Assembly (NCBI GenBank): GCA_965204615.1
Contig: OZ242000.1
Location: 214,956-278,955 of the forward strand
DNA from: Acidimicrobiia bacterium
Lineage (GTDB): Bacteria > Actinomycetota > Acidimicrobiia > Spongiisociales > ZC4RG35
Length of the DNA: 64,000 bases
Reading direction: 5' to 3'
The notes beneath the pieces were generated by a model. The model was given only the letters and a program-made list of their open reading frames with translations. It was not told the origin of the DNA and did no database searches. A program made the translations under genes and the position numbers. This document shows, one piece after another, positions 1 to 64,000 of the stretch; within the stretch, counting starts at the first letter, position 1, and each line of letters opens with the position of its first letter.

Positions 1-164
1 GTCTTGACATGGGATTGGCCCACCTGCGGCCGAGCGGGTGGACATACTCACAGTCGAGCCCGCACCGCCATCCGGGCCGTGGCCGGTTGGGGGAAGAGTA
101 TTCCGGCCACGGGGGATGTAATCTCCGGGGAGTTCATGTGACGGCGGAATACGGAGGCCCCCTG

Positions 165-935
165 ATGTCAATAGTCGAATACTCGGTGGAAGGTGCGGTG
201 GCGGTGGTGCGGCTCAACCGCCCTCCGGTGAATGCGCTCTCTTCTGAGTTGGGCGCCGAACTGAACAAGGCCTTCGGGAGAGCGGAGGACGCGGCCGTGC
301 GGGCTGTGGTCCTCACCGGCCAACCCCACTTCGCGGCCGGAGCGGACATCAAGGGATTTCAGGCCGCCTATGACTCCGGGGTGATGACCGATGACGTCGC
401 ATCCGAACTGGTGGACGCCATCTGGCGGTTGGAGGCCTTGGCCAAGCCGACCATCGCCGCCATCTTCGGGTACGCCCTGGGAGGTGGGCTGGAGTTGTCG
501 ATGGGGTGTGACTTCCGCTACCTGGCCGAAGACGCCCAGGTGGGACAGCCCGAGGTGAAGCTCGGGATCATGCCCGGGGCAGGTGGAACGCAGCGGCTGG
601 CAAGGATTGTCGGGTTCCAGAAGGCCAAGGAGATAGTGTTCTCCGGCCGGTTCGTCTCGGCCGTCGAGGCGCTGGACTTGGGGTTGGCGGACAAGGTGTT
701 TCCGGCCGATGAGTTGCTGGAACGGACCATGGAGGACGCACAGCGCTGGGCGACCGGGCCCACGGTGGCGCTGGGCACATCCAAGCGAGCCCTGATCGGG
801 GGACTCGGACTCCCGCTGCGGGAGGCGATGGAAGTCGAACGCCGGGCCTTCCTGGACTGTTTCTGGAGCGACGACGCCCAAGAGGGGGTGTCGGCGTTCG
901 TCGAGAAGCGCCGGGCAACTTTCGAGGGAAGCTAG
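165..935 (+). CDS. Enoyl-CoA hydratase/isomerase (crotonase) family protein
   Basis: LNRPPVNAL, FAAGADI, GYALGGGLEL and PEVKLGIMPGAGGTQRL motifs; start moved to ATG 165, after GGAGG. Confidence 0.92.
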   Translation: MSIVEYSVEGAVAVVRLNRPPVNALSSELGAELNKAFGRAEDAAVRAVVLTGQPHFAAGADIKGFQAAYDSGVMTDDVASELVDAIWRLEALAKPTIAAIFGYALGGGLELSMGCDFRYLAEDAQVGQPEVKLGIMPGAGGTQRLARIVGFQKAKEIVFSGRFVSAVEALDLGLADKVFPADELLERTMEDAQRWATGPTVALGTSKRALIGGLGLPLREAMEVERRAFLDCFWSDDAQEGVSAFVEKRRATFEGS

Positions 936-1390
936 CCGCCCTTCTGGCGTTCCCAGTCTTCTTCAACCCGCTGCCGGAAGCGGGTCAGGTTGGCTCGGAA
1001 GATCCTACGAAGTATCGGTCGGGACGACCACTCGGCCAGTGCCCCTCCCAGGTACCAGGGGAACTTGAGGTGCTCGGTCCAGGCCAGTTCGCAGAGTGGC
1101 GGATGATCGGTTAGTTCGAAACGTCCCCAGCCGCCGATCCGCCCTACATGCCTGACTCCCATGCGCCTGCCCTCCACCCACTCGTCGATCTCCATCAGAT
1201 CGGTGATTTGCAGGAACCCCACCCGGGTCGGCACCTGCATCCGCACACCCACCCCGCGGCGTTTTTCGGTCAGAAAGGAGATGGCGGCCGCATCGCTCAT
1301 CCACTCCGAGTGAGAGGAGAGATCCGATAGCCGCGCCCAGACGAAATCGAGGGGTGCTTCGATTTCCACAGTCACCGTGATGGTCCCCAC
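932..1390 (-). CDS. SRPBCC/polyketide cyclase-like protein
   Basis: VEIEAPLDFVWARLSDLSSHSEWM N-terminal signature; C-terminal helix ANLTRFRQRVE. Confidence 0.8.
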   Translation of the reverse strand: MGTITVTVEIEAPLDFVWARLSDLSSHSEWMSDAAAISFLTEKRRGVGVRMQVPTRVGFLQITDLMEIDEWVEGRRMGVRHVGRIGGWGRFELTDHPPLCELAWTEHLKFPWYLGGALAEWSSRPILRRIFRANLTRFRQRVEEDWERQKGG

Positions 1391-1495
1391 AGAGAGCCAA
1401 TCCTAACCCAGGCCCCCGGCGGCGAGATAGCCGGCCCCGATGGCGCCCGAATCCGGTATCCACCAGGGATTTCGGCAGGTTCCGGTGGGGCGGAT

Positions 1496-2899
1496 ATGCT
1501 GAATTTCCCCATGGTGCCCTCCCGTCCCTCCTTTCCTCTGGTGTCCCTCCTGGAGAGGATCAGGGCGCGGGTGGCCACCTATCGCCACGGGTGGTTCAAG
1601 GCCCTGGTGTGGTTCCTGTTCGGCGCCATGACCATAGTCCTCTTTCCCGGTTTCCTGGCCATCTGGTTCTGGCGTCTCTCTCCCCGGCCGCCTCCCACGC
1701 GAGGGCGACGGGTGTCGATGCTGGTGCTGGCGGTGCTTGCCGGGCTATTTCAAGTGCTGTGGCTGAACGTGTTGATAATCGATCCTCTGGCCGGACTCGG
1801 GGAGGCTCAGGACCTACCCCTGGAGACCGTCGAAGTCGAACCGGCAACAACCATCGCCAGCCCTGAAGGTGAAGTTGAGATCGAGAGTGGAGGCGCCGGC
1901 CCTCCCACCACCTCCCAGGCGCCGTTCCCGGACACCACCACCGGACCGGAGAGCGCCGCCACAACCCTTCCGCAGTCGGATACGACCACATCCACCGCCG
2001 CTCCCTCACCCGGGCCCACCACCACATCCGCGGTCTCCGATGCGTCCTCTCCCTCCCGGACCACCGCTCCGTCTGCTGCCACGACCACCGTCTCCGTGGC
2101 GCCGACCACCACCCCGTCGGCGAATCAGACGGCCGCTGCGGTAGCGACGCTGGCCTCTCTGGCCGCAGCGGCGGAGGCAGACGGGGGAGTGGCGTACGAT
2201 CGGGACCTGTACGGAGGCTGGACTCTGGTCAGGTCGGGATGCAACACCCGCTGCGCGGTGCTGGAAGACGAGAGGCGGGCCGACGGGACCTGGCTCTCCT
2301 GGTATGACGGGATGGTGACCTCTGAGGCGTCGCAGTTGGACATCGATCACATGGTTCCCCTGGCGGAGGCGCACACCTCGGGCGCATGGCAGTGGAGTTC
2401 ATCCCGCAAGAGGAGCTATGCCAACGATTTGGTTCATCCCCAGGCACTGGCGGCGGTCAGCGCTTCCTCCAACCGTTCGAAAGGGTCCCGCGATCCATCC
2501 GAGTGGAGGCCTCCGGACGGGTCCGCCTGGTGCAGATACGCAACGGACTGGGTGACGGTGAAGACGGCCTGGGGTCTGACCGCCGATCGGGCCGAGATAC
2601 GCGCTCTCCAGGAGATGCTGGACACCTGCGACACGGGTGTGACCCTCACCACCGTCCCCGTCCCGGATACGACTACCACCACGGTCGTCACCACCACAGC
2701 CGCCGTCTCCTCTTCCGGTCAGGCCTGCCCCTACACCTCGGCGGCGGGTGATCCGTGCGCGGAGATGCCGGAGTTGGGCAATCGGAGCAATGATGTCAAC
2801 TGCGGAGACATCCCCAGTCGGTTCAAGCCGCTGACCGTTGTGGGCCAGGACCATGACCGGCTGGACGGGAACAACGACGGTTTGGCCTGCACCGGTTGA
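1496..2899 (+). CDS. Membrane-anchored HNH nuclease (DUF1524-like) with Thr/Ser/Pro linkers and a C-terminal Excalibur-like Ca-binding motif
   Basis: Two N-terminal TM segments; YDRDLY, LDIDHMVPLAEA, SNRSKGSRDPSEWRP, CRYATDWVTVK; C-terminal RLDGNNDGLAC; start uncertain. Confidence 0.85.
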   Translation: MLNFPMVPSRPSFPLVSLLERIRARVATYRHGWFKALVWFLFGAMTIVLFPGFLAIWFWRLSPRPPPTRGRRVSMLVLAVLAGLFQVLWLNVLIIDPLAGLGEAQDLPLETVEVEPATTIASPEGEVEIESGGAGPPTTSQAPFPDTTTGPESAATTLPQSDTTTSTAAPSPGPTTTSAVSDASSPSRTTAPSAATTTVSVAPTTTPSANQTAAAVATLASLAAAAEADGGVAYDRDLYGGWTLVRSGCNTRCAVLEDERRADGTWLSWYDGMVTSEASQLDIDHMVPLAEAHTSGAWQWSSSRKRSYANDLVHPQALAAVSASSNRSKGSRDPSEWRPPDGSAWCRYATDWVTVKTAWGLTADRAEIRALQEMLDTCDTGVTLTTVPVPDTTTTTVVTTTAAVSSSGQACPYTSAAGDPCAEMPELGNRSNDVNCGDIPSRFKPLTVVGQDHDRLDGNNDGLACTG

Positions 2900-2945
2900 T
2901 TCTGTTGAGGAATGGGCCGGAGGGCTGGTATGCTCAATGTCGCCC

Positions 2946-3017
2946 TCGGGGGTGGTGTAATAGGTAACACGACAGGTTCTGGCCCTGTTATTGAGGGTTC
3001 GAGTCCTTCCCCCCGAG
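2946..3017 (+). tRNA. tRNA-Gln(CTG)
   Basis: Acceptor TCGGGGG/CCCCCGA; anticodon arm ACAGG-TTCTGGC-CCTGT; GGTTCGAGTCC T-arm. Confidence 0.95.
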
Positions 3018-3044
3018 CCGGGCCGGCTAAGATCCGGCCCTGTT

Positions 3045-3120
3045 GGCCCCGTCGTCTAGTGGCCTAGGACGCCGGCCTCTCAAGCCGGTAACGCCGGTTC
3101 GAATCCGGTCGGGGCTGCCA
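3045..3120 (+). tRNA. tRNA-Glu(CTC)
   Basis: Anticodon arm CCGGC-CTCTCAA-GCCGG; GGTTCGAATCC; encoded CCA. Confidence 0.95.
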
Positions 3121-3293
3121 CCGGTTGACAAGTTGTGTGACATCCGGGCGTTGCATGCCTAATTGCCTGGGTCCGAGAGGCGCCCCGCAGGCGCCGCCCG
3201 TGGTGCGGTCGCGAAAGAAACCCCAATCCCAACGGTAATGGATTATTCTTGTCGGATATAGACTTTTCTCATGTAACTGGAAAAGAGGTTCTC

Positions 3294-3521
3294 ATGCTGG
3301 ATAATTCCAATTCCGAGGGTGCGGCTTACCCTCCCGTGATAGACACCGCTCAGGTGGCTGAACTGCTACGTATGAATGTGCAGATGGTCCGCAAGTATGT
3401 GCGGGAAGGCCGGCTTCCCGCCTACCAGCTGCCCGGGTCACGGGTCTATCGCTTCATCTATTCCGAAGTGATCGACTACATCAAGTCCCATCCGGTTCGG
3501 CCCGGAGCGGTTCAAAAGTAG
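3294..3521 (+). CDS. Small excisionase/MerR-like HTH DNA-binding protein (HTH_17, BldC-like)
   Basis: DTAQVAELLRMNVQMVRKYVREGRLPAYQLPGSRVYRF pattern. Confidence 0.85.
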   Translation: MLDNSNSEGAAYPPVIDTAQVAELLRMNVQMVRKYVREGRLPAYQLPGSRVYRFIYSEVIDYIKSHPVRPGAVQK

Positions 3522-4131
3522 AAGGCTCTGCGGCCGCCGCCTGCCGGGTCCGTTCCCGCGGGATGAGCGGACGGGTCACGATCGCGATCTCCTCGAAGGG
3601 AAGGTAGGAGTCATACCCCGCCGATTCGACCAGCCACAGGTGGTCGACGGCAACCACTCTGATCCTTCCCTCCAGGGAGACACCCAGGGATGGAGCATGG
3701 ACCTCCACCACCTCCTGGGTCAGTTCCATCTGGACAAGCCTGGCCCTCCATGTGGGAGGCATCCCTCCCGCCTGGGAGCCGCCTGACCGGCGTTTGGTAA
3801 CCCGGAGGGCCACCCGACCCAGACGGGCATCGGCGCAGAGGCGCTCGGTCGCGATGGTGACATAGTCCGCTCCTCCCGCCGTCACCTGTCCGGAGAGTTG
3901 GAGTTCCCCGGCCCGCACGGTCAGGCGGTCTCCACGATGGAGCAGCATCTTGGTCACGTCCCGCAACGTGCGGCGGCGGAGGCGTTCCTGGTGGGTCTCG
4001 AACTCGGTGGCTTCGAACTCGGCGCGCCAGTCCTGTCCCACCCCCTGGCGCAGGTAACGGGCGAGGTCCGATAGACCCTCGGGGGCCGAGGATGGGTCAT
4101 GATCGGACGAACCGGTGGAAAAAAATCTCAT
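3481..4131 (-). CDS. Hypothetical protein, divergent from the tad operon
   Basis: 3' part of ORF 3481..4962 from MRFFST; natural composition; two similar beta-rich halves (GQVTAGGADYVTI / GRIRVVAVDHLWL). Confidence 0.65.
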   Translation of the reverse strand: MRFFSTGSSDHDPSSAPEGLSDLARYLRQGVGQDWRAEFEATEFETHQERLRRRTLRDVTKMLLHRGDRLTVRAGELQLSGQVTAGGADYVTIATERLCADARLGRVALRVTKRRSGGSQAGGMPPTWRARLVQMELTQEVVEVHAPSLGVSLEGRIRVVAVDHLWLVESAGYDSYLPFEEIAIVTRPLIPRERTRQAAAAEPSTFEPLRAEPDGT

Positions 4132-4245
4132 GTTGGGAAAACCCTCCTCCCTGAGTAGCTGTGGGACCTCCCCACCGACATTTATAGTCGGTTCCCGTAC
4201 GTAAATCTTCGGGCGCCGATCGGGGTGATCGGCTCGTGAGGGGAC

Positions 4246-5055
4246 ATGACTTCTTTTACATCCTCGGACAGAAACGACTCCGGACCCGGCGGCGTTCATA
4301 GCCGGCGCAGATGGTTTGCGGCGGTCTCCGGTGCACACTTGCTGATCGTGGCAACCGGGTTGTTGGCGCTGGTCGCCAACCTGGTGCTCCTGCGCCGAGG
4401 GGAGGAGCCTCTGACCCAGGTGGCGGTGAGCGCGGTCGATCTGGCCCCGGGCAGGACCCTCCAGGAGGGGGACACGCAGTTGACCCCCATCGACGTCTCC
4501 GAATCGGTGGCTTCCCGCCTGATCTCTGATGCAGAACTGAACGACTACCGGGGATGGGTGATCATCGGACAGACCTCGGCGGGGTCTCTCCTCACCAAGG
4601 AGAATCTGCGGTCGCCGCTTGCCACCGTGCGGTTTCGGGCGATGAGCTTTCCGGTGGATGCCGACCATGCAGTGGGAGGAGACCTGATCCCCGGCGACTT
4701 GGTGGACGTGATCAGGGTCGACACCGAACAGGCCTCCTTCGTGGCCACCGAGGTGGAGGTGCTGGCGGTCTCGACGCAGTCGGAGGGAGCTCTGGGTCTG
4801 TCCGGGGGCGGTTTCCACCTGATTCTGCAGGTGGATGACAGGACCGCTCTCGCCTTGGCGCTGGCGCTCGCCAATGCGGATGTGGAGGTGCTGCGCTCCA
4901 CCGGGTCCGCTCCGGTGGAGGTTCGGGTTCTCCAAGACGCCGCGTCCGCTCTGGACTCCCACCCGTCGAATCCCGGCGGGTTCGCCGACCCTGGTCTCGA
5001 GCCATTCCCGGAACCGGATGGCCGTGATCAGGCTGGGGAGGAACCGTTGCGGTGA
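4246..5055 (+). CDS. cpaB: Flp pilus assembly protein CpaB/RcpC (SAF domain)
   Basis: N-terminal TM; SAF motif VAVSAVDLAPGRTL; AVGGDLIPGDLVDVI; first gene of the tad operon. Confidence 0.85.
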   Translation: MTSFTSSDRNDSGPGGVHSRRRWFAAVSGAHLLIVATGLLALVANLVLLRRGEEPLTQVAVSAVDLAPGRTLQEGDTQLTPIDVSESVASRLISDAELNDYRGWVIIGQTSAGSLLTKENLRSPLATVRFRAMSFPVDADHAVGGDLIPGDLVDVIRVDTEQASFVATEVEVLAVSTQSEGALGLSGGGFHLILQVDDRTALALALALANADVEVLRSTGSAPVEVRVLQDAASALDSHPSNPGGFADPGLEPFPEPDGRDQAGEEPLR

Positions 5056-6236
5056 GGGACATCGAACTGGCCCTGGCGGTCTCCACCCGCCGTTGGTCCG
5101 ATCACCTGCACCGTTTCCTGGTGGACCATGGGGGAGCGAGAGTCCGGCTGTACGTGATGCAGCCCGGCGACGCCTTCTCGGAGCGGTTCGACGTCCTCCT
5201 CATAGATGACATCTGCTCGTTTCTCTCACCCCACCTGGTGAAGAAACTGAACCGGTCGGGCCGCCGGGTGGTGGGCGTCTACGACCCGGCGGAGTTTTCC
5301 GATGGCAAGGACAGGCTTCTGGCCTGCGAGGTCACCGAGGTGATCGAAGCCGACGCAGGCCCGGAGGAATTCCTGGCGCTGGTCGAGCGGATGGAGATTG
5401 CGCTGCGGCCGGACGACGACCCGACTCCCGACGACCCCACCGGCGGAACGGTCTCCCTTCAACCTGCCGACCGCCCTCCGCTGATCGCGGTTGGGTCTCC
5501 GCCCGGCGGCTGCGGCGCCACCGAAGTGGCCATCGCCCTGGCTCGGCGGTTGGCGGAGCGTCGTGAATCGGTGGCCCTGCTGGATGTCGACGAGCGAGCT
5601 CCTTCGATGGCACAACGCCTCGGGTTGGCTCTCCATCCGAACCTCCTGACCGCCATCGACGCGGTGCACCACGACAGCGAGAGCCTTGAAGCCTGCTGGC
5701 ACGGCGTCAGGGGATCCACCGTCCGGGTACTGCCCGGAGTTCCCACATCTGCGGATCGGGTGGAGCTTCGCAGGGGCGAGGTTGCCGAACTCCTGTTGGA
5801 GACCACCCGGATGTCCGACGTTACCGTGGTCAACTTCGGGTTCTGGGAGAACGGCCGGGGAGACCCCCAAATATGGGAGAGCGCCGGAAACGTATCCGAC
5901 GCGGTGGTGACCATCGCCACCCTCCTGGTGGGGGTGGCGCTTCCCAACCCGGTGGGCATAACGCGGATGATCGAATGGATCGGCCAACTCCGGGTAAGAC
6001 AGCCCAGCCTGGAGGCCTTCCTGGTGATCAACCGCACGCCCGCTTCGCTCACCCAGAGAAGGGCCGTCTTCGACGAGTTGTCAAAGGCGGTCTCCCAGGT
6101 CAGGATCGGTTTTCTACCTGAAGACACACGGGTGGCCGAGGCGGCCTGGAACGGGGTGCTGGTGGACAGGGGAAAGTTCCGCCGCGGCTGTGACCGGTTG
6201 GCGGACCAGGTACTGGGACAGATCGGGCTTGACTGA
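5052..6236 (+). CDS. CpaE/TadZ-like pilus assembly P-loop protein with an N-terminal receiver-like domain
   Basis: Deviant Walker A GSPPGGCGATE; VALLDVD; LVINR; lies between cpaB and tadA. Confidence 0.8.
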   Translation: MRDIELALAVSTRRWSDHLHRFLVDHGGARVRLYVMQPGDAFSERFDVLLIDDICSFLSPHLVKKLNRSGRRVVGVYDPAEFSDGKDRLLACEVTEVIEADAGPEEFLALVERMEIALRPDDDPTPDDPTGGTVSLQPADRPPLIAVGSPPGGCGATEVAIALARRLAERRESVALLDVDERAPSMAQRLGLALHPNLLTAIDAVHHDSESLEACWHGVRGSTVRVLPGVPTSADRVELRRGEVAELLLETTRMSDVTVVNFGFWENGRGDPQIWESAGNVSDAVVTIATLLVGVALPNPVGITRMIEWIGQLRVRQPSLEAFLVINRTPASLTQRRAVFDELSKAVSQVRIGFLPEDTRVAEAAWNGVLVDRGKFRRGCDRLADQVLGQIGLD

Positions 6237-7515
6237 GGGAAGGGCCGCCGGCCACGCCTATGCGGACATCCGCCGCAGTTCCCTGAACCTCATCGAAGAA
6301 CGCAACCTCGACCCCGAGGCGGACCGGGGTGGCGCCCGCAGGCTGGTCGAACAAGCCGTCAAGGAATACTCCCGCCGCACCCAGGTGGGGAGGGGCCGCG
6401 CGCTCCGGGACCCCGCGGACATGATCGAGCGGGTGCTGCGCTCGATCGCCGACTACGGTCCCCTGACCGAGTTGCTGTCCCGTCACGACGTGGAGGAGGT
6501 CTTCATCGAGGGGCCCAGAGTCACGTTCATCGATGGGGCGGGACGCCTGCAGGGCTTGAAGGAGCCGACCACGGTGGAGGAGAACCGGCAGGTGGTGGAC
6601 AGGCTGCTGGCCGGCAGCGATCGTCGGCTGGACGTCTCCCAACCCATCGTCCAGGCTCGGGTGATGGGGGACTCGGCCCGGCTGACGGCTGTCATCCCGC
6701 CCATCTCGGATCAGCTATCGGTCACCCTGCGGCGGTACGCGCTCCGGAGGCAGAGCCTGGATTCCCTGGTGGAACTGGGATCGATGACCCCGGCGGCCGC
6801 CCGCTTTCTGGCCGCCGCAATGCAGACCGAATGCGGGGTGGTCGTCTCCGGTCCGCCGGGAGCGGGCAAGACCTCCCTGCTCAGCGCCCTCTTGGATTCC
6901 TGCCCGCCCACCCGCTGCATCCGCTGCTGCGAAGAGGTGCGGGAACTTCACATCCCGCTCGTTCACGGGTCCTTCTATGAGGCTCGGCCGCCGGGTCTCG
7001 ATGGAAAGGGAGAGATCAGCCTGCGGGTGCTGGTGAAGGCGGTGCTGGCCATGCGTCCCGACCTGATCGTGGTAGGGGAGGTGAGGGGCGCCGAGGCATT
7101 CGAGTTGACCCGGGCCGCCAACGCCGGGTGCGGGTTTGCCTGCACTGTCCATGCCAACTCGGCCGCTGACGCGCTCAATGCGTTGGTGAGCGCGGCGCTG
7201 ATGGCGGGGGAGAATGTCTCGGAGCGGGTGGTGCAACGGGTCTTTGCCTCCGCCATCGACCTGGTGGTGCACGTGGACCGGGAGGCGTTGGGGGCGGACC
7301 GGGGCGGACCGATGCGCCAGGTGCGGGAGATCATCTCGGTGATGCCCGGGCGTCAGGAGTCCTTTTCCACCAGCCCCCTGTTCTCCCGCTCCCGCCTGGG
7401 AGAACCCATGAACTGGGTGGGGGACTCCCTTCCCGGGCCTCTGGTCTCGCGTATCGAACGGGCAACCGGGTTCGGGCTCGAAGCGATACTGAACGGGGAG
7501 GGACCGCAGAGGTGA
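6229..7515 (+). CDS. tadA: TadA/CpaF pilus assembly ATPase
   Basis: GPPGAGKT Walker A; RPDLIVVGEVRGAEA Walker B; TVHANSA His box; TTG start overlapping the upstream gene. Confidence 0.93.
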   Translation: MTEGRAAGHAYADIRRSSLNLIEERNLDPEADRGGARRLVEQAVKEYSRRTQVGRGRALRDPADMIERVLRSIADYGPLTELLSRHDVEEVFIEGPRVTFIDGAGRLQGLKEPTTVEENRQVVDRLLAGSDRRLDVSQPIVQARVMGDSARLTAVIPPISDQLSVTLRRYALRRQSLDSLVELGSMTPAAARFLAAAMQTECGVVVSGPPGAGKTSLLSALLDSCPPTRCIRCCEEVRELHIPLVHGSFYEARPPGLDGKGEISLRVLVKAVLAMRPDLIVVGEVRGAEAFELTRAANAGCGFACTVHANSAADALNALVSAALMAGENVSERVVQRVFASAIDLVVHVDREALGADRGGPMRQVREIISVMPGRQESFSTSPLFSRSRLGEPMNWVGDSLPGPLVSRIERATGFGLEAILNGEGPQR

Positions 7516-8399
7516 AGTGGATCGCCGCGCTCTCCAGTGGGGTCTTTTCCGCCCTCTTTCTGGCGCTGCTGATGGGGTTCCGGCCTCGTCTCCGGGTGCC
7601 CCGACCCCGGAGAAGGAGCCGAGCGCGGGAGTTGTGGCTCGCCCAGGCCGGTCTGAACATCACACCGGTGCAGTTCACCCTGGCCTCGGTGGGAGTGGGT
7701 CTTGTGGCCCTGGTGGTCCTCCTCGGGGTGTCGGGAGTGTGGGTGGTGGCCGCTCCTCCTGCGGTGGTGATCGCCCTCGGGCCCCGGCTCTATTTCGCCC
7801 GGGTGAGGACGAGGCGGCTGTCGGAAGTCAGACGAGCCTGGCCGGACGGGATCAGGGATGTGGTCGGAGGGGTGGCGTCGGGGATGTCCGTCCAGCGGGC
7901 GGTGGAGAATCTGGCCCGCTCGGGCCCCGCACCCCTCCGGGAGGCCTTCCGTCGGTTTCCGATGCTGGCTCGCACCCTGGGAGTGATGCCCGCCCTGGAT
8001 TCCATAAAGGAAAACCTGGCCGACCCCACCAGTGATCGAGTGATAGAGGTTCTCATGATCGCTCATGAGCGGGGTGGTGTCCTGATTCCCGAGATCCTCC
8101 GCGACCTGGCTGATTCCACCTCCATGGACCTGGCAGCCACCGAGGAGGAGCAAACCGAGGCACTGGAGCAGCGCATCAACGCCCGGGTGGTGTTCATGCT
8201 TCCCTGGCTGGTGCTGGTGGCGCTCACCTTCCGGCCAGGTCCCTTTCGGACTTTCTACTCCTCGCCGGCCGGAGTGGTGGTGGTGGCGATCGGAGCGGGA
8301 CTGTCACTGCTGGGCATAGCGCTCATCTCCCGGCTCTCCCGTCCCCAGGAGGAGCCGCGGGTGCTCACCGCCTCGGCCGGGGAGACCGGTCCATGGTAG
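7512..8399 (+). CDS. tadB: TadB inner-membrane platform protein (T2SSF domain)
   Basis: WPDGIRDVVGGVASGMSV; ERGG; TM pattern; operon position. Confidence 0.88.
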   Translation: MKWIAALSSGVFSALFLALLMGFRPRLRVPRPRRRSRARELWLAQAGLNITPVQFTLASVGVGLVALVVLLGVSGVWVVAAPPAVVIALGPRLYFARVRTRRLSEVRRAWPDGIRDVVGGVASGMSVQRAVENLARSGPAPLREAFRRFPMLARTLGVMPALDSIKENLADPTSDRVIEVLMIAHERGGVLIPEILRDLADSTSMDLAATEEEQTEALEQRINARVVFMLPWLVLVALTFRPGPFRTFYSSPAGVVVVAIGAGLSLLGIALISRLSRPQEEPRVLTASAGETGPW

Positions 8400-9343
8400 A
8401 CCAGCCGATGAATCTGGTGGCTGCCGCGTTCACCTCGATCACCGTGATGGGGGTGATGCTGAGGTTCTTTCCGCTACCCAGGCGCCTGAGCGTCAGGGTA
8501 CGTCCCTATGTGGGGATGGGCGGCCTGCCGGGGACCGGACCCGACCCCGGGGTGGTGTTCGGACGGACCTCGGGATCTGCTCCGGTGCGGTTGTTCGGCC
8601 CGATGATTCTGGCCGCGGCGCACCGGATCGGGAGGGTCGCCGACCGGATGGGCGAGGAGCAGTTGGTCCTTCGCCTGCGACAGGCTCGCTTCTATGCGGG
8701 CCTCGAGGACCGGGACCGGGTGGCCTCCTACCGGCTGGCGGTGTTGGGGACGACGGCGATGTTCGTGGCCATGGGGGCGGGGGTGGCGCTGTTCCTGCGC
8801 CAGCCAACCCTGGTGGTCCTCATCGCCTCCGCCGCCGGGGGTCTGACGGGGTCCCTCCGGGTTCGAGCCAGGCTGGATCGGGCGGTGGAACAGCGTCGCT
8901 CGGTGATGAGAATCGAGATCTCCACCATCAATCAGCTTCTGGCCATCCGGGTCCGGTCGGGAAGCGGGGTCATGCACGCCGTGGGGGAGATAACCGCGCG
9001 GGGCAGGGGTGAGGTGATCGGAGAATTGGGGACAGCGCTGCGCATGCACCGTTCGGGAATGAGTCCGGCCGACGCCTTCCGGCGGGTGGCCGAGATCACC
9101 CCGGAGTCCTATTGCGCCCGCACCTACAAGCTGTTGGCCTCATCGGAGGAGATGGGAGTGGATCTGGCCGCCGGACTGCGGACCCTGGCGGATGATGCCC
9201 GCCGGGCTCGCAGGGAGACCCTCCGTCGATCCGCGGTGAAGAGGCGCTCGGCGATGCTCATCCCCACCATCGCCATCCTGGCGCCGGTGATGCTGCTGTT
9301 CGTGGCCGCTCCCCTTCCTCAACTGATTCTTGGTTGGACATAG
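8393..9343 (+). CDS. tadC: TadC inner-membrane platform protein (T2SSF domain)
   Basis: SEEMGVDLAAGLRTLADDARR; C-terminal MLIPTIAILAP. Confidence 0.88.
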   Translation: MVDQPMNLVAAAFTSITVMGVMLRFFPLPRRLSVRVRPYVGMGGLPGTGPDPGVVFGRTSGSAPVRLFGPMILAAAHRIGRVADRMGEEQLVLRLRQARFYAGLEDRDRVASYRLAVLGTTAMFVAMGAGVALFLRQPTLVVLIASAAGGLTGSLRVRARLDRAVEQRRSVMRIEISTINQLLAIRVRSGSGVMHAVGEITARGRGEVIGELGTALRMHRSGMSPADAFRRVAEITPESYCARTYKLLASSEEMGVDLAAGLRTLADDARRARRETLRRSAVKRRSAMLIPTIAILAPVMLLFVAAPLPQLILGWT

Positions 9344-9372
9344 ATACAGGACAAGACAAGGAGAAAACCGAA

Positions 9373-9576
9373 ATGATGACAAAGACATTGACGGTCGTCG
9401 GAGAGAAGCTCCGAAGGATGCACCGTGGGGAGCGGGGTTTGAGCACCGCGGAATTGCTGGGAAACGCCGCGTTGGCGGTGGTTGCGCTCCTGGCCATCTG
9501 GGCTGTGCTGCAGACCCTGGGCACCGACATCGTGGGCTGGATCCGCGACCAACTCTCCGACCAACTCGAGAATTGA
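9373..9576 (+). CDS. flp: Flp/type IVb major pilin
   Basis: SD AAGGAG; class III signal ERG|LSTAE with Glu+5, followed by a hydrophobic helix; 67 aa. Confidence 0.8.
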   Translation: MMTKTLTVVGEKLRRMHRGERGLSTAELLGNAALAVVALLAIWAVLQTLGTDIVGWIRDQLSDQLEN

Positions 9577-10010
9577 ACGGAGGACTTCGGTCCGCTGGGG
9601 CAGGTGAACCCCCGACGAACGGTGCGGGAGTCGCACGGGATTCGGGTTCCTCCGATGGGTTCACGACCGTGGGCTTTGTGGTGGCGGTGGGCCTTTCGAT
9701 GCTGTTCTTCGTGCTGTTGACCAACCTGATGGCGGTTCAGTACGGACGGGGAGTGGTGAGGGCCGCCCTGGATGAGGGCGCCCGCTACGGCGCCCGCTAC
9801 ACAGCGGCCGCCGACGCCTGCGAGGACCGTATCGAAGAGGTGCTGGTCGGCTTGCTGGGAGGGGCTATGGGATCGGGGGTGTCCTATGAGTGCCGGAGGG
9901 ATTCGAGCCGGACCAGGGCCGGAGCGGAGGTGGTGTTCCCCGCCTGGCTGCCCGGAGTCCCTGAGTTCCGCTTCGAGATGGCGGCCACCGCCGCCGTCGA
10001 GCGCAAGTGA
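9573..10010 (+). CDS. TadE-like minor pilin
   Basis: DG|FTTVGFVVAVG hydrophobic helix and AALDEGARYG; start approximate. Confidence 0.75.
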   Translation: MNGGLRSAGAGEPPTNGAGVARDSGSSDGFTTVGFVVAVGLSMLFFVLLTNLMAVQYGRGVVRAALDEGARYGARYTAAADACEDRIEEVLVGLLGGAMGSGVSYECRRDSSRTRAGAEVVFPAWLPGVPEFRFEMAATAAVERK

Positions 10011-10456
10011 GGGACCCGGCGGCGGAGCGGGGCTCGGCGCCCATCGAGTTGGTGTTGGCCATCGGTTTGATCCTGATACCCATGGCCCTGCTGTCGCTCT
10101 CTTTCGGCGCCCAGCTCCAGCGGATGGTGTTTGTGAGGATCGCGGCGGTGGAGGCGGGCCGGGAACTGGTGCTCTCGGACGGCTCGGAGACAGACGTCGT
10201 GGCTCTGATCGCCTCGATAGCCCGGAATCACGGCGTGCAGGTCGGTGATGTGGCGGTTGGTTTCTGTGGCGGCGGGATGCGACCGGTCACCCAGCAGCCC
10301 GGATCGGGCTGCGGTCAGCCGGCCAAGGGCAGCGAGTTCACGGTCACAGTCACCGTGAGGATCCCGGCGTTCATCACTCCCTACGGTGAGGTGGGGAGCC
10401 TGACGGCCAGGGCTTCCCACACGGAGATAGTCGGCCTGTACCGGTCCACGCTGTGA
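10007..10456 (+). CDS. TadE-like minor pilin
   Basis: ERG|SAPIELVLA prepilin motif; AAVEAGRE. Confidence 0.8.
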   Translation: MRDPAAERGSAPIELVLAIGLILIPMALLSLSFGAQLQRMVFVRIAAVEAGRELVLSDGSETDVVALIASIARNHGVQVGDVAVGFCGGGMRPVTQQPGSGCGQPAKGSEFTVTVTVRIPAFITPYGEVGSLTARASHTEIVGLYRSTL

Positions 10457-10884
10457 CGGGCCGACCGGGAGAGAGGGGTTCTGTCACCCTGTGGCTGCTG
10501 GGCCTCGGAGTTTGCCTTCTGCTGGTGGGAGGGATAGGGCTCGACATGTGGTCGGTGGTGGTGATGCGCTCCCGCCTGGTGGGAGTCGCCGAGGCGATAG
10601 CCACGGGAGCGGCTTCGGGCATCTCCGAGGTGCGGTGGCGGGAGACGGGGCAGATCCGCCTCGATCCGGTCCGGGCCAGGCAGTTGGGCACAGACCTGGC
10701 TGCCCGCCTGCCCGCGGCCGACCTCTTGGAGGGACCGGTGCAGATCGTGGTCGACTCCGAGCTCCGATCGGTGACGGTGCAGGTGTCCGGTTCGGTGTCC
10801 CTGACCCTGCTGACTCTTGGAGTCGATGCAGGTCGCATAGGGATAACGGCTTCGGCCACCTCGCGTCCCCATCTGGTGGAGTGA
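10453..10884 (+). CDS. TadG-like pseudopilin
   Basis: ERG|SVTLWLLG; GIGLD...RSRLVGVAEAIATGAA Tad N-terminal pattern. Confidence 0.78.
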   Translation: MTGRPGERGSVTLWLLGLGVCLLLVGGIGLDMWSVVVMRSRLVGVAEAIATGAASGISEVRWRETGQIRLDPVRARQLGTDLAARLPAADLLEGPVQIVVDSELRSVTVQVSGSVSLTLLTLGVDAGRIGITASATSRPHLVE

Positions 10885-10898
10885 GCAGGTGACCACCC

Positions 10899-11672
10899 CT
10901 AGAGGATGTAGAGGCCCACCACCGCCAGGGCGGTGGTGTAGGCGGCGAAGGGCCCCAGGCCGATCCGGCGTATCACCGACAGCAGGCCGACTATCGAGAG
11001 GTAACCGACCACCGCCGCCACTCCCAGGCTCACGAGGTCCGGTCCCATGGACTCGAACGTCAGGTCCATGCGGGTCGTCGAGCGCACCCCGGCGGCGGCT
11101 ATGGCCGGCACGGCCAGCAGAAAGGAGTAGCGGGTCGCCTCCTCGGGGGAGAGGCCTCGCGCCATACCGGCGGTGATCGTCACCGCCGAGCGGGAGACGC
11201 CCGGCATGAAAGCCAGTACCTGGGCCACCCCCACCCACAGTCCGTCACGTAACCCTGCCTCCTCCAGTTGCCCGGTCCGTCTCCCGAGCCTCTGTCCCAC
11301 CACCAGGACTGCGGTGGTGAACACCAGCGCCACCGAGACCGCGGCCGTGTTGTCCTGGGCGCTTTCCACCAGATCCTCGACCACGAGACCCGCCACCGCA
11401 GGCGCGGTCCCGACGATCAGCAGACCCCACAGGTGACGCGCCTTCGGGGAGGTCCTGAACCCGAACAGCGCACCCACGTCCCTGCGGTAGAAGAAGACAA
11501 CCGCCGCCAGGGTCCCAAGATGCAGGAAGGCGCTCTGAGCCAGGGTGGGAGCGGCGACGGAGAGTCCCATCTCCGACAACAGAGCCGGAATGAGCACCAG
11601 GTGCCCACTGGAGGAAACGGGGAGGAACTCTGTGAGTCCCTGGATGATTCCCCAGGCGACCGCGTTGACCAT
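10899..11672 (-). CDS. uppP: Undecaprenyl-diphosphate phosphatase
   Basis: GIIQGLTEFLPVSSSGHL and PGVSRS motifs. Confidence 0.95.
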   Translation of the reverse strand: MVNAVAWGIIQGLTEFLPVSSSGHLVLIPALLSEMGLSVAAPTLAQSAFLHLGTLAAVVFFYRRDVGALFGFRTSPKARHLWGLLIVGTAPAVAGLVVEDLVESAQDNTAAVSVALVFTTAVLVVGQRLGRRTGQLEEAGLRDGLWVGVAQVLAFMPGVSRSAVTITAGMARGLSPEEATRYSFLLAVPAIAAAGVRSTTRMDLTFESMGPDLVSLGVAAVVGYLSIVGLLSVIRRIGLGPFAAYTTALAVVGLYIL

Positions 11673-11683
11673 GGAATGACACG

Positions 11684-12247
11684 CTAGCGACCCGGGGCAA
11701 CCGCCACCGTCAGGGTCCCATAGGCCGAGGCGACCGAGACCTGGGCCAGGTGTTCGCCCGGTACCGCGATCAGCGCGCCTTCTCCGAGATCGCCGCCCTC
11801 GGCCACCGGGAGGATCACCACACCGGGGATCGGGTCCGGGGCAGGGGACACCCCGTCTCCCCCCGCCACCAATAGCACACGGGCTCCCGGGACCAGGCCC
11901 GGCGGGGCCTCCAAATCAACCGCCCACCACCCGTCCGGGACCGCGATCTCCAGGTCGGCGAGCACCCCCGACGTGAGGGGGTCTCCCCGGGACAGCCCCA
12001 CGGCCAACCTGCCGTGGACGGCCACCGCAGGCAGGAGTCCTGCCGGGATCTCGCGATAGTCGAACATGTCCTCGGACAGTTCGGCGCCGGGCGGAATGTC
12101 GACCGAGGCAAAGGGATGCAGCGTCACCGGGGCGGGCATCACCTGTATGAACCAGGACACCGCCACAATCGCTGCCGCCCCCGCCCATTTGAGGTAGGGG
12201 CGCGGAGCAAACCACATCATCCCACAGGGTGGGACCGCCACGCCCAC
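11684..12247 (-). CDS. SAF-domain membrane protein
   Basis: TM followed by ASVDIPPGAELSED; lies downstream of the FmdB-type zinc ribbon gene, as in other actinobacteria. Confidence 0.65.
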   Translation of the reverse strand: MGVAVPPCGMMWFAPRPYLKWAGAAAIVAVSWFIQVMPAPVTLHPFASVDIPPGAELSEDMFDYREIPAGLLPAVAVHGRLAVGLSRGDPLTSGVLADLEIAVPDGWWAVDLEAPPGLVPGARVLLVAGGDGVSPAPDPIPGVVILPVAEGGDLGEGALIAVPGEHLAQVSVASAYGTLTVAVAPGR

Positions 12248-12319
12248 CGGAGACCGGTAGGAAGCCCCAGTATTTGTCGCGGGTCACCAATTAGTTTCCC
12301 ACTCTCCTCCGGGAGGAGG

Positions 12320-12634
12320 CTACTCGGAGGAGGAGGTCCGGCTCTTTGAGGCGCCGGCCGAGGATTTGTCGGTCGTCGATCCGGAGTCGGAGGAGGAACC
12401 CCCGCTCTTCTGTTCCGCGGACGACCTTCCGTTGGTCCCGGGGGAGGCGGGGTTGGGCTTCCGGGAGTCGGTGACGTAGAACCCGGACCCCTTGAAGACG
12501 ACTCCCCGGGCGTGGAAGACCTTTCGCAGCGACCCGCCGCAGGATTCGCACCGGGTAAGGGCAGCATCCTTGAAGGATTGCCACACCTCCAGGCTGTCCC
12601 CGCACTGGCGACAAAGGTATTCATAGGTGGGCAT
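12320..12634 (-). CDS. FmdB-family zinc-ribbon protein
   Basis: MPTYEYLCRQC...CESCGG...VVFKGSGFYVTDSR and a Ser-rich tail. Confidence 0.92.
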   Translation of the reverse strand: MPTYEYLCRQCGDSLEVWQSFKDAALTRCESCGGSLRKVFHARGVVFKGSGFYVTDSRKPNPASPGTNGRSSAEQKSGGSSSDSGSTTDKSSAGASKSRTSSSE

Positions 12635-12718
12635 GAAGAGATGATCCGGTTCGATTACGCGATGGGGAATCGCCAACCAGGATACCTCCATGGACCCCGG
12701 GGGCATAAACTATGCGAC

Positions 12719-13321
12719 ATGGAGATTCCCGTCTGGTCGGCCGTCGCCGTCGCCTACCTCATAGGTTCGATCGACTTCGCCATCTTCGTGGCGCGCCTTC
12801 ACGGCGTGGACATCCGCTCGGAGGGGAGCGGCAACCCCGGGACGGCCAACGTGTTCCGGGTGGTGGGAGTCGTTCCGGGGATCCTGGTGCTGGTCGGCGA
12901 CCTCCTGAAAGGGGTGGTGGCCGCCTACCTCGGGTGGTTGGCTGCCGGGTCCGTCGATCCGGTCGGTTCCTGGGCGGTGATGCTGGCCGGCACGGCCGCC
13001 GTGATAGGACACTGCTATCCGATCTTTCACAAGTTTCAGGGAGGGAAGGGCATGGCGACCCTGTTCGGAGCGATGCTCTTCATCCTGCCCCTCGTCACGG
13101 TTGTGATGGCCGTGGTGTGGGGGTTGGTGGCCAGGGTGGCGAAGTTCCCCGCGGCCGGATCCTGCTCGGTGGCCGTGGCCTACCTGCCGATCGGGTACTG
13201 GCGAGGCATGGAGCTTCCGGCGCTGTCCTGGCTGCTGCTGGCCGTGTTGTTGATTCTCTATCGTCACAGGTCCAATCTTGACACCTGGAGGGCGAGAAGG
13301 TCCGGTTCGGGAACACCGTGA
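12719..13321 (+). CDS. plsY: Glycerol-3-phosphate acyltransferase PlsY
   Basis: AYLIGSI, DIRSEGSGNPGTANVFR, DLLKG, GHCYPIF..FQGGKGMAT, RHRSN. Confidence 0.95.
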   Translation: MEIPVWSAVAVAYLIGSIDFAIFVARLHGVDIRSEGSGNPGTANVFRVVGVVPGILVLVGDLLKGVVAAYLGWLAAGSVDPVGSWAVMLAGTAAVIGHCYPIFHKFQGGKGMATLFGAMLFILPLVTVVMAVVWGLVARVAKFPAAGSCSVAVAYLPIGYWRGMELPALSWLLLAVLLILYRHRSNLDTWRARRSGSGTP

Positions 13322-14571
13322 CCACCGAGGAAATGAAGCCGCTGTCCGCCGCAAGGCGGGAGGTTCTGGCCGCGATGAGACTCCTGCCCGCGGTTGCGGT
13401 CCCCCTCGAACAGGCTCAGGGCCTGGCCCTGGCGTCGGATGTGATCGCCCCCCATGCGGTCCCTTCATTTGCCAACTCCGCCATGGACGGCTACGCGGTG
13501 CGGGTGGCGGATGTGGCGGACCCGCCGGTGGAATTGGAGATCTCGGAGGACGTGCCCGCCGGGAGCGTGGCCACCGGTTCGGTTCAGCCCGGGGCCGTCA
13601 TCAAGATCATGACCGGCGCACCGATTCCGGAGGGCGCGGAGGCGGTAGTGAAGGTGGAGGACACCGAACCGCTGGCCGGAGGGAGGGTGAGAATCCTGGC
13701 GTCAGTGGCGAGGGGAACCGCGGTGAGACCTGCGGGAGGCGATCTGGCAGAGGGGCAGTTGGTCATGCCGGCCGGAGTGCGACTGGGCCCGGTTCACCTG
13801 GGAGTTCTGGCCACCATCGGGGTCTCGGCGCCGCAGGTGCGGAGAAGAGCGAGGGTGGCGGTGCTCTCCACCGGTGACGAGTTGTTCCCCCCCGACTCCC
13901 CGAGCCTGCCCCCGGGCGGAATCTATGACTCCAACCGCCCTCTCCTGAAGGGACTTCTCTCCGATGTGGGCGTGGAGATCGTGGACATGGGGATCATCCC
14001 CGACCAGGAGGATCTCCTGCGCTCCGCCCTGAGGGAGGCCTCCGCCAGGGCGGATGTCACGGTCACCTCCGGCGGGGTCTCCATGGGTGAATACGACCTC
14101 GTGAAACAGGTCCTGTCGAGCCTGGGCGACATCAACTTGTGGAAAGTGGCGATGCAGCCGGCCAAACCGTTCGCATTCGGACTCATTCACGGCACTCCGC
14201 TGTTCGGCCTGCCCGGCAACCCGGTCTCTGCGCTGGTGGCATTCGAGCAGTTCGTTCGTCCCTCCCTTTTGAAGATGATGGGCGCGGAGGCCCTGTTCCG
14301 TCCGAGGGTCCCGGCCATGGCCGGACACACTCTCCGGACGAACCCGGAGAAGACCGTTTTCGTCCGGGTGGTTGTGGGTCTCGAGGACGGCCGGATGGTG
14401 GCCCGTTCCTCGGGCGGACAGGGATCGAATATTCTGTCCGCCGCGGCGGCGGCCAATGGCATGGCCGTGGTCCCCAGAGGCGTCGCCACAGTCGGAGAAG
14501 GGGAGCCGGTTGCCGTCGAGATGTTGCGGTCTCCGGAGTCTCGGACGGAGATGGATGCGCCCGATGAATGA
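13318..14571 (+). CDS. moeA: Molybdopterin molybdotransferase MoeA/Glp
   Basis: NSAMDGYAV, IMTGAPIP, STGDEL, SGGVSMGEYD, GLPGNPVS. Confidence 0.96.
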   Translation: MTTEEMKPLSAARREVLAAMRLLPAVAVPLEQAQGLALASDVIAPHAVPSFANSAMDGYAVRVADVADPPVELEISEDVPAGSVATGSVQPGAVIKIMTGAPIPEGAEAVVKVEDTEPLAGGRVRILASVARGTAVRPAGGDLAEGQLVMPAGVRLGPVHLGVLATIGVSAPQVRRRARVAVLSTGDELFPPDSPSLPPGGIYDSNRPLLKGLLSDVGVEIVDMGIIPDQEDLLRSALREASARADVTVTSGGVSMGEYDLVKQVLSSLGDINLWKVAMQPAKPFAFGLIHGTPLFGLPGNPVSALVAFEQFVRPSLLKMMGAEALFRPRVPAMAGHTLRTNPEKTVFVRVVVGLEDGRMVARSSGGQGSNILSAAAAANGMAVVPRGVATVGEGEPVAVEMLRSPESRTEMDAPDE

Positions 14572-15040
14572 TGAACCGGTCTATTCGCACCTGGACGCGC
14601 AGGGGGAGGTGCGGATGGTGGAAGTGGGGGGAAAGCCCGAGACGATGCGGCGGGCGGTGGCGGAGGCACACGTGCTGTTGAGTCCGGCGGTACGAGAATC
14701 CCTGTTGGAGGGAACTCTTCCCAAGGGAGACGCATTGGCGGCGGTGAGGTTGGCGGGGATCATGGCTGCCAAGCGCACTTCCGAACTCATCCCGCTCTGC
14801 CACCCGTTGCCTCTCTCCGGGGTCGAAGTGAAGGTGGCGCCCTCCCCGGAGGGGGTCTCGATCAGCTCCGCGGTGCGGACCACCGCCCGGACCGGAGTGG
14901 AGATGGAGGCGATGGTTGCGGTCTCGGTGGCGTCTCTGGCCCTCTATGACATGGTCAAGGGGCTGGACAGGGGAGCGGTCATCGGCCCGATCCGGCTACT
15001 GGAGAAGACCGGAGGCAAGTCGGGTGAGTGGAGACGGTAG
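14564..15040 (+). CDS. moaC: Cyclic pyranopterin monophosphate synthase
   Basis: HLDAQGEVRMVEVG, AAKRTSELIPLCHP, TGVEMEA, YDMVK, KTGGKSG. Confidence 0.96.
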   Translation: MNDEPVYSHLDAQGEVRMVEVGGKPETMRRAVAEAHVLLSPAVRESLLEGTLPKGDALAAVRLAGIMAAKRTSELIPLCHPLPLSGVEVKVAPSPEGVSISSAVRTTARTGVEMEAMVAVSVASLALYDMVKGLDRGAVIGPIRLLEKTGGKSGEWRR

Positions 15041-15134
15041 GGGGCACGAGAAGGAGGCTTCCGTAGGATGCCGCCGGCGGCGGGACAGTCCCCGATTTGT
15101 GGGTGACGCGACAGGGAGGTAACCCCTCCGCGCC

Positions 15135-15629
15135 GTGAGGGTTGGTATACTGATCTCGGTCATGGCCGCTTTGATGATCGCTCTCTTTATCATCCTGGTG
15201 GCTTGGGGATGGTATCTGGTCCCCAAGAAGACCGGCGCTCACAAGTCCTCGCGGTTGAGTTTCGGCCGCCAGCAGTCGAAGAGTGGCTCGGCCCAGCCGG
15301 CGACGGTCATTCCGGTGGCGCGTGTCGCCGGGAGCGTCGGTCAACAGGAGCGCCCTCCCGGCGCTCCGGGACCGCCCTCGCCGGCATCGGCCCGGCGTAG
15401 TCGGATCAGGGGGGTCCTTGTGGCTATGGCGGTAATTTCGGCGGCTGCCGCTCTCTACACCGGCTCTCTCAATTGGTGGCTGACTCACATCGGAGTGGAC
15501 GCCCTGCTGCTCGTCTATTACGGATTGTCCCTTCAGGTGCAGAGCAGGGCCGCTTCGGCGTCCCGCTCCGCGGGCCTGGGGAGCAGGGGGCGGTCCGACC
15601 CGGTTCTCAGGCGGGTGGTAGGCGGCTGA
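15135..15629 (+). CDS. Membrane protein, positional GlpR/SepX-like candidate
   Basis: N-terminal TM ending WGWYLVP; basic ARRSRIR followed by two TMs; lies between moaC and tRNA-Ala. Confidence 0.55.
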   Translation: MRVGILISVMAALMIALFIILVAWGWYLVPKKTGAHKSSRLSFGRQQSKSGSAQPATVIPVARVAGSVGQQERPPGAPGPPSPASARRSRIRGVLVAMAVISAAAALYTGSLNWWLTHIGVDALLLVYYGLSLQVQSRAASASRSAGLGSRGRSDPVLRRVVGG

Positions 15630-15677
15630 ACCCTCACGGGAGGGTGAAGGACGACTGGTAAACTGCTCTTGCGGCGC

Positions 15678-15751
15678 GGGGGTGTAGCTCAGCTCGGCAG
15701 AGCGCTTCGTTCGCAACGAAGAGGCCACGGGTTCAAATCCCGTCACCTCCA
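15678..15751 (+). tRNA. tRNA-Ala(CGC)
   Basis: Acceptor GGGGGTG/CACCTCC; anticodon arm CTTCG-TTCGCAA-CGAAG; GGTTCAAATCC. Confidence 0.95.
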
Positions 15752-15801
15752 CTCAAATATCCACTGTTACCCCAGGAGAGAACCCAACCCGGTAACCGGT
15801 A

Positions 15802-15839
15802 TGAATCCCCCCAGCCTCCAAGAAAGCCGGGGGGATTCA
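15802..15839. repeat. Inverted repeat (terminator-like hairpin or collapsed IS3-type ends)
   Basis: TGAATCCCCCCAGCCT...AAGCCGGGGGGATTCA, 14/16 complementary; TGAATC start resembles the IS3-type end at 44899-44927. Confidence 0.5.
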
Positions 15840-15841
15840 AG

Positions 15842-15890
15842 GTGAGTTCTTTCAGTGATCAGGTCTGAGAACTTTCCCTGATCGCCTACA
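15842..15890 (-). mobile_element. Isolated IS21-like terminal end
   Basis: Reverse complement TGTAGGCGATCAGGGAAAGTTCTCAGACCTGATCACTGAAAGAACTCAC: TG terminus with tandem internal repeats; highly similar to 19507-19555. Confidence 0.65.
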
Positions 15891-15992
15891 GTTTCTTCGG
15901 GACCTGAGCCCCTCTGGTGGTTAGTCTGCGGTATGATTGAGCAGGTCGGCGCGGTTGTCGTATATCGGTATGCAGGTGTTTAGGGTTTCAGC

Positions 15993-18900
15993 GTGAAGTT
16001 TGATTGGGCCTGTTGGTTGGGGGTTGTGTTGGGGTTGATGCTCTTAGGTGGGATGGCGGGTGCGGTTGATGATGACGGTTTTGCCTTGCAGGCTGCTGGG
16101 GGTGTTCCGTTGGGTTCTGATTCGTTTGTGGATGTGCCGGTAGGGCATTGGGCTGATGAGGCAGTCGGGTGGGCGGTTTCTAATGGGGTGATGGAGGGTG
16201 TGGGTGGGGGTCGGTTTGATTTGGAGGGGGTGGTGCCGCGTTGGCAGGTGGTGTCGGCTTTGTATGGGGCGTTTGGTTTGGCCGGTGGTAAGGGAGCCGC
16301 CGGGGGTGTTCCGTTGGGTTCTGATTCGTTTGTGGATGTGCCGGTAGGGCATGTGGCTGATGTGGAGGTTGGGTGGGCGGTTTCTGTTGGGATCACTCAG
16401 GGTGTAGGTGGGGGCAGGTTTGATTTGGATGGTTCAGTGACGCGGGCGCAGATTGTTACGTTTTTGTCTCGGTTGAGTGGTTTGTTGGGTGGTCCGGTTG
16501 GCGGTTCAGGGTTGGGTTCTGATTCGTTGGTGGATGTGCCGGTGGGGCATTGGGCTGATGAGGCGGTCGGTTGGGCGGTTGTGAATGGAGTTTCTCGGGG
16601 TGTGGGTGGGGGCAGGTTTGATATGGATCGGGTGGTGTCGCGGGCGCAGATTGCGACGCTTTTGTTTAGGGTGGTCCGGTTGGTGGAGGAGAGCAAAGTT
16701 GATGTGCGGGTGGAGGCCGGAGATTTCACTGCGGTCTCCGCGGGAACATCGCATTCGTGTGGTTTGCGGGCCGATGGCACCATCGTCTGCTGGGGCCGCA
16801 ACGATGTGGGTCAGGCTGACCCACCCGAGGGAGTTTTCACTGCGATCTCCGCCGGCAATTATCATTCGTGTGGGTTGCGGGCCGATGGCACCATCGTCTG
16901 CTGGGGCCGCAACAACTTGGGCCAGGCTGACCCACCCGACGGAAAGTTCACTGCGGTCTCCGCGGGAAACTCTCATTCGTGTGGGTTGCGGGCCGATGGC
17001 ACCGTTGTCTGTTGGGGCAACAACGGCTCGGGTCAGGCTGACCCACCCGACGGAAAGTTCACTGCGGTGTCCGCCGGGTCATTCCGTTCGTGTGGGTTGC
17101 GGGCCAATGGCACCATCGCCTGCTGGGGCGAAAACCGCGTGGCCGGGACGGATTGTGGGTGGGCGTGTCCCAGGCGGGTTGACCCACCCGACGGGATCTT
17201 CACGGCGGTCAACCTAGGATACCATTCGTGTGGGTTGCGGGCCGATGGCACCGCCGTCTGCTGGGGCCTCAACAACTGGGGCCAGGCTGACCCACCCGAC
17301 GGCGAGTTCACGGCGGTCTCCGCCGCCGAAGGAACGCATTCGTGTGGTTTGCGGACCGGTGGCACCATTGTCTGCTGGGGCAGCAACAAATGGGGCCAGG
17401 CTGACCCACCCGACGGCGAGTTCACTGCGGTCACCACAGGAGGAGGGCATTCGTGTGGTTTGCGGGCCGATGGCACCATTGTCTGCTGGGGCCACAACAA
17501 CCGGGGCCAGACTGACGTACCCAAAAAGTTCACGGCGGTCACCACCGGACATCGGCATTCGTGTGGTTTGCGGGCCGATGGCATCATCGTCTGCTGGGGC
17601 AGCAACATATACGTGGGCCGGGTTGAGCAACCCGGCGAGTTCACGGGGGTCTCCGCCGGAAGCGAGCATTCGTGTGGTTTGCGGGCCGATGGCACCATCG
17701 TCTGCTGGGGAAACAACTCAGATCGGAACGGAGACTATGCGGGTCAGGCTGACCCGCCCGACGGGGATTTCACGGGGGTCTCTGCCGGAGGAGGGCATTC
17801 GTGTGGTTTGCGGGTCGATGGCACCATCGTCTGCTGGGGCCTCAACGCCGACGGTCAGGCTGACCCGCCCGACGGGGATTTCACGGCGGTCACCACCGGA
17901 GAGTTGCATTCGTGTGGTTTGCGGGTCGATGGCGCCATTGTCTGCTGGGGCTGGAACAGATACGGTCAGGTTGACCCGCCCGACGGGGATTTCACGGCGG
18001 TCTCCGCCGGAGGAACGTACTCGTGTGGTTTGCGGGTCGATGGCACCATCGTCTGCTGGGGCGACAACGGCAACGGTCAGGTTGACCCGCCCGACGGGGA
18101 TTTCACGGCGGTCTCCGCCGGATCGTGGCATTCGTGTGGTTTGCGGGTCGATGGCACCATCGTCTGCTGGGGCTTCAACGGCAACGGCGAGGTTGACCCG
18201 CCCGACGGGGATTTCACGGCGGTCTCCGCCGGACAATCGCATTCGTGTGGTTGGCGGGCCGATGGCACCATCGCCTGCTGGGGCAGCAACAAATGGGGCC
18301 AGGCTGACCCACCCGACGGGGATTTCACGGCGGTCACCACCGGAGAGTTGCATTCGTGTGGTTTGCGGGTCGATGGCACCGTCGTCTGCTGGGGCGGAAA
18401 CTGGGTGGGTCAGGCTGACCCGCCCGACGGGGATTTCACGGCGGTCTCTGCCGGAGAGTGGCATTCGTGTGGTTTGCGGGCCGATGGCGCCATTGTCTGC
18501 TGGGGTCTCAACTCAGATTGGAACGGTGAGTATGCGGGTCAGGCTGACCCGCCCGATGGGAATTTCACGGCGGTTTCCGCCGGATATTGGCATTCGTGTG
18601 GTTGGCGGGCCGATGGCACCGTCGTCTGCTGGGGCGAAAACTACGCGGGCCGGGCTGACCCACCCGACGGGGATTTCACGGCGGTCACCACAGGAAGTGG
18701 ACATTCGTGTGGTTGGCGGGCCGATGGCACCGTCGTCTGCTGGGGCCGCAACAATGTGGGTCAGGCTGACCCGCCCGACGGGGATTTCACGGCGGTTTCC
18801 GCCGGATATTGGCATTCGTGTGGGTTGCGGGCCGATGGCGCCATTGTCTGCTGGGGATACAACTCAGATTGGAACGGTGAGTATGCGGGTCAGGCTGACC

Positions 18901-19133
18901 CACCCGACGGGGATTTCACGGCGGTGTCCGCCGGATCGTGGCATTCGTGTGGGTTGCGGGCCGATGGCACCATCGTTTGCTGGGGCCAAAACGACGCGGG
19001 TCAGGCTGACCCACCCGACGGAGATTTCACGGCGGTTTCCGCCGCACAGTGGCATTCGTGTGGTTTGCGGACCGGTGGCATCATCGTCTGCTGGGGAAAC
19101 AACCGTTACGGCCAGGCTGAACCACCTCGCTAA
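15993..19133 (+). CDS. Secreted protein with three SLH domains and 21 RCC1/BLIP-II-like repeats
   Basis: Signal peptide; three FVDVPVGHWADEAVGWAV...VTRAQI-type SLH repeats; 21 repeats of FTAVSAGxxHSCGLRADGTIVCWGxNxxGQADPPDG. Confidence 0.93.
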   Translation: MKFDWACWLGVVLGLMLLGGMAGAVDDDGFALQAAGGVPLGSDSFVDVPVGHWADEAVGWAVSNGVMEGVGGGRFDLEGVVPRWQVVSALYGAFGLAGGKGAAGGVPLGSDSFVDVPVGHVADVEVGWAVSVGITQGVGGGRFDLDGSVTRAQIVTFLSRLSGLLGGPVGGSGLGSDSLVDVPVGHWADEAVGWAVVNGVSRGVGGGRFDMDRVVSRAQIATLLFRVVRLVEESKVDVRVEAGDFTAVSAGTSHSCGLRADGTIVCWGRNDVGQADPPEGVFTAISAGNYHSCGLRADGTIVCWGRNNLGQADPPDGKFTAVSAGNSHSCGLRADGTVVCWGNNGSGQADPPDGKFTAVSAGSFRSCGLRANGTIACWGENRVAGTDCGWACPRRVDPPDGIFTAVNLGYHSCGLRADGTAVCWGLNNWGQADPPDGEFTAVSAAEGTHSCGLRTGGTIVCWGSNKWGQADPPDGEFTAVTTGGGHSCGLRADGTIVCWGHNNRGQTDVPKKFTAVTTGHRHSCGLRADGIIVCWGSNIYVGRVEQPGEFTGVSAGSEHSCGLRADGTIVCWGNNSDRNGDYAGQADPPDGDFTGVSAGGGHSCGLRVDGTIVCWGLNADGQADPPDGDFTAVTTGELHSCGLRVDGAIVCWGWNRYGQVDPPDGDFTAVSAGGTYSCGLRVDGTIVCWGDNGNGQVDPPDGDFTAVSAGSWHSCGLRVDGTIVCWGFNGNGEVDPPDGDFTAVSAGQSHSCGWRADGTIACWGSNKWGQADPPDGDFTAVTTGELHSCGLRVDGTVVCWGGNWVGQADPPDGDFTAVSAGEWHSCGLRADGAIVCWGLNSDWNGEYAGQADPPDGNFTAVSAGYWHSCGWRADGTVVCWGENYAGRADPPDGDFTAVTTGSGHSCGWRADGTVVCWGRNNVGQADPPDGDFTAVSAGYWHSCGLRADGAIVCWGYNSDWNGEYAGQADPPDGDFTAVSAGSWHSCGLRADGTIVCWGQNDAGQADPPDGDFTAVSAAQWHSCGLRTGGIIVCWGNNRYGQAEPPR
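16722..19130 (+). repeat. Tandem ~111-bp coding repeat array (21 units)
   Basis: Near-invariant core CATTCGTGTGGTTTGCGGGCCGATGGCACCATCGTCTGCTGGGGC recurring mostly every 111 bp, with a few indel variants. Confidence 0.97.
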
Positions 19134-19346
19134 GACACCCCGTGCGTTATTCCAAGACACCCTCGAAGAGACATGGTGCCAATCTGAACTGGGTCATCGC
19201 AATTAGGTGTGGAGTGTGATGGCGGTGTTCTGGACCCTGGAAGAAGTTGTCGGGAAGTCTGGATGTGGCCAAGACCCACGGGGAATAGCAGCGGTTACAC
19301 CTGTCCAGATCGTGGCTGATGGTGATCGGGGAACGGGGGACCGGTC

Positions 19347-19505
19347 TCAGGAGTCCAGGTAGTGGTTCCACTCTTGCATGAGGTTGCGGCGTCGTTCGAG
19401 TAGGTCTGTTCTGGCGTAGGCTTTTTCGACGGTGTTTCTGATTTCGTGGCCGAGGGCACGTTCTGCGATCTCGCGGGCTGTGCCGGTTTCTGCGCACCAG
19501 TCTCG
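19347..19505 (-). pseudogene. C-terminal remnant of a P4-type tyrosine integrase
   Basis: Manual translation RDWCAETGTAREIAERALGHEIRNTVEKAYARTDLLERRRNLMQEWNHYLDS*, containing LGH and the catalytic Tyr; cut by an IS21-like end. Confidence 0.8.
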
Positions 19506-19506
19506 G

Positions 19507-19555
19507 TGATGGGGATCATTGAAAGTACTCAGGCCTGATCACTGAAAGTACTCAT
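19507..19555 (+). mobile_element. IS21-like terminal end
   Basis: TGATGGGGATCATTGAAAGTACTCAGGCCTGATCACTGAAAGTACTCAT with tandem GATCA.TGAAAGTACTCA repeats. Confidence 0.65.
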
Positions 19556-19649
19556 GTGTTGGGGGTTAATACCCGTAGTCGGGTTGTGTTGGCGATCACT
19601 GAAGCATCCCAGTCTCGATCACTGAAAGTTCCCATGCGTGTTATATGTG

Positions 19650-19850
19650 GGGGGTGTGGCAGTGCCGGTGGGGATGGCTCCAAAGTTCCCTGCCGATTCC
19701 CCTTTTTGGGGGATTTGGCTTTCAGGTGAGTGCCTCCCCACCGGTTGCCGGCCCGGTGTTGTCGCTTGATAGGAGCGTGACCTAGACCGTTTGATCGGTG
19801 TCTGTTGCTCAACGCATGGATGCGCTTCACCGAGCTTTCTGCCGCTCCCG
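19650..19850 (+). ncRNA. Putative bridge RNA of IS110 A
   Basis: Two stem-enclosed loops with four guide segments matching the target and donor junctions (9/9, 7/7, 8/8, 8/8); RNA ends approximate. Confidence 0.75.
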
Positions 19851-19883
19851 AACAAAGCCCCTATTCGATTGGAGAAGAAGCCG

Positions 19884-20912
19884 ATGTTGGTTATCGGGAT
19901 CGACTCGCACAAGGATACCCTTTCGGCCTGTTTGGTGGACCACCTGGGCACGGCCCTGGAGTACCGCACCATCGCTAACACCCCTGCCGGTCACCGCCAG
20001 TTGGTTGATTGGGCGGAGACCACCAAGGCGGCCACAGTGGCGGTTGAGGGGTCCGGCACGTTCGGTCGTCCACTGGCGGTGGCTGCTGTCGGCGCCGGTC
20101 TGGACGTTCGGGAGGTGCCGCCCCAGCTGACCGCCCGCCTTCGCCGCCGGGGCCGTACCCAGACCAAGACCGACCAGGTCGACGCGTTGGTGATCGCCCG
20201 GGTCGCTCTCCGAGACCACACCCTTTCTGCTCCAACCCATTGGGAGGACACCGAAGACCTGCGTGTGCTGGTCTCATACCGCCGTGAACTGGTAGAAGAC
20301 CGCACCGCAGGGGCCAACCGTCTCCACGCCGACCTGGGGAAGCTCCGACCCGGCTACCACCAGAACATTCCCCGGTTCACCACCCGAAAAGCCCTTGACC
20401 AGGCCATGAAACTCTTATGGCGGGACACCACCTGTCACGGGCGGGTAGCCAAACAACGCATCCGAAGACTGCGACAGCTGGACACCGAGATCAAAGAGCT
20501 CACCGCCCAGATCAAAACACTGGTCGACCAATCCGGAACCCGTCTACTCGACATTCACGGAGTGGGGGTGCTGGTCGCTGCCACCATCCTCTCGGAGGTG
20601 GGCAACCCCCACCGCTATCCGACCAAAGACAAGTTCGCCATGGCCAACGGCACCGCACCCATCGAAGCCAGTTCCGGGCGGATAGTGAGACATCGCCTCA
20701 ACCGCGGTGGGAACCGCCAACTCAACCGGGCAATCCACACCGCCGCCTTGACCCAGATCGCACGCGCAGACAGCGAAGGCCGCCGCTACTACCAGAAACT
20801 CAAAACCCGCGGGAAAACCCACAGAGACGCAATCCGCGTCCTCAAAAGACGAATCTCAGACCGCATCTGGACCCACCTCCAACCACCAAAAACCGGCCCG
20901 ATTTTGCCATAG
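19884..20912 (+). CDS. IS110-family DEDD recombinase/transposase
   Basis: VIGIDSHKD, VAVEGSG, KTDQVDA, GVGVLVAA, ASSG...HRLNRGGNRQLN. Confidence 0.95.
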   Translation: MLVIGIDSHKDTLSACLVDHLGTALEYRTIANTPAGHRQLVDWAETTKAATVAVEGSGTFGRPLAVAAVGAGLDVREVPPQLTARLRRRGRTQTKTDQVDALVIARVALRDHTLSAPTHWEDTEDLRVLVSYRRELVEDRTAGANRLHADLGKLRPGYHQNIPRFTTRKALDQAMKLLWRDTTCHGRVAKQRIRRLRQLDTEIKELTAQIKTLVDQSGTRLLDIHGVGVLVAATILSEVGNPHRYPTKDKFAMANGTAPIEASSGRIVRHRLNRGGNRQLNRAIHTAALTQIARADSEGRRYYQKLKTRGKTHRDAIRVLKRRISDRIWTHLQPPKTGPILP

Positions 20913-21021
20913 GAGCTCACCTCCTGGGGGTAAATGCCCGTTGTTGGGTAGGGCTCTCTCCAAGCTAAGGGATTGTCACATTTCCTAGCTGTGGAGAGGA
21001 GCCCTGCCCCTTATGATGCTT

Positions 21022-22096
21022 CTATGGTTTCCAAATCGGTCTCTGGGGGTGGTGGGGGTTGGTTGGTGGGTTTTCGAGGAGGCGGTAGAGCTGGCGGGCT
21101 ATGTAGCGTTTGAGGCAGCGGCGGGCTTCTCGGGTGGTTTTGCCTTGGCTGATGCGTTTGGCGAGGTAGGCCCGGGTTTTGGGACAGTATCGGGAGCGGC
21201 TGAGGGCGATGGTGTGGAGGGCCTGGTTGAGTTTTCGGTCGCCGCGTCTGTTCAGTCGGTGGCGGGTTCGTTGGCCGGAGGAGGCTTGTAGGGGGGCGAC
21301 GCCGGCTAGCCGAGCGAACGCTGCTTCGTTGCGGCACCGGCGAGGGTGAGACCATGCTATGTAGATTTGGGTGGCGGTGATCGGTCCTACTCCGGGCTGG
21401 TCGAGCAGGTGGGGAGCGACAGTGGTGATCAGTTCGGTGATGGTTGTTCTCAGTTGGTTTGCTTCGTCGGTGAGGGCTCGGATCCGGCGGGCTGCGGATC
21501 GCATGGCTTGTTTGGTTGCGGTGTGTTCGTTGATGGTGTCGGACGGGAGGCGGAACCCGGAGCATTTGGCCACCAGAGCTGTGGTGGTGAGTCCTCGGAG
21601 TTGGTCGCGTAGATCGACCGGCGCGGTTACTAGGAGGGCTTTCAGTTCGTTGATCGCCGCTGTTCTGGCTGTTATTGCGCCTCGGCGGGTGGTTTCCAAC
21701 ACTCGGAGGGCTTCGCGGTTTCCACGTACCCGCGGTGCAGAAGGCTGGGAGCGGCCTAGTGTTTGGCGGGCGGCCCGACGAGCGTCCAGGGTGTCGGTCT
21801 TGGCACCGTCGATGCTGGGGGTGGGATTGTTGAACTCTATTACCCACTCACCCCGAGCAGCGAGATAGGCCGCTATGCCGGCTCCGTAGCTTCCGGTGCC
21901 TTCCACGGACCACGCCCGGTCGCCGGTTTGGGTGTGCTGATCGGCCCATTTCACCAACCTCTCGTATCCCAACTGGGTGGTCGCGAACGCTGCGGATGCT
22001 TGTTCTCCGGTAGTGGCGGTGTCCACTACCGACGCGGTGACCCGGTCACGATCCGGGTCGATCCCGGATTACATGTTCAACTGATGCCACAGCCAT
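21022..22096 (-). pseudogene. IS110 recombinase with a 1-bp frameshift near the N-terminus
   Basis: MAVASVEHVI joins GIDPDRDRVTASVVD only if one base near 22066 is removed; downstream VEGTGSYG, KTDTLDA, ASSG..RHRLNRRGDRKLN; a sequencing error is possible. Confidence 0.8.
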
Positions 22097-22119
22097 CCCT
22101 TTTCCTTTCTGTTGCTTAC

Positions 22120-22340
22120 AATTTCGGGTTGCCCATAGAGGCGCGATCCGCGAACGGCAGAACTGTGATGAGTCACACCCCCTGGGGGTGGACAGGCTTC
22201 TGATTAGGCCAGCGCGGTACGCAGGCTGCTGCTGGCGGTTGGTGTCGGACAGATCATAAGAAAGACACCTAACGGGGTCAATTGGCACAAGGGTCACGAC
22301 ACCACCACCAGCAGCTGACCTGAAACACTCTCTGAAGAGC
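22120..22340 (-). ncRNA. Putative bridge RNA of IS110 B
   Basis: Long stem 22228-22247/22297-22315 and hairpin CACCCCCTGGGGGTG; segments complementary to both junctions (8/8 each); ends approximate. Confidence 0.65.
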
Positions 22341-22359
22341 ATCCCCCACATTCTCACAG

Positions 22360-22470
22360 TTGGTCCAGGAGGAGTACTTGGAGGTTCATGCTTTGAGGAG
22401 GCGGGGGTGGTCGATCTCGGCTATTGCCCGCCATATTGGAAAGAGACGCCGAACCGTCCGGGGGCAATGA
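22360..22470 (+). pseudogene. istA: IS21 transposase IstA N-terminal fragment
   Basis: LVQEEYLEVHALRRRGWSISAIARHIGKRRRTVRG*, a typical IstA HTH start. Confidence 0.78.
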
Positions 22471-23078
22471 TGGGTGTCTCCTTGCCTTGATCAGATGATG
22501 AGGCAAGGAGCTCGATGGGAAGGGTGGGGGCTACCCGCGCAATGTGCTTAGGGATTTAGTACCCGGCGGGTAGCCCCCGGTGGTGCCCAGAGGTTCCTTA
22601 TGTCTGGCAGGCACCACGATTGGTGAGAGACCCCTTCCTTCTGTTGGTCCAAAGCGAGGATTGGAGAACTCCAAGAAAAGGTTCACAGGGGTCTCTCACG
22701 AAGGGGTGGGGCTGTGTCTCATTGATGAGATGCAGGTTCAAGGAGTCGCTCAGACGGCGAGGTCCGAGCGGCTCGGCTCCCACGATCAAGTCTGGCCGTG
22801 CTCTGACAACCACTTTGCTGTTCCCTCTCCTACGGAGTGGGCCATGGGTACTGGGCATCGCTCCGCCGCCCGCTGGAAGGCGGCGTTCGCTCAATGGCTG
22901 GGGTCCTTGGGCAAATCCCGGCAACGCTTGCCCATCGGCTCTCCTCTCTCCTATCCATGGGCCCTTTCAACCGTATGTGTTTCTCGGGTAAATGTTGGTA
23001 GTAGTAGTCACAAATCTATTGTAAACATATTAGGAAAGGGGTAGCCGCATATGATGGCGATGTGGTTGAATCGGGGTT

Positions 23079-23106
23079 TCTCAAAGGCTTCTCAGGGAAG
23101 TCTTGT
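23079..23106 (+). promoter_or_regulatory. Candidate OmpR/MprA-type direct-repeat operator
   Basis: TCTCAA-N5-TCTCAG-N5-TCTTGT, 11-bp period, upstream of a gene with an OmpR-type output domain. Confidence 0.3.
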
Positions 23107-23320
23107 CATATCCTGCTGGTAGGACGCGGGCAGTTCCCATTCTCCTGTCAATCGGAGTAGTTGGGGTAGTAAAACGTTGCAGAAGGTTGGGTTGTGAGCA
23201 TGTCGAGGATGAATGTGCAGTAGCGGCAGGTCACACAGGTACTCAGAAATCAACCCACTGTCAGATATACTCTGGACGGGAAACGACGCGGTCCTAACTC
23301 AAGCAAGAAGGGAAAAATTG

Positions 23321-25690
23321 GTGCAGCCAGACGAGCGAGACAGGGAGTTTCTGGCGTTGAAGGATCGCCTGTCGCGGCTTAGCCAGGCCAGCCTGCGCAT
23401 CAACGAGAGCCTGGACTTCGATACAGTGCTCCAGGGCGTTCTCGATTCGGCTCGCTCCCTGACCGGTGCCCGCTACGGGGTGATGACGCTGCTGGATGGC
23501 GGGGGCCCGGTGGAGGACTTCCTGTCCTCGGGGATGACTGCCGGGGAGGAGGAGCGGTTGTGGCAGGTCCCGCAGGGCGTGGAGGTCTTTGAGGCTCTGA
23601 TCAGTTCTTCGGAACCATCGAGGCTCCCCGACTTGGCGGACCACATTCGGTCTATGGGATTCAGCAGGTTCACCATACCTCCGCTGGTTGAGGCTTCGGC
23701 GTTCCTGGCGGCGCCGATGTTTCATCAGGGTGTTCGGGTGGGCCATGTCTTTCTGGGGGGCAAGCCCGGCGGGGAGGAGTTCACCAGGGAGGACGAGGAG
23801 ACTCTGGTGATGTTTGCCTCACAGGCGGCGCTGGTTATCGCCAACGCCCGCAGGCACCGGGAGGAACGGCAGGCTCGGTCGGACCTGGAAACACTGGTGG
23901 ACACCTCACCGGTGGGTGTTGTTGTCTTCGACGCTCGGACCGGGACGCGGGTGTCGTTCAACCGGGAGGCGGCGCGCATCGTGGACGGCCTGCGGGAGGG
24001 GGAGCAGCGGCCGGAGGACCTGCTGGAGTTTGTGACCTGTGTGCGTTCCGACGGCCGTGAGGTCTCCCTTATGGAATCGCCGTGGGTCGAGGTTTTAGGG
24101 GCCGGCGAGACGGTCCGCGCCGAAGAGATCGTGCTGCGGGTGCCTGACGGGCGGAGCGTCAGCGTTCTGCTCAACGCCACGCCCATCCACTCCGAAGACG
24201 GCCAGTTGATGTCCTTGGTCGTGACGCTCCAGGACATGACCCCCCTGAAGGAGCAGGAGCGGCTGCGGGCTGAGTTCCTGGCCATGGTGGGCAACGAGTT
24301 GAGAATGCCTCTGGCCGCCGTGAAGGGATCGGTAACCACCTTGCTGGAGGCCGCCGGTGATTTGGACCTTGCAGAGATGACTCAGTTCTTTCGCATAATT
24401 CGCGACCAGTCGGACCGGATGAGGTACCTGATCGGTGACCTCTTGGACCTGGCCCGCATCGAGGCCGGCGCCCTCCGGGTGGATCCCGAGCCCGCCGACC
24501 TGCGCCTGGTGGTGGATGAGGCTAAAGCCAGGTTCGTGACCGGAGACGCCAGGAACGCTCTGAAGGTGGATTTGGCGGCAGACTTGCCCTTGGTGATGGC
24601 CGATCAGCGACGCATCGTCCAGGTGCTGAGCAACCTGCTGGCCAACGCCGCCAGGTATTCACCGGACGGGTCGCCGGTGCTGGTGACCGCGGCCCGGGAG
24701 GGGGTACACGTGGGGATATCGGTCTCCGACCAGGGGAGGGGAATCCAGCCGGAAGTGCTGCCTGAGCTGTTTCGCAAGTACTCACGGGCATCCGCCGTCG
24801 ATGGGTCGGGTCTGGGTCTGGTCGTCTGCAAGGGTATCGTCGAAGCGCACGGCGGTCGCATCCGGGCCGAGAGCGACGGCCCGGGGCTGGGGGCGCGGTT
24901 CACATTCACGCTGCCGGTGGTGGAGCAGGCTGCAACCTCTGTCACCGCTCCGTCCCATCTCGCTTCCCGGTCGGCGACGCGGATCCGCGTCCTGGCCGTT
25001 GACGACGACCCGCAGGCGCTGAGGTACGTCCGCGAGGTACTTTCGAGGGGCGGCTACGACCCCATCGTGACCGGCGACCTCGTCGATGTTCCCCGCCTCA
25101 TGGCGGAGGAGAAGCCCCATGTTGTGTTGCTGGACCTGGTGGGGCCGGGAATCGACGGCATCGTGCTGATGACCGACATAATGAAAACGGCAGACGTGCC
25201 GGTCATCTTCCTGTCGGTGTACGGCCAGGATGAGATCGTGGCGAGGGCCTTGGACATGGGGGCTGCCGACTATCTGATAAAGCCGTTCTCCCCGACGGAA
25301 CTGGCCGCCAGGATCCGGACCGCCCTTCGAAAGCGGTTGGATCCCTTCCAGGGCGAGCCCTCGGGACCCTACAACACGGGACGCCTGAGCATCGATTACC
25401 TCCATCGCCGGGTGACCGTGGGTGGGAAGCCGGTGAAATTGACCGCTACCGAATACGCCCTGCTCTACGAACTGGCAGTCCATGCTCCCAGGGTGCTGAC
25501 CCACGGCCTGCTGTTGCAGCGGGTCTGGGGTCCCGAGAGGGTCGACGAAGCGTGGCTGGTGCGAGATGTGGTCAAGAGGCTCCGCCGCAAGCTGGGCGAC
25601 AGCGCCGACAGCCCCACCTACATATTCACCGAACCACGCGTGGGCTACCGGATGGCCGGCGAAAAGACCCGGGACGGGCAAGAGACCTGA
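23321..25690 (+). CDS. Fused sensor kinase-response regulator (GAF-PAS-HisKA-HATPase-REC-OmpR wHTH) with a degenerate H-box
   Basis: QVLSNLLANAARY, DQGRGI, GSGLGL, AVDDD, DYLIKPF, LTATEY, TEPRVGYR; H-box reads GNELRMPL; start uncertain. Confidence 0.92.
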   Translation: MQPDERDREFLALKDRLSRLSQASLRINESLDFDTVLQGVLDSARSLTGARYGVMTLLDGGGPVEDFLSSGMTAGEEERLWQVPQGVEVFEALISSSEPSRLPDLADHIRSMGFSRFTIPPLVEASAFLAAPMFHQGVRVGHVFLGGKPGGEEFTREDEETLVMFASQAALVIANARRHREERQARSDLETLVDTSPVGVVVFDARTGTRVSFNREAARIVDGLREGEQRPEDLLEFVTCVRSDGREVSLMESPWVEVLGAGETVRAEEIVLRVPDGRSVSVLLNATPIHSEDGQLMSLVVTLQDMTPLKEQERLRAEFLAMVGNELRMPLAAVKGSVTTLLEAAGDLDLAEMTQFFRIIRDQSDRMRYLIGDLLDLARIEAGALRVDPEPADLRLVVDEAKARFVTGDARNALKVDLAADLPLVMADQRRIVQVLSNLLANAARYSPDGSPVLVTAAREGVHVGISVSDQGRGIQPEVLPELFRKYSRASAVDGSGLGLVVCKGIVEAHGGRIRAESDGPGLGARFTFTLPVVEQAATSVTAPSHLASRSATRIRVLAVDDDPQALRYVREVLSRGGYDPIVTGDLVDVPRLMAEEKPHVVLLDLVGPGIDGIVLMTDIMKTADVPVIFLSVYGQDEIVARALDMGAADYLIKPFSPTELAARIRTALRKRLDPFQGEPSGPYNTGRLSIDYLHRRVTVGGKPVKLTATEYALLYELAVHAPRVLTHGLLLQRVWGPERVDEAWLVRDVVKRLRRKLGDSADSPTYIFTEPRVGYRMAGEKTRDGQET

Positions 25691-25988
25691 AACGGCCGAC
25701 TTGGCGCGATTACGCCGCTCACGGTCAAGCAGCGGCATGGGTAGAGTTGAGTAGGTAGCGACGCGGGCAGTTGCGTCGGATTGTTCCCCGCATCCAACCG
25801 GGCTGGGGACAACCAGCCCGATCGGTGTGGATGCTGTCAGGCCGGCCGATACCTCTCGTGTCGATTACAAGGCAGTCCGTCGCGTGAAAGGAGAGGCCCG
25901 TGCTCGTTTTGCCGTGGCCGCGAGCGCGCCCGGTTTGTCATGGACCCGTCGGACTGTCGTCAAGCCACCGGCGCCCTTCGGGTGGATC

Positions 25989-26858
25989 ATGATCCTTGAG
26001 AGCAGCCCGGCCATTTCGCGACTGGAGGAGAAGGTGGCACTGGTGACGGGCGCGGGGAGGGGTCTCGGATGCGGGATCGCCAAGGCTTTCCTGGGAGCCG
26101 GTGCGAAGGTGTGCGCCACCGATGTGGATGAAGCGGAGATGGAAGCTTCTTTCCAGGGGATGGAGATCGGTGGTCCCCGGTTGCTCAATCTGGCATTGGA
26201 TGTAACCGACCCTGAGATGTTTGATGATGTCGTCCACCGAGTGGTCGATGAATGGGGCAGGTTGGATGTGCTGGTTCATGCTGCCGTGATAATGCCCTTG
26301 ACCAGTTTTGAGGAGACGTCTCACGGGGACTGGTGGCGGGAGGTCTTCATCAATCTGGGTGGTCTGTTCAACGGCGCCAAGGCGGTTTGGGAGGTTATGA
26401 AGGCCCAGGGTGGCGGACACATCATGTCCGTTGCCAGCCTCTCCAGCCTTCACGGTTTCGCCGATGAGGTTGCATATTGTGTGGGAAAACACGGCCAGGA
26501 GGGGTTTGCCAAGTCCCTCTCCATAGAGGCGGCGCCTTACAATATCTCCATCAACACCATGGGGCCTGGAAAGCGGATCAAACCATCAGGGGTAACCGTT
26601 GCCGAGGCGGAACTGGCGCCAGACGATGTGAAATCGACCTGGACGGATCCCACCGAACTGGGTCAAGCCTATGTCTGGCTGGCAGGCCGGCCTCCCGGCA
26701 GGTATACCGGACTCCGGTTCAGTGCCGGAAAGATCGTGGATACCATCGCCTCTGAAGGATGGGAGTTCGACTTTGCCCCTGAGAAGGTCACGTCCGATCC
26801 GGAAGGCATGAAGTCTCGATGGGAGTGGTATGCGGGACAATCGGGCCGGGGGTACTGA
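25989..26858 (+). CDS. Short-chain dehydrogenase/reductase
   Basis: TGAGRGLG and YCVGK catalytic motif. Confidence 0.9.
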   Translation: MILESSPAISRLEEKVALVTGAGRGLGCGIAKAFLGAGAKVCATDVDEAEMEASFQGMEIGGPRLLNLALDVTDPEMFDDVVHRVVDEWGRLDVLVHAAVIMPLTSFEETSHGDWWREVFINLGGLFNGAKAVWEVMKAQGGGHIMSVASLSSLHGFADEVAYCVGKHGQEGFAKSLSIEAAPYNISINTMGPGKRIKPSGVTVAEAELAPDDVKSTWTDPTELGQAYVWLAGRPPGRYTGLRFSAGKIVDTIASEGWEFDFAPEKVTSDPEGMKSRWEWYAGQSGRGY

Positions 26859-26895
26859 GGTTCTCTTTGTCGTCCCCTGAGTTTGGACCGGGCTC

Positions 26896-28050
26896 GTGAC
26901 TCATCCGATGCTGGCCGCGGCCCGCCACCTCGGGCCGCAGATCCGAGCCAGGTCGGCAGAGATCGAAGCGCTGGGCACGCTGGCGCCGGACCTGGTCGAC
27001 AGCATCCGGCCGACCGGGGCCTTCCGCCAGTGCGTGCCTGACGATCTGGGCGGGCCGGGGGTGACCGCGGCCGAGAGCCTGAGGGTCTTCGAGGAGTTCG
27101 CCTATCACGACGGGTCGGTCGGCTGGTGCGTGGCCATCGCCTCCACGACGTCGGTGCTGGCCTCGTATCTTCCCGATCCGCATGCCGGGGACCTGTTCGG
27201 CGGTCCCGGGGCCATCGGGGGAGGGTTCGTGGTTCCCCGGGGCCGCGCGGTGCCCGTCGACGGCGGCCTGCGGGTCTCGGGACGCTGGCAATGGGGCTCG
27301 GGCGTCAAGCATTGCACCACCATCGGCGGTGGTTGTTTGGTGGTCGGCGCCGACGGGCGGCCCGAACCCCGCCCCGACGGGCTGGCCGCACCCTTCGTGT
27401 TCATGGATCCCGGGGACGTTGAATTCATTGAAACCTGGGACGTCGCCGGCCTGGCCGGCACCGGCTCGGTCGACTTCGAGGCGCGTGACGTCTTCGTTCC
27501 CGAGGGGCGGTGGGTGCAGATGGTCCCGGCGCGGCCGGTGCGGGAAAACGTCTGGTCCCGGTTCTCGTTCTTCGGGCTCCTGGCCTCCGGAGTGGCCGCC
27601 GTGGCGGTGGGCATCGCCCGCCGCTCCATCGACGAGTTGGTGGAACTGGCCGGGGGGAAGAAGCCCCAGGGCAGCACCAGGACCCTGGCCGGTCGGGCGG
27701 CGACCCAGGCGGAGGTCGCCCAGTGCGAGGCGCGGCTGTCTTCGGCATGGACGTTGCTCCTCGACGTGGTGGATCACACCTTCCAGGACGCGCGGGCGGG
27801 ACGGAACTCGACCATCGACCAGAGACGCCGGATCCGGCTGGCGGCGACCCACGCCACCCAGACCGCGGCCGAAGCGGCCGCGTCGATGTTCAGGACCGCG
27901 GGCGGCGCCGCCGTGTATCGCACGAGTCCGATCCAGCGCTGCTTCCGGGACACCGCGGTGGCCGCCCAGCACGCCATGGTGGCGCCGCGGACCATGGAGA
28001 CCCTGGGCCGCATGCGTCTGGGCCTCGACACCGAAACCTCTACTCTGTGA
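26896..28050 (+). CDS. Acyl-CoA dehydrogenase-fold flavin-dependent monooxygenase (HsaA/C2-like)
   Basis: DGSVGWC, SGRWQWGSG, WDVAGLAGTGS, IQRCFRD....QH. Confidence 0.88.
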   Translation: MTHPMLAAARHLGPQIRARSAEIEALGTLAPDLVDSIRPTGAFRQCVPDDLGGPGVTAAESLRVFEEFAYHDGSVGWCVAIASTTSVLASYLPDPHAGDLFGGPGAIGGGFVVPRGRAVPVDGGLRVSGRWQWGSGVKHCTTIGGGCLVVGADGRPEPRPDGLAAPFVFMDPGDVEFIETWDVAGLAGTGSVDFEARDVFVPEGRWVQMVPARPVRENVWSRFSFFGLLASGVAAVAVGIARRSIDELVELAGGKKPQGSTRTLAGRAATQAEVAQCEARLSSAWTLLLDVVDHTFQDARAGRNSTIDQRRRIRLAATHATQTAAEAAASMFRTAGGAAVYRTSPIQRCFRDTAVAAQHAMVAPRTMETLGRMRLGLDTETSTL

Positions 28051-28249
28051 TCGGATAGGCCCTGTCAGGAGGCGACCCTGCTCCGGCATCGCGGATCCTC
28101 CGCGGGCCACTGCGCGCAAAGGGGGGAGCGGCTAGACTCGATTGGCAGCCAGTCCGAGGTTCGATTGTGCGACTCGCCGTAACCTACCCGCCGATCAGAG
28201 GCCTGTTCTTGGAGGTGTGTTGCGGGTCTCCCCACAGGTCGGGCTGTTT

Positions 28250-29140
28250 GTGATCCTCCCGACCATTCCCCAACTGGAGGGGAAGGTGGCGCTGGTGATG
28301 GGGGCGGGCAGGGGACTTGGCTGCGGGATTGCCAAGGCCTTCGGACAAGCCGGCGCCAGGGTCTGCGCGACCGACGTGGATGAGGCGGATATGGCAGCTT
28401 CATTCCAGGGAACCGAGCTGGGTGAAGACCGGTTGCTCCTTCTTCGCCTGGATGTGGCCGACCCGGTGATGGTCACAGACGTCGTGGACCGGGTGGTCGG
28501 AGAATGGGGCCGCCTGGATGTATTGGTTCACGCTGCCGCCATAATGCCGTCGATCGGTCTCGACAACACCTCTCATGAGTTCTGGTGGCATGAACTGCAC
28601 ATTCACCTGGGGGGTCTGTTCAATGGGGCCAAAGCGGTACGTGACGTCATGTGCGCCCAGGGTGGGGGGCACATCGTCTCGGTCGCCAGCCGCGCAAGCT
28701 TCTTCTCGTTTCCCTATGGTGTTGCCTACTGCGTGGGAAAGCACGGGCAGGAGGCCTTTGCCAAGTCCCTGGCGGTCGAGTGGGAGCCGCACAACATAGC
28801 CGTCAACACGATGAGCCCCGGAACCGGCAAGCGAATCAAACCGACCGGGATGACCCTGGCGCAGGCGGAGTCGGTTCCCGAAGAAGTGAGATCGAACTGG
28901 ACTGATCCCGTCGAACTGGGAAGGGCGTTCGTGTGGCTGGCGAGCCAGCCTGCGGACCGGTACACGGGTCTGTGCTTCGACGCGGGAATGGTGGCGGACA
29001 CCGTCGACGCCGAGGGATGGGACTTCGAATTCGCTCCCCGGAAGGTCACGCCGGACCCCGAGGACATGCAGGCCCGATGGGCGTGGCGGCGCCAATGGGA
29101 GAGGGAGGGGCATCGGCAACGACTCGGCGGAGGACGCTGA
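28250..29140 (+). CDS. Short-chain dehydrogenase/reductase (paralog of 25989-26858)
   Basis: GAGRGLGCGIAKAF, YCVGKHGQE, shared C-terminal extension. Confidence 0.9.
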   Translation: MILPTIPQLEGKVALVMGAGRGLGCGIAKAFGQAGARVCATDVDEADMAASFQGTELGEDRLLLLRLDVADPVMVTDVVDRVVGEWGRLDVLVHAAAIMPSIGLDNTSHEFWWHELHIHLGGLFNGAKAVRDVMCAQGGGHIVSVASRASFFSFPYGVAYCVGKHGQEAFAKSLAVEWEPHNIAVNTMSPGTGKRIKPTGMTLAQAESVPEEVRSNWTDPVELGRAFVWLASQPADRYTGLCFDAGMVADTVDAEGWDFEFAPRKVTPDPEDMQARWAWRRQWEREGHRQRLGGGR

Positions 29141-29829
29141 TCGCAGCGCGTCACCCATTGACCCTGGTCACCAGGGAGACGAGGCCTATTTCACTGAGTG
29201 CGGGCCGGTCCTGTCTGCTGTTGCAGGATGTACACGCCCCGTTCGCCGACCCCGAGCATGGATGGTTGGCGCGGCGTGCTGAACAGAAGGTCCTGACCAG
29301 GGAGTTCGACGAGTACTTCGAGTTGCTGGCCATCATCTCAGAGAACATTCCCAGGGTGTTGGGGGCTGCTCGTCGGGTGGGCATTCCCGTGGTCTTTTCC
29401 GGCCTCGGCAACAGCGAAGAAGGTCCTTCGGAGTTTCAGCGGGCAACCGGCTGGTTGTGGGACCTGCAGGGACCGGACGGCAGCTACCCGGAAGCCTGGC
29501 GACCCGAGGGGCGGGAGTTGGTCCTTTCCAAGCCGGGGTGGAGCGCCCTGTCCAATCCGGCCTTCGTGTCGTATCTGGCGGAGAGCCGTCTCGCCAACGT
29601 GGTGGTGATGGGCGCCATGTTGGAGTACGGGATCAGCCAGACCTGCCTGGAACTCGGCGACCGCGGCGTCGCCAGCCTGGTCGTCTCAGACGGGGTGGCG
29701 GCGCTGACCAGGGCCGGCCAGGACTATGTGAGCGGCAACATCGCGCACGGTCTGATAAAGCTCCGCACCACCGGTGAGGTCCTGGGTCTGCTGGATGTGG
29801 TGGAGAAGCGGGGCGCGGTTGTCATCTAG
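29137..29829 (+). CDS. Isochorismatase-family hydrolase lacking the nucleophilic Cys
   Basis: LLLQDVH, LSKPGWSAL, GAMLEYGISQT, VVSDGVA; start uncertain. Confidence 0.78.
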   Translation: MIAARHPLTLVTRETRPISLSAGRSCLLLQDVHAPFADPEHGWLARRAEQKVLTREFDEYFELLAIISENIPRVLGAARRVGIPVVFSGLGNSEEGPSEFQRATGWLWDLQGPDGSYPEAWRPEGRELVLSKPGWSALSNPAFVSYLAESRLANVVVMGAMLEYGISQTCLELGDRGVASLVVSDGVAALTRAGQDYVSGNIAHGLIKLRTTGEVLGLLDVVEKRGAVVI

Positions 29830-29841
29830 CCGACAGATGGT

Positions 29842-30807
29842 GTGCAGGTGATCCAGACCGTTTTGGGTCCGATAGACCCCGACCGGCTCGGAGTTTGCCT
29901 GCCCCATGAGCACCTCTGGTGCGACCAGCGCCTCGGGCCGAGAGCAGACCTGCTGGCTGCCACCCGTCCCCAGAGCACCTACATGCGTCTCGATGACTTC
30001 GACGTGATGGTGTCCGAACTCAGGGCCTATCGCCAGGCCGGGGGACAAGCCTTGGTGGAGGTGACCTGCGACGGATGGGGCAGGGACCTGGATGTGCTGG
30101 CAAGGCTGTCGGAGACCTGCGGGGTGCACATAGTGGCGACGTCGGGGTTCTACATAGAGCCCCACATTCCGGGATTCGTGCACGAGTGGTCCACAGCGCG
30201 CCTTGCCGACCACATGACCAGGGAGATAGAGACCGGAACCGGCGCGGGCAAACGCCGGTGCGGTCTGTTCAAGTCGGCGATCCACCGGGCCAGGGTGGAG
30301 GGTGTGGAGCTGAAGGTGCTGATGGCGGTGGCAGTGGCCCAGAAGCGGACCGGGGCGGTGATCACCACCCACACCACGGGTGACAGGCGCATGGAGGTGC
30401 CGGGGGGCGTGGCGGGAACACAGCAACTGGAGATCCTCACATCGGAGGGGGTGAGTCCCTCCCGACTGATAGTGGGCCACGTGGACGAACGCCCGGACAT
30501 AGACGTCCTATCCGGTCTGGCCGACCAGGGATGCTTCGTGCAATTCGACGTGATCGGCAAGGAGCACTACCTGCTGGACCAGACGAGGGCCGAGTTGGTG
30601 CAGGCATTGATCGCAAGGGGATACGTCGACAACCTGATGCTCTCTCTGGACACCAACCGCACAGAGTCCCTGCGGAGCGGAGGGGGGTCCGGCTACTGCC
30701 GCATATTCGAGGACTTCCTGCCCAGGCTCAGGGCGCTGGGCGTGACCGGCGAGGAGGTTCGGAAGATGATGGTGACCAACCCCGCCAGGGCGCTGGACAT
30801 TGCCTGA
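29842..30807 (+). CDS. Phosphotriesterase-homology (PTE/PHP) metallohydrolase
   Basis: IQTVLGPI, HEHL, GRDLDVL, ATSGFY, TTHT, GHVD, SLD, NPARAL. Confidence 0.93.
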   Translation: MQVIQTVLGPIDPDRLGVCLPHEHLWCDQRLGPRADLLAATRPQSTYMRLDDFDVMVSELRAYRQAGGQALVEVTCDGWGRDLDVLARLSETCGVHIVATSGFYIEPHIPGFVHEWSTARLADHMTREIETGTGAGKRRCGLFKSAIHRARVEGVELKVLMAVAVAQKRTGAVITTHTTGDRRMEVPGGVAGTQQLEILTSEGVSPSRLIVGHVDERPDIDVLSGLADQGCFVQFDVIGKEHYLLDQTRAELVQALIARGYVDNLMLSLDTNRTESLRSGGGSGYCRIFEDFLPRLRALGVTGEEVRKMMVTNPARALDIA

Positions 30808-30918
30808 ACGCTCCTTCTGCGCATCAAACTCCCCGCATGATCACGGCGCCCGCCGACGCCCGACAGGTACACTGAGTCGCGACCAGCAGGACGGCATCGA
30901 GGACTGAGGAGAGCGAGC

Positions 30919-32409
30919 ATGGTTGCCACGAACGCCGATGTCCTCGTCCGGGGAGGACTCCTTGTCTCAGGCCGGGGGATCACCCGCGCCGACATCCTGG
31001 TCGGGGACGGCACGATCAAAGAGATCGGGGACGACCTTTCGGGCCGGAGCGCCAAACGCACCATAGACGCCTCGGGCAAATACGTCCTGCCCGGTGGCCT
31101 GGACTCCCACGCACATCCAATCTTCGGAGAGAAGATGGACACCTACTCGATCTGTGCCGCCTACGGAGGCGTAACCACGGTGGTCCCCTTCATCGGCTCG
31201 GAGACCCACCGCCACGTGATGTTCGGGAATCACTGGGGGGTGAGAAAGTACAACCCGGACATCGTGAAGGGGTTCGTCGAGTACGCAGAAGAGGTCTCCT
31301 ACACCGACTTCGCCATCCACGGGCTGATCACCAAGCGGGACGAGGACGACATCGACAGGGTCATCTCGGATCTGATCGGGATGGGGGTGATCTCCTTCAA
31401 GATGTTCATGGTCTGGAACCCGTGGGCGGGACCGGACTCTCGCACCAATCTCCTGGCCATTCCCGACGATCTGATCATGCGGGTGATGGACCTGGCGGGC
31501 GCCCAGGGGGGGATGGCGATGATCCATGCCGAGAACGGTGTGTGCAAGGCTTACCTGGAGGACAAGTTCAGGTCGGAGGGCAAGGTGTCGGTGCACCACT
31601 ACAACGACGCGGCGCCCAACATCATCGAAGCCGAAGCGGTCCACCGGGCCGCCACCATGGCCACCGTGGCGAACTGCCCGGTCTATCCGGTCCACCTGAG
31701 CACCAGGGAGGTGATCGGCATTCTCGACTATTACAAGGACCGGGGACTCTCCATCTACGGAGAGACCTGCCCGCACTATCTCACCCTCACCAATGACGAT
31801 CTCATCCGGGAGGGATACCTGCTGAAGGTGGCGCCGCCTCTGAGAGACGAAGAGGACCGACAGGCCATGTGGCGGGGTCTGGCGAGCGGAGCGTTGGACG
31901 TGATCGGCAGCGACTACACGGGATACACCCGGGCACTGAAGCTGACCGGGACCCTGGACGGCGAGGCTGAGGAACCTGAGGCGGGGAAGGAGAACATCTT
32001 CGAGATAGGAGCAGGCCTCACCACCCTGGAATTCATGATGCCGGTGGTGTGGACGCACGGCGTGAACGGCGGTCGCATGACCCTGCCCCGGTTCGTGCAG
32101 GTCTTCTGTGAGAACCCGGCCAAGATCTTCGGCATCTACCCCCGCAAGGGAGTCCTCCAACCGGGTTCGGACGCCGACATCGTGGTCTGGGACCCGACCA
32201 TGAGGCATCTGGTGGACGAGGAGCACGGGATCAGCGACTTCTCCACCTTCAAGGGGACCGAACTCCTGGGAATGCCGGTGGTGACCATGGTGCGCGGCAA
32301 CGTGGTCATAGAGGACGGAGAACTGGTCGGAAAGCCCGGCAGGGCGCGGTACATCCCCAGCGATCCCGACGCCGCCGCTTACGCTCCCGGTGGGTCCGAC
32401 ATCACCTAG
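30919..32409 (+). CDS. Dihydropyrimidinase/hydantoinase-like amidohydrolase
   Basis: LPGGLDSHAH, SFKMF, IHAENG, VHLS, GETCPHYL, GSD, NPAKIFGIYPRKG. Confidence 0.92.
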   Translation: MVATNADVLVRGGLLVSGRGITRADILVGDGTIKEIGDDLSGRSAKRTIDASGKYVLPGGLDSHAHPIFGEKMDTYSICAAYGGVTTVVPFIGSETHRHVMFGNHWGVRKYNPDIVKGFVEYAEEVSYTDFAIHGLITKRDEDDIDRVISDLIGMGVISFKMFMVWNPWAGPDSRTNLLAIPDDLIMRVMDLAGAQGGMAMIHAENGVCKAYLEDKFRSEGKVSVHHYNDAAPNIIEAEAVHRAATMATVANCPVYPVHLSTREVIGILDYYKDRGLSIYGETCPHYLTLTNDDLIREGYLLKVAPPLRDEEDRQAMWRGLASGALDVIGSDYTGYTRALKLTGTLDGEAEEPEAGKENIFEIGAGLTTLEFMMPVVWTHGVNGGRMTLPRFVQVFCENPAKIFGIYPRKGVLQPGSDADIVVWDPTMRHLVDEEHGISDFSTFKGTELLGMPVVTMVRGNVVIEDGELVGKPGRARYIPSDPDAAAYAPGGSDIT

Positions 32410-32423
32410 AGGAAATCAGGCCC

Positions 32424-34388
32424 ATGCGCAGAAGAGAACTCATCAGCCTTCTCGGGGGTGAACTGTCGGGGGATCGTGCACTGGAATCCGCGGCCCACAT
32501 GACAAAGTTCTACCGTTCTCCGGGTTCGTCCGGGTACCACCGCGCCACCGACTTCGTGGCCCAACTCCTCAGGGACAACGGCGTGGAACGGGTCTGGGTG
32601 GAGAGGTTCCCGTTGGACGGAGAACATCGACTCCTCACCCAGGCCATGCCCCTTGCCTGGGAGCCGGTCAGCGCCGAGTTGCGGGTGGGATCTGCGAACG
32701 GCAAACTCCTCGTGTCCTACGAGGACTCACCGTCGTGCCTCCCGTGGTGGACGCCGTCGACTCCCGAGGGCGGGATGAGCGTGGAGGTGGTGGACGTGGG
32801 CACCGGTGAGCGGGCCGAAGACTTCCAGAGACGGCAGGTGAGAGGAAAGGCCGTCCTGGTGCGGAGCACCACGATGCCCGACAGCTTCGCCCAAGCGGTG
32901 GCGCTGGCCACCGAGCATGGTGCGGTGGGGGTGATAACCGACACGCTGCTGTACCCCACGGCGCCCTTCCGCACCAGGGAGTCGCTGCCGGATCCCGTGC
33001 AGCTTCTTCGAATGCCCTCCGTCCGTCCGGGACTGTGGGCGATCGCCGTCAACTACCACGCCGCCGAGCACCTCGCCTCGATGGCGCGCCGGGGAACCGC
33101 CATCGTCTGGGTCGACATCCAGGCCAGGACCTTCAAGGGGGAAGCCCAGAACCTGTTCGCAGAGATACCCGGCACCGACCGGGCGGATGAGTTCATTCAC
33201 TTCGTGTGCCATTCGACGGCGGGCACCAAGCCGGGCGCCAACTGCGCCTCGGGCCCGGCGCTGCTGGCTGAGATGGGACGGGTGATCTCCCGCCTCATCT
33301 CCGATGGCAGCATCCCGAGGCCGCGCCGCACCATCAGGTTCCTCGTCAACGTCGAAGGGCACGGGACCAAGCACTATCTCCAGAACCATCGGGAGGAGGC
33401 CGAGAGGGGAATCGTCACGATCGCCCTGGACAGCGTTGGTCACGACCAGAGAAGGAGCAAGGCGGCGTTGCTGTTCTACCACTCCCCGGATTCGGTCCCC
33501 ACTTTCATCAACGACTACTTCGTGTCGCTCATCGATGCGACCCCCAAGGAGACGCGCTGGGTGTTCAGCAATGACAACGAGATCCCGTTCGTGAACTTCC
33601 CGAACCTGCCGTACACGCCCTGGAGTGACAACAAGTACTATCCCGCCTTCGGCATAGCGTCTCCGCTGTTCATGTCCTGGCCCGACCTGTTCTTCCACAC
33701 CGACTATCTGAAGCCCACCATGCTCGACCCGGGGGTCTTCCAGAGGTGCGGGATGGTGATAGCCCTGGCTGCCCTGGAACTGGCCTACGCCGGTCCCCGG
33801 GATGGAGTCAGGATCATGAGGGAGGTGGCGGCGCGCAGCGAAATGAGATTGAGCCGGATCGCGCTGGCGGCCGAGGAGCGCACCCTCAACACCAGAAAGC
33901 GCCTGGAGCATCTGTCCCGGAGGGACAAGAAGGCGGTTGAATCAGCCCTGGTGTTCGCTGACGAAGGTGATCCGGAGGGGAGCCGGCGCCTCGAAGCCAC
34001 CAGTTACAGGATGCAACAGAGAATCCAGGATCGGCTGGACGAGGTGCTGGGTTGGCTGCCTGACTCGGCGCCCGGAGAAGAGTACCCACCGGGGAAGGTG
34101 GTCCCCCGCAGGCTTGTGGAGCGGGACGCTCCCGGTCTCTCGGGTACTCCCTATGAGACCCGGGTACGGATGGCCGGGGAGATGAACGCCCGGGACCCTC
34201 GGATGCGGTATGACTCCCTGCGAATCATCGGTGACGAGATATGGAATCTCACCGACGGACGGCGGAGCGTGAACGACGTGGCCGACGTCATCGCCGCCGA
34301 ATTCAAATTCGACGTGGAACCCCGCCACATCCTGGAATTGTTCGAGGGGCTGTCCAGGGAGGGGTTCATCAGGCTCGAGAGCCGCTAG
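32424..34388 (+). CDS. M28/DUF4910-like aminopeptidase-fold protein with a PA domain and C-terminal winged helix
   Basis: RSPGSSGY, PGANCASG, WSDN, WPDLFFHT, WNLTDGRRSVNDVA; metal ligands look partly degenerate. Confidence 0.75.
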   Translation: MRRRELISLLGGELSGDRALESAAHMTKFYRSPGSSGYHRATDFVAQLLRDNGVERVWVERFPLDGEHRLLTQAMPLAWEPVSAELRVGSANGKLLVSYEDSPSCLPWWTPSTPEGGMSVEVVDVGTGERAEDFQRRQVRGKAVLVRSTTMPDSFAQAVALATEHGAVGVITDTLLYPTAPFRTRESLPDPVQLLRMPSVRPGLWAIAVNYHAAEHLASMARRGTAIVWVDIQARTFKGEAQNLFAEIPGTDRADEFIHFVCHSTAGTKPGANCASGPALLAEMGRVISRLISDGSIPRPRRTIRFLVNVEGHGTKHYLQNHREEAERGIVTIALDSVGHDQRRSKAALLFYHSPDSVPTFINDYFVSLIDATPKETRWVFSNDNEIPFVNFPNLPYTPWSDNKYYPAFGIASPLFMSWPDLFFHTDYLKPTMLDPGVFQRCGMVIALAALELAYAGPRDGVRIMREVAARSEMRLSRIALAAEERTLNTRKRLEHLSRRDKKAVESALVFADEGDPEGSRRLEATSYRMQQRIQDRLDEVLGWLPDSAPGEEYPPGKVVPRRLVERDAPGLSGTPYETRVRMAGEMNARDPRMRYDSLRIIGDEIWNLTDGRRSVNDVADVIAAEFKFDVEPRHILELFEGLSREGFIRLESR

Positions 34389-34401
34389 GCACACTCGCCG
34401 G

Positions 34402-36081
34402 TCAGGTGGCGATGTCCCTCCGGTCGATCGTCATGACGGCCGCCCACCCGGTGACCAGCGTCCCGGCCAGCAGCAGGAAGTAGGTCGGCTCGAACCCCTT
34501 GGCGAGCGGCGGGGCGTCTCCGAAGTACCAGTAGAAGGGAGAGACGACCCGGGCGGTCTCCAGGGCGTCGCCGAGCGAGCCGAGCCCGTTCAGCAGGAAG
34601 GCGGTCATTGCCAGCACCGCGGTGATGCGGACCGCGGGAATCGAGGACCCTCCCATCGCCCAGATCGCCATGGTCAGCCCGCCGAAGAACAGGCCGAGAA
34701 GGCCCAGGCCCGCACCGGCGGCGAGGATGCTGTCAACGCCCAAGTCGGTTTCCCAGGCGATGTTCCCCACCAGCGCGGCAATGGTGATGATCACCACTAC
34801 CACCCCGGTCGAGAACGCCACTCCCAGCGCCTTGCCCGCAATCACCCTCCTGCGGGAGGCGGGAACGGAGAGGACCAGGTCGAAGGCGCCATCGCTTTCC
34901 TCTTTGACCAACGCCATCGAGATTCCCCTGACCACGAACATGATGATGAGGATCGGGCCGATGGCCTGGTAGGTGCGGGAGGAGATGAAGCCGGCCGGTG
35001 TGACTATCGCGGCGGGATCGGACATGCCGAACATTGCGAAGACCTCCCGCGGGAAGGAGGTGACGAGCGCGGCCAGCGCCTCGGCGTCGGCCGCCATGGT
35101 CGGCCAGATCGAGAACATCACCAGCGTCAGCAGTCCCAGACCTCCGCCCCAGCCCCACACCGAGCGCCGACGGTCCCAGATGGTCTTGCGGAACGACCCG
35201 GTCAGAAGCCACGCCGCCCGGACCGACCGGCTCTTGTGCGGACCGACAAGTCGAGGGATCCCGGAGGCGGGCAGCAGCGCTCGCTCGGTGGAGAGGTCAC
35301 GGCGGCCGAACATCAGGGCGGCCATCGTTGTCAGTACCACGGCCGTCGCAGCCAACCACAGCTGTCCCGCACCGATTCCGTCCGTGAGAGGATGGGGATC
35401 CTGGTACCAGGTGAACGGGCTGGCGCGGTCGACGCTCTCCAGCGGTGCGTACAGATCGGAGAAACCGCTGACGAACCAGGCCAGGAACGCCAGCGAACCC
35501 GCCACGCCGCCCGCCATCACGCTGCGACCGGTGAACGTGCCCGCCACCAGCGTCAACGCTGCGAACACGACGCCCAGCAACCACAGGGACACGCCGGCGG
35601 ACACCACCCCGGTCACCGACAGGGACAGGTCGAAGATCGGGTTGACGACCAGGAGAGCCACGGTCAGGATCGCAACCAGCACCAGAGCCGCCAGGGCCAC
35701 TCCACCCGTCTTCTCCAGGAAGACCCGGGTTCGGGATACCGGAGTGGACAGCACCATGTCGATGAAACCGTCCCGTTCCTCCGCCATGACCTCGTTGACA
35801 GCCGCGCTGATGATGAAGAACAGGACGAAGAGGGGAGCGAACAGCGTGAAGAGGTAGGAAGAGAGGAATCCCGCCGCGGTGAGGAAGGTGGCGGAGTCTA
35901 TCCCGAAGGCGGACAGCAGCCCGGTGGGAAGGTTGTTCATGAACTCGGTGAACTCATCGGAGTTGCGCATCACCGTGAACATCACTCCGAGCCAGACCGA
36001 CAGCGCCACGATCGCCAGGCCGAAGCCGGTGACGGCACGCCGGCGGTCGCGGATGGTCTTCCCGAGAGTTGCGGGAATCAT
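34402..36081 (-). CDS. ABC-2 type exporter permease (internally duplicated)
   Basis: Two halves, each with KTI.DRRR, EE.DG..D.VLS.P.SR and SPF.WY. Confidence 0.9.
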   Translation of the reverse strand: MIPATLGKTIRDRRRAVTGFGLAIVALSVWLGVMFTVMRNSDEFTEFMNNLPTGLLSAFGIDSATFLTAAGFLSSYLFTLFAPLFVLFFIISAAVNEVMAEERDGFIDMVLSTPVSRTRVFLEKTGGVALAALVLVAILTVALLVVNPIFDLSLSVTGVVSAGVSLWLLGVVFAALTLVAGTFTGRSVMAGGVAGSLAFLAWFVSGFSDLYAPLESVDRASPFTWYQDPHPLTDGIGAGQLWLAATAVVLTTMAALMFGRRDLSTERALLPASGIPRLVGPHKSRSVRAAWLLTGSFRKTIWDRRRSVWGWGGGLGLLTLVMFSIWPTMAADAEALAALVTSFPREVFAMFGMSDPAAIVTPAGFISSRTYQAIGPILIIMFVVRGISMALVKEESDGAFDLVLSVPASRRRVIAGKALGVAFSTGVVVVIITIAALVGNIAWETDLGVDSILAAGAGLGLLGLFFGGLTMAIWAMGGSSIPAVRITAVLAMTAFLLNGLGSLGDALETARVVSPFYWYFGDAPPLAKGFEPTYFLLLAGTLVTGWAAVMTIDRRDIAT

Positions 36082-36085
36082 CGAC

Positions 36086-37003
36086 TCAACCCGCCGGATC
36101 AGGATGGGTATCGGACCCGTAGTAGGAGAGGAAGACCTCGTCGAGATCCGCTTCTTCGGATGTGACGGTGATCACGTCTCTCGACGAGGCGGCCTCGATG
36201 ACCGCCTTCTGGGCGCCGGCGATGCTCAGCCGCAACAGGGTGCCCCCGTCCAGGAGATCGACCACGGTCACCCCCTCCAGGGAGGAAAACTCGCCGGGGT
36301 CGACCGGTGAACCGAACTTGATGGACAGGTTCGACTGCACCTTCGACCTGAACCCCGAGAGGGTGTCCACGTCTATGAGACGGCCCTGGCGGACTATCCC
36401 CACCCGGTCCGCCACCCGCTCGACTTCGGGAAGGTAATGGGAGGAAAGGAAAACCGTGCGCCCCTCCGCGCGGACCTCGGTCAGCAGCTCGGCGAACTCC
36501 TGTTGCATGAGAGGATCGAGACCCCCGGTGGGCTCGTCGAGGATCAGCAGTTCCGGCTCGTGCATGAAGGCGTTCACCACGCCGACCTTCTGGCGGTTGC
36601 CCTTCGAATACTCCTTGATGCGCCGGTCGAGGTCCAGGTCGAATCTCTCCGCCAGCCTGGTGGTGGCCGCCGCGGTATCGATGCCCCGCAGTCTGCTGAA
36701 GTAGACCAGGAACTCCCGGCCGGTCATGGACGGATACAGAGCCAGGTCGCCCGGCAGGTAGCCGACCCTGCTGCGGATCCCGAGGGAGTCTCCTTCGATG
36801 TCCATCCCGAAGATCGACCCTGAACCATCCGAAGGCTTGAGGAAGTTGAGAAGCAGGCGGATGGTGGTGGTCTTGCCCGCCCCGTTGGGACCGATGAACC
36901 CGAACACCTCTCCCACATCGACCGCCAGGTCCAGGTCGACGATCCCGGCCGTGTCTCCGTAGTACTTGGTGAGACCCGAGGTCTCTATGGCTTTCGACAC
37001 CAT
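36086..37003 (-). CDS. ABC exporter ATP-binding protein
   Basis: GPNGAGKTT, YSKGNRQK, LILDEPT, SSH. Confidence 0.95.
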   Translation of the reverse strand: MVSKAIETSGLTKYYGDTAGIVDLDLAVDVGEVFGFIGPNGAGKTTTIRLLLNFLKPSDGSGSIFGMDIEGDSLGIRSRVGYLPGDLALYPSMTGREFLVYFSRLRGIDTAAATTRLAERFDLDLDRRIKEYSKGNRQKVGVVNAFMHEPELLILDEPTGGLDPLMQQEFAELLTEVRAEGRTVFLSSHYLPEVERVADRVGIVRQGRLIDVDTLSGFRSKVQSNLSIKFGSPVDPGEFSSLEGVTVVDLLDGGTLLRLSIAGAQKAVIEAASSRDVITVTSEEADLDEVFLSYYGSDTHPDPAG

Positions 37004-37220
37004 CGCACCTGCCTTTTTCGCCCGCCGGCCACCGGGTGGCGAGACTGATTCGCCTTCGACGTCTTGTTGCGAACTCTACCCGATCCGGGGTCGGACTCTC
37101 CCCTGACGTGGACGGGAGCGACGCTGCCTCCGGGGCGGGTGCGGTGGATGCGGAAGACCTGGGGGACGCGAAGGGGGAGTGGGGGCCGGTCCGGGCCCCC
37201 TGACGGTATCGTGCTGGTGC

Positions 37221-37721
37221 ATGAGTGAGACATACCGACACATCCTTTCCCTGCGAGCCCTGCGTCAATACCGGCAGCGCGCCATCGAGGAGAACGATCT
37301 CGATCGCGTGCTGGAAGCGGCCCGGTGGACAGGCAGTTCGAAGAACCTTCAGAAGTGGGCGGTGGTGGTGATCCGCGAGAGTGCCCGGATCGACCGGCTG
37401 GCCGAATGCGGCGACTACACCAACCCGCTCCGGGCGGCGCCGGTGGCGCTTGCCCTGGTCCAGGAACCGAACACCCGGGAGTTCGACACCGGACGCATGG
37501 CGCAGAACATCATGCTGGCCGCCGATGCTCTGGGGATGGCGACCTGTCCGATCACCCTGCAGCGGACCCAGGACGCGGCCCGCCTACTGGGCCTGCCCGA
37601 GGGCTGGCGGTGCCGCTACGCCATCTCGCTCGGGTACCCGGCACCCGGCGCCCGTCCCTCCCGTTACGGGGGCCGCAAACCTGCCGGAGAGATATTTCAC
37701 AGGGAGTCGTTCGGCCGATGA
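37221..37721 (+). CDS. Nitroreductase family protein
   Basis: LRALRQY, LEAARWTGSSKNLQKW, AQNIMLAA, ISLGYP. Confidence 0.9.
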   Translation: MSETYRHILSLRALRQYRQRAIEENDLDRVLEAARWTGSSKNLQKWAVVVIRESARIDRLAECGDYTNPLRAAPVALALVQEPNTREFDTGRMAQNIMLAADALGMATCPITLQRTQDAARLLGLPEGWRCRYAISLGYPAPGARPSRYGGRKPAGEIFHRESFGR

Positions 37722-39373
37722 CCGTCACCGCTCGGGCGCTGGCCGACGAGTTCTGGGAGTTCCGCCTCGAGCACCGCCACTTCGCCAATCTATCCCGGGG
37801 GGAGTTGAGCCGCCTGGAGAGGTGGGACGACCTCTCGGCGGAGGGATTGGCGTCCTCCCGGGAGGCATTCGGAGACTTCGCGGCCAGATCATCCCGGACC
37901 ACCGTCGGGAACGCATCCGACCGGATCCTGGCGGAAACCGTGGCCGCAGCCGCATTCATGGATGCCAACGTGACCGTTTGGTGGCCGCAGTTGCAGGCGC
38001 CCAGCACCCAGAGCGGGTTGCTGAGATCGCTGATTCCGGCGCTCTACCTCCAGCCTCTGGTCACCCCCGATCATGGACGCCGGTACCTGGAGAAGCTGGG
38101 CGGCTTCCCGGCCATGGTCGATCAGTTGGTGGACCGGCTCCGCGAGGGCCGCGCCACCGGAGTGGTCCCCCTGGCCCGCCATGTCCGCCAGACGATGGGC
38201 AAGCTCGACCAGGTCCTCTCCCGCTCACCGGCAGAGGACCCGATCGCCGACCAGCCCCCTCCCACCGAACTCGGTCCTGATGAGGCCGGCCGGTGGAGGG
38301 CCGAGTTGGTGGCGGCGATCGAGACGGGCCTGCGTCCCGGCCTGGTCCGCTTCCGGGAGGCGCTGGGCGAGGTCACCCTTCCCTCCGGACGTCCCGATGA
38401 GCGGCCCGGGCTCTGCCACCTCGCCGGGGGCGATGCGGTGTACCGGGACATGGTCAGGGGCCACACCACCCTCGACCGCCGACCGGAGGCCATCCACCAA
38501 CTGGGACTGGAAAGGGTCGAGATGCTGGAGGATGAATACCGGGACATCGCCGGCCCGCTGCTCGGCACCGACGACGTCAGCGAGATCTACACCCGTCTGC
38601 GGGACGATCCCCGACTCCGCTATGCATCCTCCGAGGACCTGGTGGCGGACGCTCTTCGATGTCTCGACAAGGCCGGGGCGGAAATGGGTGAATGGTTCGA
38701 TCCCATCCCCCGGGCGCCGTGTGTGGCCCATCCCATCGACGTGGGGTCCATGGCCTACTACTACCCGCCGTCCGCCGACGGCGTTCGGCCGGGCACGTTC
38801 TTCTTCAACGTGGCGGACGCCGGCGCCTGGACCACCTTCCAGATTCCGGCCATCGCCTATCACGAGGGCATTCCCGGCCACCACCTCCAGATGGCCCTGG
38901 CCATCGAGAATCCCGACATCCACGACATCCACCGCGCCTACCTGCCGGCTTTCAGCGAGGGGTGGGGTCTGTACACCGAGCGCCTCTCCGACGAGATGGG
39001 CCTCTACTCGGACGAGTGGGAACGGGTGGGAATGCTCACCGGGGACTCGCTCCGGGCCGGTCGACTGGTGGTGGACACCGGGATCCACGCACTGGGCTGG
39101 TCCCGCGACAGGGCCATCCGGTTCCTGGCCGACCACTCGCCCATGTCACTCCACGAGATCACCGAGGAGATCGACCGGTACATCGCAACTCCCGGCCAGG
39201 CCCTCTCCTACATGCTCGGCCGGCTGGAAATCCAGTCACTGCGCGCCGAATGCGAAGCCCGACTGGGTGCGGCGTTCGACATCAGGAGCTTCCACAGCAC
39301 CGTCCTCGGCAACGGCGCCATCCCACTCGGCACCCTCCGCTCGATGGTCGGTGAGTGGCTGGACACCAACTGA
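37718..39373 (+). CDS. DUF885 family putative metallopeptidase
   Basis: HEGIPGHHLQ, EGWGLYTE, RLVVDTGIH, PGQALSYMLG. Confidence 0.92.
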   Translation: MTVTARALADEFWEFRLEHRHFANLSRGELSRLERWDDLSAEGLASSREAFGDFAARSSRTTVGNASDRILAETVAAAAFMDANVTVWWPQLQAPSTQSGLLRSLIPALYLQPLVTPDHGRRYLEKLGGFPAMVDQLVDRLREGRATGVVPLARHVRQTMGKLDQVLSRSPAEDPIADQPPPTELGPDEAGRWRAELVAAIETGLRPGLVRFREALGEVTLPSGRPDERPGLCHLAGGDAVYRDMVRGHTTLDRRPEAIHQLGLERVEMLEDEYRDIAGPLLGTDDVSEIYTRLRDDPRLRYASSEDLVADALRCLDKAGAEMGEWFDPIPRAPCVAHPIDVGSMAYYYPPSADGVRPGTFFFNVADAGAWTTFQIPAIAYHEGIPGHHLQMALAIENPDIHDIHRAYLPAFSEGWGLYTERLSDEMGLYSDEWERVGMLTGDSLRAGRLVVDTGIHALGWSRDRAIRFLADHSPMSLHEITEEIDRYIATPGQALSYMLGRLEIQSLRAECEARLGAAFDIRSFHSTVLGNGAIPLGTLRSMVGEWLDTN

Positions 39374-39388
39374 ACAACCGGAAACCCG

Positions 39389-39568
39389 ATGAGCGCTCCG
39401 CGGTTGGCTGGATCCAGGAGAATTCTGACCGTTTCGATTGTGCTGTGTGTTGCGACGTTGTCGTCCGGCGCGGTGGTGGGTCAGAATTCCGCACCCAGGG
39501 CGTGGGACACCTTCGAGGATGTTCCCGCCGGGCACTGGGCGGACCAGGCGATCGGATAGGCCGTTAGC
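39389..39568 (+). pseudogene. 5' remnant of an SLH surface-protein gene
   Basis: Signal peptide followed by FEDVPAGHWADQAIG*AVS, with TAG at the conserved Trp (39557-59); no continuation. Confidence 0.75.
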
Positions 39569-39678
39569 GTGTCCTGTTTCTGGGTGGGGGCGACGGGCAA
39601 ACCGCCGAGTCAACCCGGGTTGGACCTTGTCACGGTCCTCGAGGTGACGATCCCCGCAGTTACCCTGTCCGGTCCAGG

Positions 39679-40113
39679 CTACCGGGCGCCGGGTCGATCG
39701 TGGGCCGCCCGCCACAGACGGCAGGACTCCACGGCGAAGACGACGGGCAACACCGTGTCGATCAGATGCCAGATCGTGCCGTTGGGGCTGGTCCCCCAAC
39801 CCGCCGCGAACCAGTTGGGCACGAAACCGAGCGTAAGCAAAACCGCGCCGTAGAACATCACGGTCGCCACCAGCCATCGGCGGATGTCAACCGACGCGGC
39901 CGAGTCGATCCTCCTCTTCTCTTTGAACGTAGTGACCAGCATCAACACCAGGCCGAAGGCCATGAACCAGTTGAGCACGTCCCACGTAGCGCGCGCCGTG
40001 TCGATGACCTCACCGCCGGAGTCGTACGCGTACAGCGGGTACAACACGAACTGCACCGCCACAGCCACCGCCACCAAAGCGAGGTAGGCGCTGATCAATC
40101 TATGCACACCCAC
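39679..40113 (-). CDS. Four-TM membrane protein of unknown function
   Basis: Four hydrophobic segments; AAGGAG SD upstream of GTG. Confidence 0.7.
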   Translation of the reverse strand: MGVHRLISAYLALVAVAVAVQFVLYPLYAYDSGGEVIDTARATWDVLNWFMAFGLVLMLVTTFKEKRRIDSAASVDIRRWLVATVMFYGAVLLTLGFVPNWFAAGWGTSPNGTIWHLIDTVLPVVFAVESCRLWRAAHDRPGAR

Positions 40114-40369
40114 CACGAACTCTCCTTCCAAGTCGGCTACCGCATCCCACGGTGGTGACCTTCCCTCCCTGTTCCGGTCACCGTCCCAAAGGATAACCAC
40201 GATCTCGGCGGCTAATAGGGGTGAGGCTGCGCGACGTTCACCGCGAAGCTCGACAGCTTGAGCTGCACCGATGTTGATGTCTGGGCGTACGCGGGTCGGC
40301 GAGAGCCGGCGCCGCGCATCTTGCCGCTGACACCATGCGTCCGGCGAGCCGGCCGCGGGTTGGTTTACT

Positions 40370-41274
40370 GTGGCTGTGGTTGGGGGACTGCGGGCTGGGT
40401 GATGGTCGCGTGGACGCGGTCGTCCTTGCCGGCCTCGTTCTGCGCACGCACCCAGACGCGGTGGGTTCGTCCCGCTTCCAGGTTTTTGAATGTGACCTGT
40501 GTCCTCTTGGCCTCGGGTGTCTTCGTCTTGCCGCTGCCGGTTGCGCCGCCCTCTGGCCTGAGATGGACGATGTACCCGTCCGCGGCGATTCGTACACCGG
40601 GTAGTACGCCAAGTTGTTTCCGAGGGACGGCATGCCGGCGGCGAGCAACTCGAAGGCGAGCGACACGGCGTCGAGCGCGAAGTCGTCCCAGGGACGGAAG
40701 TCGTAGCGGTAGACGCCCAGTGATCCGTCAGGCGCGACGACGTTGGGGTGCCATATCAGCTCGCCGTGCATACCGCTGCGCCACGGCTCTGCCGAGGTGT
40801 CATATCCCACCGCTTCAGCAAACTTGTAGTGCGCCCGATGGGTCTGGGTGTTGAAGAAGTAGAGCGACGGAGACGCCGAGCCGGGATTCAGGATCGAGAA
40901 CTTGATGTACTCGAGGCCAGATGTCCATCGATCGGCTCGACGTTGTTGCCCTGGTAGGAGTTCTGCTGGAACGCAGCACGGTCGGCGAGATGGAGGGTGC
41001 CGTTGGCGCTGTTGACTGACTCCGCCGGGTTGAGCGGTTGCTTCGTTCCGAGGTCCGCGAGTTCCGTGATGTCGTCGATGCAGTCGCCGTCGACGTCGGC
41101 GGGGTTGGCGACCTGGAACTTGTTGACGCGGTACTTCGAGGTCGGCAATTGTTGGAGGTTGTCCGAGAGCGTCGTCATGCCCGCCTCGCTCCGCTTCACG
41201 AGGATGCAGAGCGGTTTGTGTCGAGAGTCCAGGTCCGGCGGCGGGTGTGTGGCTACGCTAGGATGATCGAGCAT
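40370..41274 (-). pseudogene. Fragmented gene for a large secreted protein (Ca-binding DVDGDC motif, FN3-like tail)
   Basis: Protein-like segments in three frames: PADVDGDCIDDITEL; HGELIWHPNVVAPDGSLGVYRY; VTFKNLEAGRTHRVWVRAQNEAG. Confidence 0.6.
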
Positions 41275-41312
41275 TGAGAGAATCTGACGGTGCTTTACCG
41301 CCGACCAAGCAG

Positions 41313-43112
41313 ATGAGTTGGCGCTTGGCGGGTTTCGTCGCGCTGTGCGTCGTGGCCGTGCTGGCGGCGGATACGGGTACCGCGGTCGGCGCGGCGGGGG
41401 GCCAGCCGGTGGCGGCCTTCACCGACACGGAGTACGCGGTGCCCTTCTACGGGACGGTGTGGGACGACAAAGACCCGATCCTCACGTCGGCGGCGGCGGC
41501 CACCAACGGGGCGAAATTCTTCGGGCAGGTGACCGTGGCCGAGCGCGACGGGAGCTCCTTGGATCTGTCGTTCGCGGTGGAGGACCAGTCCGAAGGCCCC
41601 CTGCATCAGGCATGCGAACCCGACGACGGGTGCAACGAGGTGACTGTGCAGGTCACCCCGGACGGGCTGCTGTATCTCTACTGGCCCCAGAGCAGTCAGC
41701 CGGTACGGCAGGTCACCCCGGAGGGGGCGCTGTATCTCTACCGGCCCCGGGGCAGTCAGCCGGTACTACCGGTGAACGATACGTACTTCGGGGGGTTCGG
41801 GTCTCGCGCGGTGGAGTTGTCGGCGGCCGACGCGGACTCGGGCTTGAAGGTGTACCGGGAGGTGACGGTGGACCCGCCCACGGAGACGGCGGGCTGCGAG
41901 GACTACGACGGCGGCACGCCCGTGGCGTTCACGTGCCTGTACCTGCGCCAGCTGCTGCCGCCGGGCCAAGCCGCCGACCTCGACGAGGCGGCGCTGCGAG
42001 CGAAGCTGCCCAAGCTGGTGCAGGACAGCGCCAACTACCGGCTGGCGTTCGCCGAGGAGTTCAACGGCACACCTCCGGCGGCTGACGCGAACGGCTGCCG
42101 CGACGGGCTGTCCACCCTCGATCCGGACGTGTGGAGCTACTACGACGCCTGCGACGACGTCGACTCGCGGGGCGAGCCGTGCGGCAACGTCGCCGATGGC
42201 GGCTTCACCATGGGCATCTTCTCGTCATGCGGACCCTACGGGATAGTCGGGTTCCTGCTGGGAACTCATGGTCATCTTCACATGAAATACGGCTACATCG
42301 AGGTGGGGTACAGCTTCAATATCGACCAATGGCGCGACGTGTACCACAACTACAACATGATCTTGAATGTGTCGCGTGACGGGCTGCATTACCTGCGCAA
42401 TCAGCACGGGGTGGAGATAGAGAACTGGGAGGACTATCTGAAGTCGTCTCAAGTAGAGATCGACATCTTCGAGCTCCCTCGCAGCGAGAGCCTCCACATT
42501 CAATACGACGTCTTTCATCAGTACGCCAACTGGCACGAGGACACCGCCGATATCCCCGCCACCGTGTGGCCCACCGCAAGTAGTAAGTTCACTCAATACT
42601 GCGACAGGCCGAATCGCGTTTTCGGACAGAGACAGCTAGGTGTCGTCCAAAACTCGAAGTCATGCAGGAATCGCGACACCGTCCGCGTGACCAAAGGACT
42701 GGAGTGGACCCCGCGCGGCTACCGCACTTACATACAGGTCCACAACCCCCGGTATGGAATGACCGAACTGACGCTTGTGCCAAAGGATCAGATCACGGTC
42801 CGTCAAAGGGTTCTCGGCAGCCCGACGCATACCGTTAGGTGGCACCCAACGCACAGGGATCCCTTCTTCGAATACCTCGAATACCTCGAAGTCGATGGCG
42901 AGGAGGTGCCCGACCTCAGCACGCTGCTCGAGCAGGTTGGCGTCTCGCACATACCGATGCCGATTCTCCTGAACGTCTGGGGCTGGTTGGAGCGGCCCGA
43001 GGAGGGCGAGGAGGGCGAGCAGCCCTACATTCGCCGGCGGATGACGTTCGACTACGTGCGGGTGTGGCAGCCCGAGAACCACTACGCCGACATGGAGCCC
43101 GTCTACCAATAG
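41313..43112 (+). CDS. Secreted GH16-like (ConA fold) glycoside hydrolase with a Cys-rich N-terminal region
   Basis: Signal peptide; LAFAEEFNG, KYGYIEV, EIDIFE (ExDxxE), GLEWTP, DYVRVWQ. Confidence 0.78.
   Translation: MSWRLAGFVALCVVAVLAADTGTAVGAAGGQPVAAFTDTEYAVPFYGTVWDDKDPILTSAAAATNGAKFFGQVTVAERDGSSLDLSFAVEDQSEGPLHQACEPDDGCNEVTVQVTPDGLLYLYWPQSSQPVRQVTPEGALYLYRPRGSQPVLPVNDTYFGGFGSRAVELSAADADSGLKVYREVTVDPPTETAGCEDYDGGTPVAFTCLYLRQLLPPGQAADLDEAALRAKLPKLVQDSANYRLAFAEEFNGTPPAADANGCRDGLSTLDPDVWSYYDACDDVDSRGEPCGNVADGGFTMGIFSSCGPYGIVGFLLGTHGHLHMKYGYIEVGYSFNIDQWRDVYHNYNMILNVSRDGLHYLRNQHGVEIENWEDYLKSSQVEIDIFELPRSESLHIQYDVFHQYANWHEDTADIPATVWPTASSKFTQYCDRPNRVFGQRQLGVVQNSKSCRNRDTVRVTKGLEWTPRGYRTYIQVHNPRYGMTELTLVPKDQITVRQRVLGSPTHTVRWHPTHRDPFFEYLEYLEVDGEEVPDLSTLLEQVGVSHIPMPILLNVWGWLERPEEGEEGEQPYIRRRMTFDYVRVWQPENHYADMEPVYQ
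41648..41766 (+). repeat. In-frame 60-bp tandem duplication
   Basis: GCAGGTCACCCCGGA...GCAGTCAGCCGGTAC at 41648 and 41708. Confidence 0.9.
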
Positions 43113-43141
43113 CCCGCCGCTCTGCCGGCAGACCGGGACGG

Positions 43142-43600
43142 CTAGAGGCCTGAACCGGTTTGTCGGGTTGTGATGGCTCGGGTCAGGAAGCTGGCCATCT
43201 GGGCTCTGGTAGTGGCTTCTTGGGGGCAGAAGCGGGGCGGGTCGGTGTCGCATCCTAGGGTGATTCGGGCGGCTGCTAGGGCGTCGATGTCGGCGGCGTG
43301 GTAGTTGTGGGAGGTGTCTTCGAAACCGGCGGCCTCGGCTGCGGGTATCTCGAACGCTCTTACTAGGAAGCTGGCCATCTGGGCGCGGGTGACGGGCCTG
43401 TCGGGGCAGTACTCCAAGGGCTCGGTTGAGCATCCTAGGGTGATTCCGAGTTGGGCGAGGCGTTCGACGTGACCGGCCCACCAGCGGTCAGCACCCACAT
43501 CCGCGAATCGAGGCTGGGTTGGTTGGGCGGGATTCTGTCCGTCGACTACCCGCACTAGCCATACCGCCATTTCCCAGCGTCTGATTGGCTCTTGGGGGCA
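43142..43600 (-). pseudogene. 3' remnant of an SLH-domain gene, truncated by IS1380
   Basis: FADVGADRWWAGHVERLAQLGITLGC...TRAQMASFL, twice; 5' part replaced by transposase DNA. Confidence 0.82.
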
Positions 43601-44229
43601 TGGGAACCGGGGACGGCAGCCGGTGCGGTGGGCCATGTGGGGTTGCATGTTCTGGGGCGTTTCGCCGACTCGGTTGGGATGCCCCAAGCCCTGTCGGATG
43701 TGTTCGACGGCCAGGGGGTGGTTCATGATCGGGGTGGGGTGTTGTGTCATGGGATGCTGATGTTGACCGGCGGCGGACAGTCCTGTTCGGTTCGGTGGCG
43801 TCGGACTCCACGTTGTATCGGACGATGCGCAGCATTGATGAACAGACCCGGGCGGGGTTGGCCGCTGCTGTGAGCGGGGTGCGGGAACAGGTATGGAAAA
43901 GGTCGTCGGTGACCAACCGAACCGACGAGGTGATCCTGGACATCGACGCGTCTTTGCACCAAGTGCATTCAGAGAACAAAGAGGACACAGCTGTCTACTA
44001 CAAGGGATTTGGGTTTTGTCCTCTTTATGTGTTCTCCGACGCCACCGGCGAATGTCTCGCTGTCAAGCTGCGGCCCGGTGACGCCGCAGCGAACACGGTT
44101 TCGGATCATGTGGAGGTGCTGGACCAGGCGATCGAGGCGCTGCCTGCTCATATCAGGATCGGGCATGGTCGGGGTGACAGCCCGGATCTGGTGGAACGGG
44201 CGATGAGAGTGCGTACCGAATCGGCGGGT
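43601..44229 (+). pseudogene. IS1380-family transposase fragment
   Basis: HDRGGVL, VASDSTLYR, ILDIDASL, GECLAVKLRPG, VRTESAG; frameshifted. Confidence 0.82.
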
Positions 44230-44898
44230 GCGCCGCCGAGGCGTTCGGTTTCCGCTAAGACCTGCCAGGCCGGCTCTTCTCATCAGCATCGCTACCGCGT
44301 TGTGCCCCACGGTAATCCGGTGACCCAGCCGCAGTTGGGCGTGCACCCGCCGCGCTCCGTAGGTGCCGCGTGACTGTTGGTGGATCTGATGAATGATGTC
44401 GGTCAGCCACGCATGACGAATAGTGCGGGCCGAGGGCGGACGGGACCGCCAGGCGTAGAACCCGGACTCTGATACTCCTAGCACCCGGCAAGCTACTTGT
44501 GTGGGCAATCCTTCGGTTCTCATGGTGCGGATCGCCTCGTACCGCCTTTTGGGGACACCACCTTGGCCTTCAGCAGCTCAATTGCCTGTTTAGTCACGGC
44601 TAGTTCGGTTTCCAACTCTGAGATCCGGCGGCGAGCGGCCTGCAACTCGGCTTTCTCCACCGAGGTCGGACCTGGTTCCAGACCGCGGTCAATCCTGTCT
44701 TGACGTCGCCAGTTGTAGATCGTCTGACCCGACACCCCAAGATCCTCTGAAAGGGAAGCTGCCGATCTGCCAGCTGCCAGCAGATACAGCACCCTCCGCC
44801 GGAACTCGGGTGGATAACGATAAGGCATGAAGACCCTCCTTTGGGTCGGTCACACCACTAATTCAAATGTCTCGACTCCACAAAAGTGGGGGCACTCC
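44230..44898 (-). mobile_element. Truncated IS3-family element (orfA 44520-44828, 5' part of orfB)
   Basis: orfA MPYRYPPEFRRRV...QTIYNWRRQD; orfB ACRVLGVSESGFYAW...SRGTYGARRV; CCCAAAAGG at the overlap; end GGAGTGCCCCCACTTTTGTGGAG. Confidence 0.88.
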
Positions 44899-45134
44899 TA
44901 AGTCTCCAGAAAACTCGGGGCGATTCACACCCACCCCAGGTAAACCACCCCCAAACCACCAACCCGACCACCACCCACCCCCGCCGACCAAACACGCCCC
45001 CACAACCCCGCACCCCCCAACAGATGGCAATTATCAGTGACCAGATCCGGGAACCTTCACTGATCACCCACACAAACCCCAAAAACCACCCCCAAACCCA
45101 CCACCCCCAAACCCCCATGAACAATCGGGGCTAG
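44899..45134. mobile_element. Stack of IS ends: IS3-type end (44899-44927), IS21-type end (45020-45072) and probable IS1380 3' end (to 45134)
   Basis: Reverse complements TGAATCGCCCCGAGTTTTCTGGAGAC and TGTGGGTGATCAGTGAAGGTTCCC; ATGAACAATCGGGGCTAG (MNNRG*). Confidence 0.55.
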
Positions 45135-45141
45135 ATGGAAT

Positions 45142-48100
45142 TCACTCACTGTTTGGGGTGGGGGTGAAGGCGGTGTTGTCCTGTCCCCAGATGTGGGGGC
45201 GGATGGCGACTCCGTTGATGAACAGGGCGGCTTCGGCGCGGGTGGCGGGCCGGTCGGGGCAGAAATGTTTGGGTCCGCATCCGGGTACGACGTTGAAGTC
45301 GGTGAGCCAGGTGATGGCGGTTGCGTAGAAGTCGTCGGGTTCCACGTCGGTGTAGAAGGGTGGCGAGCCGGTGTAGGTGGCTTCGGTGTGGCGGTACAGG
45401 AGGGCGGCCATCTGCCCACGGGTGACTTGGTGGGTGGGACAGAATTTCCAGTTGGTGTCCCCGAATGTGCCGGGGGTGCATCCCAGGGTGGTGTTGTTGG
45501 AGACGGCCCAGCCGATGGCCTGGTCGGAGTAGATGCCTTCTGTTACGTCGGTGAAGGCTTGGGTTCCGGTGTACCGGGGGGTTGGCCGTCCGGCTGCTCT
45601 CCATAGGAAGGTGACGAATTGTTGTCGGGTGAGGTTTTGTTCGGGACAGAACCGGGTGGGGGCGCATCCGGAGGTGACCTGGTTGGTGATCATCCATGTC
45701 ACGGCCGCTTCATACCAGGCTCCCGCTGTTATGTCTTCGAACAGGTCTGATGCGCCCGGTGGGGGTTCCTCGGCGTTTTCGTCGCCGCCGGGCGATCCTC
45801 CTCCCGTCGAAGGGGAAGGCGGCGGAGATCCACCACCCCCTCCTCCTCCTCCCCCTCCTCCGCCTCCGGATGGTGGTGCTGGCGGTGGAGGAGGCGGCGG
45901 CGGTGGTGGAGGCGAAGAAGGAGAGTCGCGGGTGACCGTGATCATGTAGGTGCGAGCCTTGCCGCTCTGCGCGGTGACCTTCACGGTGATGGTGTTCTGG
46001 CCGACCTGCAGAGCGACTTGGTGGCCTGCCGTGACCGTGTCGGCGTCGGCCGGGGTGATCACCGCCGACGCCGACGACTCGGTGGGTGTCGCGGTCACTG
46101 TCACGCTGCCGGTGCCGGAGTCCACCGACGCCGTGTACGACGTGGTCGCCGACGCGAACGACGGGTCCAGCGTCACACCGCCGAGCGACAGCGAGGCCAG
46201 CGAGGGGTCATCATCGGGTTGGGCGCGGGTGACGGTGACGGTGTAGGTGCGCGTTCTGCCGCTCTGCGCGGTGACCTTGACGGTGATGGTGTTCTGGCCG
46301 ACGTCCAGACTGACCTGGTGTGCGGGTATGAACGGTTGCAGATCGATGGTGTTGAACTCCACCTTGGCCGTCGCCGGCTGCGTCGCCGTGTGCCACACCG
46401 TCACGTCGGTGGTCTCGTAGGCCACCGACGTGGTGTACGACGTGGTCGTTGCCCTGAAGGCGGGGCTGAACGCCGGGAACGTCCCCGTCGACGTCCCCAC
46501 CGTCAGAAAGGCCAGTGATGGGTCGTTGTCGGGTCGGGCGCGGGTGACGGTGATGGTGTAGGTGCGGGTGGCGCCGCTCTTCGCGGTGACCTTCACGGTG
46601 ATAGTGTTCTGGCCGACTTGCAGAGCGACTTGGTGGCCGTCCGTGTCGGTGTCGGCGTCGGCCGGCAAGATCGCCATCGACGCGGACGACTCGGTGGGTG
46701 TGGCGGTCACCGTGGCGCTGGCGGTCGTGTACCCCACCGACGCGGTGTATGACGTGGTCGCCGACGCGAACGACGGGTCCAGCGTCAGGCTCCCGAGTGT
46801 CAGCGAGGCCAGCGACGGGTCATACCCTGCGCGGGTGACGGTGATGGTGTAGGTGCGGGTGTCGCCGTTCTGCGCGGTGACCTTCACGGTGATGTCGTTC
46901 TGGCCGTAGCCGAGACTCACTTGGTGGCCGTCCGTGTCGGTGTCGGCGTCGGCCGGGGTGATCACTGCCGTCGCGGACGACTCGGTGGTCGCCGGCGTCG
47001 CCGTGGCGCTGTCGGTGCCGGACTCCACCGACGCCGTGTACAACTTGGTCGCCGAATCGAATCCCGGGCTGAGCGTCACGCCGCTCAGCGACAGCGAACT
47101 CAGCGACGGGTCGCTGTCGAGCGCTCCGATGTCCAGCGAGTATGTCGTGGCGTCGGCGAAGGTGCTGGTGAACGAGACCTGCAGATCGTACCGGGAGCCG
47201 GTCGTCAGGCCGGTCAGCGAGAGCCGCTCGAGGTTGCCGGCGTTCTGCCGCGGCTGAGCGGCAGACCACGTCTCCCCCGACCTGCGGTAGCGCCAGTACA
47301 TCGTCGACCCGTCGGTGTTGGCGATTCGCACCACGGCCACGGCTGACGTGTCGGTGACGGCTGTGAACGAGACCGTCCGCACCACGTTGGTGCCGCTGCG
47401 CTGGCGCAGCAGGATCGGCGCGGTGTTCTCGGTGAGCTGTGACAGCCCGCCGTAGTCGTCGGGCGCCAAGGCCACGTAGAACACCTCCGTCTCGCCGGGA
47501 TCGTCGGTGGTGGCGAGGTCGTCGTGCAGCTCGATGCTGACGGTGCGCTCGGCGCCCGCAGCGGCGGAACCGTCCCAGTCGAACTTCTCGTATCCCCAGA
47601 CGCGGTACACGGTGCGCGAACCGCCCGAATACAGCTCGCCGTAGCCGTAGTTGAATCTATCCCGCGCCGGTGCCTGCTTACTGAGCGTGAGGTCTTTGCT
47701 GTATCCGGAATCGACATCGGCGATGACCGAGTCCTCAGCGACGAGCGCCCGTGCCTCGTCGACAGCGCTGTGGAGCACCGCCACCACCGGCCATGGCTGA
47801 GGCGTGGCTCCGTTGTTGGTGAGCGTGCACTCGACGGCTGAGCCCTCCTCCGCCTCGGACGGACACGAGAGCTCGAAGTCGTCGAGAGTGACGGTAACCG
47901 TCGTGGCGTTGCCGATAGCGCTGCGCACAATGTCGATCTGATACGTAGCGACGGTGCCGTCCTCACCGGTCACCGTCAGCGTCACCGAGGTGGCACCAAC
48001 GCTCAGCGGCACCGACGCGCTCTCCTCGCCGCTTGTCACCGAGAGGCTGGTGACGTCGCCCTCTGCGAGCACCACGCTGCTGCCGCCGTGCGTTGCGGCC

Positions 48101-48858
48101 ATGGTCATGGCGGCGCGCTGGTGGGATGTCTCCGCGGTCAGCGTCGCCTCGGTCACCTGGTAGCCGACGTTGACAGTCCGCCCGGCCGTACCGGTCGCCG
48201 AAAGAGTGTGCCGGTTCCCGCCGGCAGTGACCACGAGGCTGACCAATGACGCGTTCGAGCTTTGGGCGTCGTCGTCGGTGATCATCACCGCCGCCTTGTT
48301 TCTGAACAGCAAACCAACGCCGCGGCTGCCATCAGGCCCGAGCGCCACATAGAAACGCTCGCTGCCCTCCTGCAGGGCGTCGTCGGAGATAGCGATGTTC
48401 ACCGTGCGGGAGTTGCCCGGCTGGGCGGGCGTCGACGACGTGGTAGTAGCCGAGGCGGCAGCCTCGCCGCTCCAGTCGAAACGGGAGTAGCCGACCAACT
48501 TATCACCGATCCACTCGACGCCGCTGTCGAGCGCTGCAGCAGGCTGGCGTCCAGCGAAGGCTGCATCGATGGGGCGGCCCACCACCAGCGCTCTGTTCCT
48601 GTCGCTAGACACGTGCAGGATCGCCACCACCGGCCACGCTTCGGCGGCGCTCGTCGTGTTCGCAAGCGTGCAGGCCAGTGTCTCACCCTCAGCAACCGTG
48701 GCCTCGCATGTGAGCGTAAAACCGCCCTGGGTGACCGTGACCGTCGAGTTACCAGCGGCCGGCCGGACGAGTGCAGACAGCACCAACCCGCCAAGGAGCA
48801 ACGGTACGCCGGTTCTTACCAGCCAGGCTCTCGACCGTCGAGAGATACCGTTAGACAC
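45142..48858 (-). CDS. Large secreted surface protein: duplicated N-terminal domain, cadherin-like beta-sandwich repeats, poly-Pro/poly-Gly linker and C-terminal SLH domains
   Basis: Signal peptide; repeated DPSLASL...YTASV...GQNTITVKVTAQSG.TRTYTITVTR; SLH motifs TRQQFVTFLWR, TRGQMAALLYR, TRAEAALF. Confidence 0.9.
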   Translation of the reverse strand: MSNGISRRSRAWLVRTGVPLLLGGLVLSALVRPAAGNSTVTVTQGGFTLTCEATVAEGETLACTLANTTSAAEAWPVVAILHVSSDRNRALVVGRPIDAAFAGRQPAAALDSGVEWIGDKLVGYSRFDWSGEAAASATTTSSTPAQPGNSRTVNIAISDDALQEGSERFYVALGPDGSRGVGLLFRNKAAVMITDDDAQSSNASLVSLVVTAGGNRHTLSATGTAGRTVNVGYQVTEATLTAETSHQRAAMTMAATHGGSSVVLAEGDVTSLSVTSGEESASVPLSVGATSVTLTVTGEDGTVATYQIDIVRSAIGNATTVTVTLDDFELSCPSEAEEGSAVECTLTNNGATPQPWPVVAVLHSAVDEARALVAEDSVIADVDSGYSKDLTLSKQAPARDRFNYGYGELYSGGSRTVYRVWGYEKFDWDGSAAAGAERTVSIELHDDLATTDDPGETEVFYVALAPDDYGGLSQLTENTAPILLRQRSGTNVVRTVSFTAVTDTSAVAVVRIANTDGSTMYWRYRRSGETWSAAQPRQNAGNLERLSLTGLTTGSRYDLQVSFTSTFADATTYSLDIGALDSDPSLSSLSLSGVTLSPGFDSATKLYTASVESGTDSATATPATTESSATAVITPADADTDTDGHQVSLGYGQNDITVKVTAQNGDTRTYTITVTRAGYDPSLASLTLGSLTLDPSFASATTSYTASVGYTTASATVTATPTESSASMAILPADADTDTDGHQVALQVGQNTITVKVTAKSGATRTYTITVTRARPDNDPSLAFLTVGTSTGTFPAFSPAFRATTTSYTTSVAYETTDVTVWHTATQPATAKVEFNTIDLQPFIPAHQVSLDVGQNTITVKVTAQSGRTRTYTVTVTRAQPDDDPSLASLSLGGVTLDPSFASATTSYTASVDSGTGSVTVTATPTESSASAVITPADADTVTAGHQVALQVGQNTITVKVTAQSGKARTYMITVTRDSPSSPPPPPPPPPPPAPPSGGGGGGGGGGGGGSPPPSPSTGGGSPGGDENAEEPPPGASDLFEDITAGAWYEAAVTWMITNQVTSGCAPTRFCPEQNLTRQQFVTFLWRAAGRPTPRYTGTQAFTDVTEGIYSDQAIGWAVSNNTTLGCTPGTFGDTNWKFCPTHQVTRGQMAALLYRHTEATYTGSPPFYTDVEPDDFYATAITWLTDFNVVPGCGPKHFCPDRPATRAEAALFINGVAIRPHIWGQDNTAFTPTPNSE
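45930..47110 (-). repeat. Four tandem ~300-bp cadherin-like domain repeats
   Basis: Recurrent GCGGTGACCTTCACGGTGAT...GTTCTGGCCG blocks at ~300-bp spacing. Confidence 0.85.
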
Positions 48859-49164
48859 CTAGACGAGTAGTCCCAAGCGGTCCGACCGCGCTGCAACCCT
48901 TGTTCTATCGATAAGCGGTGCTGCGCGGCACAAACGGTGACTCATCCCACCGCGCTCCCGGCACGGTATCCGAACCGTCCCCGTGCCGGTGGATCCTCCC
49001 GGCGTCGGTCGGGAACCCGACATCCGTATCGAGACCGAAACCAACCGCATCTCGCCAACAATTCACCGCCTCACCCCCGACTGATCGAGCTACCCGTATG
49101 CTAACCGTATTGTGGATTGGCTGCACGTATTATACGCGTATGGCACAGGTGGCTGGCTGTATCC

Positions 49165-49375
49165 AACGAACCCACAAGGCGCTTGTGTTCACCGCCCCAG
49201 TCGATCTCCGCGACCAGCTACGCGGTCGGACCACCAAAGCCCAGATCGCCACCTGCGCAGCCTTTGCGTCTCGCCAGAGGACGCCTGGACGAACTCGCCC
49301 GCCACCAAACAAGCACTCCGCAGCCTCGCCCGCCGCATCAACGCCCTCACCGCCGAGGAAGTGCAGCAAAAGTGA
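49165..49375 (+). pseudogene. Internal fragment of an IS110 recombinase related to element B
   Basis: KALVFTAPVDLRDQLRG and TKQALRSLARRINALT match element B KALLVTAPVDLRDQLRG and TKQAMRSAARRIRALT. Confidence 0.8.
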
Positions 49376-49427
49376 TAACCAGAAGGACCATCTAGCCCTC
49401 TGACAGGCACAATGCATGAGTTCTAGG

Positions 49428-49512
49428 CGGAGGGAGTGGGATTCGAACCCACGAGGCACGGATGCCCAACAGTTTTCAAGACTGTCACCTTAGGCCGCTC
49501 GGTCATCCCTCC
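49428..49512 (-). tRNA. tRNA-Ser(TGA)
   Basis: Minus-strand anticodon arm ACAGT-CTTGAAA-ACTGT; long variable arm; GGTTCGAATCC. Confidence 0.95.
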
Positions 49513-49542
49513 ATCGGGCCGGAACCGGACGCGGTCACCAAG

Positions 49543-49631
49543 CGGAGGGAGTGGGATTCGAACCCACGAGGGGGGTAACCCCCTACGGCATTTCGAGTGC
49601 CGCGCACTAGGCCGGACTATGCGATCCCTCC
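49543..49631 (-). tRNA. tRNA-Ser(CGA)
   Basis: Minus-strand anticodon arm CGGCA-CTCGAAA-TGCCG; long variable arm. Confidence 0.95.
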
Positions 49632-49717
49632 GGACAGATCACCCTTTCACCGGTGATCGGGTCATAGACTAGCCGGTCGTCTCCATGATGGATCAAAGAT
49701 AAGGTAGCCTCCGAGAA

Positions 49718-51061
49718 GTGAGGCGAAGCTCTCTTGTGGGATGGTCCGCGGTGGCCTGTCTGTCTTTGTTGGCGGCTTCCTGCGGTGATGAATCGTCCCT
49801 CTCTCCCGCCACCACGGTGATGGTGGAGGTGACTGCCGAAGTGACCGCCACCACCGCAACGACTGTCCCGCCCACCACCACGACCACCACCGCTCCGGTG
49901 GAGGGCTTGTTGTTCCTCCCTGAGTCCTTCCGGGAGCGGATGGAGGAACTGGTGGAGGAGACCCAGGCTCTCCGTGGCTTCACCTTCGTCGAACCACTGC
50001 AGATCGAGGGGATCACCTCCCAGGAGATGATCAGACGACTCCGCGCCGACGTCGCCCTGGATGCACGCCTCTCCGAGATCGACCAACCCCTGTTCACCCT
50101 GCTGGGTCTGATAGAGCCACAGCAGGACTGGGTGGAGGTCGTGGCCGGTTTCCGAGCGCGTCCGATTCCCGGCTACTACGACGTGGCCAGCCAGCGGTTG
50201 TGGATGGTCTCCACCCTTGAGGACCCGAGTCCCCTGGAAGAGATGACCCTGGTGGGGGAGATCGCCAAGGCGCTGGTCGACCGGCACCTGGGTATCTGGC
50301 GGCGCCAATCACGTTTGGCCAGGGTAGGCGACAGCGACTACCTGGCGGTCCTGGGAGGCATGGCCGAGGCCGACGCCACCCTGGTGGAGTTGCTCTTCAT
50401 GGAGGGAATGACCGACTCGGACAGGGAGGAAGTGCTGGGAGAGGCCTGGGAAGTCGCCTCCGACGACCTCGTCATCCCTTCGTTCCTGACCCACAGCCTC
50501 GGTTTCCCATCGGGTCCGGTTCTCGAGTACCTGCAGGGGCTCATTCAATCGGGGGGCTGGGATTTGGTCAATCAGACCCATCGCAACCCGCCCGACTCCA
50601 GCGAGTTCATTCTGGAGCAGAGTGTCGGGCCCCCGGAACCCGTGCTTCTTCCCAAGCCGGAGGCGTCTCCTCCGGAGTCATACCAACTGGTCTCCGACTC
50701 CGTGTGGGGACAGTGGGGATGGAACGCGCTGTTGGCTTCCGCTCTCTCCTCCGAGCAGGCGGCGGCAGCCTCACAGGGCTGGGGCGGTGACCGGTACCTG
50801 GTGTTCAGCGACGGTGGGGACATCGCCCTGGTGGTGGACTACGTGGGGGACACGGTGGCCGACGCCGAGGAGATGCGGGCCGCTCTGGTGGAGTACATCG
50901 TTGCCGCCATGGATGCCGGAGGACCCAATCGAACAGCGGACGGGGTCGAGTTCTCCGGCGCCGCCTATGCCTGGCTGGGCGGGGAAGGGGAGACACTGAC
51001 CTTCATAGCCTCCTCCGATGTGGATGCGGGACGCCAGATTCGGGCCTCCCGCAGTGGCTGA
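49718..51061 (+). CDS. Lipoprotein, zincin-like paralog lacking HExxH
   Basis: Lipobox LAASC; Thr-rich linker; collinear with the next gene but GEIAK replaces HELIH. Confidence 0.75.
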   Translation: MRRSSLVGWSAVACLSLLAASCGDESSLSPATTVMVEVTAEVTATTATTVPPTTTTTTAPVEGLLFLPESFRERMEELVEETQALRGFTFVEPLQIEGITSQEMIRRLRADVALDARLSEIDQPLFTLLGLIEPQQDWVEVVAGFRARPIPGYYDVASQRLWMVSTLEDPSPLEEMTLVGEIAKALVDRHLGIWRRQSRLARVGDSDYLAVLGGMAEADATLVELLFMEGMTDSDREEVLGEAWEVASDDLVIPSFLTHSLGFPSGPVLEYLQGLIQSGGWDLVNQTHRNPPDSSEFILEQSVGPPEPVLLPKPEASPPESYQLVSDSVWGQWGWNALLASALSSEQAAAASQGWGGDRYLVFSDGGDIALVVDYVGDTVADAEEMRAALVEYIVAAMDAGGPNRTADGVEFSGAAYAWLGGEGETLTFIASSDVDAGRQIRASRSG

Positions 51062-51189
51062 AGACCTCCGCCGGCACTATTCGCCTCCCCATTTGTGCTG
51101 CGTCGGGATAGGCTCAGGGGAGTGAACTTGGCTGAGCCTGGACATCTCGCCGCAACCATGACATCCCCTCCGGGCCGGGTGCTCACGAG

Positions 51190-52701
51190 ATGGTGATCCG
51201 GCCGCGCCTCTCGAACCCGAACCGTCACGTTCGGTCCATTTTCCTGTCGGCGGTCGTGGTGGTCGCCCTGGTTGTGGCGGCCTGCGGAGGTGCGGCCGAC
51301 TCCACTTCCGCCGGTGCCACCGAGGAGACGGCGGTCACCACCACCGCCGCGCCTGCCACCACTGCTCCGGTGGCCACCACCGAGGCGCCTACGACCACCA
51401 CCACCGTTCCGGTCACCACCACCGAAGCGCCTCCAACCACACAGGCGGCAACGACCACCACCACCGGGACGACCACCACCACCGAAGCGCCTGTGACAAC
51501 CACCACTGCGGCTGAACCAGACCCGGATTTACCTGTAATCGAGGGGCTCAGCCCGGAGATCTCGGCTCTGGTCTGGGAAGCCGTGGAGATCACCGAGGGT
51601 ATTAGGGGGCTGGAGTTCGAGGAACTGCCGGTCATCACCGTCCTCTCTCCCGAAGACTTCGAGGCAAGGGTGCGGATGGAGGTCGACTCCGAACTGGAGG
51701 ACATCGAGATCGACGAGGCCCTGTTCAAACTGCTCGGCCTGCTGGAGCCCGACGCCGATCTGAGGGCACTGTACGGGGACCTGTACGGCGAGAGCGTGGC
51801 GGGGTTCTACTCCAGTGATGACAGGGAATTGGTGATTCCAGCCTCCGGCGAGAAGTTCACCGGACTGCAGACCCTGACCCTCATCCATGAGTTGATTCAC
51901 GCCCTCACCGATCAGCACTTCGACTTCGGGTCGCGGATGGAAGATTTGATTGACGGACAACTGTTCGATCCCGCCTCGGGTCTGGTGGGTTTGGTGGAGG
52001 GGGACGCCACCCTGGCGGAGTTCGTGTACGTGAACAACCTCGACATCGCCGCCCGTAACCGCCTGGTGGCCGAGTACGCCGACTACGAGCCACCGGACAT
52101 CGACATTCCGCTGTTCATGGAAAAGGCCCTCTACTTTCCTTACGACCGCGGTTACGGGTATGTGGCGAACAGGTGGAGGGAAGGAGGGTGGAATGCGGTG
52201 AACGACCTGTACCTGGACCCGCCCGGTTCCACCGAGGAGATCTATCTGGGCGCTCCTTCCGGGGCCACGGAGGTAATCCGGATGGAGAGGCCCTCCGGCG
52301 CTCTTCCCGAGGGGTACGAGGAGATCTACGACTACACGTGGGGCTTTTTGGACATCCTGGTCATGTTCGAGCAGGTCCTCGGTCCCGAGGTTGCTCTGCA
52401 GGCGGCGACCGGATGGGGTGGGGGACGCAGCCTGGTGGGATACAGCGATGAGGGCGAGGTGGTGCTGGTCTGGGAATACGCGGGGGACAGCCAGGACGAG
52501 GCCGATGAATTGGTCCTCCTTCTTGATGACTACGCAACAGAGGCCATGCATGTGGGAGAACTTCAATATCGGGAGGATCTGGGTTTCTCGGCCTCGGGGG
52601 AGGACCATGTCTTCGTCGCTCCCATCCCGCCGGGCATGGTGATGGTGGCCTGTTCGGACCCTGAGGTCTGCCCTTCGGTGATAGCCTCGTATCTGCCCTG
52701 A
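51190..52701 (+). CDS. Lipoprotein, putative zinc metallopeptidase
   Basis: Lipobox VAAC; Thr-rich stalk; VAGFY, HELIHALTDQHF, VEGDA, FPY, GWGG. Confidence 0.8.
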   Translation: MVIRPRLSNPNRHVRSIFLSAVVVVALVVAACGGAADSTSAGATEETAVTTTAAPATTAPVATTEAPTTTTTVPVTTTEAPPTTQAATTTTTGTTTTTEAPVTTTTAAEPDPDLPVIEGLSPEISALVWEAVEITEGIRGLEFEELPVITVLSPEDFEARVRMEVDSELEDIEIDEALFKLLGLLEPDADLRALYGDLYGESVAGFYSSDDRELVIPASGEKFTGLQTLTLIHELIHALTDQHFDFGSRMEDLIDGQLFDPASGLVGLVEGDATLAEFVYVNNLDIAARNRLVAEYADYEPPDIDIPLFMEKALYFPYDRGYGYVANRWREGGWNAVNDLYLDPPGSTEEIYLGAPSGATEVIRMERPSGALPEGYEEIYDYTWGFLDILVMFEQVLGPEVALQAATGWGGGRSLVGYSDEGEVVLVWEYAGDSQDEADELVLLLDDYATEAMHVGELQYREDLGFSASGEDHVFVAPIPPGMVMVACSDPEVCPSVIASYLP

Positions 52702-53040
52702 GTGGTGGGGGAGATGCAGTGTGGGGAATGGAGTTCGGGTCCCTTGATGGTGGCCGACACCTTCTGGCGGAGACTGAGGGGCATACACGCCGTTCCCCGG
52801 CGATGGGGAGTCCTGATCCCGGGGCGCTCGGTCCACGGCCTGTTCACCGCCACCCGGCTGTGGGCGGTGGGGCTGGACCGGGATCTGCAGGTGGTGGGGG
52901 TGCGAGTTCTCAGACCCGGGGGGATGGCGGTCTTCAGGGAGGCGGCCGCGGTGCTCGAACTGCGATCCGAGCGGATACCCCCCGGTACGGGCTGGAGGTT
53001 GTCGTGGAAGGGAGGCGTCTCCCCGTGGCCGGGCTCCTGA
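52702..53040 (+). CDS. DUF192-like protein
   Basis: VADTFWRRLRG, SVHG, AVLEL. Confidence 0.65.
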   Translation: MVGEMQCGEWSSGPLMVADTFWRRLRGIHAVPRRWGVLIPGRSVHGLFTATRLWAVGLDRDLQVVGVRVLRPGGMAVFREAAAVLELRSERIPPGTGWRLSWKGGVSPWPGS

Positions 53041-53861
53041 TCCTGTGCGGTACCCCGCTGGGCAACCTGGGGGACGCCCCTCCCCGGTTGAAAGAGGCCC
53101 TGTCGAAGGCGGATTGCATTTACGCCGAGGACACCCGGCGCTCCGGCCGGCTACTGGATGCCCTGGGTGTCCGGCCCGCGAGGCTCCGGTCCTACTTCGT
53201 CGGTAACGAGTCGTCCCGCACGGCGGAGTTGGCCGGCCGACTGGCCGCGGGAGAGACGGTGGCCCTGGTCAGCGACGCGGGGGTACCCGGCGTCTCCGAT
53301 CCCGGGTTGTCGGCGGTCAGGGCGGCTCGCGACCAGGGCGCGCAGGTCACGGTCATACCCGGTCCCAGCGCGGTGACGGCCGCGCTCGCCGTGTCCGGGC
53401 TTCCCGCCAACCGGTTCTCATTCGAAGGGTTCCTGCCCCGTTCGGGGGAGCGGCGCGCCCGGCGGATCCGGGAGGTGGCGTCCTCTGCGGAGACGGTGGT
53501 GCTCTTCTCGTCTCCCCATCGATTGGTGGAGGATCTGGCCGACCTGGCCCGGGCCGGGCTGGGCGACCGTGCCGTGTCCGTTGCCCGTGAGCTGAGCAAA
53601 CTCCACGAGGAGGTGTGGACGGGAACGGTGTCGGAGGCGATCGAGGAGTGGACCGTCCGTCCTCCCCGGGGCGAGTTCACCCTGGTGGTGGCAGGCCGCC
53701 GGGGGACCACCGAGAGCCTGCCGATGAGTGAGGCGACCGAAGCCGTCGAACGTCTGGTGGCGGGGGGACTCTCCGCCTCGATGGCGGTGAGGGAGGTGTC
53801 CCGTCTGACCGGGGTGTCGCGGCGGCGCCTCTATGAGTCGGCGCACGGCGGGAAGGAGTGA
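53025..53861 (+). CDS. rsmI: 16S rRNA C1402 2'-O-methyltransferase
   Basis: TPLGNLGD, AEDTR, VSDAGVPGVSDPG, PGPSA, FEGFLP, RELSKLHEE. Confidence 0.95.
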   Translation: MAGLLILCGTPLGNLGDAPPRLKEALSKADCIYAEDTRRSGRLLDALGVRPARLRSYFVGNESSRTAELAGRLAAGETVALVSDAGVPGVSDPGLSAVRAARDQGAQVTVIPGPSAVTAALAVSGLPANRFSFEGFLPRSGERRARRIREVASSAETVVLFSSPHRLVEDLADLARAGLGDRAVSVARELSKLHEEVWTGTVSEAIEEWTVRPPRGEFTLVVAGRRGTTESLPMSEATEAVERLVAGGLSASMAVREVSRLTGVSRRRLYESAHGGKE

Positions 53862-54649
53862 GCGTGCCGGGGACCGACGGTGACCCATGCTGGGTGGACA
53901 CCCATTGCCATCTGCAGTTGGACCGACGGCCGGCCGGGGAGTTGTTGGGGCGCGCATCGTCGGTGGAGTGGGTGGTGACGCCGGGAGTGGACCTGGAGTC
54001 TTCCCGGGCCGCGGTCCGTCTGGCGTCGGAGTTTCCCGGCCGTGTGGCGGCGACCGCGGGCCTCCATCCCCACCAGGCGAGCCTGTGGCCGTCGGAGGGC
54101 CGGGACATCGCCGAGTTGGCCGGGAGAGCCGCGGCGGTGGGGGAGACCGGACTGGACTTCTACCGGGACCTCTCGCCGCGACCCCACCAGGTGGAGGCCT
54201 TTCGTTCCCAGATCGAGCTCGCCATCCAACTCCACAAGCCCCTGGTCGTCCACTGCCGTGACGCCTTTTCCGATGTGCACCGCCTGCTGGAGGAGACCGA
54301 GGCCGGCCCGGCGGCGGTGATGCACTGCTGGACCGGCGGCCCTCGCTGGACCAGGCGCTTCCTCGACCTGGGGGTGACCTTCTCCTTCGCCGGTCCGGTT
54401 GCCTTCCCCACCGGCGACACGGTCCGCAGGGGGGCCGAGATCGTTCCTCCCTCCCGGGGGATGGTGGAGACCGACACCCCCTATCTCGCCCCTCCTCCTC
54501 ACCGGGGGGAGCCCAACGAGCCGGCCTGGGTCGCCCTGGTGGGCCAGGCCCTGGCGCGGGTGTGGGGAATGGAGCCCGAAGAGGTGGCCCGTATCACCAG
54601 CGCCACCGCGCAGCGGACCTTCGGCGCTCCGGAGGCGGGGCCCGGTTGA
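53858..54649 (+). CDS. tatD: TatD family hydrolase
   Basis: DTHCHL, GLHPH, GETGLD, HCRDA, ETDTPYLAP. Confidence 0.95.
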   Translation: MSVPGTDGDPCWVDTHCHLQLDRRPAGELLGRASSVEWVVTPGVDLESSRAAVRLASEFPGRVAATAGLHPHQASLWPSEGRDIAELAGRAAAVGETGLDFYRDLSPRPHQVEAFRSQIELAIQLHKPLVVHCRDAFSDVHRLLEETEAGPAAVMHCWTGGPRWTRRFLDLGVTFSFAGPVAFPTGDTVRRGAEIVPPSRGMVETDTPYLAPPPHRGEPNEPAWVALVGQALARVWGMEPEEVARITSATAQRTFGAPEAGPG

Positions 54650-55479
54650 GTTCTTTCACCCCTTCGGGGCTGACCGGGTTGCTGCGGCGCCATGGCATAA
54701 GGCCGTCGCGACGGTTGGGCCAGCATTTCCTGGTGGACGCCAACCTGGTGAGAAAGATCGTGAAGACCGCCGGGATCGGGCCCGGCCACCAGGTTCTGGA
54801 GGTGGGGGCGGGTGTCGGCAATCTCACCGCGGCCCTGGCGGAGACCGGCGCCCGGGTGGTCTGCTATGAGATCGACAGTCGTCTCCAACCGGTCCTCTCC
54901 GAGACGCTGGCTGCCCATGCGGCGAACGTAGAGATACGCATGGAGGATGCCCTGGCGGTGGACTGGGATGCCGCCCTGGACGGGGGCGACTGGGTGATGG
55001 TCTCCAACCTGCCCTACGGGGTGGGGACGCCGCTCCTAATGGAGATGCTCCGGAAAGCTCCCTCGATTGTGCGGTTCGTGGTGATGCTGCAGCGGGAGGT
55101 GGCTCACAGGCTTGTGGCCTCCCCGTCCGGCAGGGACTACGGTCTCCCCTCGGTGATCGCTGGTCTCCACGCCTCCGTCCACCGGGCCTTCGATGTCCCG
55201 CCCCAGGTGTTCCATCCCCGCCCGGAGGTGTTCTCCTCGGTGGTGGTTATGGACCGGATCGATCCCCATCCCGACACCGCCCGGGCGATCTCACTAGCGG
55301 CCGACGCCTTCGGGAAACGCCGCAAGATGCTCCGGCGATCCCTGGATTCGGTTCTGCCCTCTCCCGAACAGACCCTGGCGGCGGCGGGCATTTCCCCCCA
55401 AGAGCGTCCCGAGGCACTCTCGCCCGCGGACTTCCTCCGGCTGGCCCGGGCCGTGCGGGGTCGGGAGTCCGCCGGGTGA
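54646..55479 (+). CDS. rsmA: 16S rRNA A1518/A1519 dimethyltransferase
   Basis: LGQHFL, LEVGAGVGNLT, SNLPY, RRKMLR. Confidence 0.95.
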   Translation: MSSFTPSGLTGLLRRHGIRPSRRLGQHFLVDANLVRKIVKTAGIGPGHQVLEVGAGVGNLTAALAETGARVVCYEIDSRLQPVLSETLAAHAANVEIRMEDALAVDWDAALDGGDWVMVSNLPYGVGTPLLMEMLRKAPSIVRFVVMLQREVAHRLVASPSGRDYGLPSVIAGLHASVHRAFDVPPQVFHPRPEVFSSVVVMDRIDPHPDTARAISLAADAFGKRRKMLRRSLDSVLPSPEQTLAAAGISPQERPEALSPADFLRLARAVRGRESAG

Positions 55480-56336
55480 GCGCCTGGATCGCTCCCGCCA
55501 AGGTGAACCTCACCCTGATGGTCGGGTCCAGGTCGGCTACCGGGCTTCACCCGGTCAGAACCCTCATTCAGACCATCGACTGGTGTGATGGCCTGACGCT
55601 GGTGGAGGGAGAAGAGGACCGGCTGGAGATAGAGGGGGCCGATCTTCCCGAGGGAGCGGACAACCTGGTCTGGAAGGCGGTGTCCGCCCTGGAGGCCGAG
55701 ACCGGCGTGGAACGTCCCCCGCTCCGGATCAACCTCAGAAAGAGAGTTCCGGTGGGCGCCGGACTGGGAGGAGGGAGCGCCGATGCGGCCGCGGCGCTCA
55801 TGGCGCTGGGAGAGATGCTCGGCACCGATCCGGCGACCCTTCGCCGCGCGGCGGCCCGAGTCGGATCGGATGTGCCGGCCGCGTTGTGGGGAGGGACCGT
55901 GTGGGCTGAGGGTTACGGCGAAGAAATCACCCGCCTTTCCGATTTGTCCGGTTTTGCGGTGGCGGTGGCTGTGCCCGAGTTCCCGCTGCTCACCGGCGAT
56001 GTCTACCGGATGTGGGATGATCTCTCCGAACCGCGGGGGAGGGAGTTTCCCTCCCGGTCCTTGCCTCCTTCGCTCCGCCGCGCCACCCCCATCCGCAACG
56101 ACCTGACTCCCGCCGCTCTCCGGCTCCGTCCCGAACTCGGAGACCTGATGGAGGCGGTGGCCGGGGAGTGGGAGAGGCCGGTGGCCATGTCGGGCAGCGG
56201 ATCATCGATCTTCTCCTTCTTCGTGGATGCCGAGGAGGCGGCCGACGCGGCCTCCGCGGCGGAGAGCCTGACTGCCGTGGCGGTGGGAGCGGATCTATTC
56301 CCGGACGGTCCATTGCGCGACGAAGCGGTATTCTAG
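55476..56336 (+). CDS. ispE: 4-diphosphocytidyl-2-C-methyl-D-erythritol kinase
   Basis: APAKVNL, PVGAGLGGGSADAAA, GSDVP, MSGSGS. Confidence 0.95.
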   Translation: MSAWIAPAKVNLTLMVGSRSATGLHPVRTLIQTIDWCDGLTLVEGEEDRLEIEGADLPEGADNLVWKAVSALEAETGVERPPLRINLRKRVPVGAGLGGGSADAAAALMALGEMLGTDPATLRRAAARVGSDVPAALWGGTVWAEGYGEEITRLSDLSGFAVAVAVPEFPLLTGDVYRMWDDLSEPRGREFPSRSLPPSLRRATPIRNDLTPAALRLRPELGDLMEAVAGEWERPVAMSGSGSSIFSFFVDAEEAADAASAAESLTAVAVGADLFPDGPLRDEAVF

Positions 56337-56361
56337 GGGGCGATGTGCCCTTCTTTTCCCC

Positions 56362-56436
56362 TGGGGGGTGGTGTAACCGGCAGCACAGCGGGTTTTGGTC
56401 CCGCCGGTATGGGTTCAAGTCCTATCCCCCCAGCCA
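56362..56436 (+). tRNA. tRNA-Gln(TTG)
   Basis: Anticodon arm GCGGG-TTTTGGT-CCCGC; encoded CCA; upstream of glmU. Confidence 0.95.
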
Positions 56437-56464
56437 GGGCCGCATCGCCCGGCTCTAGCCTGAG

Positions 56465-57910
56465 ATGGAGAAGACCATGAGCCACGTGGTGATAATCATG
56501 GCGGCCGGTGACGGCGTCCGCATGAGATCGGAGACGCCCAAGGTGCTGCACCCCCTGGGGGGTCGGCCAATCCTCTCCTGGATAGTGGAGGCGGCCTCTG
56601 CCACCGGACCCGAACGGATGATGGTGGTGGTGGGATCGGGGGCCCGCCGGGTGAGATCCCTCCTGCCCGAATGGGTGGAGACCTGCTTTCAGTCCGAGCG
56701 TCGGGGCACGGGACACGCGGTCTCCGTGGCGATGGAGGCGTTGGGAGAACTGCCGGACCGGATGCCGGTGGTGGTGCTTCCCGGTGATGTGCCGCTCGTT
56801 TCGTCCGAGGCGATCTCCGAGGCTGTAGCGTCGCACCGCTCCGGGGGTGAGGCAGCCACCATGCTCACCGCCCGGGCGGAGAATCCGGAGGGATACGGGA
56901 GAGTGCTGCGTGACGCGGCGGGACGGGTCAGGGGAGTGGTGGAGCATGTGGACGCCACGGCTGTGCAGCGGGAGATCTGTGAGGTCAACACCAGCATGTA
57001 CGTCTTTTCGGCCGCACCCCTGCGTGACGGTCTGGGTCGGATCGGGATGGGGAACCGGCAGGGCGAGTATTACCTGCCTGATGTCATCGGGGTGATGGTC
57101 GGCGACGGCCGGACGGTGGCGGCCCGGCTGATGCCCTTCGATGACTCACTGGGAGTGAACGACCAGGTTCAGTTGGCGGAGGCGTCGGCTCTGATGAGGA
57201 GGCGAATCCTCGACCGGCACATGCTGGCCGGGGTGAGGGTGGAGGATCCCGAGCGGGTCTATGTGGAGGCGGGTGTGAGGCTTGCTTCGGGTGTCCGGCT
57301 GTATCCGGGCGTGCACCTGGAGGGCGACGTGGAGGTGGGGGAAGGGGCGGTGCTGGGGCCCGATGTCCATGTCCGTGACAGCCGGATCGGAGCCGGCGCC
57401 CGGGTGTGGTACTCGGTGGTGCGGGAAGCCGAGATAGGCCCGGGCGTCGAAGTCGGTCCCTACGCCTCGTTGCGACCGGGCACCCGGATCGAGGCAGGCG
57501 CCAAGGCCGGCACATTCGTGGAGATCAAGAACACCCGGCTGGGGCCGGGCGCCAAGGCGCCCCATCTCTCCTATCTGGGTGACGCCGATGTCGGAGAGGG
57601 TGCCAACGTCGGCGCCGGGACCATCACCGCCAACTACGACGGGTACCAAAAGCACCGCACCACCATCGGGGCGGGGGCGCAGATCGGCTCCAACACGGTC
57701 CTGGTGGCGCCGGTGGAGGTGGGAGAGGAAGGATGGGTCGGAGCGGGCTCCACCATCACTCGACCGGTGGAATCGGGCGCCCTGGCGGTGGAGCGTTCCC
57801 AGCAGAAGAACATCCGGGGTTATGCCGAGCGCCGGGCGGCCCGCTACCGTCAGGGGGACCGAAAGGATCACCCACAGTCGGGGCCCCCCGAGCCGACCGG
57901 AGACAGCTGA
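56465..57910 (+). CDS. glmU: Bifunctional GlmU
   Basis: AAGDGVRMRSETPKVLH, GEYYLPD, hexapeptide repeats, HLSYLGDA, NYDG. Confidence 0.97.
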   Translation: MEKTMSHVVIIMAAGDGVRMRSETPKVLHPLGGRPILSWIVEAASATGPERMMVVVGSGARRVRSLLPEWVETCFQSERRGTGHAVSVAMEALGELPDRMPVVVLPGDVPLVSSEAISEAVASHRSGGEAATMLTARAENPEGYGRVLRDAAGRVRGVVEHVDATAVQREICEVNTSMYVFSAAPLRDGLGRIGMGNRQGEYYLPDVIGVMVGDGRTVAARLMPFDDSLGVNDQVQLAEASALMRRRILDRHMLAGVRVEDPERVYVEAGVRLASGVRLYPGVHLEGDVEVGEGAVLGPDVHVRDSRIGAGARVWYSVVREAEIGPGVEVGPYASLRPGTRIEAGAKAGTFVEIKNTRLGPGAKAPHLSYLGDADVGEGANVGAGTITANYDGYQKHRTTIGAGAQIGSNTVLVAPVEVGEEGWVGAGSTITRPVESGALAVERSQQKNIRGYAERRAARYRQGDRKDHPQSGPPEPTGDS

Positions 57911-57924
57911 ATGGAGACCCTCGG

Positions 57925-58893
57925 ATGGATATAGCCGACCGCAAGGAGATGCGGATCTTCTCCGGCAGTCATAATCTGGAACTCGCCGAGGAGGTGGCCG
58001 AACTTCTCGGGGTGTCCCTGGGTCGGTTGAACAAGTCCACGTTCTCCAGCGGGGAACTCTACGCGCGGGTCGGGGAGAGCGTGCGGGGCTTCGACTGTTT
58101 TGTCTTCCAGAGCCATTCCTTCCCCATCAACGATGCGGTTATGGAGCAGTTGATAATCATCGATGCGCTCCGCCGCGCATCGGCCCGCCGGATCACCGCG
58201 GTGATGCCCTACTACGGGTACTGCCGCCAGGACAAGAAGGTGCTCCCCCGTGAGCCGATCACCGCCCGGCTGATGGGTGATCTCTACATGGCGGCGGGTG
58301 CCGACCGGCTGGTCTCGGTCGACCTTCACACCGGACAGTTGCAGGGGTTCATAACAAAGCCGTTCGATCACCTGACCGCAATCCCGATCATCAGCGAGTA
58401 CCTGTCCACGGTGACCACCGGGGATGTGACCATCGTCTCTCCCGATGCGGGAGGCGGCAAGCGCGCCGAGAAATATGCCAGGCAGTTGAACGCCGACGTG
58501 GCGTTGGTCTACAAGCGGCGGGACGACCTCGTGCACAACTTCTCCGAGGCGTTGGCGGTGACGGGTGAAGTGGAGGGTCGTAATGCGGTGATAGTGGACG
58601 ACATCATCGACACGGCCGGCACGGTGTGCAACGCGGCCGAACTCATCCGGGAAATGGGGGCTGCCTCCGTCCGGATCGCGGCCACCCACGCGGTCCTGTC
58701 GGAACAGGCGGTCAGGCGTCTCAGCGAGAGCGGAGTTGACGAGATCGTGGTCACCAACACCCTCCCGGTTCCCGCCGCCGACCAGATCGAGAACCTGAAA
58801 GTCCTCTCAATCGCCTCGATCGTCGCCAAGTCCGTGCATGCCATCTTCACCGAGGGATCGGTGAGTCAGATCTTCCTGGGCGAAAACGCCTGA
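57925..58893 (+). CDS. prs: Ribose-phosphate pyrophosphokinase
   Basis: PYYGYCRQDKK, DLHTGQ, SPDAGG, VDDIIDTAGT. Confidence 0.97.
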   Translation: MDIADRKEMRIFSGSHNLELAEEVAELLGVSLGRLNKSTFSSGELYARVGESVRGFDCFVFQSHSFPINDAVMEQLIIIDALRRASARRITAVMPYYGYCRQDKKVLPREPITARLMGDLYMAAGADRLVSVDLHTGQLQGFITKPFDHLTAIPIISEYLSTVTTGDVTIVSPDAGGGKRAEKYARQLNADVALVYKRRDDLVHNFSEALAVTGEVEGRNAVIVDDIIDTAGTVCNAAELIREMGAASVRIAATHAVLSEQAVRRLSESGVDEIVVTNTLPVPAADQIENLKVLSIASIVAKSVHAIFTEGSVSQIFLGENA

Positions 58894-58900
58894 TCCGCCC

Positions 58901-59305
58901 TTGGACACCCAGACTTTCGAGGTTCGCACCGGCCGGCAGGCCACCATTGCGGATCTGACGCCGCAGGTGATGACGTTCTGCAGATCGCGGGGAGACGGTC
59001 TGGTGTCGGTGTTCGCTCCCCACTCGACCTGTGGGGTTGCCCTGATCGAGACCGGGTCGGGGAGCGTTCCGGATCTCATGGACGCCCTGGAGCGACTGCT
59101 GCCCCGCGGCTTCGACTGGCGCCACCGCCACGGTTCGCCCGGCCACGGGGCGGACCATGTAATGCCGGTCTTTGTCTCTCCCAGCCTGGTGGTGCCGGTG
59201 TTGGATGGCCGCCCGGCGCTGGGAGTCTGGCAGTCGATCGTGTTGGTGGACCCCAACCGGGACAACCCGGTGAGGAAGGTGCGTCTCAGCTTCATCCCGG
59301 CCTAG
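58901..59305 (+). CDS. yjbQ: YjbQ/UPF0047 family protein
   Basis: PHSTCG, HRHGSPGHGADH, LGVWQSI. Confidence 0.9.
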   Translation: MDTQTFEVRTGRQATIADLTPQVMTFCRSRGDGLVSVFAPHSTCGVALIETGSGSVPDLMDALERLLPRGFDWRHRHGSPGHGADHVMPVFVSPSLVVPVLDGRPALGVWQSIVLVDPNRDNPVRKVRLSFIPA

Positions 59306-59393
59306 CTCCGGGGAGACGGGGGTCACCCCCGACGAATCGTGACGAGAGAGGGAAGGCGCCGGCTGGGTCGCGAACAGTCCGGGCCGGACAGAC

Positions 59394-59423
59394 TTGACCC
59401 GCGGCAGGTGCGGTCTCCACACT
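59394..59423 (+). promoter_or_regulatory. Candidate sigma70-type promoter
   Basis: TTGACC-N18-CACACT directly before the structured non-coding segment. Confidence 0.45.
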
Positions 59424-59521
59424 GTTCTGTAGCTGCAGGAAACCAAGTCCCCGGGGACGAGTTCGTCCGGGACCGGGCCGATCCGCCCTCGCCCCCAAGA
59501 TCGGTTAGCGACAGGCAAACC

Positions 59522-60933
59522 GGATCTTCGGAAATTAGAGGGGAGTTGGGAATCCATTGATTGTGAGGGAGGGTCCTCCATAATCGGGTGCTGAACCAAT
59601 TTCACATCCGAAAAGGAGGACCCTGTGGAGACTGATGGTAGGCGTATGTGCGAGTTGTTGGTGGGGCTGGGTGAGGTGGATCTGGTGGGAGTCGAGGAGC
59701 TGGAGGGCGACCGGTTGAGAGTGACGATTCGGTCGCGGGCTCCTCGCCCGGTGTGCGGGGGGTGTGGTGGGAGGGTGTGGTCCAAGGGTGATCAGCCGGT
59801 GGGGTTGGTGGACTTGCCGGCGTTTGGTCGTCCTGTGCGGCTATGGTGGCGGAAACGCCGTTGGATGTGCCCGAACCAGGACTGTGGTGTGAGGTCGTTC
59901 TCGGAGCAAGATCTGGCGGTGGCGCCGGAGCGGGCGTTGTTGACATCTCGCGCTGGGCGGTGGGCCACCTATCAGGTGGGCCGTGGGGGGCGGACAGTGT
60001 CGGAGGTGGCAGAAGAGTTGGGGTGTGATTGGCACACGGTGAACACTGAGGTTGTCCGGTGGGGAGATGCGCTGTTGGAAGCGGACAAGGATCGGTTTGG
60101 TTCCGTGGAGGCGGTGGGGGTGGACGAGACGCTGTTCTGGCGCAAAGGCAGGTGGAGAACCAAGCAGTGGTGCACGTCGGTGGTGGACGTGGGCGGACGT
60201 CAGTTGTTGGACATTGTGCCTGGTAGAACAGCAAATAGCGCCGCCTCGTGGTTCCAGAACCAGCCCACGGAGTGGCGTGAGGCTATCCGGTGGGCGGTGT
60301 TGGACATGTCAGGCCCCTACCAGGTGGCCTACGACCGTGTGCTGCCCCACGCCTACCAGGTGGCCGACCCCTTTCATGTGGTCCGGTTAGCGAACCGCTG
60401 TGTTGATCTGGTGCGCCGCAGGGTCCAGAACGAGACACTGGGACACCGAGGACGAAGGGGCGAACCGCTGTATCGGATACGGCGGTTGTTGGTCATGGCG
60501 TCTGAACGGCTCGACAGCCGCGGTGAGAAACGCATCCAGGGGCTGTTGCGGGCTGGTGACCCCTACGGAGAAGTACGTGACGCCTGGTACGCCAAGGAAA
60601 GCGTCCGCGACATCTACCAGATCGGAGACCCTCGGCTGGCTGCGGAGTTCACCCACCAGCTGTCCGGGGATCTCCAGGACCGGTCACTCTCACCGGAGGT
60701 CAACCGTCTCGGGCGGACTATCGCTCGTTGGGCTACCCAGATCACGAATTGGCATCACTCGGCGGTGACCAACGGACCCACTGAAGGTCTGAACAATCTG
60801 ATCAAGCGAATCAAACGAGCAGCGTTCGGTTTCCGGAACTTCTCCAACTACCGGATCCGAGCGCTCTTATACGCCGGAAAGCCCAACTGGAAGCTCCTCG
60901 CAACCATCACTCCCCTCTAATTTCCGAAGTGCC
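59522..60933 (+). mobile_element. Intact ISL3-family insertion sequence
   Basis: IRs GGATCTTCGGAAATTAGAGGGGAGT / GGCACTTCGGAAATTAGAGGGGAGT; 8-bp target duplication GGCAAACC (59514-21, 60934-41). Confidence 0.96.
59625..60920 (+). CDS. ISL3 family transposase
   Basis: CGGCG zinc finger, GVDET, LDMSGPY, DPFHVV, TNGPTEGLNNLIKRIKRAAFGFRNF. Confidence 0.96.
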   Translation: METDGRRMCELLVGLGEVDLVGVEELEGDRLRVTIRSRAPRPVCGGCGGRVWSKGDQPVGLVDLPAFGRPVRLWWRKRRWMCPNQDCGVRSFSEQDLAVAPERALLTSRAGRWATYQVGRGGRTVSEVAEELGCDWHTVNTEVVRWGDALLEADKDRFGSVEAVGVDETLFWRKGRWRTKQWCTSVVDVGGRQLLDIVPGRTANSAASWFQNQPTEWREAIRWAVLDMSGPYQVAYDRVLPHAYQVADPFHVVRLANRCVDLVRRRVQNETLGHRGRRGEPLYRIRRLLVMASERLDSRGEKRIQGLLRAGDPYGEVRDAWYAKESVRDIYQIGDPRLAAEFTHQLSGDLQDRSLSPEVNRLGRTIARWATQITNWHHSAVTNGPTEGLNNLIKRIKRAAFGFRNFSNYRIRALLYAGKPNWKLLATITPL

Positions 60934-61197
60934 GGCAAACCACCAACCCGACCCCACTGACCCTCAAAGCGACAGGATATTACCCAACCTGTCGCTGTCA
61001 CAGGGAGGAGGTGCTGATACCAGAACCGGTACTCTAAAGGTCAGAACAGGCACTGACCTGGACATTGAGGGCCACTGAAGTCATCGAGGGAGGGCCCGAC
61101 GGGAGGAGGAGGGTGCGCCTGGTTTTCGCGACGTAGGCATGGTTTTCGCGGAAAGGCGCCGCACGGGTGGCGCCGCCGGGGTGGTCGTGGAAGACCT

Positions 61198-62013
61198 TCA
61201 GATCCTCTTGGTCGGGGGTATGAGGATGTTCTCATCCGGGAAGATCAGATTCGGGTCGCCGGACCGGATCTCTTCACGGTTGGCCTCGATCAGATCCACC
61301 CAGTAGGAAGCGATCTGCTGGATGGTGGGGGGATGTCCCGGAGCCTGTGAGACAACCCTTCGGGCGATGTCCCATAGATTGTCGCCTGCCGCGATCCGGT
61401 ACCGGCTCCCGGGCGTGGGTTGCTCGACAGAGGAGACGCTCCGGGCCCCGTTATGTGAGGAACCTTCCGGTGCCGCCGGGGATCCGAACGTCGGAGCGCC
61501 CAGTTTGAGGACCGGATGGGGAAAGCGAAAGAGGTCGGAGTCCAACGGCTCTTCCACGGGGACCGGAGACTCGGACATCTGGGTGGCCAACGGGACCGGG
61601 AACGAGCCCGACTCCCAGGTCGGAGCCGGACGATCGGTCGAGGCCAGTGCCGGGATCGAACTTCCCAGGGTGGTGGCGGCCACGGCGCCCACCAGCACCT
61701 GTGCGCCGAGGGTGCGGGTGAAGGGGATGGCAAGAGGTGTGGCGAGCCGCATCGCGGGAGCGATCCTGGACCATCGTGCCGCCAGGTAGAAGGAGGTGGA
61801 AAGGAGAATCCACCACCCGCAGGCCAGGCCCGCCAGTCGAGCGGCGGCCAGGATCGCATCGTCCGGCGGGGTGGAGGAGAGCCACTGTGGGAGGTTGGGC
61901 CAGTCGATCGACAGCCATCTCACCTGCCCCAGGCGATGGAGGGCGAAGGTTGTGGCGGAGACAAGACCCAGGAAGCCTGCCAGGGTGGCCGCGGATGTGA
62001 TTCGTTTGTTCAT
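61198..62013 (-). CDS. Membrane protein with a C-terminal LysM domain
   Basis: YRIAAGDNLWDIARR...ANR...DPNLIFP; N-terminal TMs. Confidence 0.88.
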   Translation of the reverse strand: MNKRITSAATLAGFLGLVSATTFALHRLGQVRWLSIDWPNLPQWLSSTPPDDAILAAARLAGLACGWWILLSTSFYLAARWSRIAPAMRLATPLAIPFTRTLGAQVLVGAVAATTLGSSIPALASTDRPAPTWESGSFPVPLATQMSESPVPVEEPLDSDLFRFPHPVLKLGAPTFGSPAAPEGSSHNGARSVSSVEQPTPGSRYRIAAGDNLWDIARRVVSQAPGHPPTIQQIASYWVDLIEANREEIRSGDPNLIFPDENILIPPTKRI

Positions 62014-62136
62014 ATACCAGCATGGAGCCGGCCGTCAGGGATGTGCCAACCCCGGACGGGGAGGGTTATTCGCGACTTGCGCCTGTTTTTTGACTGTTAA
62101 TATCGGGCGGGCGTCTCAGCGGGAGAACCATCGAGA

Positions 62137-62367
62137 ATGAAGATCAAGGTCGGAATCGCCCACACCAATCGGGTGATAGAAATCGAGAGCCAGGACGCGG
62201 AGGGAGTGCGTTCCCAGATAGAAGACGCCTTCGCGAACTCCCGACCGATGGTGTGGCTTGATGACAGCGACGGTACGCGAATCGGCATCCCGCGCGAGAT
62301 GTTGGCCTTCGTCGAGTTCGAGAGCTCCGGCGAGCGCTCGGGGGTGGGTTTCGCGGCGGGCGGCTAG
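62137..62367 (+). CDS. DUF3107 family protein
   Basis: MKIKVGIAHTNRVIEIES...LAFVEF...VGF. Confidence 0.88.
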   Translation: MKIKVGIAHTNRVIEIESQDAEGVRSQIEDAFANSRPMVWLDDSDGTRIGIPREMLAFVEFESSGERSGVGFAAGG

Positions 62368-62648
62368 GAGGCGAGGTAGCGGCGACGGCGCCTGGCAAGC
62401 CAGCGCTTGCGGTGCCTCCGGCGGTCCTCCTCCGACAAGCCTCCCCAAACTCCCGACTCCTGGTTCGTGTTCAAGGCGTAGCTCAAGCATTCCTCCTGCA
62501 CTGCGCACTCGTTGCAGATGGCAGTCGCCATGGCGATCTGTTCGACCGCGGGTCCGGTGCTGCCGATCGGGAAAAACAGGTTCGGGTCGGAGTCAAGGCA
62601 GGCGGCCAAGTCTCGCCAGTCGGTGGTGATAGTGAGCAAAGAAGTCAT
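62364..62648 (-). CDS. whiB1: WhiB-family Fe-S transcription factor (WhiB1/WblE-like)
   Basis: DWRDLAAC..DPNLFFPIGSTGPA, four Cys, GVWGGLSEEDRR. Confidence 0.85.
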   Translation of the reverse strand: MTSLLTITTDWRDLAACLDSDPNLFFPIGSTGPAVEQIAMATAICNECAVQEECLSYALNTNQESGVWGGLSEEDRRRHRKRWLARRRRRYLAS

Positions 62649-62664
62649 CTCCTGAATATAAGAT

Positions 62665-62680
62665 TGTGAACACTTTCACA
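62665..62680. promoter_or_regulatory. CRP-consensus palindrome upstream of whiB1
   Basis: Exact TGTGA-N6-TCACA. Confidence 0.6.
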
Positions 62681-62828
62681 AGGCTCTACCCTGCAAAAGG
62701 CTCACAAGAAATCGGTTCCAAACGGAAAGACTAGAGTCGCCGGATGGGATTGTCAAGCAAAGTCGGGATTTTTTTCTTGCGACAGGTGCGAATTTTTCGG
62801 GCTAGCCTTTTGGGTAGCCGACTATTTC

Positions 62829-62900
62829 GCCCTCGTAGCTCAGGGGACAGAGCACCGGTCTCCGGAACCGGGTGCGCAGGTTCGAGTCCTGCCGAGGGCG
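62829..62900 (+). tRNA. tRNA-Arg(CCG)
   Basis: Acceptor GCCCTCG/CGAGGGC; anticodon arm CCGGT-CTCCGGA-ACCGG. Confidence 0.95.
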
Positions 62901-62949
62901 CCGACGCCGGACAATCCGCTGTCCGGGAGAGCGGGATCCTGACTTAAAG

Positions 62950-62986
62950 CTCGAGGGCGCCCCCCGGTTGGGGAAGCGCCCTCGAG
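62950..62986. terminator. Hairpin between convergent tRNA-Arg and glnA
   Basis: CTCGAGGGCGC...GCGCCCTCGAG, perfect 11-bp stem. Confidence 0.65.
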
Positions 62987-62998
62987 GTTGGCTGTGGC

Positions 62999-64000
62999 TT
63001 AGATGTCGTAGTAGAGCTCGTACTCCACGGGGGTGGGGTGCCGTCTCACCAGGCTCGCTTCGTTGTCCCGCTTGTAGGAGATCCAGGTGTCGATCAGGTC
63101 CTGGTCGAACACGCCTCCCTCGGTGAGGAAGTCGTGGTCCGCCTCCAGGGCGTCCAGGGCCTCGTCGAGGTTGGAGGGGACGGTATTCAAACCGGCGGCC
63201 TCCTCGGGGCTCAACTCATAGAGGTCCACGTCCACCGGCTCTCCCGGATCGATCTGGTTCCGGACCCCGTCCAAGCCGGCCATCAGCATGGCGGCGAAGG
63301 CGTAATAGGGGTTGCAGGAGGGATCGGGGCAGCGGAACTCGAGCCGCTTGGCCGAGGGTGACTGCGAGTAGGTGGGGATACGGATAGCCGCAGAGCGGTT
63401 GCGCTCGCTGTAAACCAGGTTCACGGGCGCCTCGAAGCCGGGGACCAGTCTCCGGTAGGAGTTGGTTCCCGGGGCGGCGAAGGCCAGGATGGCGGGCGCA
63501 TGGGCGATGAGGCCGCCTGCATACCAACGGGCCATGTCCGAGAGGTTGGCGTAGGTGCCCTTCTCGTAGAAGAGCGGCTTCCCGTCCTTCCAGAGGCTCT
63601 GGTGGGTATGCATCCCCGAACCATTGTCGGCGAAGATCGGCTTGGGCATGAACGTGACCGTCTTCCCCGCCTGAAGCGCCACGTTCTTGCAGATGTACTT
63701 GTACATCATCAGACGATCGGCTTGCAGGAGCAACGGCGCGTAGCGGATGTCGATCTCGGCCTGCCCGGCGGTGCCCACCTCGTGGTGGTGGATCTCAACC
63801 GGGATGCCGGCTTCGATCATCGTGGCCACCATCTCCGAGCGAATGTCCTGTTGGGTGTCGTTGGGAGAGAGCGGGAAGTACGCTTCCTTGTGGCGCATCT
63901 TGTGGCCCAGGTTGCCGCCCTCTTCCTGCCGCATCGAGTTCCAGGCGGCCTCGCCGGAGTCCACCTCGTAGAAGGAGGTGTTGCTGTGATGGTCCACCTG
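62999..64000 (-). CDS. glnA: Glutamine synthetase type I (5' end outside the window)
   Basis: [50 protein letters not shown], adenylylation-site DLYEL. Confidence 0.98.

Follow-up and report, generated by a model that had tools for sequence, protein, structure and literature searches.

The closest precedents for the gene described here are the HNWD/NWD WD40-repeat genes of Podospora anserina, such as het-d and het-e (Paoletti, Saupe & Clave 2007, PMC1805685; Dyrka et al. 2014, PMC4986451), and the recently amplified propellers of the RCC1/BLIP-II group. According to Pereira & Lupas (2022, PMC9218822), RCC1/BLIP-II ranks third by size, with a share of 10%, among the groups of highly repetitive propellers and is mostly bacterial; its members are amplified from single blades, and amplification is independent in close homologs. 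Within this fold, BLIP-II binds its target via apical turns and inter-blade loops (10.1101/2024.08.26.609822), and in the plant protein ACR4 a pair of cysteines forms one disulfide per blade (10.1101/2020.08.10.245050).

The window, i.e. the whole stretch of 64,000 nucleotides that was analysed, comes from an Acidimicrobiia bacterium (contig OZ242000.1) and contains a gene whose features are reported in Table 1. In the encoded protein, Pfam detects RCC1_2 (PF13540) in 21 stretches (528.5 bits against a cut-off of 22, E 7.6e-164) and SLH with 44 bits against a cut-off of 20.8 (E 2.1e-11); no kinase or TNFR domain was found by Pfam in the same protein. The anchors 'SCG', 'CWG' and 'FT[AG][VI]' were each counted 21 times in the translation, and the motif C-X9-CWG is present in 21 of 21 blades. 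Repeat lengths range from 36 to 47 aa, with 37 aa in 13 of the 21. SLH domains usually occur as three in tandem. Display of the protein through such domains, proposed in an earlier note on this DNA, is supported by the Pfam match and by the 204-nt repeat; combined with a signal peptide judged by eye, these features indicate a probable SLH-anchored cell-surface protein.

Table 1. Features of the gene, in coordinates of the window. S is the first position of a canonical 37-codon blade.
Feature	Position	Strand	Basis
Whole gene: signal peptide, SLH x3, 21 RCC1_2 (BLIP-II/crinkly-type) blades; 1046 aa	15993..19133	+	ORF list, Pfam (RCC1_2 in 21 stretches, WD40_RLD, SLH)
Probable signal peptide (MKFDWACWLGVVLGLMLLGGMAGA then VDDD)	15993..16067	+	By-eye reading of translation: hydrophobic stretch, A-x-A-like site
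Three SLH repeats, putative cell-wall anchor; 204-nt period, 2.8 copies, 78% matches	16098..16665	+	TRF; Pfam SLH
21-blade array	16725..19130	+	Codon alignment of repeats
Blade starts	16725, 16836, 16947, 17058, 17199, 17307, 17421, 17529, 17640, 17769, 17880, 17991, 18102, 18213, 18324, 18435, 18564, 18675, 18786, 18915, 19026	+	
Slot A in canonical 37-codon blade	S+21..S+26 (codons 8-9)		
Slot B in canonical 37-codon blade	S+72..S+74 (codon 25) and S+78..S+83 (codons 27-28)		
Blades r9-r15, modelled seven-blade window	17640..18434	+	AF2, Foldseek
Slot-B loop insertion of blade r4: 10 residues including two extra Cys	17145..17174	+	Repeat alignment
Extended slot-B loop of r9 (SDRNGDYA)	17718..17741	+	Near-copies in r16 (18513-18536) and r19 (18864-18887)

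The fold was evaluated by structure prediction. The 812-aa repeat region, submitted to AF2 as a single sequence, gave an unusable model (pLDDT 35.7). Blades r9-r15, an arbitrary choice of window, were modelled on an alignment made of the 49 in-phase seven-blade windows, with pLDDT 97.4, pTM 0.92 and three strands per blade (beta1 FTAVSA, beta2 HSCGLR, beta3 IVCWG). The top Foldseek matches of this model are the BLIP-II structures 3qi0 and 1jtd (TM 0.78-0.79, rmsd 1.8 A, 30-31% identity), followed by ACR4/PpCR4 (TM 0.77-0.79), in line with the seven-bladed, BLIP-II-like fold that the earlier note had claimed. Profile matches were obtained to ACR4 (7.3e-37) and to BLIP-II (8.7e-32); with a single-sequence query, no solved structure matches better in sequence than ACR4 (E 2.9e-32). 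In related genes the number of CWG motifs per ORF clusters near 7, 13-14, 20-21 and 27 and, taken together with the r9-r15 model, these counts suggest that the 21 blades are grouped into three seven-bladed propellers. The two cysteines of each blade align with the Cys pair of ACR4, which makes one disulfide per blade likely here as well.

In the r9-r15 model slot A falls within the beta1-beta2 turn and slot B immediately after beta3. When the published contact residues of BLIP-II are aligned to the blades, 17 of 22 fall on the five slot positions and two more in the slot-B loop; the list was taken from PMC10817188 with a numbering offset of +38, deduced from the alignment and in agreement with all residue identities checked. 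A residue given there as 'Tyr19', apparently a truncated Tyr191, aligns one position past slot A and was not counted. The coincidence argues that slots A and B form one apical face, predicted to be a ligand-binding surface, a point that the earlier note had proposed to check by structure prediction. The slot residues themselves differ from those of BLIP-II, and nothing suggests binding of a beta-lactamase.

Five codons per blade are near saturation, while the framework DNA is almost uniform. Nei-Gojobori proportions, calculated over the 210 pairs of repeats, give pS 0.203 and pN 0.094 for the framework against pN 0.675 for the slots; the corresponding slot pN and framework pS in the r9-r20 subset are 0.655 and 0.151. 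Mean nucleotide distance is 0.117 for the framework versus 0.634 for the slots, an excess which is more than chance. An omega above 1 is nonetheless unproven, because the comparison of rates presumes one common history for slots and framework, and recombination breaks this assumption. Every codon position of the slots varies, and with all four bases; of the 21 A slots 17 are unique, of the 21 B slots 20, and 12 different residues are found at the first B position across the 21 repeats. Both this last count and the contrast between hypervariable slots and a framework near-identical even at synonymous sites had been noted from the letters alone and were confirmed in the codon alignment. The uniformity at synonymous sites is not accounted for by codon bias: the codons that stay invariant in the framework are ones that the genome as a whole uses in a minority of cases (TTG, 11% of Leu; TGT, 32% of Cys; CAT, 34% of His; GGT, 22% of Gly). 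The composition of the slots is not neutral: relative to the expectation from base composition, Asn is enriched 8.6-fold, Tyr 5-fold and Trp 4-fold, Pro is absent where 8.6 residues are expected (p = 1e-4) and Cys is absent where 3.7 are expected. The diversity so demonstrated is diversity between the blades of one protein.

The same contrast was evaluated across the family. Across 405 repeats from other genes of the family, entropy peaks at the five slot positions, and in 34 family genes slot pN stays between 0.52 and 0.75 over a range of framework pS from 0.20 to 0.72, the framework pS of this gene being the lowest. Each of four further young arrays uses a set of framework codons of its own, which suggests that they were homogenised independently.

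All the recurrences of slots and loops listed in the earlier note were found in the codon alignment. Slot A is shared by r11 and r15 (GAG TTG), r17 and r19 (TAT TGG), r13 and r20 (TCG TGG), and r7 and r10 (GGA GGG); slot B by r6 and r14 (AGC AAC AAA TGG). The extended loop SD(R/W)NG(D/E)YA occurs in r9, r16 and r19, with a slot-B distance of 0.11 between r9 and r19. Identical slot-A hexamers are in excess (4 pairs versus 0.73 expected in 20,000 shuffles, P = 0.007), and one identical slot-B triple compares with 0.07 expected (P = 0.07). Among the 21 repeats no pair shares both slots, a shared slot being always combined with a different partner slot.

The PHI test, a recombination test of the kind proposed in the earlier note, gave a borderline outcome on the 111-column alignment (p = 0.03, 0.066 and 0.38 for windows of 3, 5 and 8), and mosaicism was then assessed by segment-wise Mantel tests instead. 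Correlation is low between framework and slots (r = 0.14), between slot A and slot B (r = -0.12) and among the framework segments F1, F2 and F3 (r = 0.04-0.22). The 20 pairs with the closest frameworks, separated by 3-7 differences in 96 nt, have a slot distance of 0.62, practically equal to the overall mean of 0.63, and 65% of informative site pairs are incompatible. Segments and slots have thus uncorrelated histories, as expected from the mosaicism claimed at the outset. Duplication of whole propellers, with a period of 7 blades, was rejected: as the offset between blades increases, the mean framework distance grows gradually, without a dip at 7. The uncoupling of slots from framework, the independent assortment of A and B and the excess of identical hexamers fit intragenic gene conversion or unequal recombination, combined with selection on the binding face.

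Selection may be dispensed with if the five positions are simply unconstrained loops which drifted to saturation, with conversion confined to the framework segments, 45-48 nt long, that lie between the slots; neither diversifying pressure nor a binding role would be needed. The independent histories of the framework segments are what short-tract conversion would give, the PHI test is weak, and in each of the 34 family genes, young array or old, variability is greatest at these five positions. This account is nevertheless regarded as unlikely. It does not accommodate slots free of Pro and Cys and four- to nine-fold enriched in Asn, Tyr and Trp, nor the mapping of most BLIP-II contact residues to these positions; moreover, conversion tracts do carry slots at times, as the four shared A hexamers indicate, so that without selection the slots too would be homogenised.

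The earlier note had compared the array to antibodies, VLR and TALE repeats, and had proposed a combinatorial diversification. A dedicated system, either retrohoming of the DGR type or conversion from cassettes (as in VLR, pilE/pilS and vlsE), rewriting the slots within the population, would agree with saturated slots beside a near-identical framework and with shared slots that recur in new combinations. Less forcefully, 10 of 22 listed differences to contigs from other sequencing runs lie in slot columns, whose share of the array is 15.5%, a list restricted to the best-supported differences and drawn from short contigs possibly placed on the wrong repeat. Searches for the machinery gave negative results. 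No RVT_1 reverse transcriptase was matched in the 3.33-Mb single-contig genome (94.8% complete), while the same model matched in 3 of 14 control genomes. A blastn comparison of r9-r13 against the whole genome returned 25 HSPs within the gene and 7 outside, all of the latter in paralogs at 62-80% identity, so that neither silent cassettes nor a near-identical copy that may serve as DGR template repeat was found outside the gene. The only recombinases nearby are two IS110 transposases, and variation of slot codons at all positions and bases is unlike the adenine-directed changes of DGRs. Since most slots are unique, reuse of cassettes is a minor source of diversity. The combinatorial claim was not supported, its DGR and cassette versions are largely refuted, and rewriting by a dedicated system is highly improbable altogether. 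No new diversification machinery is revealed.

The integrity of the array was evaluated against contigs from four runs (X12, X13, X1 and X3). These are short and break inside the array, none bridging it, and the order and number of repeats thus rest on the assembly. At identities of at least 99%, 52 pieces were contributed by X1 and one by X3. Apparent contig joints within the array were discarded as artefacts of placing contigs on repeats: their sides measure 20-40 nt, in most cases below 31, and they do not correspond to multiples of 111 nt. Runs contributing a small share are labelled 'marine metagenome' and 'sponge metagenome'; habitat labels were not counted as evidence. The lack of a spanning contig would be compatible with a chimeric array, or with a framework homogenised by consensus polishing across repeats, but an artefact of either kind is very unlikely given a 3.1-kb frame which is intact, with 21 complete blades, and given other assemblies which display the same pattern in other genes. 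In addition, contigs from X12 and X13, which may be the source sample and not independent, have 0 differences over 16629-16780, 17039-17252, 17282-17401, 17450-17695 and 18947-19400, slots included.

The protein belongs to a very large family that is still uncharacterised: a search of 5.8 billion proteins yielded, among the 7994 candidates scored, at least 5466 matches at E <= 0.001, and many of these join RCC1_2 with SLH, S8 peptidase, FN3, Big_2 or cadherin domains. Matches to this protein were found in 16 of 16 other searched genomes of the genus. No close homolog was detected, the best identities being 63% in 30 related genomes, at most 60% among the 120 matches listed from protein databases, at most 49% in genome contigs, except for one segment, confined to the SLH part, which reaches 59%, and no more than 52% in metagenome contigs. 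Phage homologs are distant (8 of 50,697 phage records, 27-37% identity). The genes upstream, MoaC and a small membrane protein, are conserved in 8 of 8 loci compared; an RCC1 gene directly follows them in none of the 8, two of which end at contig ends. In the related genome G011 an RCC1 gene is located about 8.5 kb from the MoaC locus, in opposite orientation.

Taken together, the data are probably best explained by a secreted triple propeller, tethered through SLH repeats and provided with a putative binding face, whose array evolves in concert with selection on that face. The protein would be held at the cell wall by its SLH repeats, and the 21 short blades (C-X9-CWG, ~37 aa) would fold most likely into three seven-bladed propellers of the BLIP-II/CRINKLY4 type, each blade stapled by one disulfide. 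Five variable residues per blade, ~35 in total and rich in Trp, Tyr, Asn and Ser, would form the apical face of each propeller and act as a ligand-binding surface, the ligand being most likely a protein. Amplification of single blades, together with intragenic short-tract gene conversion or unequal recombination, would keep the scaffold DNA uniform, the same exchange occasionally copying a slot, and selection would keep or drive the apical residues apart between blades. Selection of the driving kind, i.e. positive beyond the mere preservation of diversity, may be at work; the slot diversity could also be old and merely preserved, because slots are equally saturated in old, diverged arrays.

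A wider hypothesis may be formulated, although it is held as doubtful: SLH-anchored RCC1_2 arrays would be a widespread surface recognition repertoire of bacteria, whose faces are re-specified fast within populations by intragenic amplification and short-tract conversion under diversifying selection. If true, these arrays would be to bacteria, outside the cell, what the NLR repeat system is to fungi, possibly engaged in an arms race with phages or other partners, and the family would provide a natural disulfide-stapled binder scaffold with a defined code of five residues per blade.

Compared with known systems, the array shares with HNWD genes, as described in the papers cited above, propeller repeats with high internal DNA conservation, concerted evolution by repeat exchange and a few diversifying positions per repeat on the interaction face, four in HNWD versus five here. 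Near-identical repeat DNA combined with few hypervariable face positions is thus common to both, by analogy of evolutionary mode and not by homology. HNWD genes encode STAND/NLR proteins of the cytosol, whose WD40 blades have four strands, and exchange their repeats between paralogous loci, whereas the protein described here is probably secreted and SLH-anchored, with three-stranded, putatively Cys-stapled blades, and no exchange with other loci is visible: the search for paralogs suggested in the earlier note did find three other RCC1_2 genes in the genome, and their frameworks have diverged.

The amplified RCC1/BLIP-II propellers of PMC9218822 belong to the same fold group and are independently amplified, as found here. 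In the main text of that paper, supplements aside, none of the terms 'hypervariable', 'diversifying', 'SLH' and 'S-layer' occurs, and the contrast of slots with framework and the mapping of contacts are absent from it; no description of the slots of this family was found among the papers listed for RCC1 with S-layer homology and hypervariability or for RCC1 in sponge symbionts. BLIP-II of Streptomyces exfoliatus (PDB 1jtd, 3qhy, 3qi0) is likewise secreted, seven-bladed and made of three-stranded blades of ~40 aa, and binds its target via aromatic residues of apical turns and loops, at positions hypervariable here; it differs in being a single propeller with diverged blades, without SLH anchor or per-blade Cys pair. 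CRINKLY4 (ACR4/PpCR4, PDB 7a0j, 7a0k; 10.1101/2020.08.10.245050) is also extracellular and has the motif C-X(9-10)-CWG with aligned Cys pairs, but is a receptor kinase of plants, in which a single propeller is accompanied by a TNFR-like domain and a pore-filling N-terminal strand.

Relative to these systems the gene is an unusually clean case, its scaffold being so uniform that the functional positions stand out from the DNA. Their coincidence with positions of experimental contact in BLIP-II provides a testable map of the putative binding face for a class of bacterial surface proteins, and the pattern of a concerted scaffold with a diversifying face is extended from fungal NLRs to what is probably a secreted bacterial protein.

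The open reading frame begins with an N-terminus which, judged by eye, looks like a signal peptide. Pfam detects SLH sequences in it (E 2.1e-11) and 21 stretches matching RCC1_2 (PF13540, E 7.6e-164); WD40_RLD, a model of RCC1-like domains, matches as well (E 3.4e-85). The blades, r1 to r21, were delimited by cutting at the anchor FT[AG][VI]. Their length is 36-47 aa (37 aa in 13 of the 21) and each contains one SCG and one CWG, forming a C-X9-CWG motif. A six-residue extension of the second loop is common to r9, r16 and r19; on the apical face, the insertion in r4 may create an additional loop closed by a disulfide. Outside the window, a 1421-aa open frame of the same genome (G000:C1:68497-69231) starts with an SLH module that shares 79% identity with residues 7-252 of the protein, so the anchor module is apparently common to different surface proteins.

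Features of the propeller gene and its surroundings, in window positions
Feature	Position	Strand	Remarks
tRNA-Ala	15678-15752		just upstream of propeller gene
Propeller-array ORF	15993-19133	+	1046 aa, GTG start
SLH triplet	16098-16665	+	204-nt repeat, 2.8 copies (Tandem Repeats Finder)
Blade array	16718-19126	+	111-nt repeats (Tandem Repeats Finder)
r4 insertion	17145-17174	+	GTDCGWACPR, 10 residues in slot-B loop, two extra Cys (repeat alignment)
IS110-family transposase gene	19791-20912	+	downstream of propeller gene
Second IS110-family transposase gene	21022-22026	-
Hybrid sensor kinase	23213-25690		GAF-PAS-HisKA-HATPase-REC-Trans_reg_C, after transposases

Five columns stand out in the codon alignment of the blades: 7 and 9, which make up slot A (SAG-xx-H), and 25, 27 and 34, which make up slot B (CWG-x-N-xx-G). 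They hold 8-12 residues apiece, with nucleotide diversity of 0.53-0.78 at codon positions 1 and 2; among framework third positions, 14 of 32 are invariant and diversity is at most 0.56. Over all blade pairs, Nei-Gojobori proportions are pS 0.203 and pN 0.094 for the framework, against a slot pN of 0.675; for the youngest blades (r9-r20) the corresponding values are 0.151, 0.057 and 0.655. With Jukes-Cantor correction, slot dN exceeds framework dS about 7- to 9-fold. The uniform framework DNA beside hypervariable slots, reported in an earlier note made from the sequence alone, is thus confirmed. The 12 different residues at the first B position among the 21 blades and all the slot recurrences named there were also found. 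Codon bias was rejected as a cause of framework uniformity, since the invariant codons (CAT, TCG, TGT, GGT, TTG) are minority codons of the genome, TTG accounting for 11% of Leu codons.

The whole 812-aa repeat region, as a single sequence, gave no usable fold (pLDDT 35.7). Blades r9-r15 were modelled on the basis of 49 aligned, in-phase seven-blade windows of the gene and its relatives; the model (pLDDT 97.4, pTM 0.92) has three strands per blade. The beta1-beta2 turn contains slot A, and beta3 is immediately followed by slot B; in an antiparallel meander this puts the two slots on one side of the sheet, as the earlier note had expected. The BLIP-II-like seven-bladed fold it had proposed is recovered as well: the beta-lactamase inhibitor propeller BLIP-II (3qi0/1jtd) is the top Foldseek match (TM 0.78-0.79, rmsd 1.8 A, 30-31% identity), followed by the ectodomains of the plant receptor kinase CRINKLY4 (7a0j, 7a0k). 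By sequence, the best match among solved structures for the blades (16725-19130) is the plant ACR4 ectodomain (7a0j/7a0k; E 2.9e-32 and 7.3e-37, the latter in the profile search giving 8.7e-32 for BLIP-II). The blade Cys pairs align with the ACR4 Cys pair, described in the structure paper (10.1101/2020.08.10.245050) as one disulfide in each blade.

The 22 BLIP-II residues catalogued in PMC10817188 as contacting TEM-1 or Bla1 were placed on the profile alignment, using an inferred numbering offset of +38, consistent with residue identities. In this mapping, 17 of the 22 coincide exactly with one of the five slot positions, out of 37 per blade (Asn50, Trp53, Tyr73, Phe74, Leu91, Asn112, Asp131, Trp152, Asp167, Asp170, Asp206, Tyr208, Phe209, Ile229, Phe230, Glu268, Trp269). 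Gly49 and Asn51 lie within the slot-B loop, Thr57 is a framework position and Asn304 is beyond the alignment; 'Tyr19', presumably Tyr191, aligns one position past slot A and was left out of the 17. Apical turns and inter-blade loops are named as BLIP-II binding elements in 10.1101/2024.08.26.609822. Relative to base-composition expectation, slot residues are enriched in Asn (8.6-fold), Tyr (5-fold) and Trp (4-fold), while Pro (8.6 expected, p = 1e-4) and Cys (3.7 expected) do not occur at all. The slots might be unconstrained loops varying neutrally, but this seems unlikely, as their composition fits a binding surface rather than drift. The gene probably encodes SLH-anchored propellers with a variable predicted binding face, shaped by intragenic recombination of blades together with selection.

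Blade pairs differ at 3 to 20 of 96 framework nucleotides, r9-r20 being the most similar. Mean framework distance climbs smoothly with blade offset, without a dip at offset 7, which points to growth by single blades and not by whole propellers. Framework and slot distances are hardly related (Mantel r 0.14, p = 0.05), slot distance being 0.62 in the 20 framework-closest pairs against 0.63 over all pairs. Slot A is likewise uncoupled from slot B (r = -0.12), and three framework segments are uncorrelated with one another (r = 0.04-0.22). Incompatible pairs make up 65% of informative site pairs, and the PHI test is marginal (p = 0.03, 0.066, 0.38). Identical slot-A hexamers occur in four blade pairs, against 0.73 expected (P = 0.007); slot B is common to one pair, both slots to none. 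The uncoupled distances and the shared hexamers indicate that short-tract exchange between blades is real, in agreement with the recombination between repeats proposed previously. Slots are unique in 17 of 21 blades for A and 20 of 21 for B, and slot re-use is a minor source of slot diversity.

The genome, a single contig of 3.33 Mb (94.8% complete), contains no RVT_1 reverse transcriptase. Comparison of five blades with the whole genome by blastn revealed no extragenic copies of the homogenised framework, the seven HSPs outside the gene all being paralogs (62-80% identity). Slot codons differ at all three positions and by all four bases. Taken together, these results exclude a DGR and silent cassettes, within the reach of the tools used. 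What stands of the earlier interpretation is a surface-displayed putative binding scaffold, indicated by the SLH module and by BLIP-II contacts on the slots, and inter-blade recombination; an antibody-, VLR- or DGR-like system is not supported, given these absences and the mostly unique slots.

Three further RCC1_2 genes of the same genome have SLH-like parts and diverged blades. Within the genus, each of the 16 other genomes searched has matches, and overall 23 of the 31 genomes searched do (related genome G021 included), the best identity to the 1046-aa protein among related genomes being 63%. Matching proteins in the database number at least 5466, many with SLH; the closest among the 120 matches listed is 60% identical. 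Phage homologs are distant (27-37% identity, 8 of 50,697 phage records). The 34 family genes analysed were obtained from 43 ORFs by removing 5 own-paralog fragments and another 4 genes that had under 6 repeats. All 34 are near saturation at the same five positions (slot pN 0.52-0.75), with framework pS from 0.20 to 0.72, the lowest being that of the present gene; these are also the five highest-entropy positions across 405 blades of the other family genes. In four other young arrays the consensus framework codons are particular to each array, with 63-76% identity to those described here, which indicates independent homogenisation. CWG counts per ORF group near 7, 13-14, 20-21 and 27, as would fit seven-blade units. 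In an Anaerolineaceae MAG contig (L025, ~2090-9000), four tandem RCC1_2 genes of 7, 14, 14 and 14 blades by HMM combine fairly young frameworks (pS 0.32-0.46) with saturated slots.

Contigs from sequencing runs X12 and X13 match parts of the gene with zero differences, and no contig bridges the array; those from X1 and X3 originate from relatives. Ten of the 22 listed differences fall in slot columns (15.5% of the array), a weak hint, as the list is selected and short contigs can be misplaced. Four of the 12 framework differences in the other runs' contigs are GTT to GCT (Val to Ala) at column 47, in r4, r8, r12 and r13 (within 17058-18212), where GCT is the majority state of the array; such changes are expected from inter-blade conversion in a related strain, or from mislaid contigs. 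One X13 contig (3101 nt, depth 32.8) omits exactly one 204-nt SLH unit (16097-16302), 51 nt fitting both sides, either as a two-SLH variant or by repeat collapse in short-read assembly. The upstream genes are kept in eight loci of related species, none with an RCC1 gene directly after them, which places the propeller gene in a variable region. In the stretch 15678-25700, flanks are kept in related species and the content between differs; related genome G012 has, in the equivalent place, a transposase sharing 95% identity with the second IS110 gene.

Recent amplification of bacterial RCC1/BLIP-II propellers was described by Pereira and Lupas (PMC9218822); the words 'hypervariable' and 'diversifying' are absent from its main text. 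Nothing relevant to slots of the RCC1_2 family was listed by literature searches on RCC1 with S-layer homology or sponge symbionts. The bacterial blades share the C-X9-CWG 'crinkly' motif with plant CRINKLY4, whose per-blade disulfide pattern is called unique to CRINKLY4 in the ACR4 structure paper; bacteria go unmentioned in a CR4 phylogeny paper. That a large bacterial family has this Cys pattern may be relevant to how the plant domain originated. Closest to the blade array in evolutionary mode is the fungal HNWD family of WD40 proteins, for which concerted evolution and four positively selected interaction-face positions are reported in PMC1805685 and PMC4986451. The gene is a very clean case of this already known pattern.

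Follow-up and report, generated by a model that had tools for sequence, protein, structure and literature searches.

An IS110-family insertion sequence with a predicted bridge RNA at the terminal repeat of an IS21-family element in an Acidimicrobiia bacterium

The window, i.e., the whole stretch of DNA that was analysed, comprises 64,000 nucleotides of an Acidimicrobiia bacterium (assembly GCA_965204615.1, contig OZ242000.1, positions 214,956 to 278,955), and all coordinates given below are those of the window. An IS110-family element is situated there within one end of an IS21-family element, and the locus shows the following features:

19587..19634, forward strand: last 48 bp of an IS21-family element on the side upstream of istA, with the tip TGTTGGC and a pair of 18-bp direct repeats
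19594-19611 and 19617-19634: the two 18-bp direct repeats of the IS21 end, the inner one being the left half of the IS110 target
19633..19634, forward strand: left CA core dinucleotide, the 2-bp overlap of the IS21 alignments from either side of the insertion
19635..20917, forward strand: body of the IS110-family element, 1,283 bp, flanked by CA, with limits taken from empty sites
19635-19883, 19884-20912 and 20913-20917: left end (249 nt), recombinase gene and right end of the element
19642..19647, forward strand: -10-like hexamer TATATG with TG ahead of it at 19639-40, the final T being absent
19884..20912, forward strand: recombinase gene (342 aa) with a DEDD RuvC-like domain and a Tnp domain
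20904..20909, forward strand: -35-like hexamer TTGCCA inside the last recombinase codons (TTGACA in copies B and C)
20909..20917, forward strand: left donor sequence ATAGGAGCT, overlapping the stop codon TAG at 20910-12
20918..20919, forward strand: right copy of the CA core, from the alignment with intact IS21
20918..21015, forward strand: continuation of the interrupted IS21 (IS21 positions 2241-2144, 100% identical), with CCTCC at 20920-24 as the right half of the target

The assignment to IS110, already made in an earlier note on this DNA, is borne out by the protein, which contains the N-terminal domain PF01548 (3.7e-32) and the C-terminal domain PF02371 (8.1e-21) and reaches 212.1 bits against NCBIfam NF033542, "IS110 family RNA-guided transposase" (cut-off 140). 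The relationship to IS621 is distant, with the structure 8wt6 matching in two stretches (phmmer, E 2.7e-18). The IGID, E-A-T-G, KTDxVD and E-S-G motifs of 8wt6_A are matched in the alignment by D7, E55, D97, D100 and S264 (IS621 catalytic residues named as in the relevant sections of PMC11208158). The reading frame is open in all three copies of the element found in the genome, with protein identities of 94-100%, and the copy at 19635-20917 (copy A), with its aligned catalytic residues, appears to be intact.

Concerning the boundaries of the element, the right end comprises only 5 nt past the stop codon, plus the core, and the left end is long (249 nt). Long terminal inverted repeats are lacking, and the exact empty site is on hand for each of the copies A, B and C, according to which an insertion brings, apart from the element itself, no more than the shared 2-bp core. 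In the case of copy A, 1,283 bp and one CA were added to the sequence GATCACTGAAAGTTCC-CA-CCTCC, which is uninterrupted in intact IS21 copies. The CA core, as first proposed, is recovered as a 2-bp overlap when intact IS21 is aligned across insertion A, and the same is found for copies B and C. The contigs of four sequencing runs were compared over 19450-21100; in runs X1-X3 they jump over 1,285 bases and leave 2 letters ambiguous, which corresponds to the empty-site form but could equally stem from other IS21 copies. A joint of the right end to the left end is found in none of the four sets of contigs over this range, which is uninformative, as contigs drop rare forms.

The sequence at 19587..19634 matches positions 2287-2240 of an intact 2,287-bp IS21 copy at 94%, and the insertion point of copy A lies 46-48 bp inside the IS21 end, on the inner border of the second 18-bp repeat. 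The same pattern of end repeats (tips TGATGAC and TGTTGGC, with two 18-bp repeats behind each) bounds 2.28-kb elements, six of them intact in the genome, which encode IstA (rve, 3.5e-11; NF033546, 180.8 bits with a cut-off of 160) and, downstream of istA, IstB (PF01695, 1.1e-75). Four-bp duplications (GCGT and ACAT) are present at two of the intact IS21 copies; a short target duplication, like 5'-TG...CA-3' termini with several direct repeats inside them, is characteristic of the IS21 family. Insertion A is situated 94 bp upstream of the istA start and insertion B 17 bp past the istB stop, such that both IS21 genes and both 18-bp repeats are left whole. Of the two host IS21 copies, one is truncated and contains a second IS110, and the other contains an IS3 insertion.

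The long left end harbours the predicted RNA, with these parts:

19656..19845, forward strand: predicted bridge RNA, which folds with an outer stem 19656-62/19839-45
19664..19745, forward strand: target-binding loop with the stems 19664-74/19735-45 (GCCGGTGGGGA/TCCCCACCGGT) and 19676-78/19732-34
19682-90, 19724-28 and 19729-30: left target guide AAAGTTCCC, right target guide AGGTG and handshake bases AG, with an inner hairpin at 19692-19719
19750..19836, forward strand: donor-binding loop with the stems 19750-52/19834-36, 19754-58/19828-32 and 19763-65/19822-24
19769-76, 19812-18 and 19819: left donor guide ATAGGAGC, right donor guide ACGCATG and handshake base G, with an inner hairpin at 19777-19811

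The left target guide is identical to the IS21 flank 19625-33 at 9/9 positions, and, as had been claimed, the target loop matches a repeat at an IS21-family end, namely the inner one of the 18-bp direct repeats. The right target guide pairs with CA and the adjoining CCT, and the handshake AG pairs with CT, the final two bases of the element's right end, the complete word AGGTGAG (19724-30) being the reverse complement of CTCACCT (20916-22). In the donor loop, the left guide is found again at the right end of the element (20909-16), and ACGCATGG (19812-19) is the reverse complement of 19632-39. Both in the target and in the joined ends, the left guides match one strand and the right guides the opposite one. 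All strings on which the bridge-RNA reading had originally been built were re-found at their positions by script. When 19648-19883 was shuffled 200,000 times by mononucleotide, the four words turned up singly 66, 2,753, 344 and 672 times, at least two together 11 times, and all four never. The 13-mer target predicted from the guides exists at 3 further exact and unoccupied sites in the genome, all of them IS21 ends (chance expectation 0.04), and 6/8 of the sites with one mismatch are IS21 ends as well; in total, nine cognate or near-cognate IS21 sites are still empty.

The minimum-free-energy fold of the left end (249 nt) consists of two stem/internal-loop modules (-96.6 kcal/mol, z -3.84; 0/200 shuffles folded as stably), and with the four guides forced to be unpaired it still amounts to -91.2 kcal/mol. 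This fold contains both the closing stem GCCGGTGGGGA/TCCCCACCGGT of the target loop and the inner hairpin 19692-19719, in agreement with the earlier description of a loop closed around a hairpin. The two-loop layout matches that of published bridge RNAs and thus favours the interpretation of the left end as a putative RNA of this kind. RNAalifold on a MAFFT alignment recovered the conserved outer stems alone, because the variable hairpins are misaligned; therefore, hairpins were folded per sequence, and the pairs of a hand-mapped scaffold were counted. The inner hairpins are retained in 13/13 sequence variants, each folded singly, and base pairs form in 89.8% of the scaffold-stem cells (16 sequences) versus 40-54% with partners slid, a control biased in favour of the scaffold, which was hand-mapped from copy A. 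RNAalifold moreover joins the right donor guide to the 5 bases at the start of the left end, a pairing that is nothing but the guide-donor match. A search of 19000-21500 against Rfam 15 (E up to 1) yielded no match, so that none of its curated models for bridge RNAs scored here.

Three full copies of the element exist in the genome, with identities of 100 (A), about 97 (B) and 93% (C). Copy B possesses the same guides as A and is inserted in another IS21, at the other of the two ends and again 46-48 bp from the tip, so that A and B must be independent insertions, which copying of IS21 cannot explain. Copy C exhibits AAACCCCCC / GATGAG at the same loop positions and is situated in GAAACCCCC-CA-TCGG, where it interrupts the transposase gene of an IS1182-family element, the four other copies of which have the empty site. 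With its changed guides and its matching changed site, copy C is a case of natural guide retargeting within one genome. In addition, five relic left ends are found; in one of them (L021) the guide equals its own flank at 9/9 positions, and the guide AACTGAACC of another (L004) equals the flank of a third relic (L010), also at 9/9. The comparison of copies and flanks proposed in the earlier note thus turned out in favour of guided insertion, with B in another IS21 end, C at the site that its guides predict, and covariation among the relatives.

This covariation was assessed in 17 elements from this genome and from related Acidimicrobiia, 14 of them with the right end found. The left guide agrees with its own left flank at 135/153 positions (17 elements; permuted mean 81.3, sd 6.2) and the right guide with its own right flank at 67/84 positions (14 elements; permuted mean 35.9, sd 4.7), values reached in 0/20,000 permutations each, figures which overstate independence because the compared elements are kin. 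The guide positions shift with the flanks while protein identity stays at 84-97%. Some relatives match their left flank at just 6-7/9 positions, and one (G003, L023) fits only after a register shift of 1 nt. A palindromic target common to all relatives is ruled out, since such a target holds for 4/18 left flanks.

Concerning the core, CG is found in four relatives; their right target guide has C where U would otherwise stand, and their right donor guide reads ACGCACG instead of ACGCATG. The handshake base of the donor loop pairs with target position 7 in 17/17 elements (G:C in 12, T:A in 5), and the AG of the target loop pairs with the donor CT in all aligned elements. In the CA clade, the left target guide carries U opposite the A position of the core and thereby mismatches its second base, and the left donor guide mismatches position 7 and the core (ATAGGAGCGTG vs ATAGGAGCTCA).

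Taking together the complementarities, the empty sites, the 2-bp core, the covariation of guides and flanks, and the intact gene, the sequence 19635-20917 very probably constitutes an IS110-group insertion sequence that was inserted by bridge-RNA-guided recombination at CA, at the edge of the inner IS21 repeat. Transcription, circle formation, present-day activity and an effect on IS21 are what we infer beyond this. By analogy with IS621, excision would fuse the right end with the left at CA, and the joined ends would build a promoter composed of the -35 hexamer TTGCCA (TTGACA in the sisters), a 17-bp spacer and TG-n-TATATG, which would drive both an RNA of ~190 nt and the recombinase gene. 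The RNA would fold into two modules, the target loop and the donor loop. In the target loop, AAAGUUCCC would pair with the bottom strand of GAAAGTTCC-C and AGGUG with the top strand of CA-CCT, and, once the first strands have been exchanged, AG would pair with the donor CT. In the donor loop, the joined ends ATAGGAGCT-CA-TGCGT would be held by AUAGGAGC and ACGCAUG, with G pairing to target position 7, and the DEDD/Ser recombinase would swap strands at CA.

The promoter TTGCCA-N17-TATATG that had been predicted for the circular form would indeed arise, as circularisation would join 20904-09, a 17-bp spacer and 19642-47. The distance between the two hexamers would be 17 bp in A, B and C and 16-18 bp in 14/14 elements with a right end. 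The -35 hexamer is TTGACA in 12/14 of these elements, and the TTGCCA of copy A represents a weakened form. For the integrated arrangement, a scan for sigma-70-like sites gave 0 hits under a rule (T at position 6 of the -10 hexamer) that would reject TATATG, too.

The element had been called a hyperparasite of IS21. This term is apt in that the element inserts into other insertion sequences, but not with respect to harm to IS21, and it has to be limited to the sense of insertion, because insertion leaves the genes and the 18-bp repeats of IS21 whole. There is a real possibility, if somewhat short of a probable one, that IS21 ends serve as a harmless multi-copy landing pad or vehicle (safe harbour, hitch-hiking) and that "hyperparasite" is an overstatement altogether. 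The insertion just beyond the inner 18-bp repeat is consistent with this, as is the use of other sites by close relatives elsewhere, among which the arm of an inverted repeat forms 4/18 left flanks; repeated DNA as such may be favoured. However, copy C splits the transposase gene of the IS1182-family element and thereby damages it, and insertion A separates istA from the IS21 tip, between which the junction promoter forms in IS21-type elements (general background; see also the introduction of PMC12288879). Moreover, the six intact IS21 copies are all without IS110.

A second alternative accepts a real bridge-RNA IS110 with RNA-guided insertion in the past but regards it as a fossil by now, with no ongoing interaction with IS21. 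Nine matching IS21 sites are empty, and the -35 hexamer of copy A deviates from the TTGACA of 12/14 elements, so that activity could be weak or absent. The two IS21 copies that house the element are degraded, decay is shown by the five relic left ends, and the run contigs, which drop rare forms, contain no circle junction; insertions A and B may be old, with their host IS21 copies otherwise dead. Nevertheless, complete inactivity appears rather unlikely: the three frames are open, the catalytic residues are kept, A and B are only ~2% apart with guides still perfect against the target, and rare transposition is normal for the IS110 family. Weak RNA expression from integrated copies, and excision less efficient than insertion, are reported in PMC13626964.

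It is very improbable that the protein itself chooses the site as a classical site-specific recombinase and that the RNA-like complementarities are incidental. Nothing specific speaks for this, apart from the conservation of scaffold and donor guides, which would be expected of a protein site as well, whereas the loop positions change with the flanks between elements of 84-97% protein identity, the complementarity lies on opposite strands on either side of the core, the handshake base covaries in 17/17 elements, and a natural guide swap with a changed target is seen in copy C. Chance matches, for which the shortness of the words (7-9 nt each) could be put forward, are refuted by 0/200,000 shuffles with all four words and 0/20,000 permutations across elements, and have a negligible probability.

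Bridge-RNA-guided insertion, the preferred reading, also agrees with the organization of known systems. The two protein domains and the catalytic residues are shared with IS621 and ISCro4/IS622 (PDB 8wt6, 9t56). As described by Durrant et al. 2024 (PMC11208160) and in PMC11208158, so are the long left and very short right end; an RNA placed upstream of the gene, with the target loop on its 5' and the donor loop on its 3' side; the order of stem, left guide, hairpin and right guide; guides that read the bottom strand on the left and the top strand on the right; handshake bases that follow the right guides on the 3' side; a core of 2 bp; a promoter predicted to be rebuilt over the joined ends; and, in copy A, ATA...TAT around the donor sequence.

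Despite this similarity, there are several differences to IS621, apart from the distant protein: CA, with CG in a sister clade, takes the place of the CT core, whose second T is called "almost invariant" in IS621 and related orthologues in a passage of Hiraizumi et al. 2024 (PMC11208158). The CT core is a feature of IS621 and its close orthologues rather than of the whole family. A term search of six supplementary files of PMC11208160 returned no passage with a table of core dinucleotides per orthologue. The left target guide mismatches the second core base and the left donor guide skips the core in the CA clade, whereas pairing to both core strands is strongly preferred in IS621, according to the main account in PMC11208160. 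Finally, the natural targets are other insertion sequences instead of REP elements.

The IS1111-group elements IS4321/IS5075 belong to the same IS110/IS1111 superfamily and likewise insert into another transposable element's terminal repeat at one set position and in one orientation. In the IS1111 group, however, the guide RNA sits on the gene's downstream side and subterminal inverted repeats of 7-17 bp are present (as outlined in PMC11208160), whereas the element studied here has its RNA in the left end, lacks subterminal repeats, and has IS21 and not Tn21 as a host; it is an analogue of this group in behaviour, not a member. The "natural reprogramming" of seekRNA described for ISEc11 and ISXne4 in part of Siddiquee et al. 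2024 (PMC11187229) equally concerns kin with differing guides and targets; here, both guide versions (A/B and C) are found in one genome, each aimed at a different IS family. A multi-copy repeat target and a fixed crossover dinucleotide are further shared with the IS110-family elements ISPpu9/ISPpu10 of Pseudomonas putida, for which the available accounts (PMC12288879; 10.64898/2026.03.19.712850) describe circular intermediates and a crossover that the authors write as AG. Those elements target REP, and read on the complementary strand their AG becomes CT; CA gives CT on neither strand.

To judge from these comparisons, the element clearly exemplifies the known bridge-RNA system in nature and stands out chiefly by its CA crossover; its apparent distinguishing features are a CA or CG core rather than CT, and guides retargeted onto other insertion sequences. 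The announcement of a new recombinase/bridge RNA pair accordingly stands for the pair and its CA core, but not for any new mechanism, bridge RNAs dating from 2024. Site-specific insertion into the end of another element, known for the IS1111 group in Tn21 ends, here concerns the IS110 group and IS21 ends; a full-text search of a limited collection retrieved no paper on IS110-family elements aimed at IS21 ends. The three sister copies with two guide sets, both aimed at other insertion sequences, provide a clean case of retargeting in one genome, and the CA/CG cores with matching changes of the right guides bear on the core requirement that limits the site choice of IS621-type tools. The rule for the handshake base finds natural support in 17/17 elements.

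Tentatively, and without regarding it as the probable case, we suggest that a marine Acidimicrobiia clade crosses over at CA/CG (a purine at core position 2), with the core read only by the right-hand guides; that in one genome the guides have been rewritten from a palindromic repeat to the IS21 terminal repeat and the IS1182 transposase gene; and that aiming at rival mobile elements by RNA guidance has been selected for as a lifestyle. If so, the recombinase/RNA pair could also serve as an orthogonal tool with a core requirement unlike that of IS621/IS622. Targeting of IS21 ends in other genomes is seen in a single, internally deleted copy (L067, left junction only).

Copy A, the flagged IS110-family element, is situated within one end of an IS21 element. 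Inward-pointing pairs of the 18-mer GATCACTGAAAGTTCCCA and its variants follow the tips TGATGAC and TGTTGGC in elements of 2.28 kb, and six intact IS21 copies are present in the same genome (G000), 4-bp target duplications being read at two of them. In the copy taken as reference, IstA (431 aa) exceeds the cut-offs for the rve and Mu-transposase C-terminal domains and scores 180.8 bits with NF033546 (cut-off 160), HTH matches being weak and under the cut-off; IstB (262 aa) matches PF01695 at 1.1e-75. The reference copy and its alignment to the window are as follows.

Intact IS21 reference copy and the corresponding pieces in the window
G000 1302531-1304817: intact IS21 reference copy, 2,287 bp, encodes IstA and IstB
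Window 19587-19634: IS21 positions 2287-2240
Window 20918-21015: IS21 positions 2241-2144, 100% identity
Window 22359-22457: IS21 positions 2144-2046, 90% identity

The IS21 pieces on either side of copy A overlap by exactly two bases, CA, in agreement with the core proposed in the earlier note, and copy A therefore comprises 19635-20917 (1,283 bp), its insertion having also added one CA. Measured from the istA-side tip of IS21, the insertion lies at 46-48 bp, directly past the inner repeat, with the istA start 94 bp downstream. Since the genes and repeats of IS21 stay whole after insertion, copy A may be either a parasite or a passenger.

The open frame of copy A extends over 19791-20912 (+), translation most likely starting at ATG 19884 to give a product of 342 aa. 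It contains the two IS110-family domains (PF01548 at 3.7e-32, PF02371 at 8.1e-21 in profile searches) and scores 212.1 bits with NCBIfam NF033542 ('IS110 family RNA-guided transposase'; cut-off 140). The best matches among solved structures are IS621 (8wt6, E 2.7e-18) and ISCro4 (9t56, 7.7e-16), with whose catalytic motifs D7, E55, D97, D100 and S264 of the copy A recombinase align. All words on which the bridge RNA had been postulated were re-found by script where the earlier note had placed them. When 19648-19883 was shuffled 200,000 times, the guide words occurred singly 66, 2,753, 344 and 672 times, at least two of them jointly in 11 shuffles, and all four in none.

The left end is predicted to adopt a fold of -96.6 kcal/mol (z -3.84; 0/200 shuffles as stable), made up of an outer stem and two modules of stem, internal loop and hairpin; when the four guides are constrained to be unpaired, -91.2 kcal/mol is retained and the modules are unchanged. 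The hairpins between the guides vary in sequence among relatives, yet are formed in 13/13 variants. Standard pairing at the 32 scaffold pairs is found in 89.8% of 498 cells vs 40-54% when slid, a control that leans in favour of the structure, as this was derived from copy A. Six pairs exhibit changes on both sides, and the covariation score is 0.124 vs 0.084 in shuffles (0/500 as high). In the predicted RNA, a 5' target loop is followed by a 3' donor loop, each consisting of stem, left guide, hairpin and right guide; the same order of parts is described for the IS621 bridge RNA.

From the guides of copy A, the 13-mer target AAAGTTCCCACCT is predicted. Three exact unoccupied sites exist in the 3.33-Mb genome (chance expectation 0.04), each within an intact IS21 copy, at its istA-side end, and of eight further sites with one mismatch, six lie at the opposite end of IS21 copies in G000. 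This census indicates that the shared guides of copies A and B are aimed almost solely at IS21 ends in G000, where nine matching target sites are still empty.

G000 contains three full copies, A, B and C (DNA identity 100, 97 and 93%; protein identity 100, 97 and 94%), and the flanks of the other two, proposed earlier as a test, conform to the guides: copy B lies in an IS21 end, and the guides of copy C match a changed site. Copy B possesses the guides of copy A and lies in another IS21 element, at the end opposite to that occupied by copy A, its junction showing a 2-bp overlap at IS21 positions 47-48; copying of IS21 cannot account for this arrangement. Both IS21 hosts are otherwise dead, one truncated and with a second IS110, the other with an IS3-family insertion. 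The latter (L068, G000 439066-440340), situated in the host of copy B, is a 1,275-bp element with an HTH_Tnp_1 ORF, an rve ORF and a 7-bp overlap. In copy C, the left target guide is AAACCCCCC vs AAAGTTCCC in copy A, and the right-guide word GATGAG vs GGTGAG, the flanks being GAAACCCCC-CA on the left and TCGGTC on the right. Copy C interrupts the transposase gene of an IS1182-family element, so that NF033551 profile positions 9-97 and 97-487 fall on its two sides; in four other copies of that IS, GAAACCC(C/T)TCA-TCGGTC is uninterrupted.

Concerning relics, the guide CCTGTGACA of the left end L021 equals its own flank (9/9), and the guide AACTGAACC of the left end L004 equals the flank of relic L010 (9/9; own flank 6/9). 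Relics L005 (guide vs flank 6/9) and L016 (loop lost) lie in IS21-like terminal repeats, as judged by the tip-plus-repeat motif alone. In G000, five of the eight insertion sites of copy A's clade fall within other insertion sequences or ends resembling those of IS21.

Among 61 genomes searched (G000 and 60 relatives), 21 including G000 contain an IS110-family match at E <=1e-40, with close relatives (84-92% identity) in the same-genus genomes G002, G003, G007, G008 and G011, and more distant ones (44-65%) in G001, G004, G009, G012 and G035. The covariation set comprised 17 elements, i.e., copies A, B and C and 14 from relatives, leaving out the duplicated loci L044 and L048 as well as L049 and L056-L067. 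The 9-nt loop word agrees with the element's own left flank at 135/153 positions (6 to 9 of 9 per element; permutation mean 81.3, sd 6.2), and the right guide with the own right flank at 67/84 positions in the 14 elements whose right end could be recognised (mean 35.9, sd 4.7); neither value was reached in 20,000 permutations, figures that are not independent probabilities, as the elements are kin and several have guides in common. Guides of close relatives in other genomes differ (AAATGAACC, AAATGGACC, AACTGAACC, AAACGACCC), and their flanks include no IS21 ends except at L067, an internally deleted copy that meets an IS21-like outer repeat at its left junction. An inverted repeat, one arm of which forms the site, is present at 4 of 18 left flanks examined.

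Between subclades, the left target guide (19682-19691 and equivalents) differs in register by one base, the 9-mer ending on the first core base in copy A's subclade and on the second in L051, L021 and the CG clade. In G003, L023 fits its flank only with a 1-nt register shift, as does L044, with which it shares long near-identical flanks, both lying inside a larger repeated unit; the third G003 copy, L058, fits in the usual register (8/9).

CG replaces CA at both junctions in four relatives (G009, G001 L028, G012 and G004), and in exactly these four a C precedes the constant GAG of the right target guide; their right donor guide is ACGCACG (ACACACG in G012). Elements of the CA clade carry U in the left target guide at the position of the core A, and their left donor guide ATAGGAGCGTG ceases to match before position 7 is reached; that of the CG clade, ATAGAAGCTCG, spans the whole core. 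In 17/17 elements, the base that follows the right donor guide is complementary to target position 7 (G:C in 12, T:A in 5); PMC11208158 describes this handshake rule for IS621. A further copy, L061, with an RNA scaffold nearly identical to that of copy A, is found on the Caldilineaceae MAG contig JAPPKG010000266.1, binned to another phylum; its left junction is CT and its right junction CA, which could reflect mis-binning, horizontal transfer or a mismatched-core insertion.

No sigma-70-like site was detected in the integrated arrangement by the rule of the promoter scan, which would agree with the weak expression of integrated copies reported in PMC13626964. Joining of the ends upon circularisation would place TTGCCA 17 bp from TG-n-TATATG in copy A. 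Copies B and C, like most relatives, have TTGACA as the putative -35 hexamer, and such hexamers at 16-18 bp spacing occur in all 14 elements with a right end.

Empty sites, sister copies and guide-flank covariation speak in favour of an IS110 element with guides for an IS21 end; the original observation is confirmed and its interpretation supported. Insertion into the terminal repeats of another transposon is reportedly already in print for IS4321/IS5075. Judged by sequence, the mechanism class of copy A is that of the bridge RNA/seekRNA systems published in 2024 (PMC11208160, PMC11208158 and PMC11187229), and natural retargeting is likewise described, for ISEc11 and ISXne4, in PMC11187229. 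Particular to the present case are an IS110-group member with a predicted left-end RNA aimed at IS21 ends, for which full-text searches of a limited literature collection returned no paper, two guide sets directed against two IS families within one genome, and the CA/CG core; CA cores may already be catalogued elsewhere.

A second, unrelated IS110-family element (21016-22358, minus strand; recombinase gene 21022-22026, about 33% identical to that of copy A) likewise interrupts copy A's IS21 remnant, at position 2144 of IS21; its junctions have only one base, C, in common. A chimeric context is possible, as the IS21 pieces flanking it differ in identity to the reference (100% vs 90%). In G001 L028 and G004 L031, the right end of an A-like IS110 is cut directly after TTGAC of the -35 box by an intruder starting with TGTGAGAAT, the left-end start of this second element; such an arrangement would represent one IS110 nested within another. 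The tip of copy A's IS21 host truncates another IS21-like end (19462-19586; tip TGATGGG, repeats GATCATTGAAAGTACTCA and GATCACTGAAAGTACTCA) at 19586, and back-to-back abutting IS21-type ends are also found at G000 2721845. Immediately to the left of the IS cluster, a protein of 1,046 aa (15993-19133, plus strand) contains a weak SLH match and about 21 RCC1 repeats.
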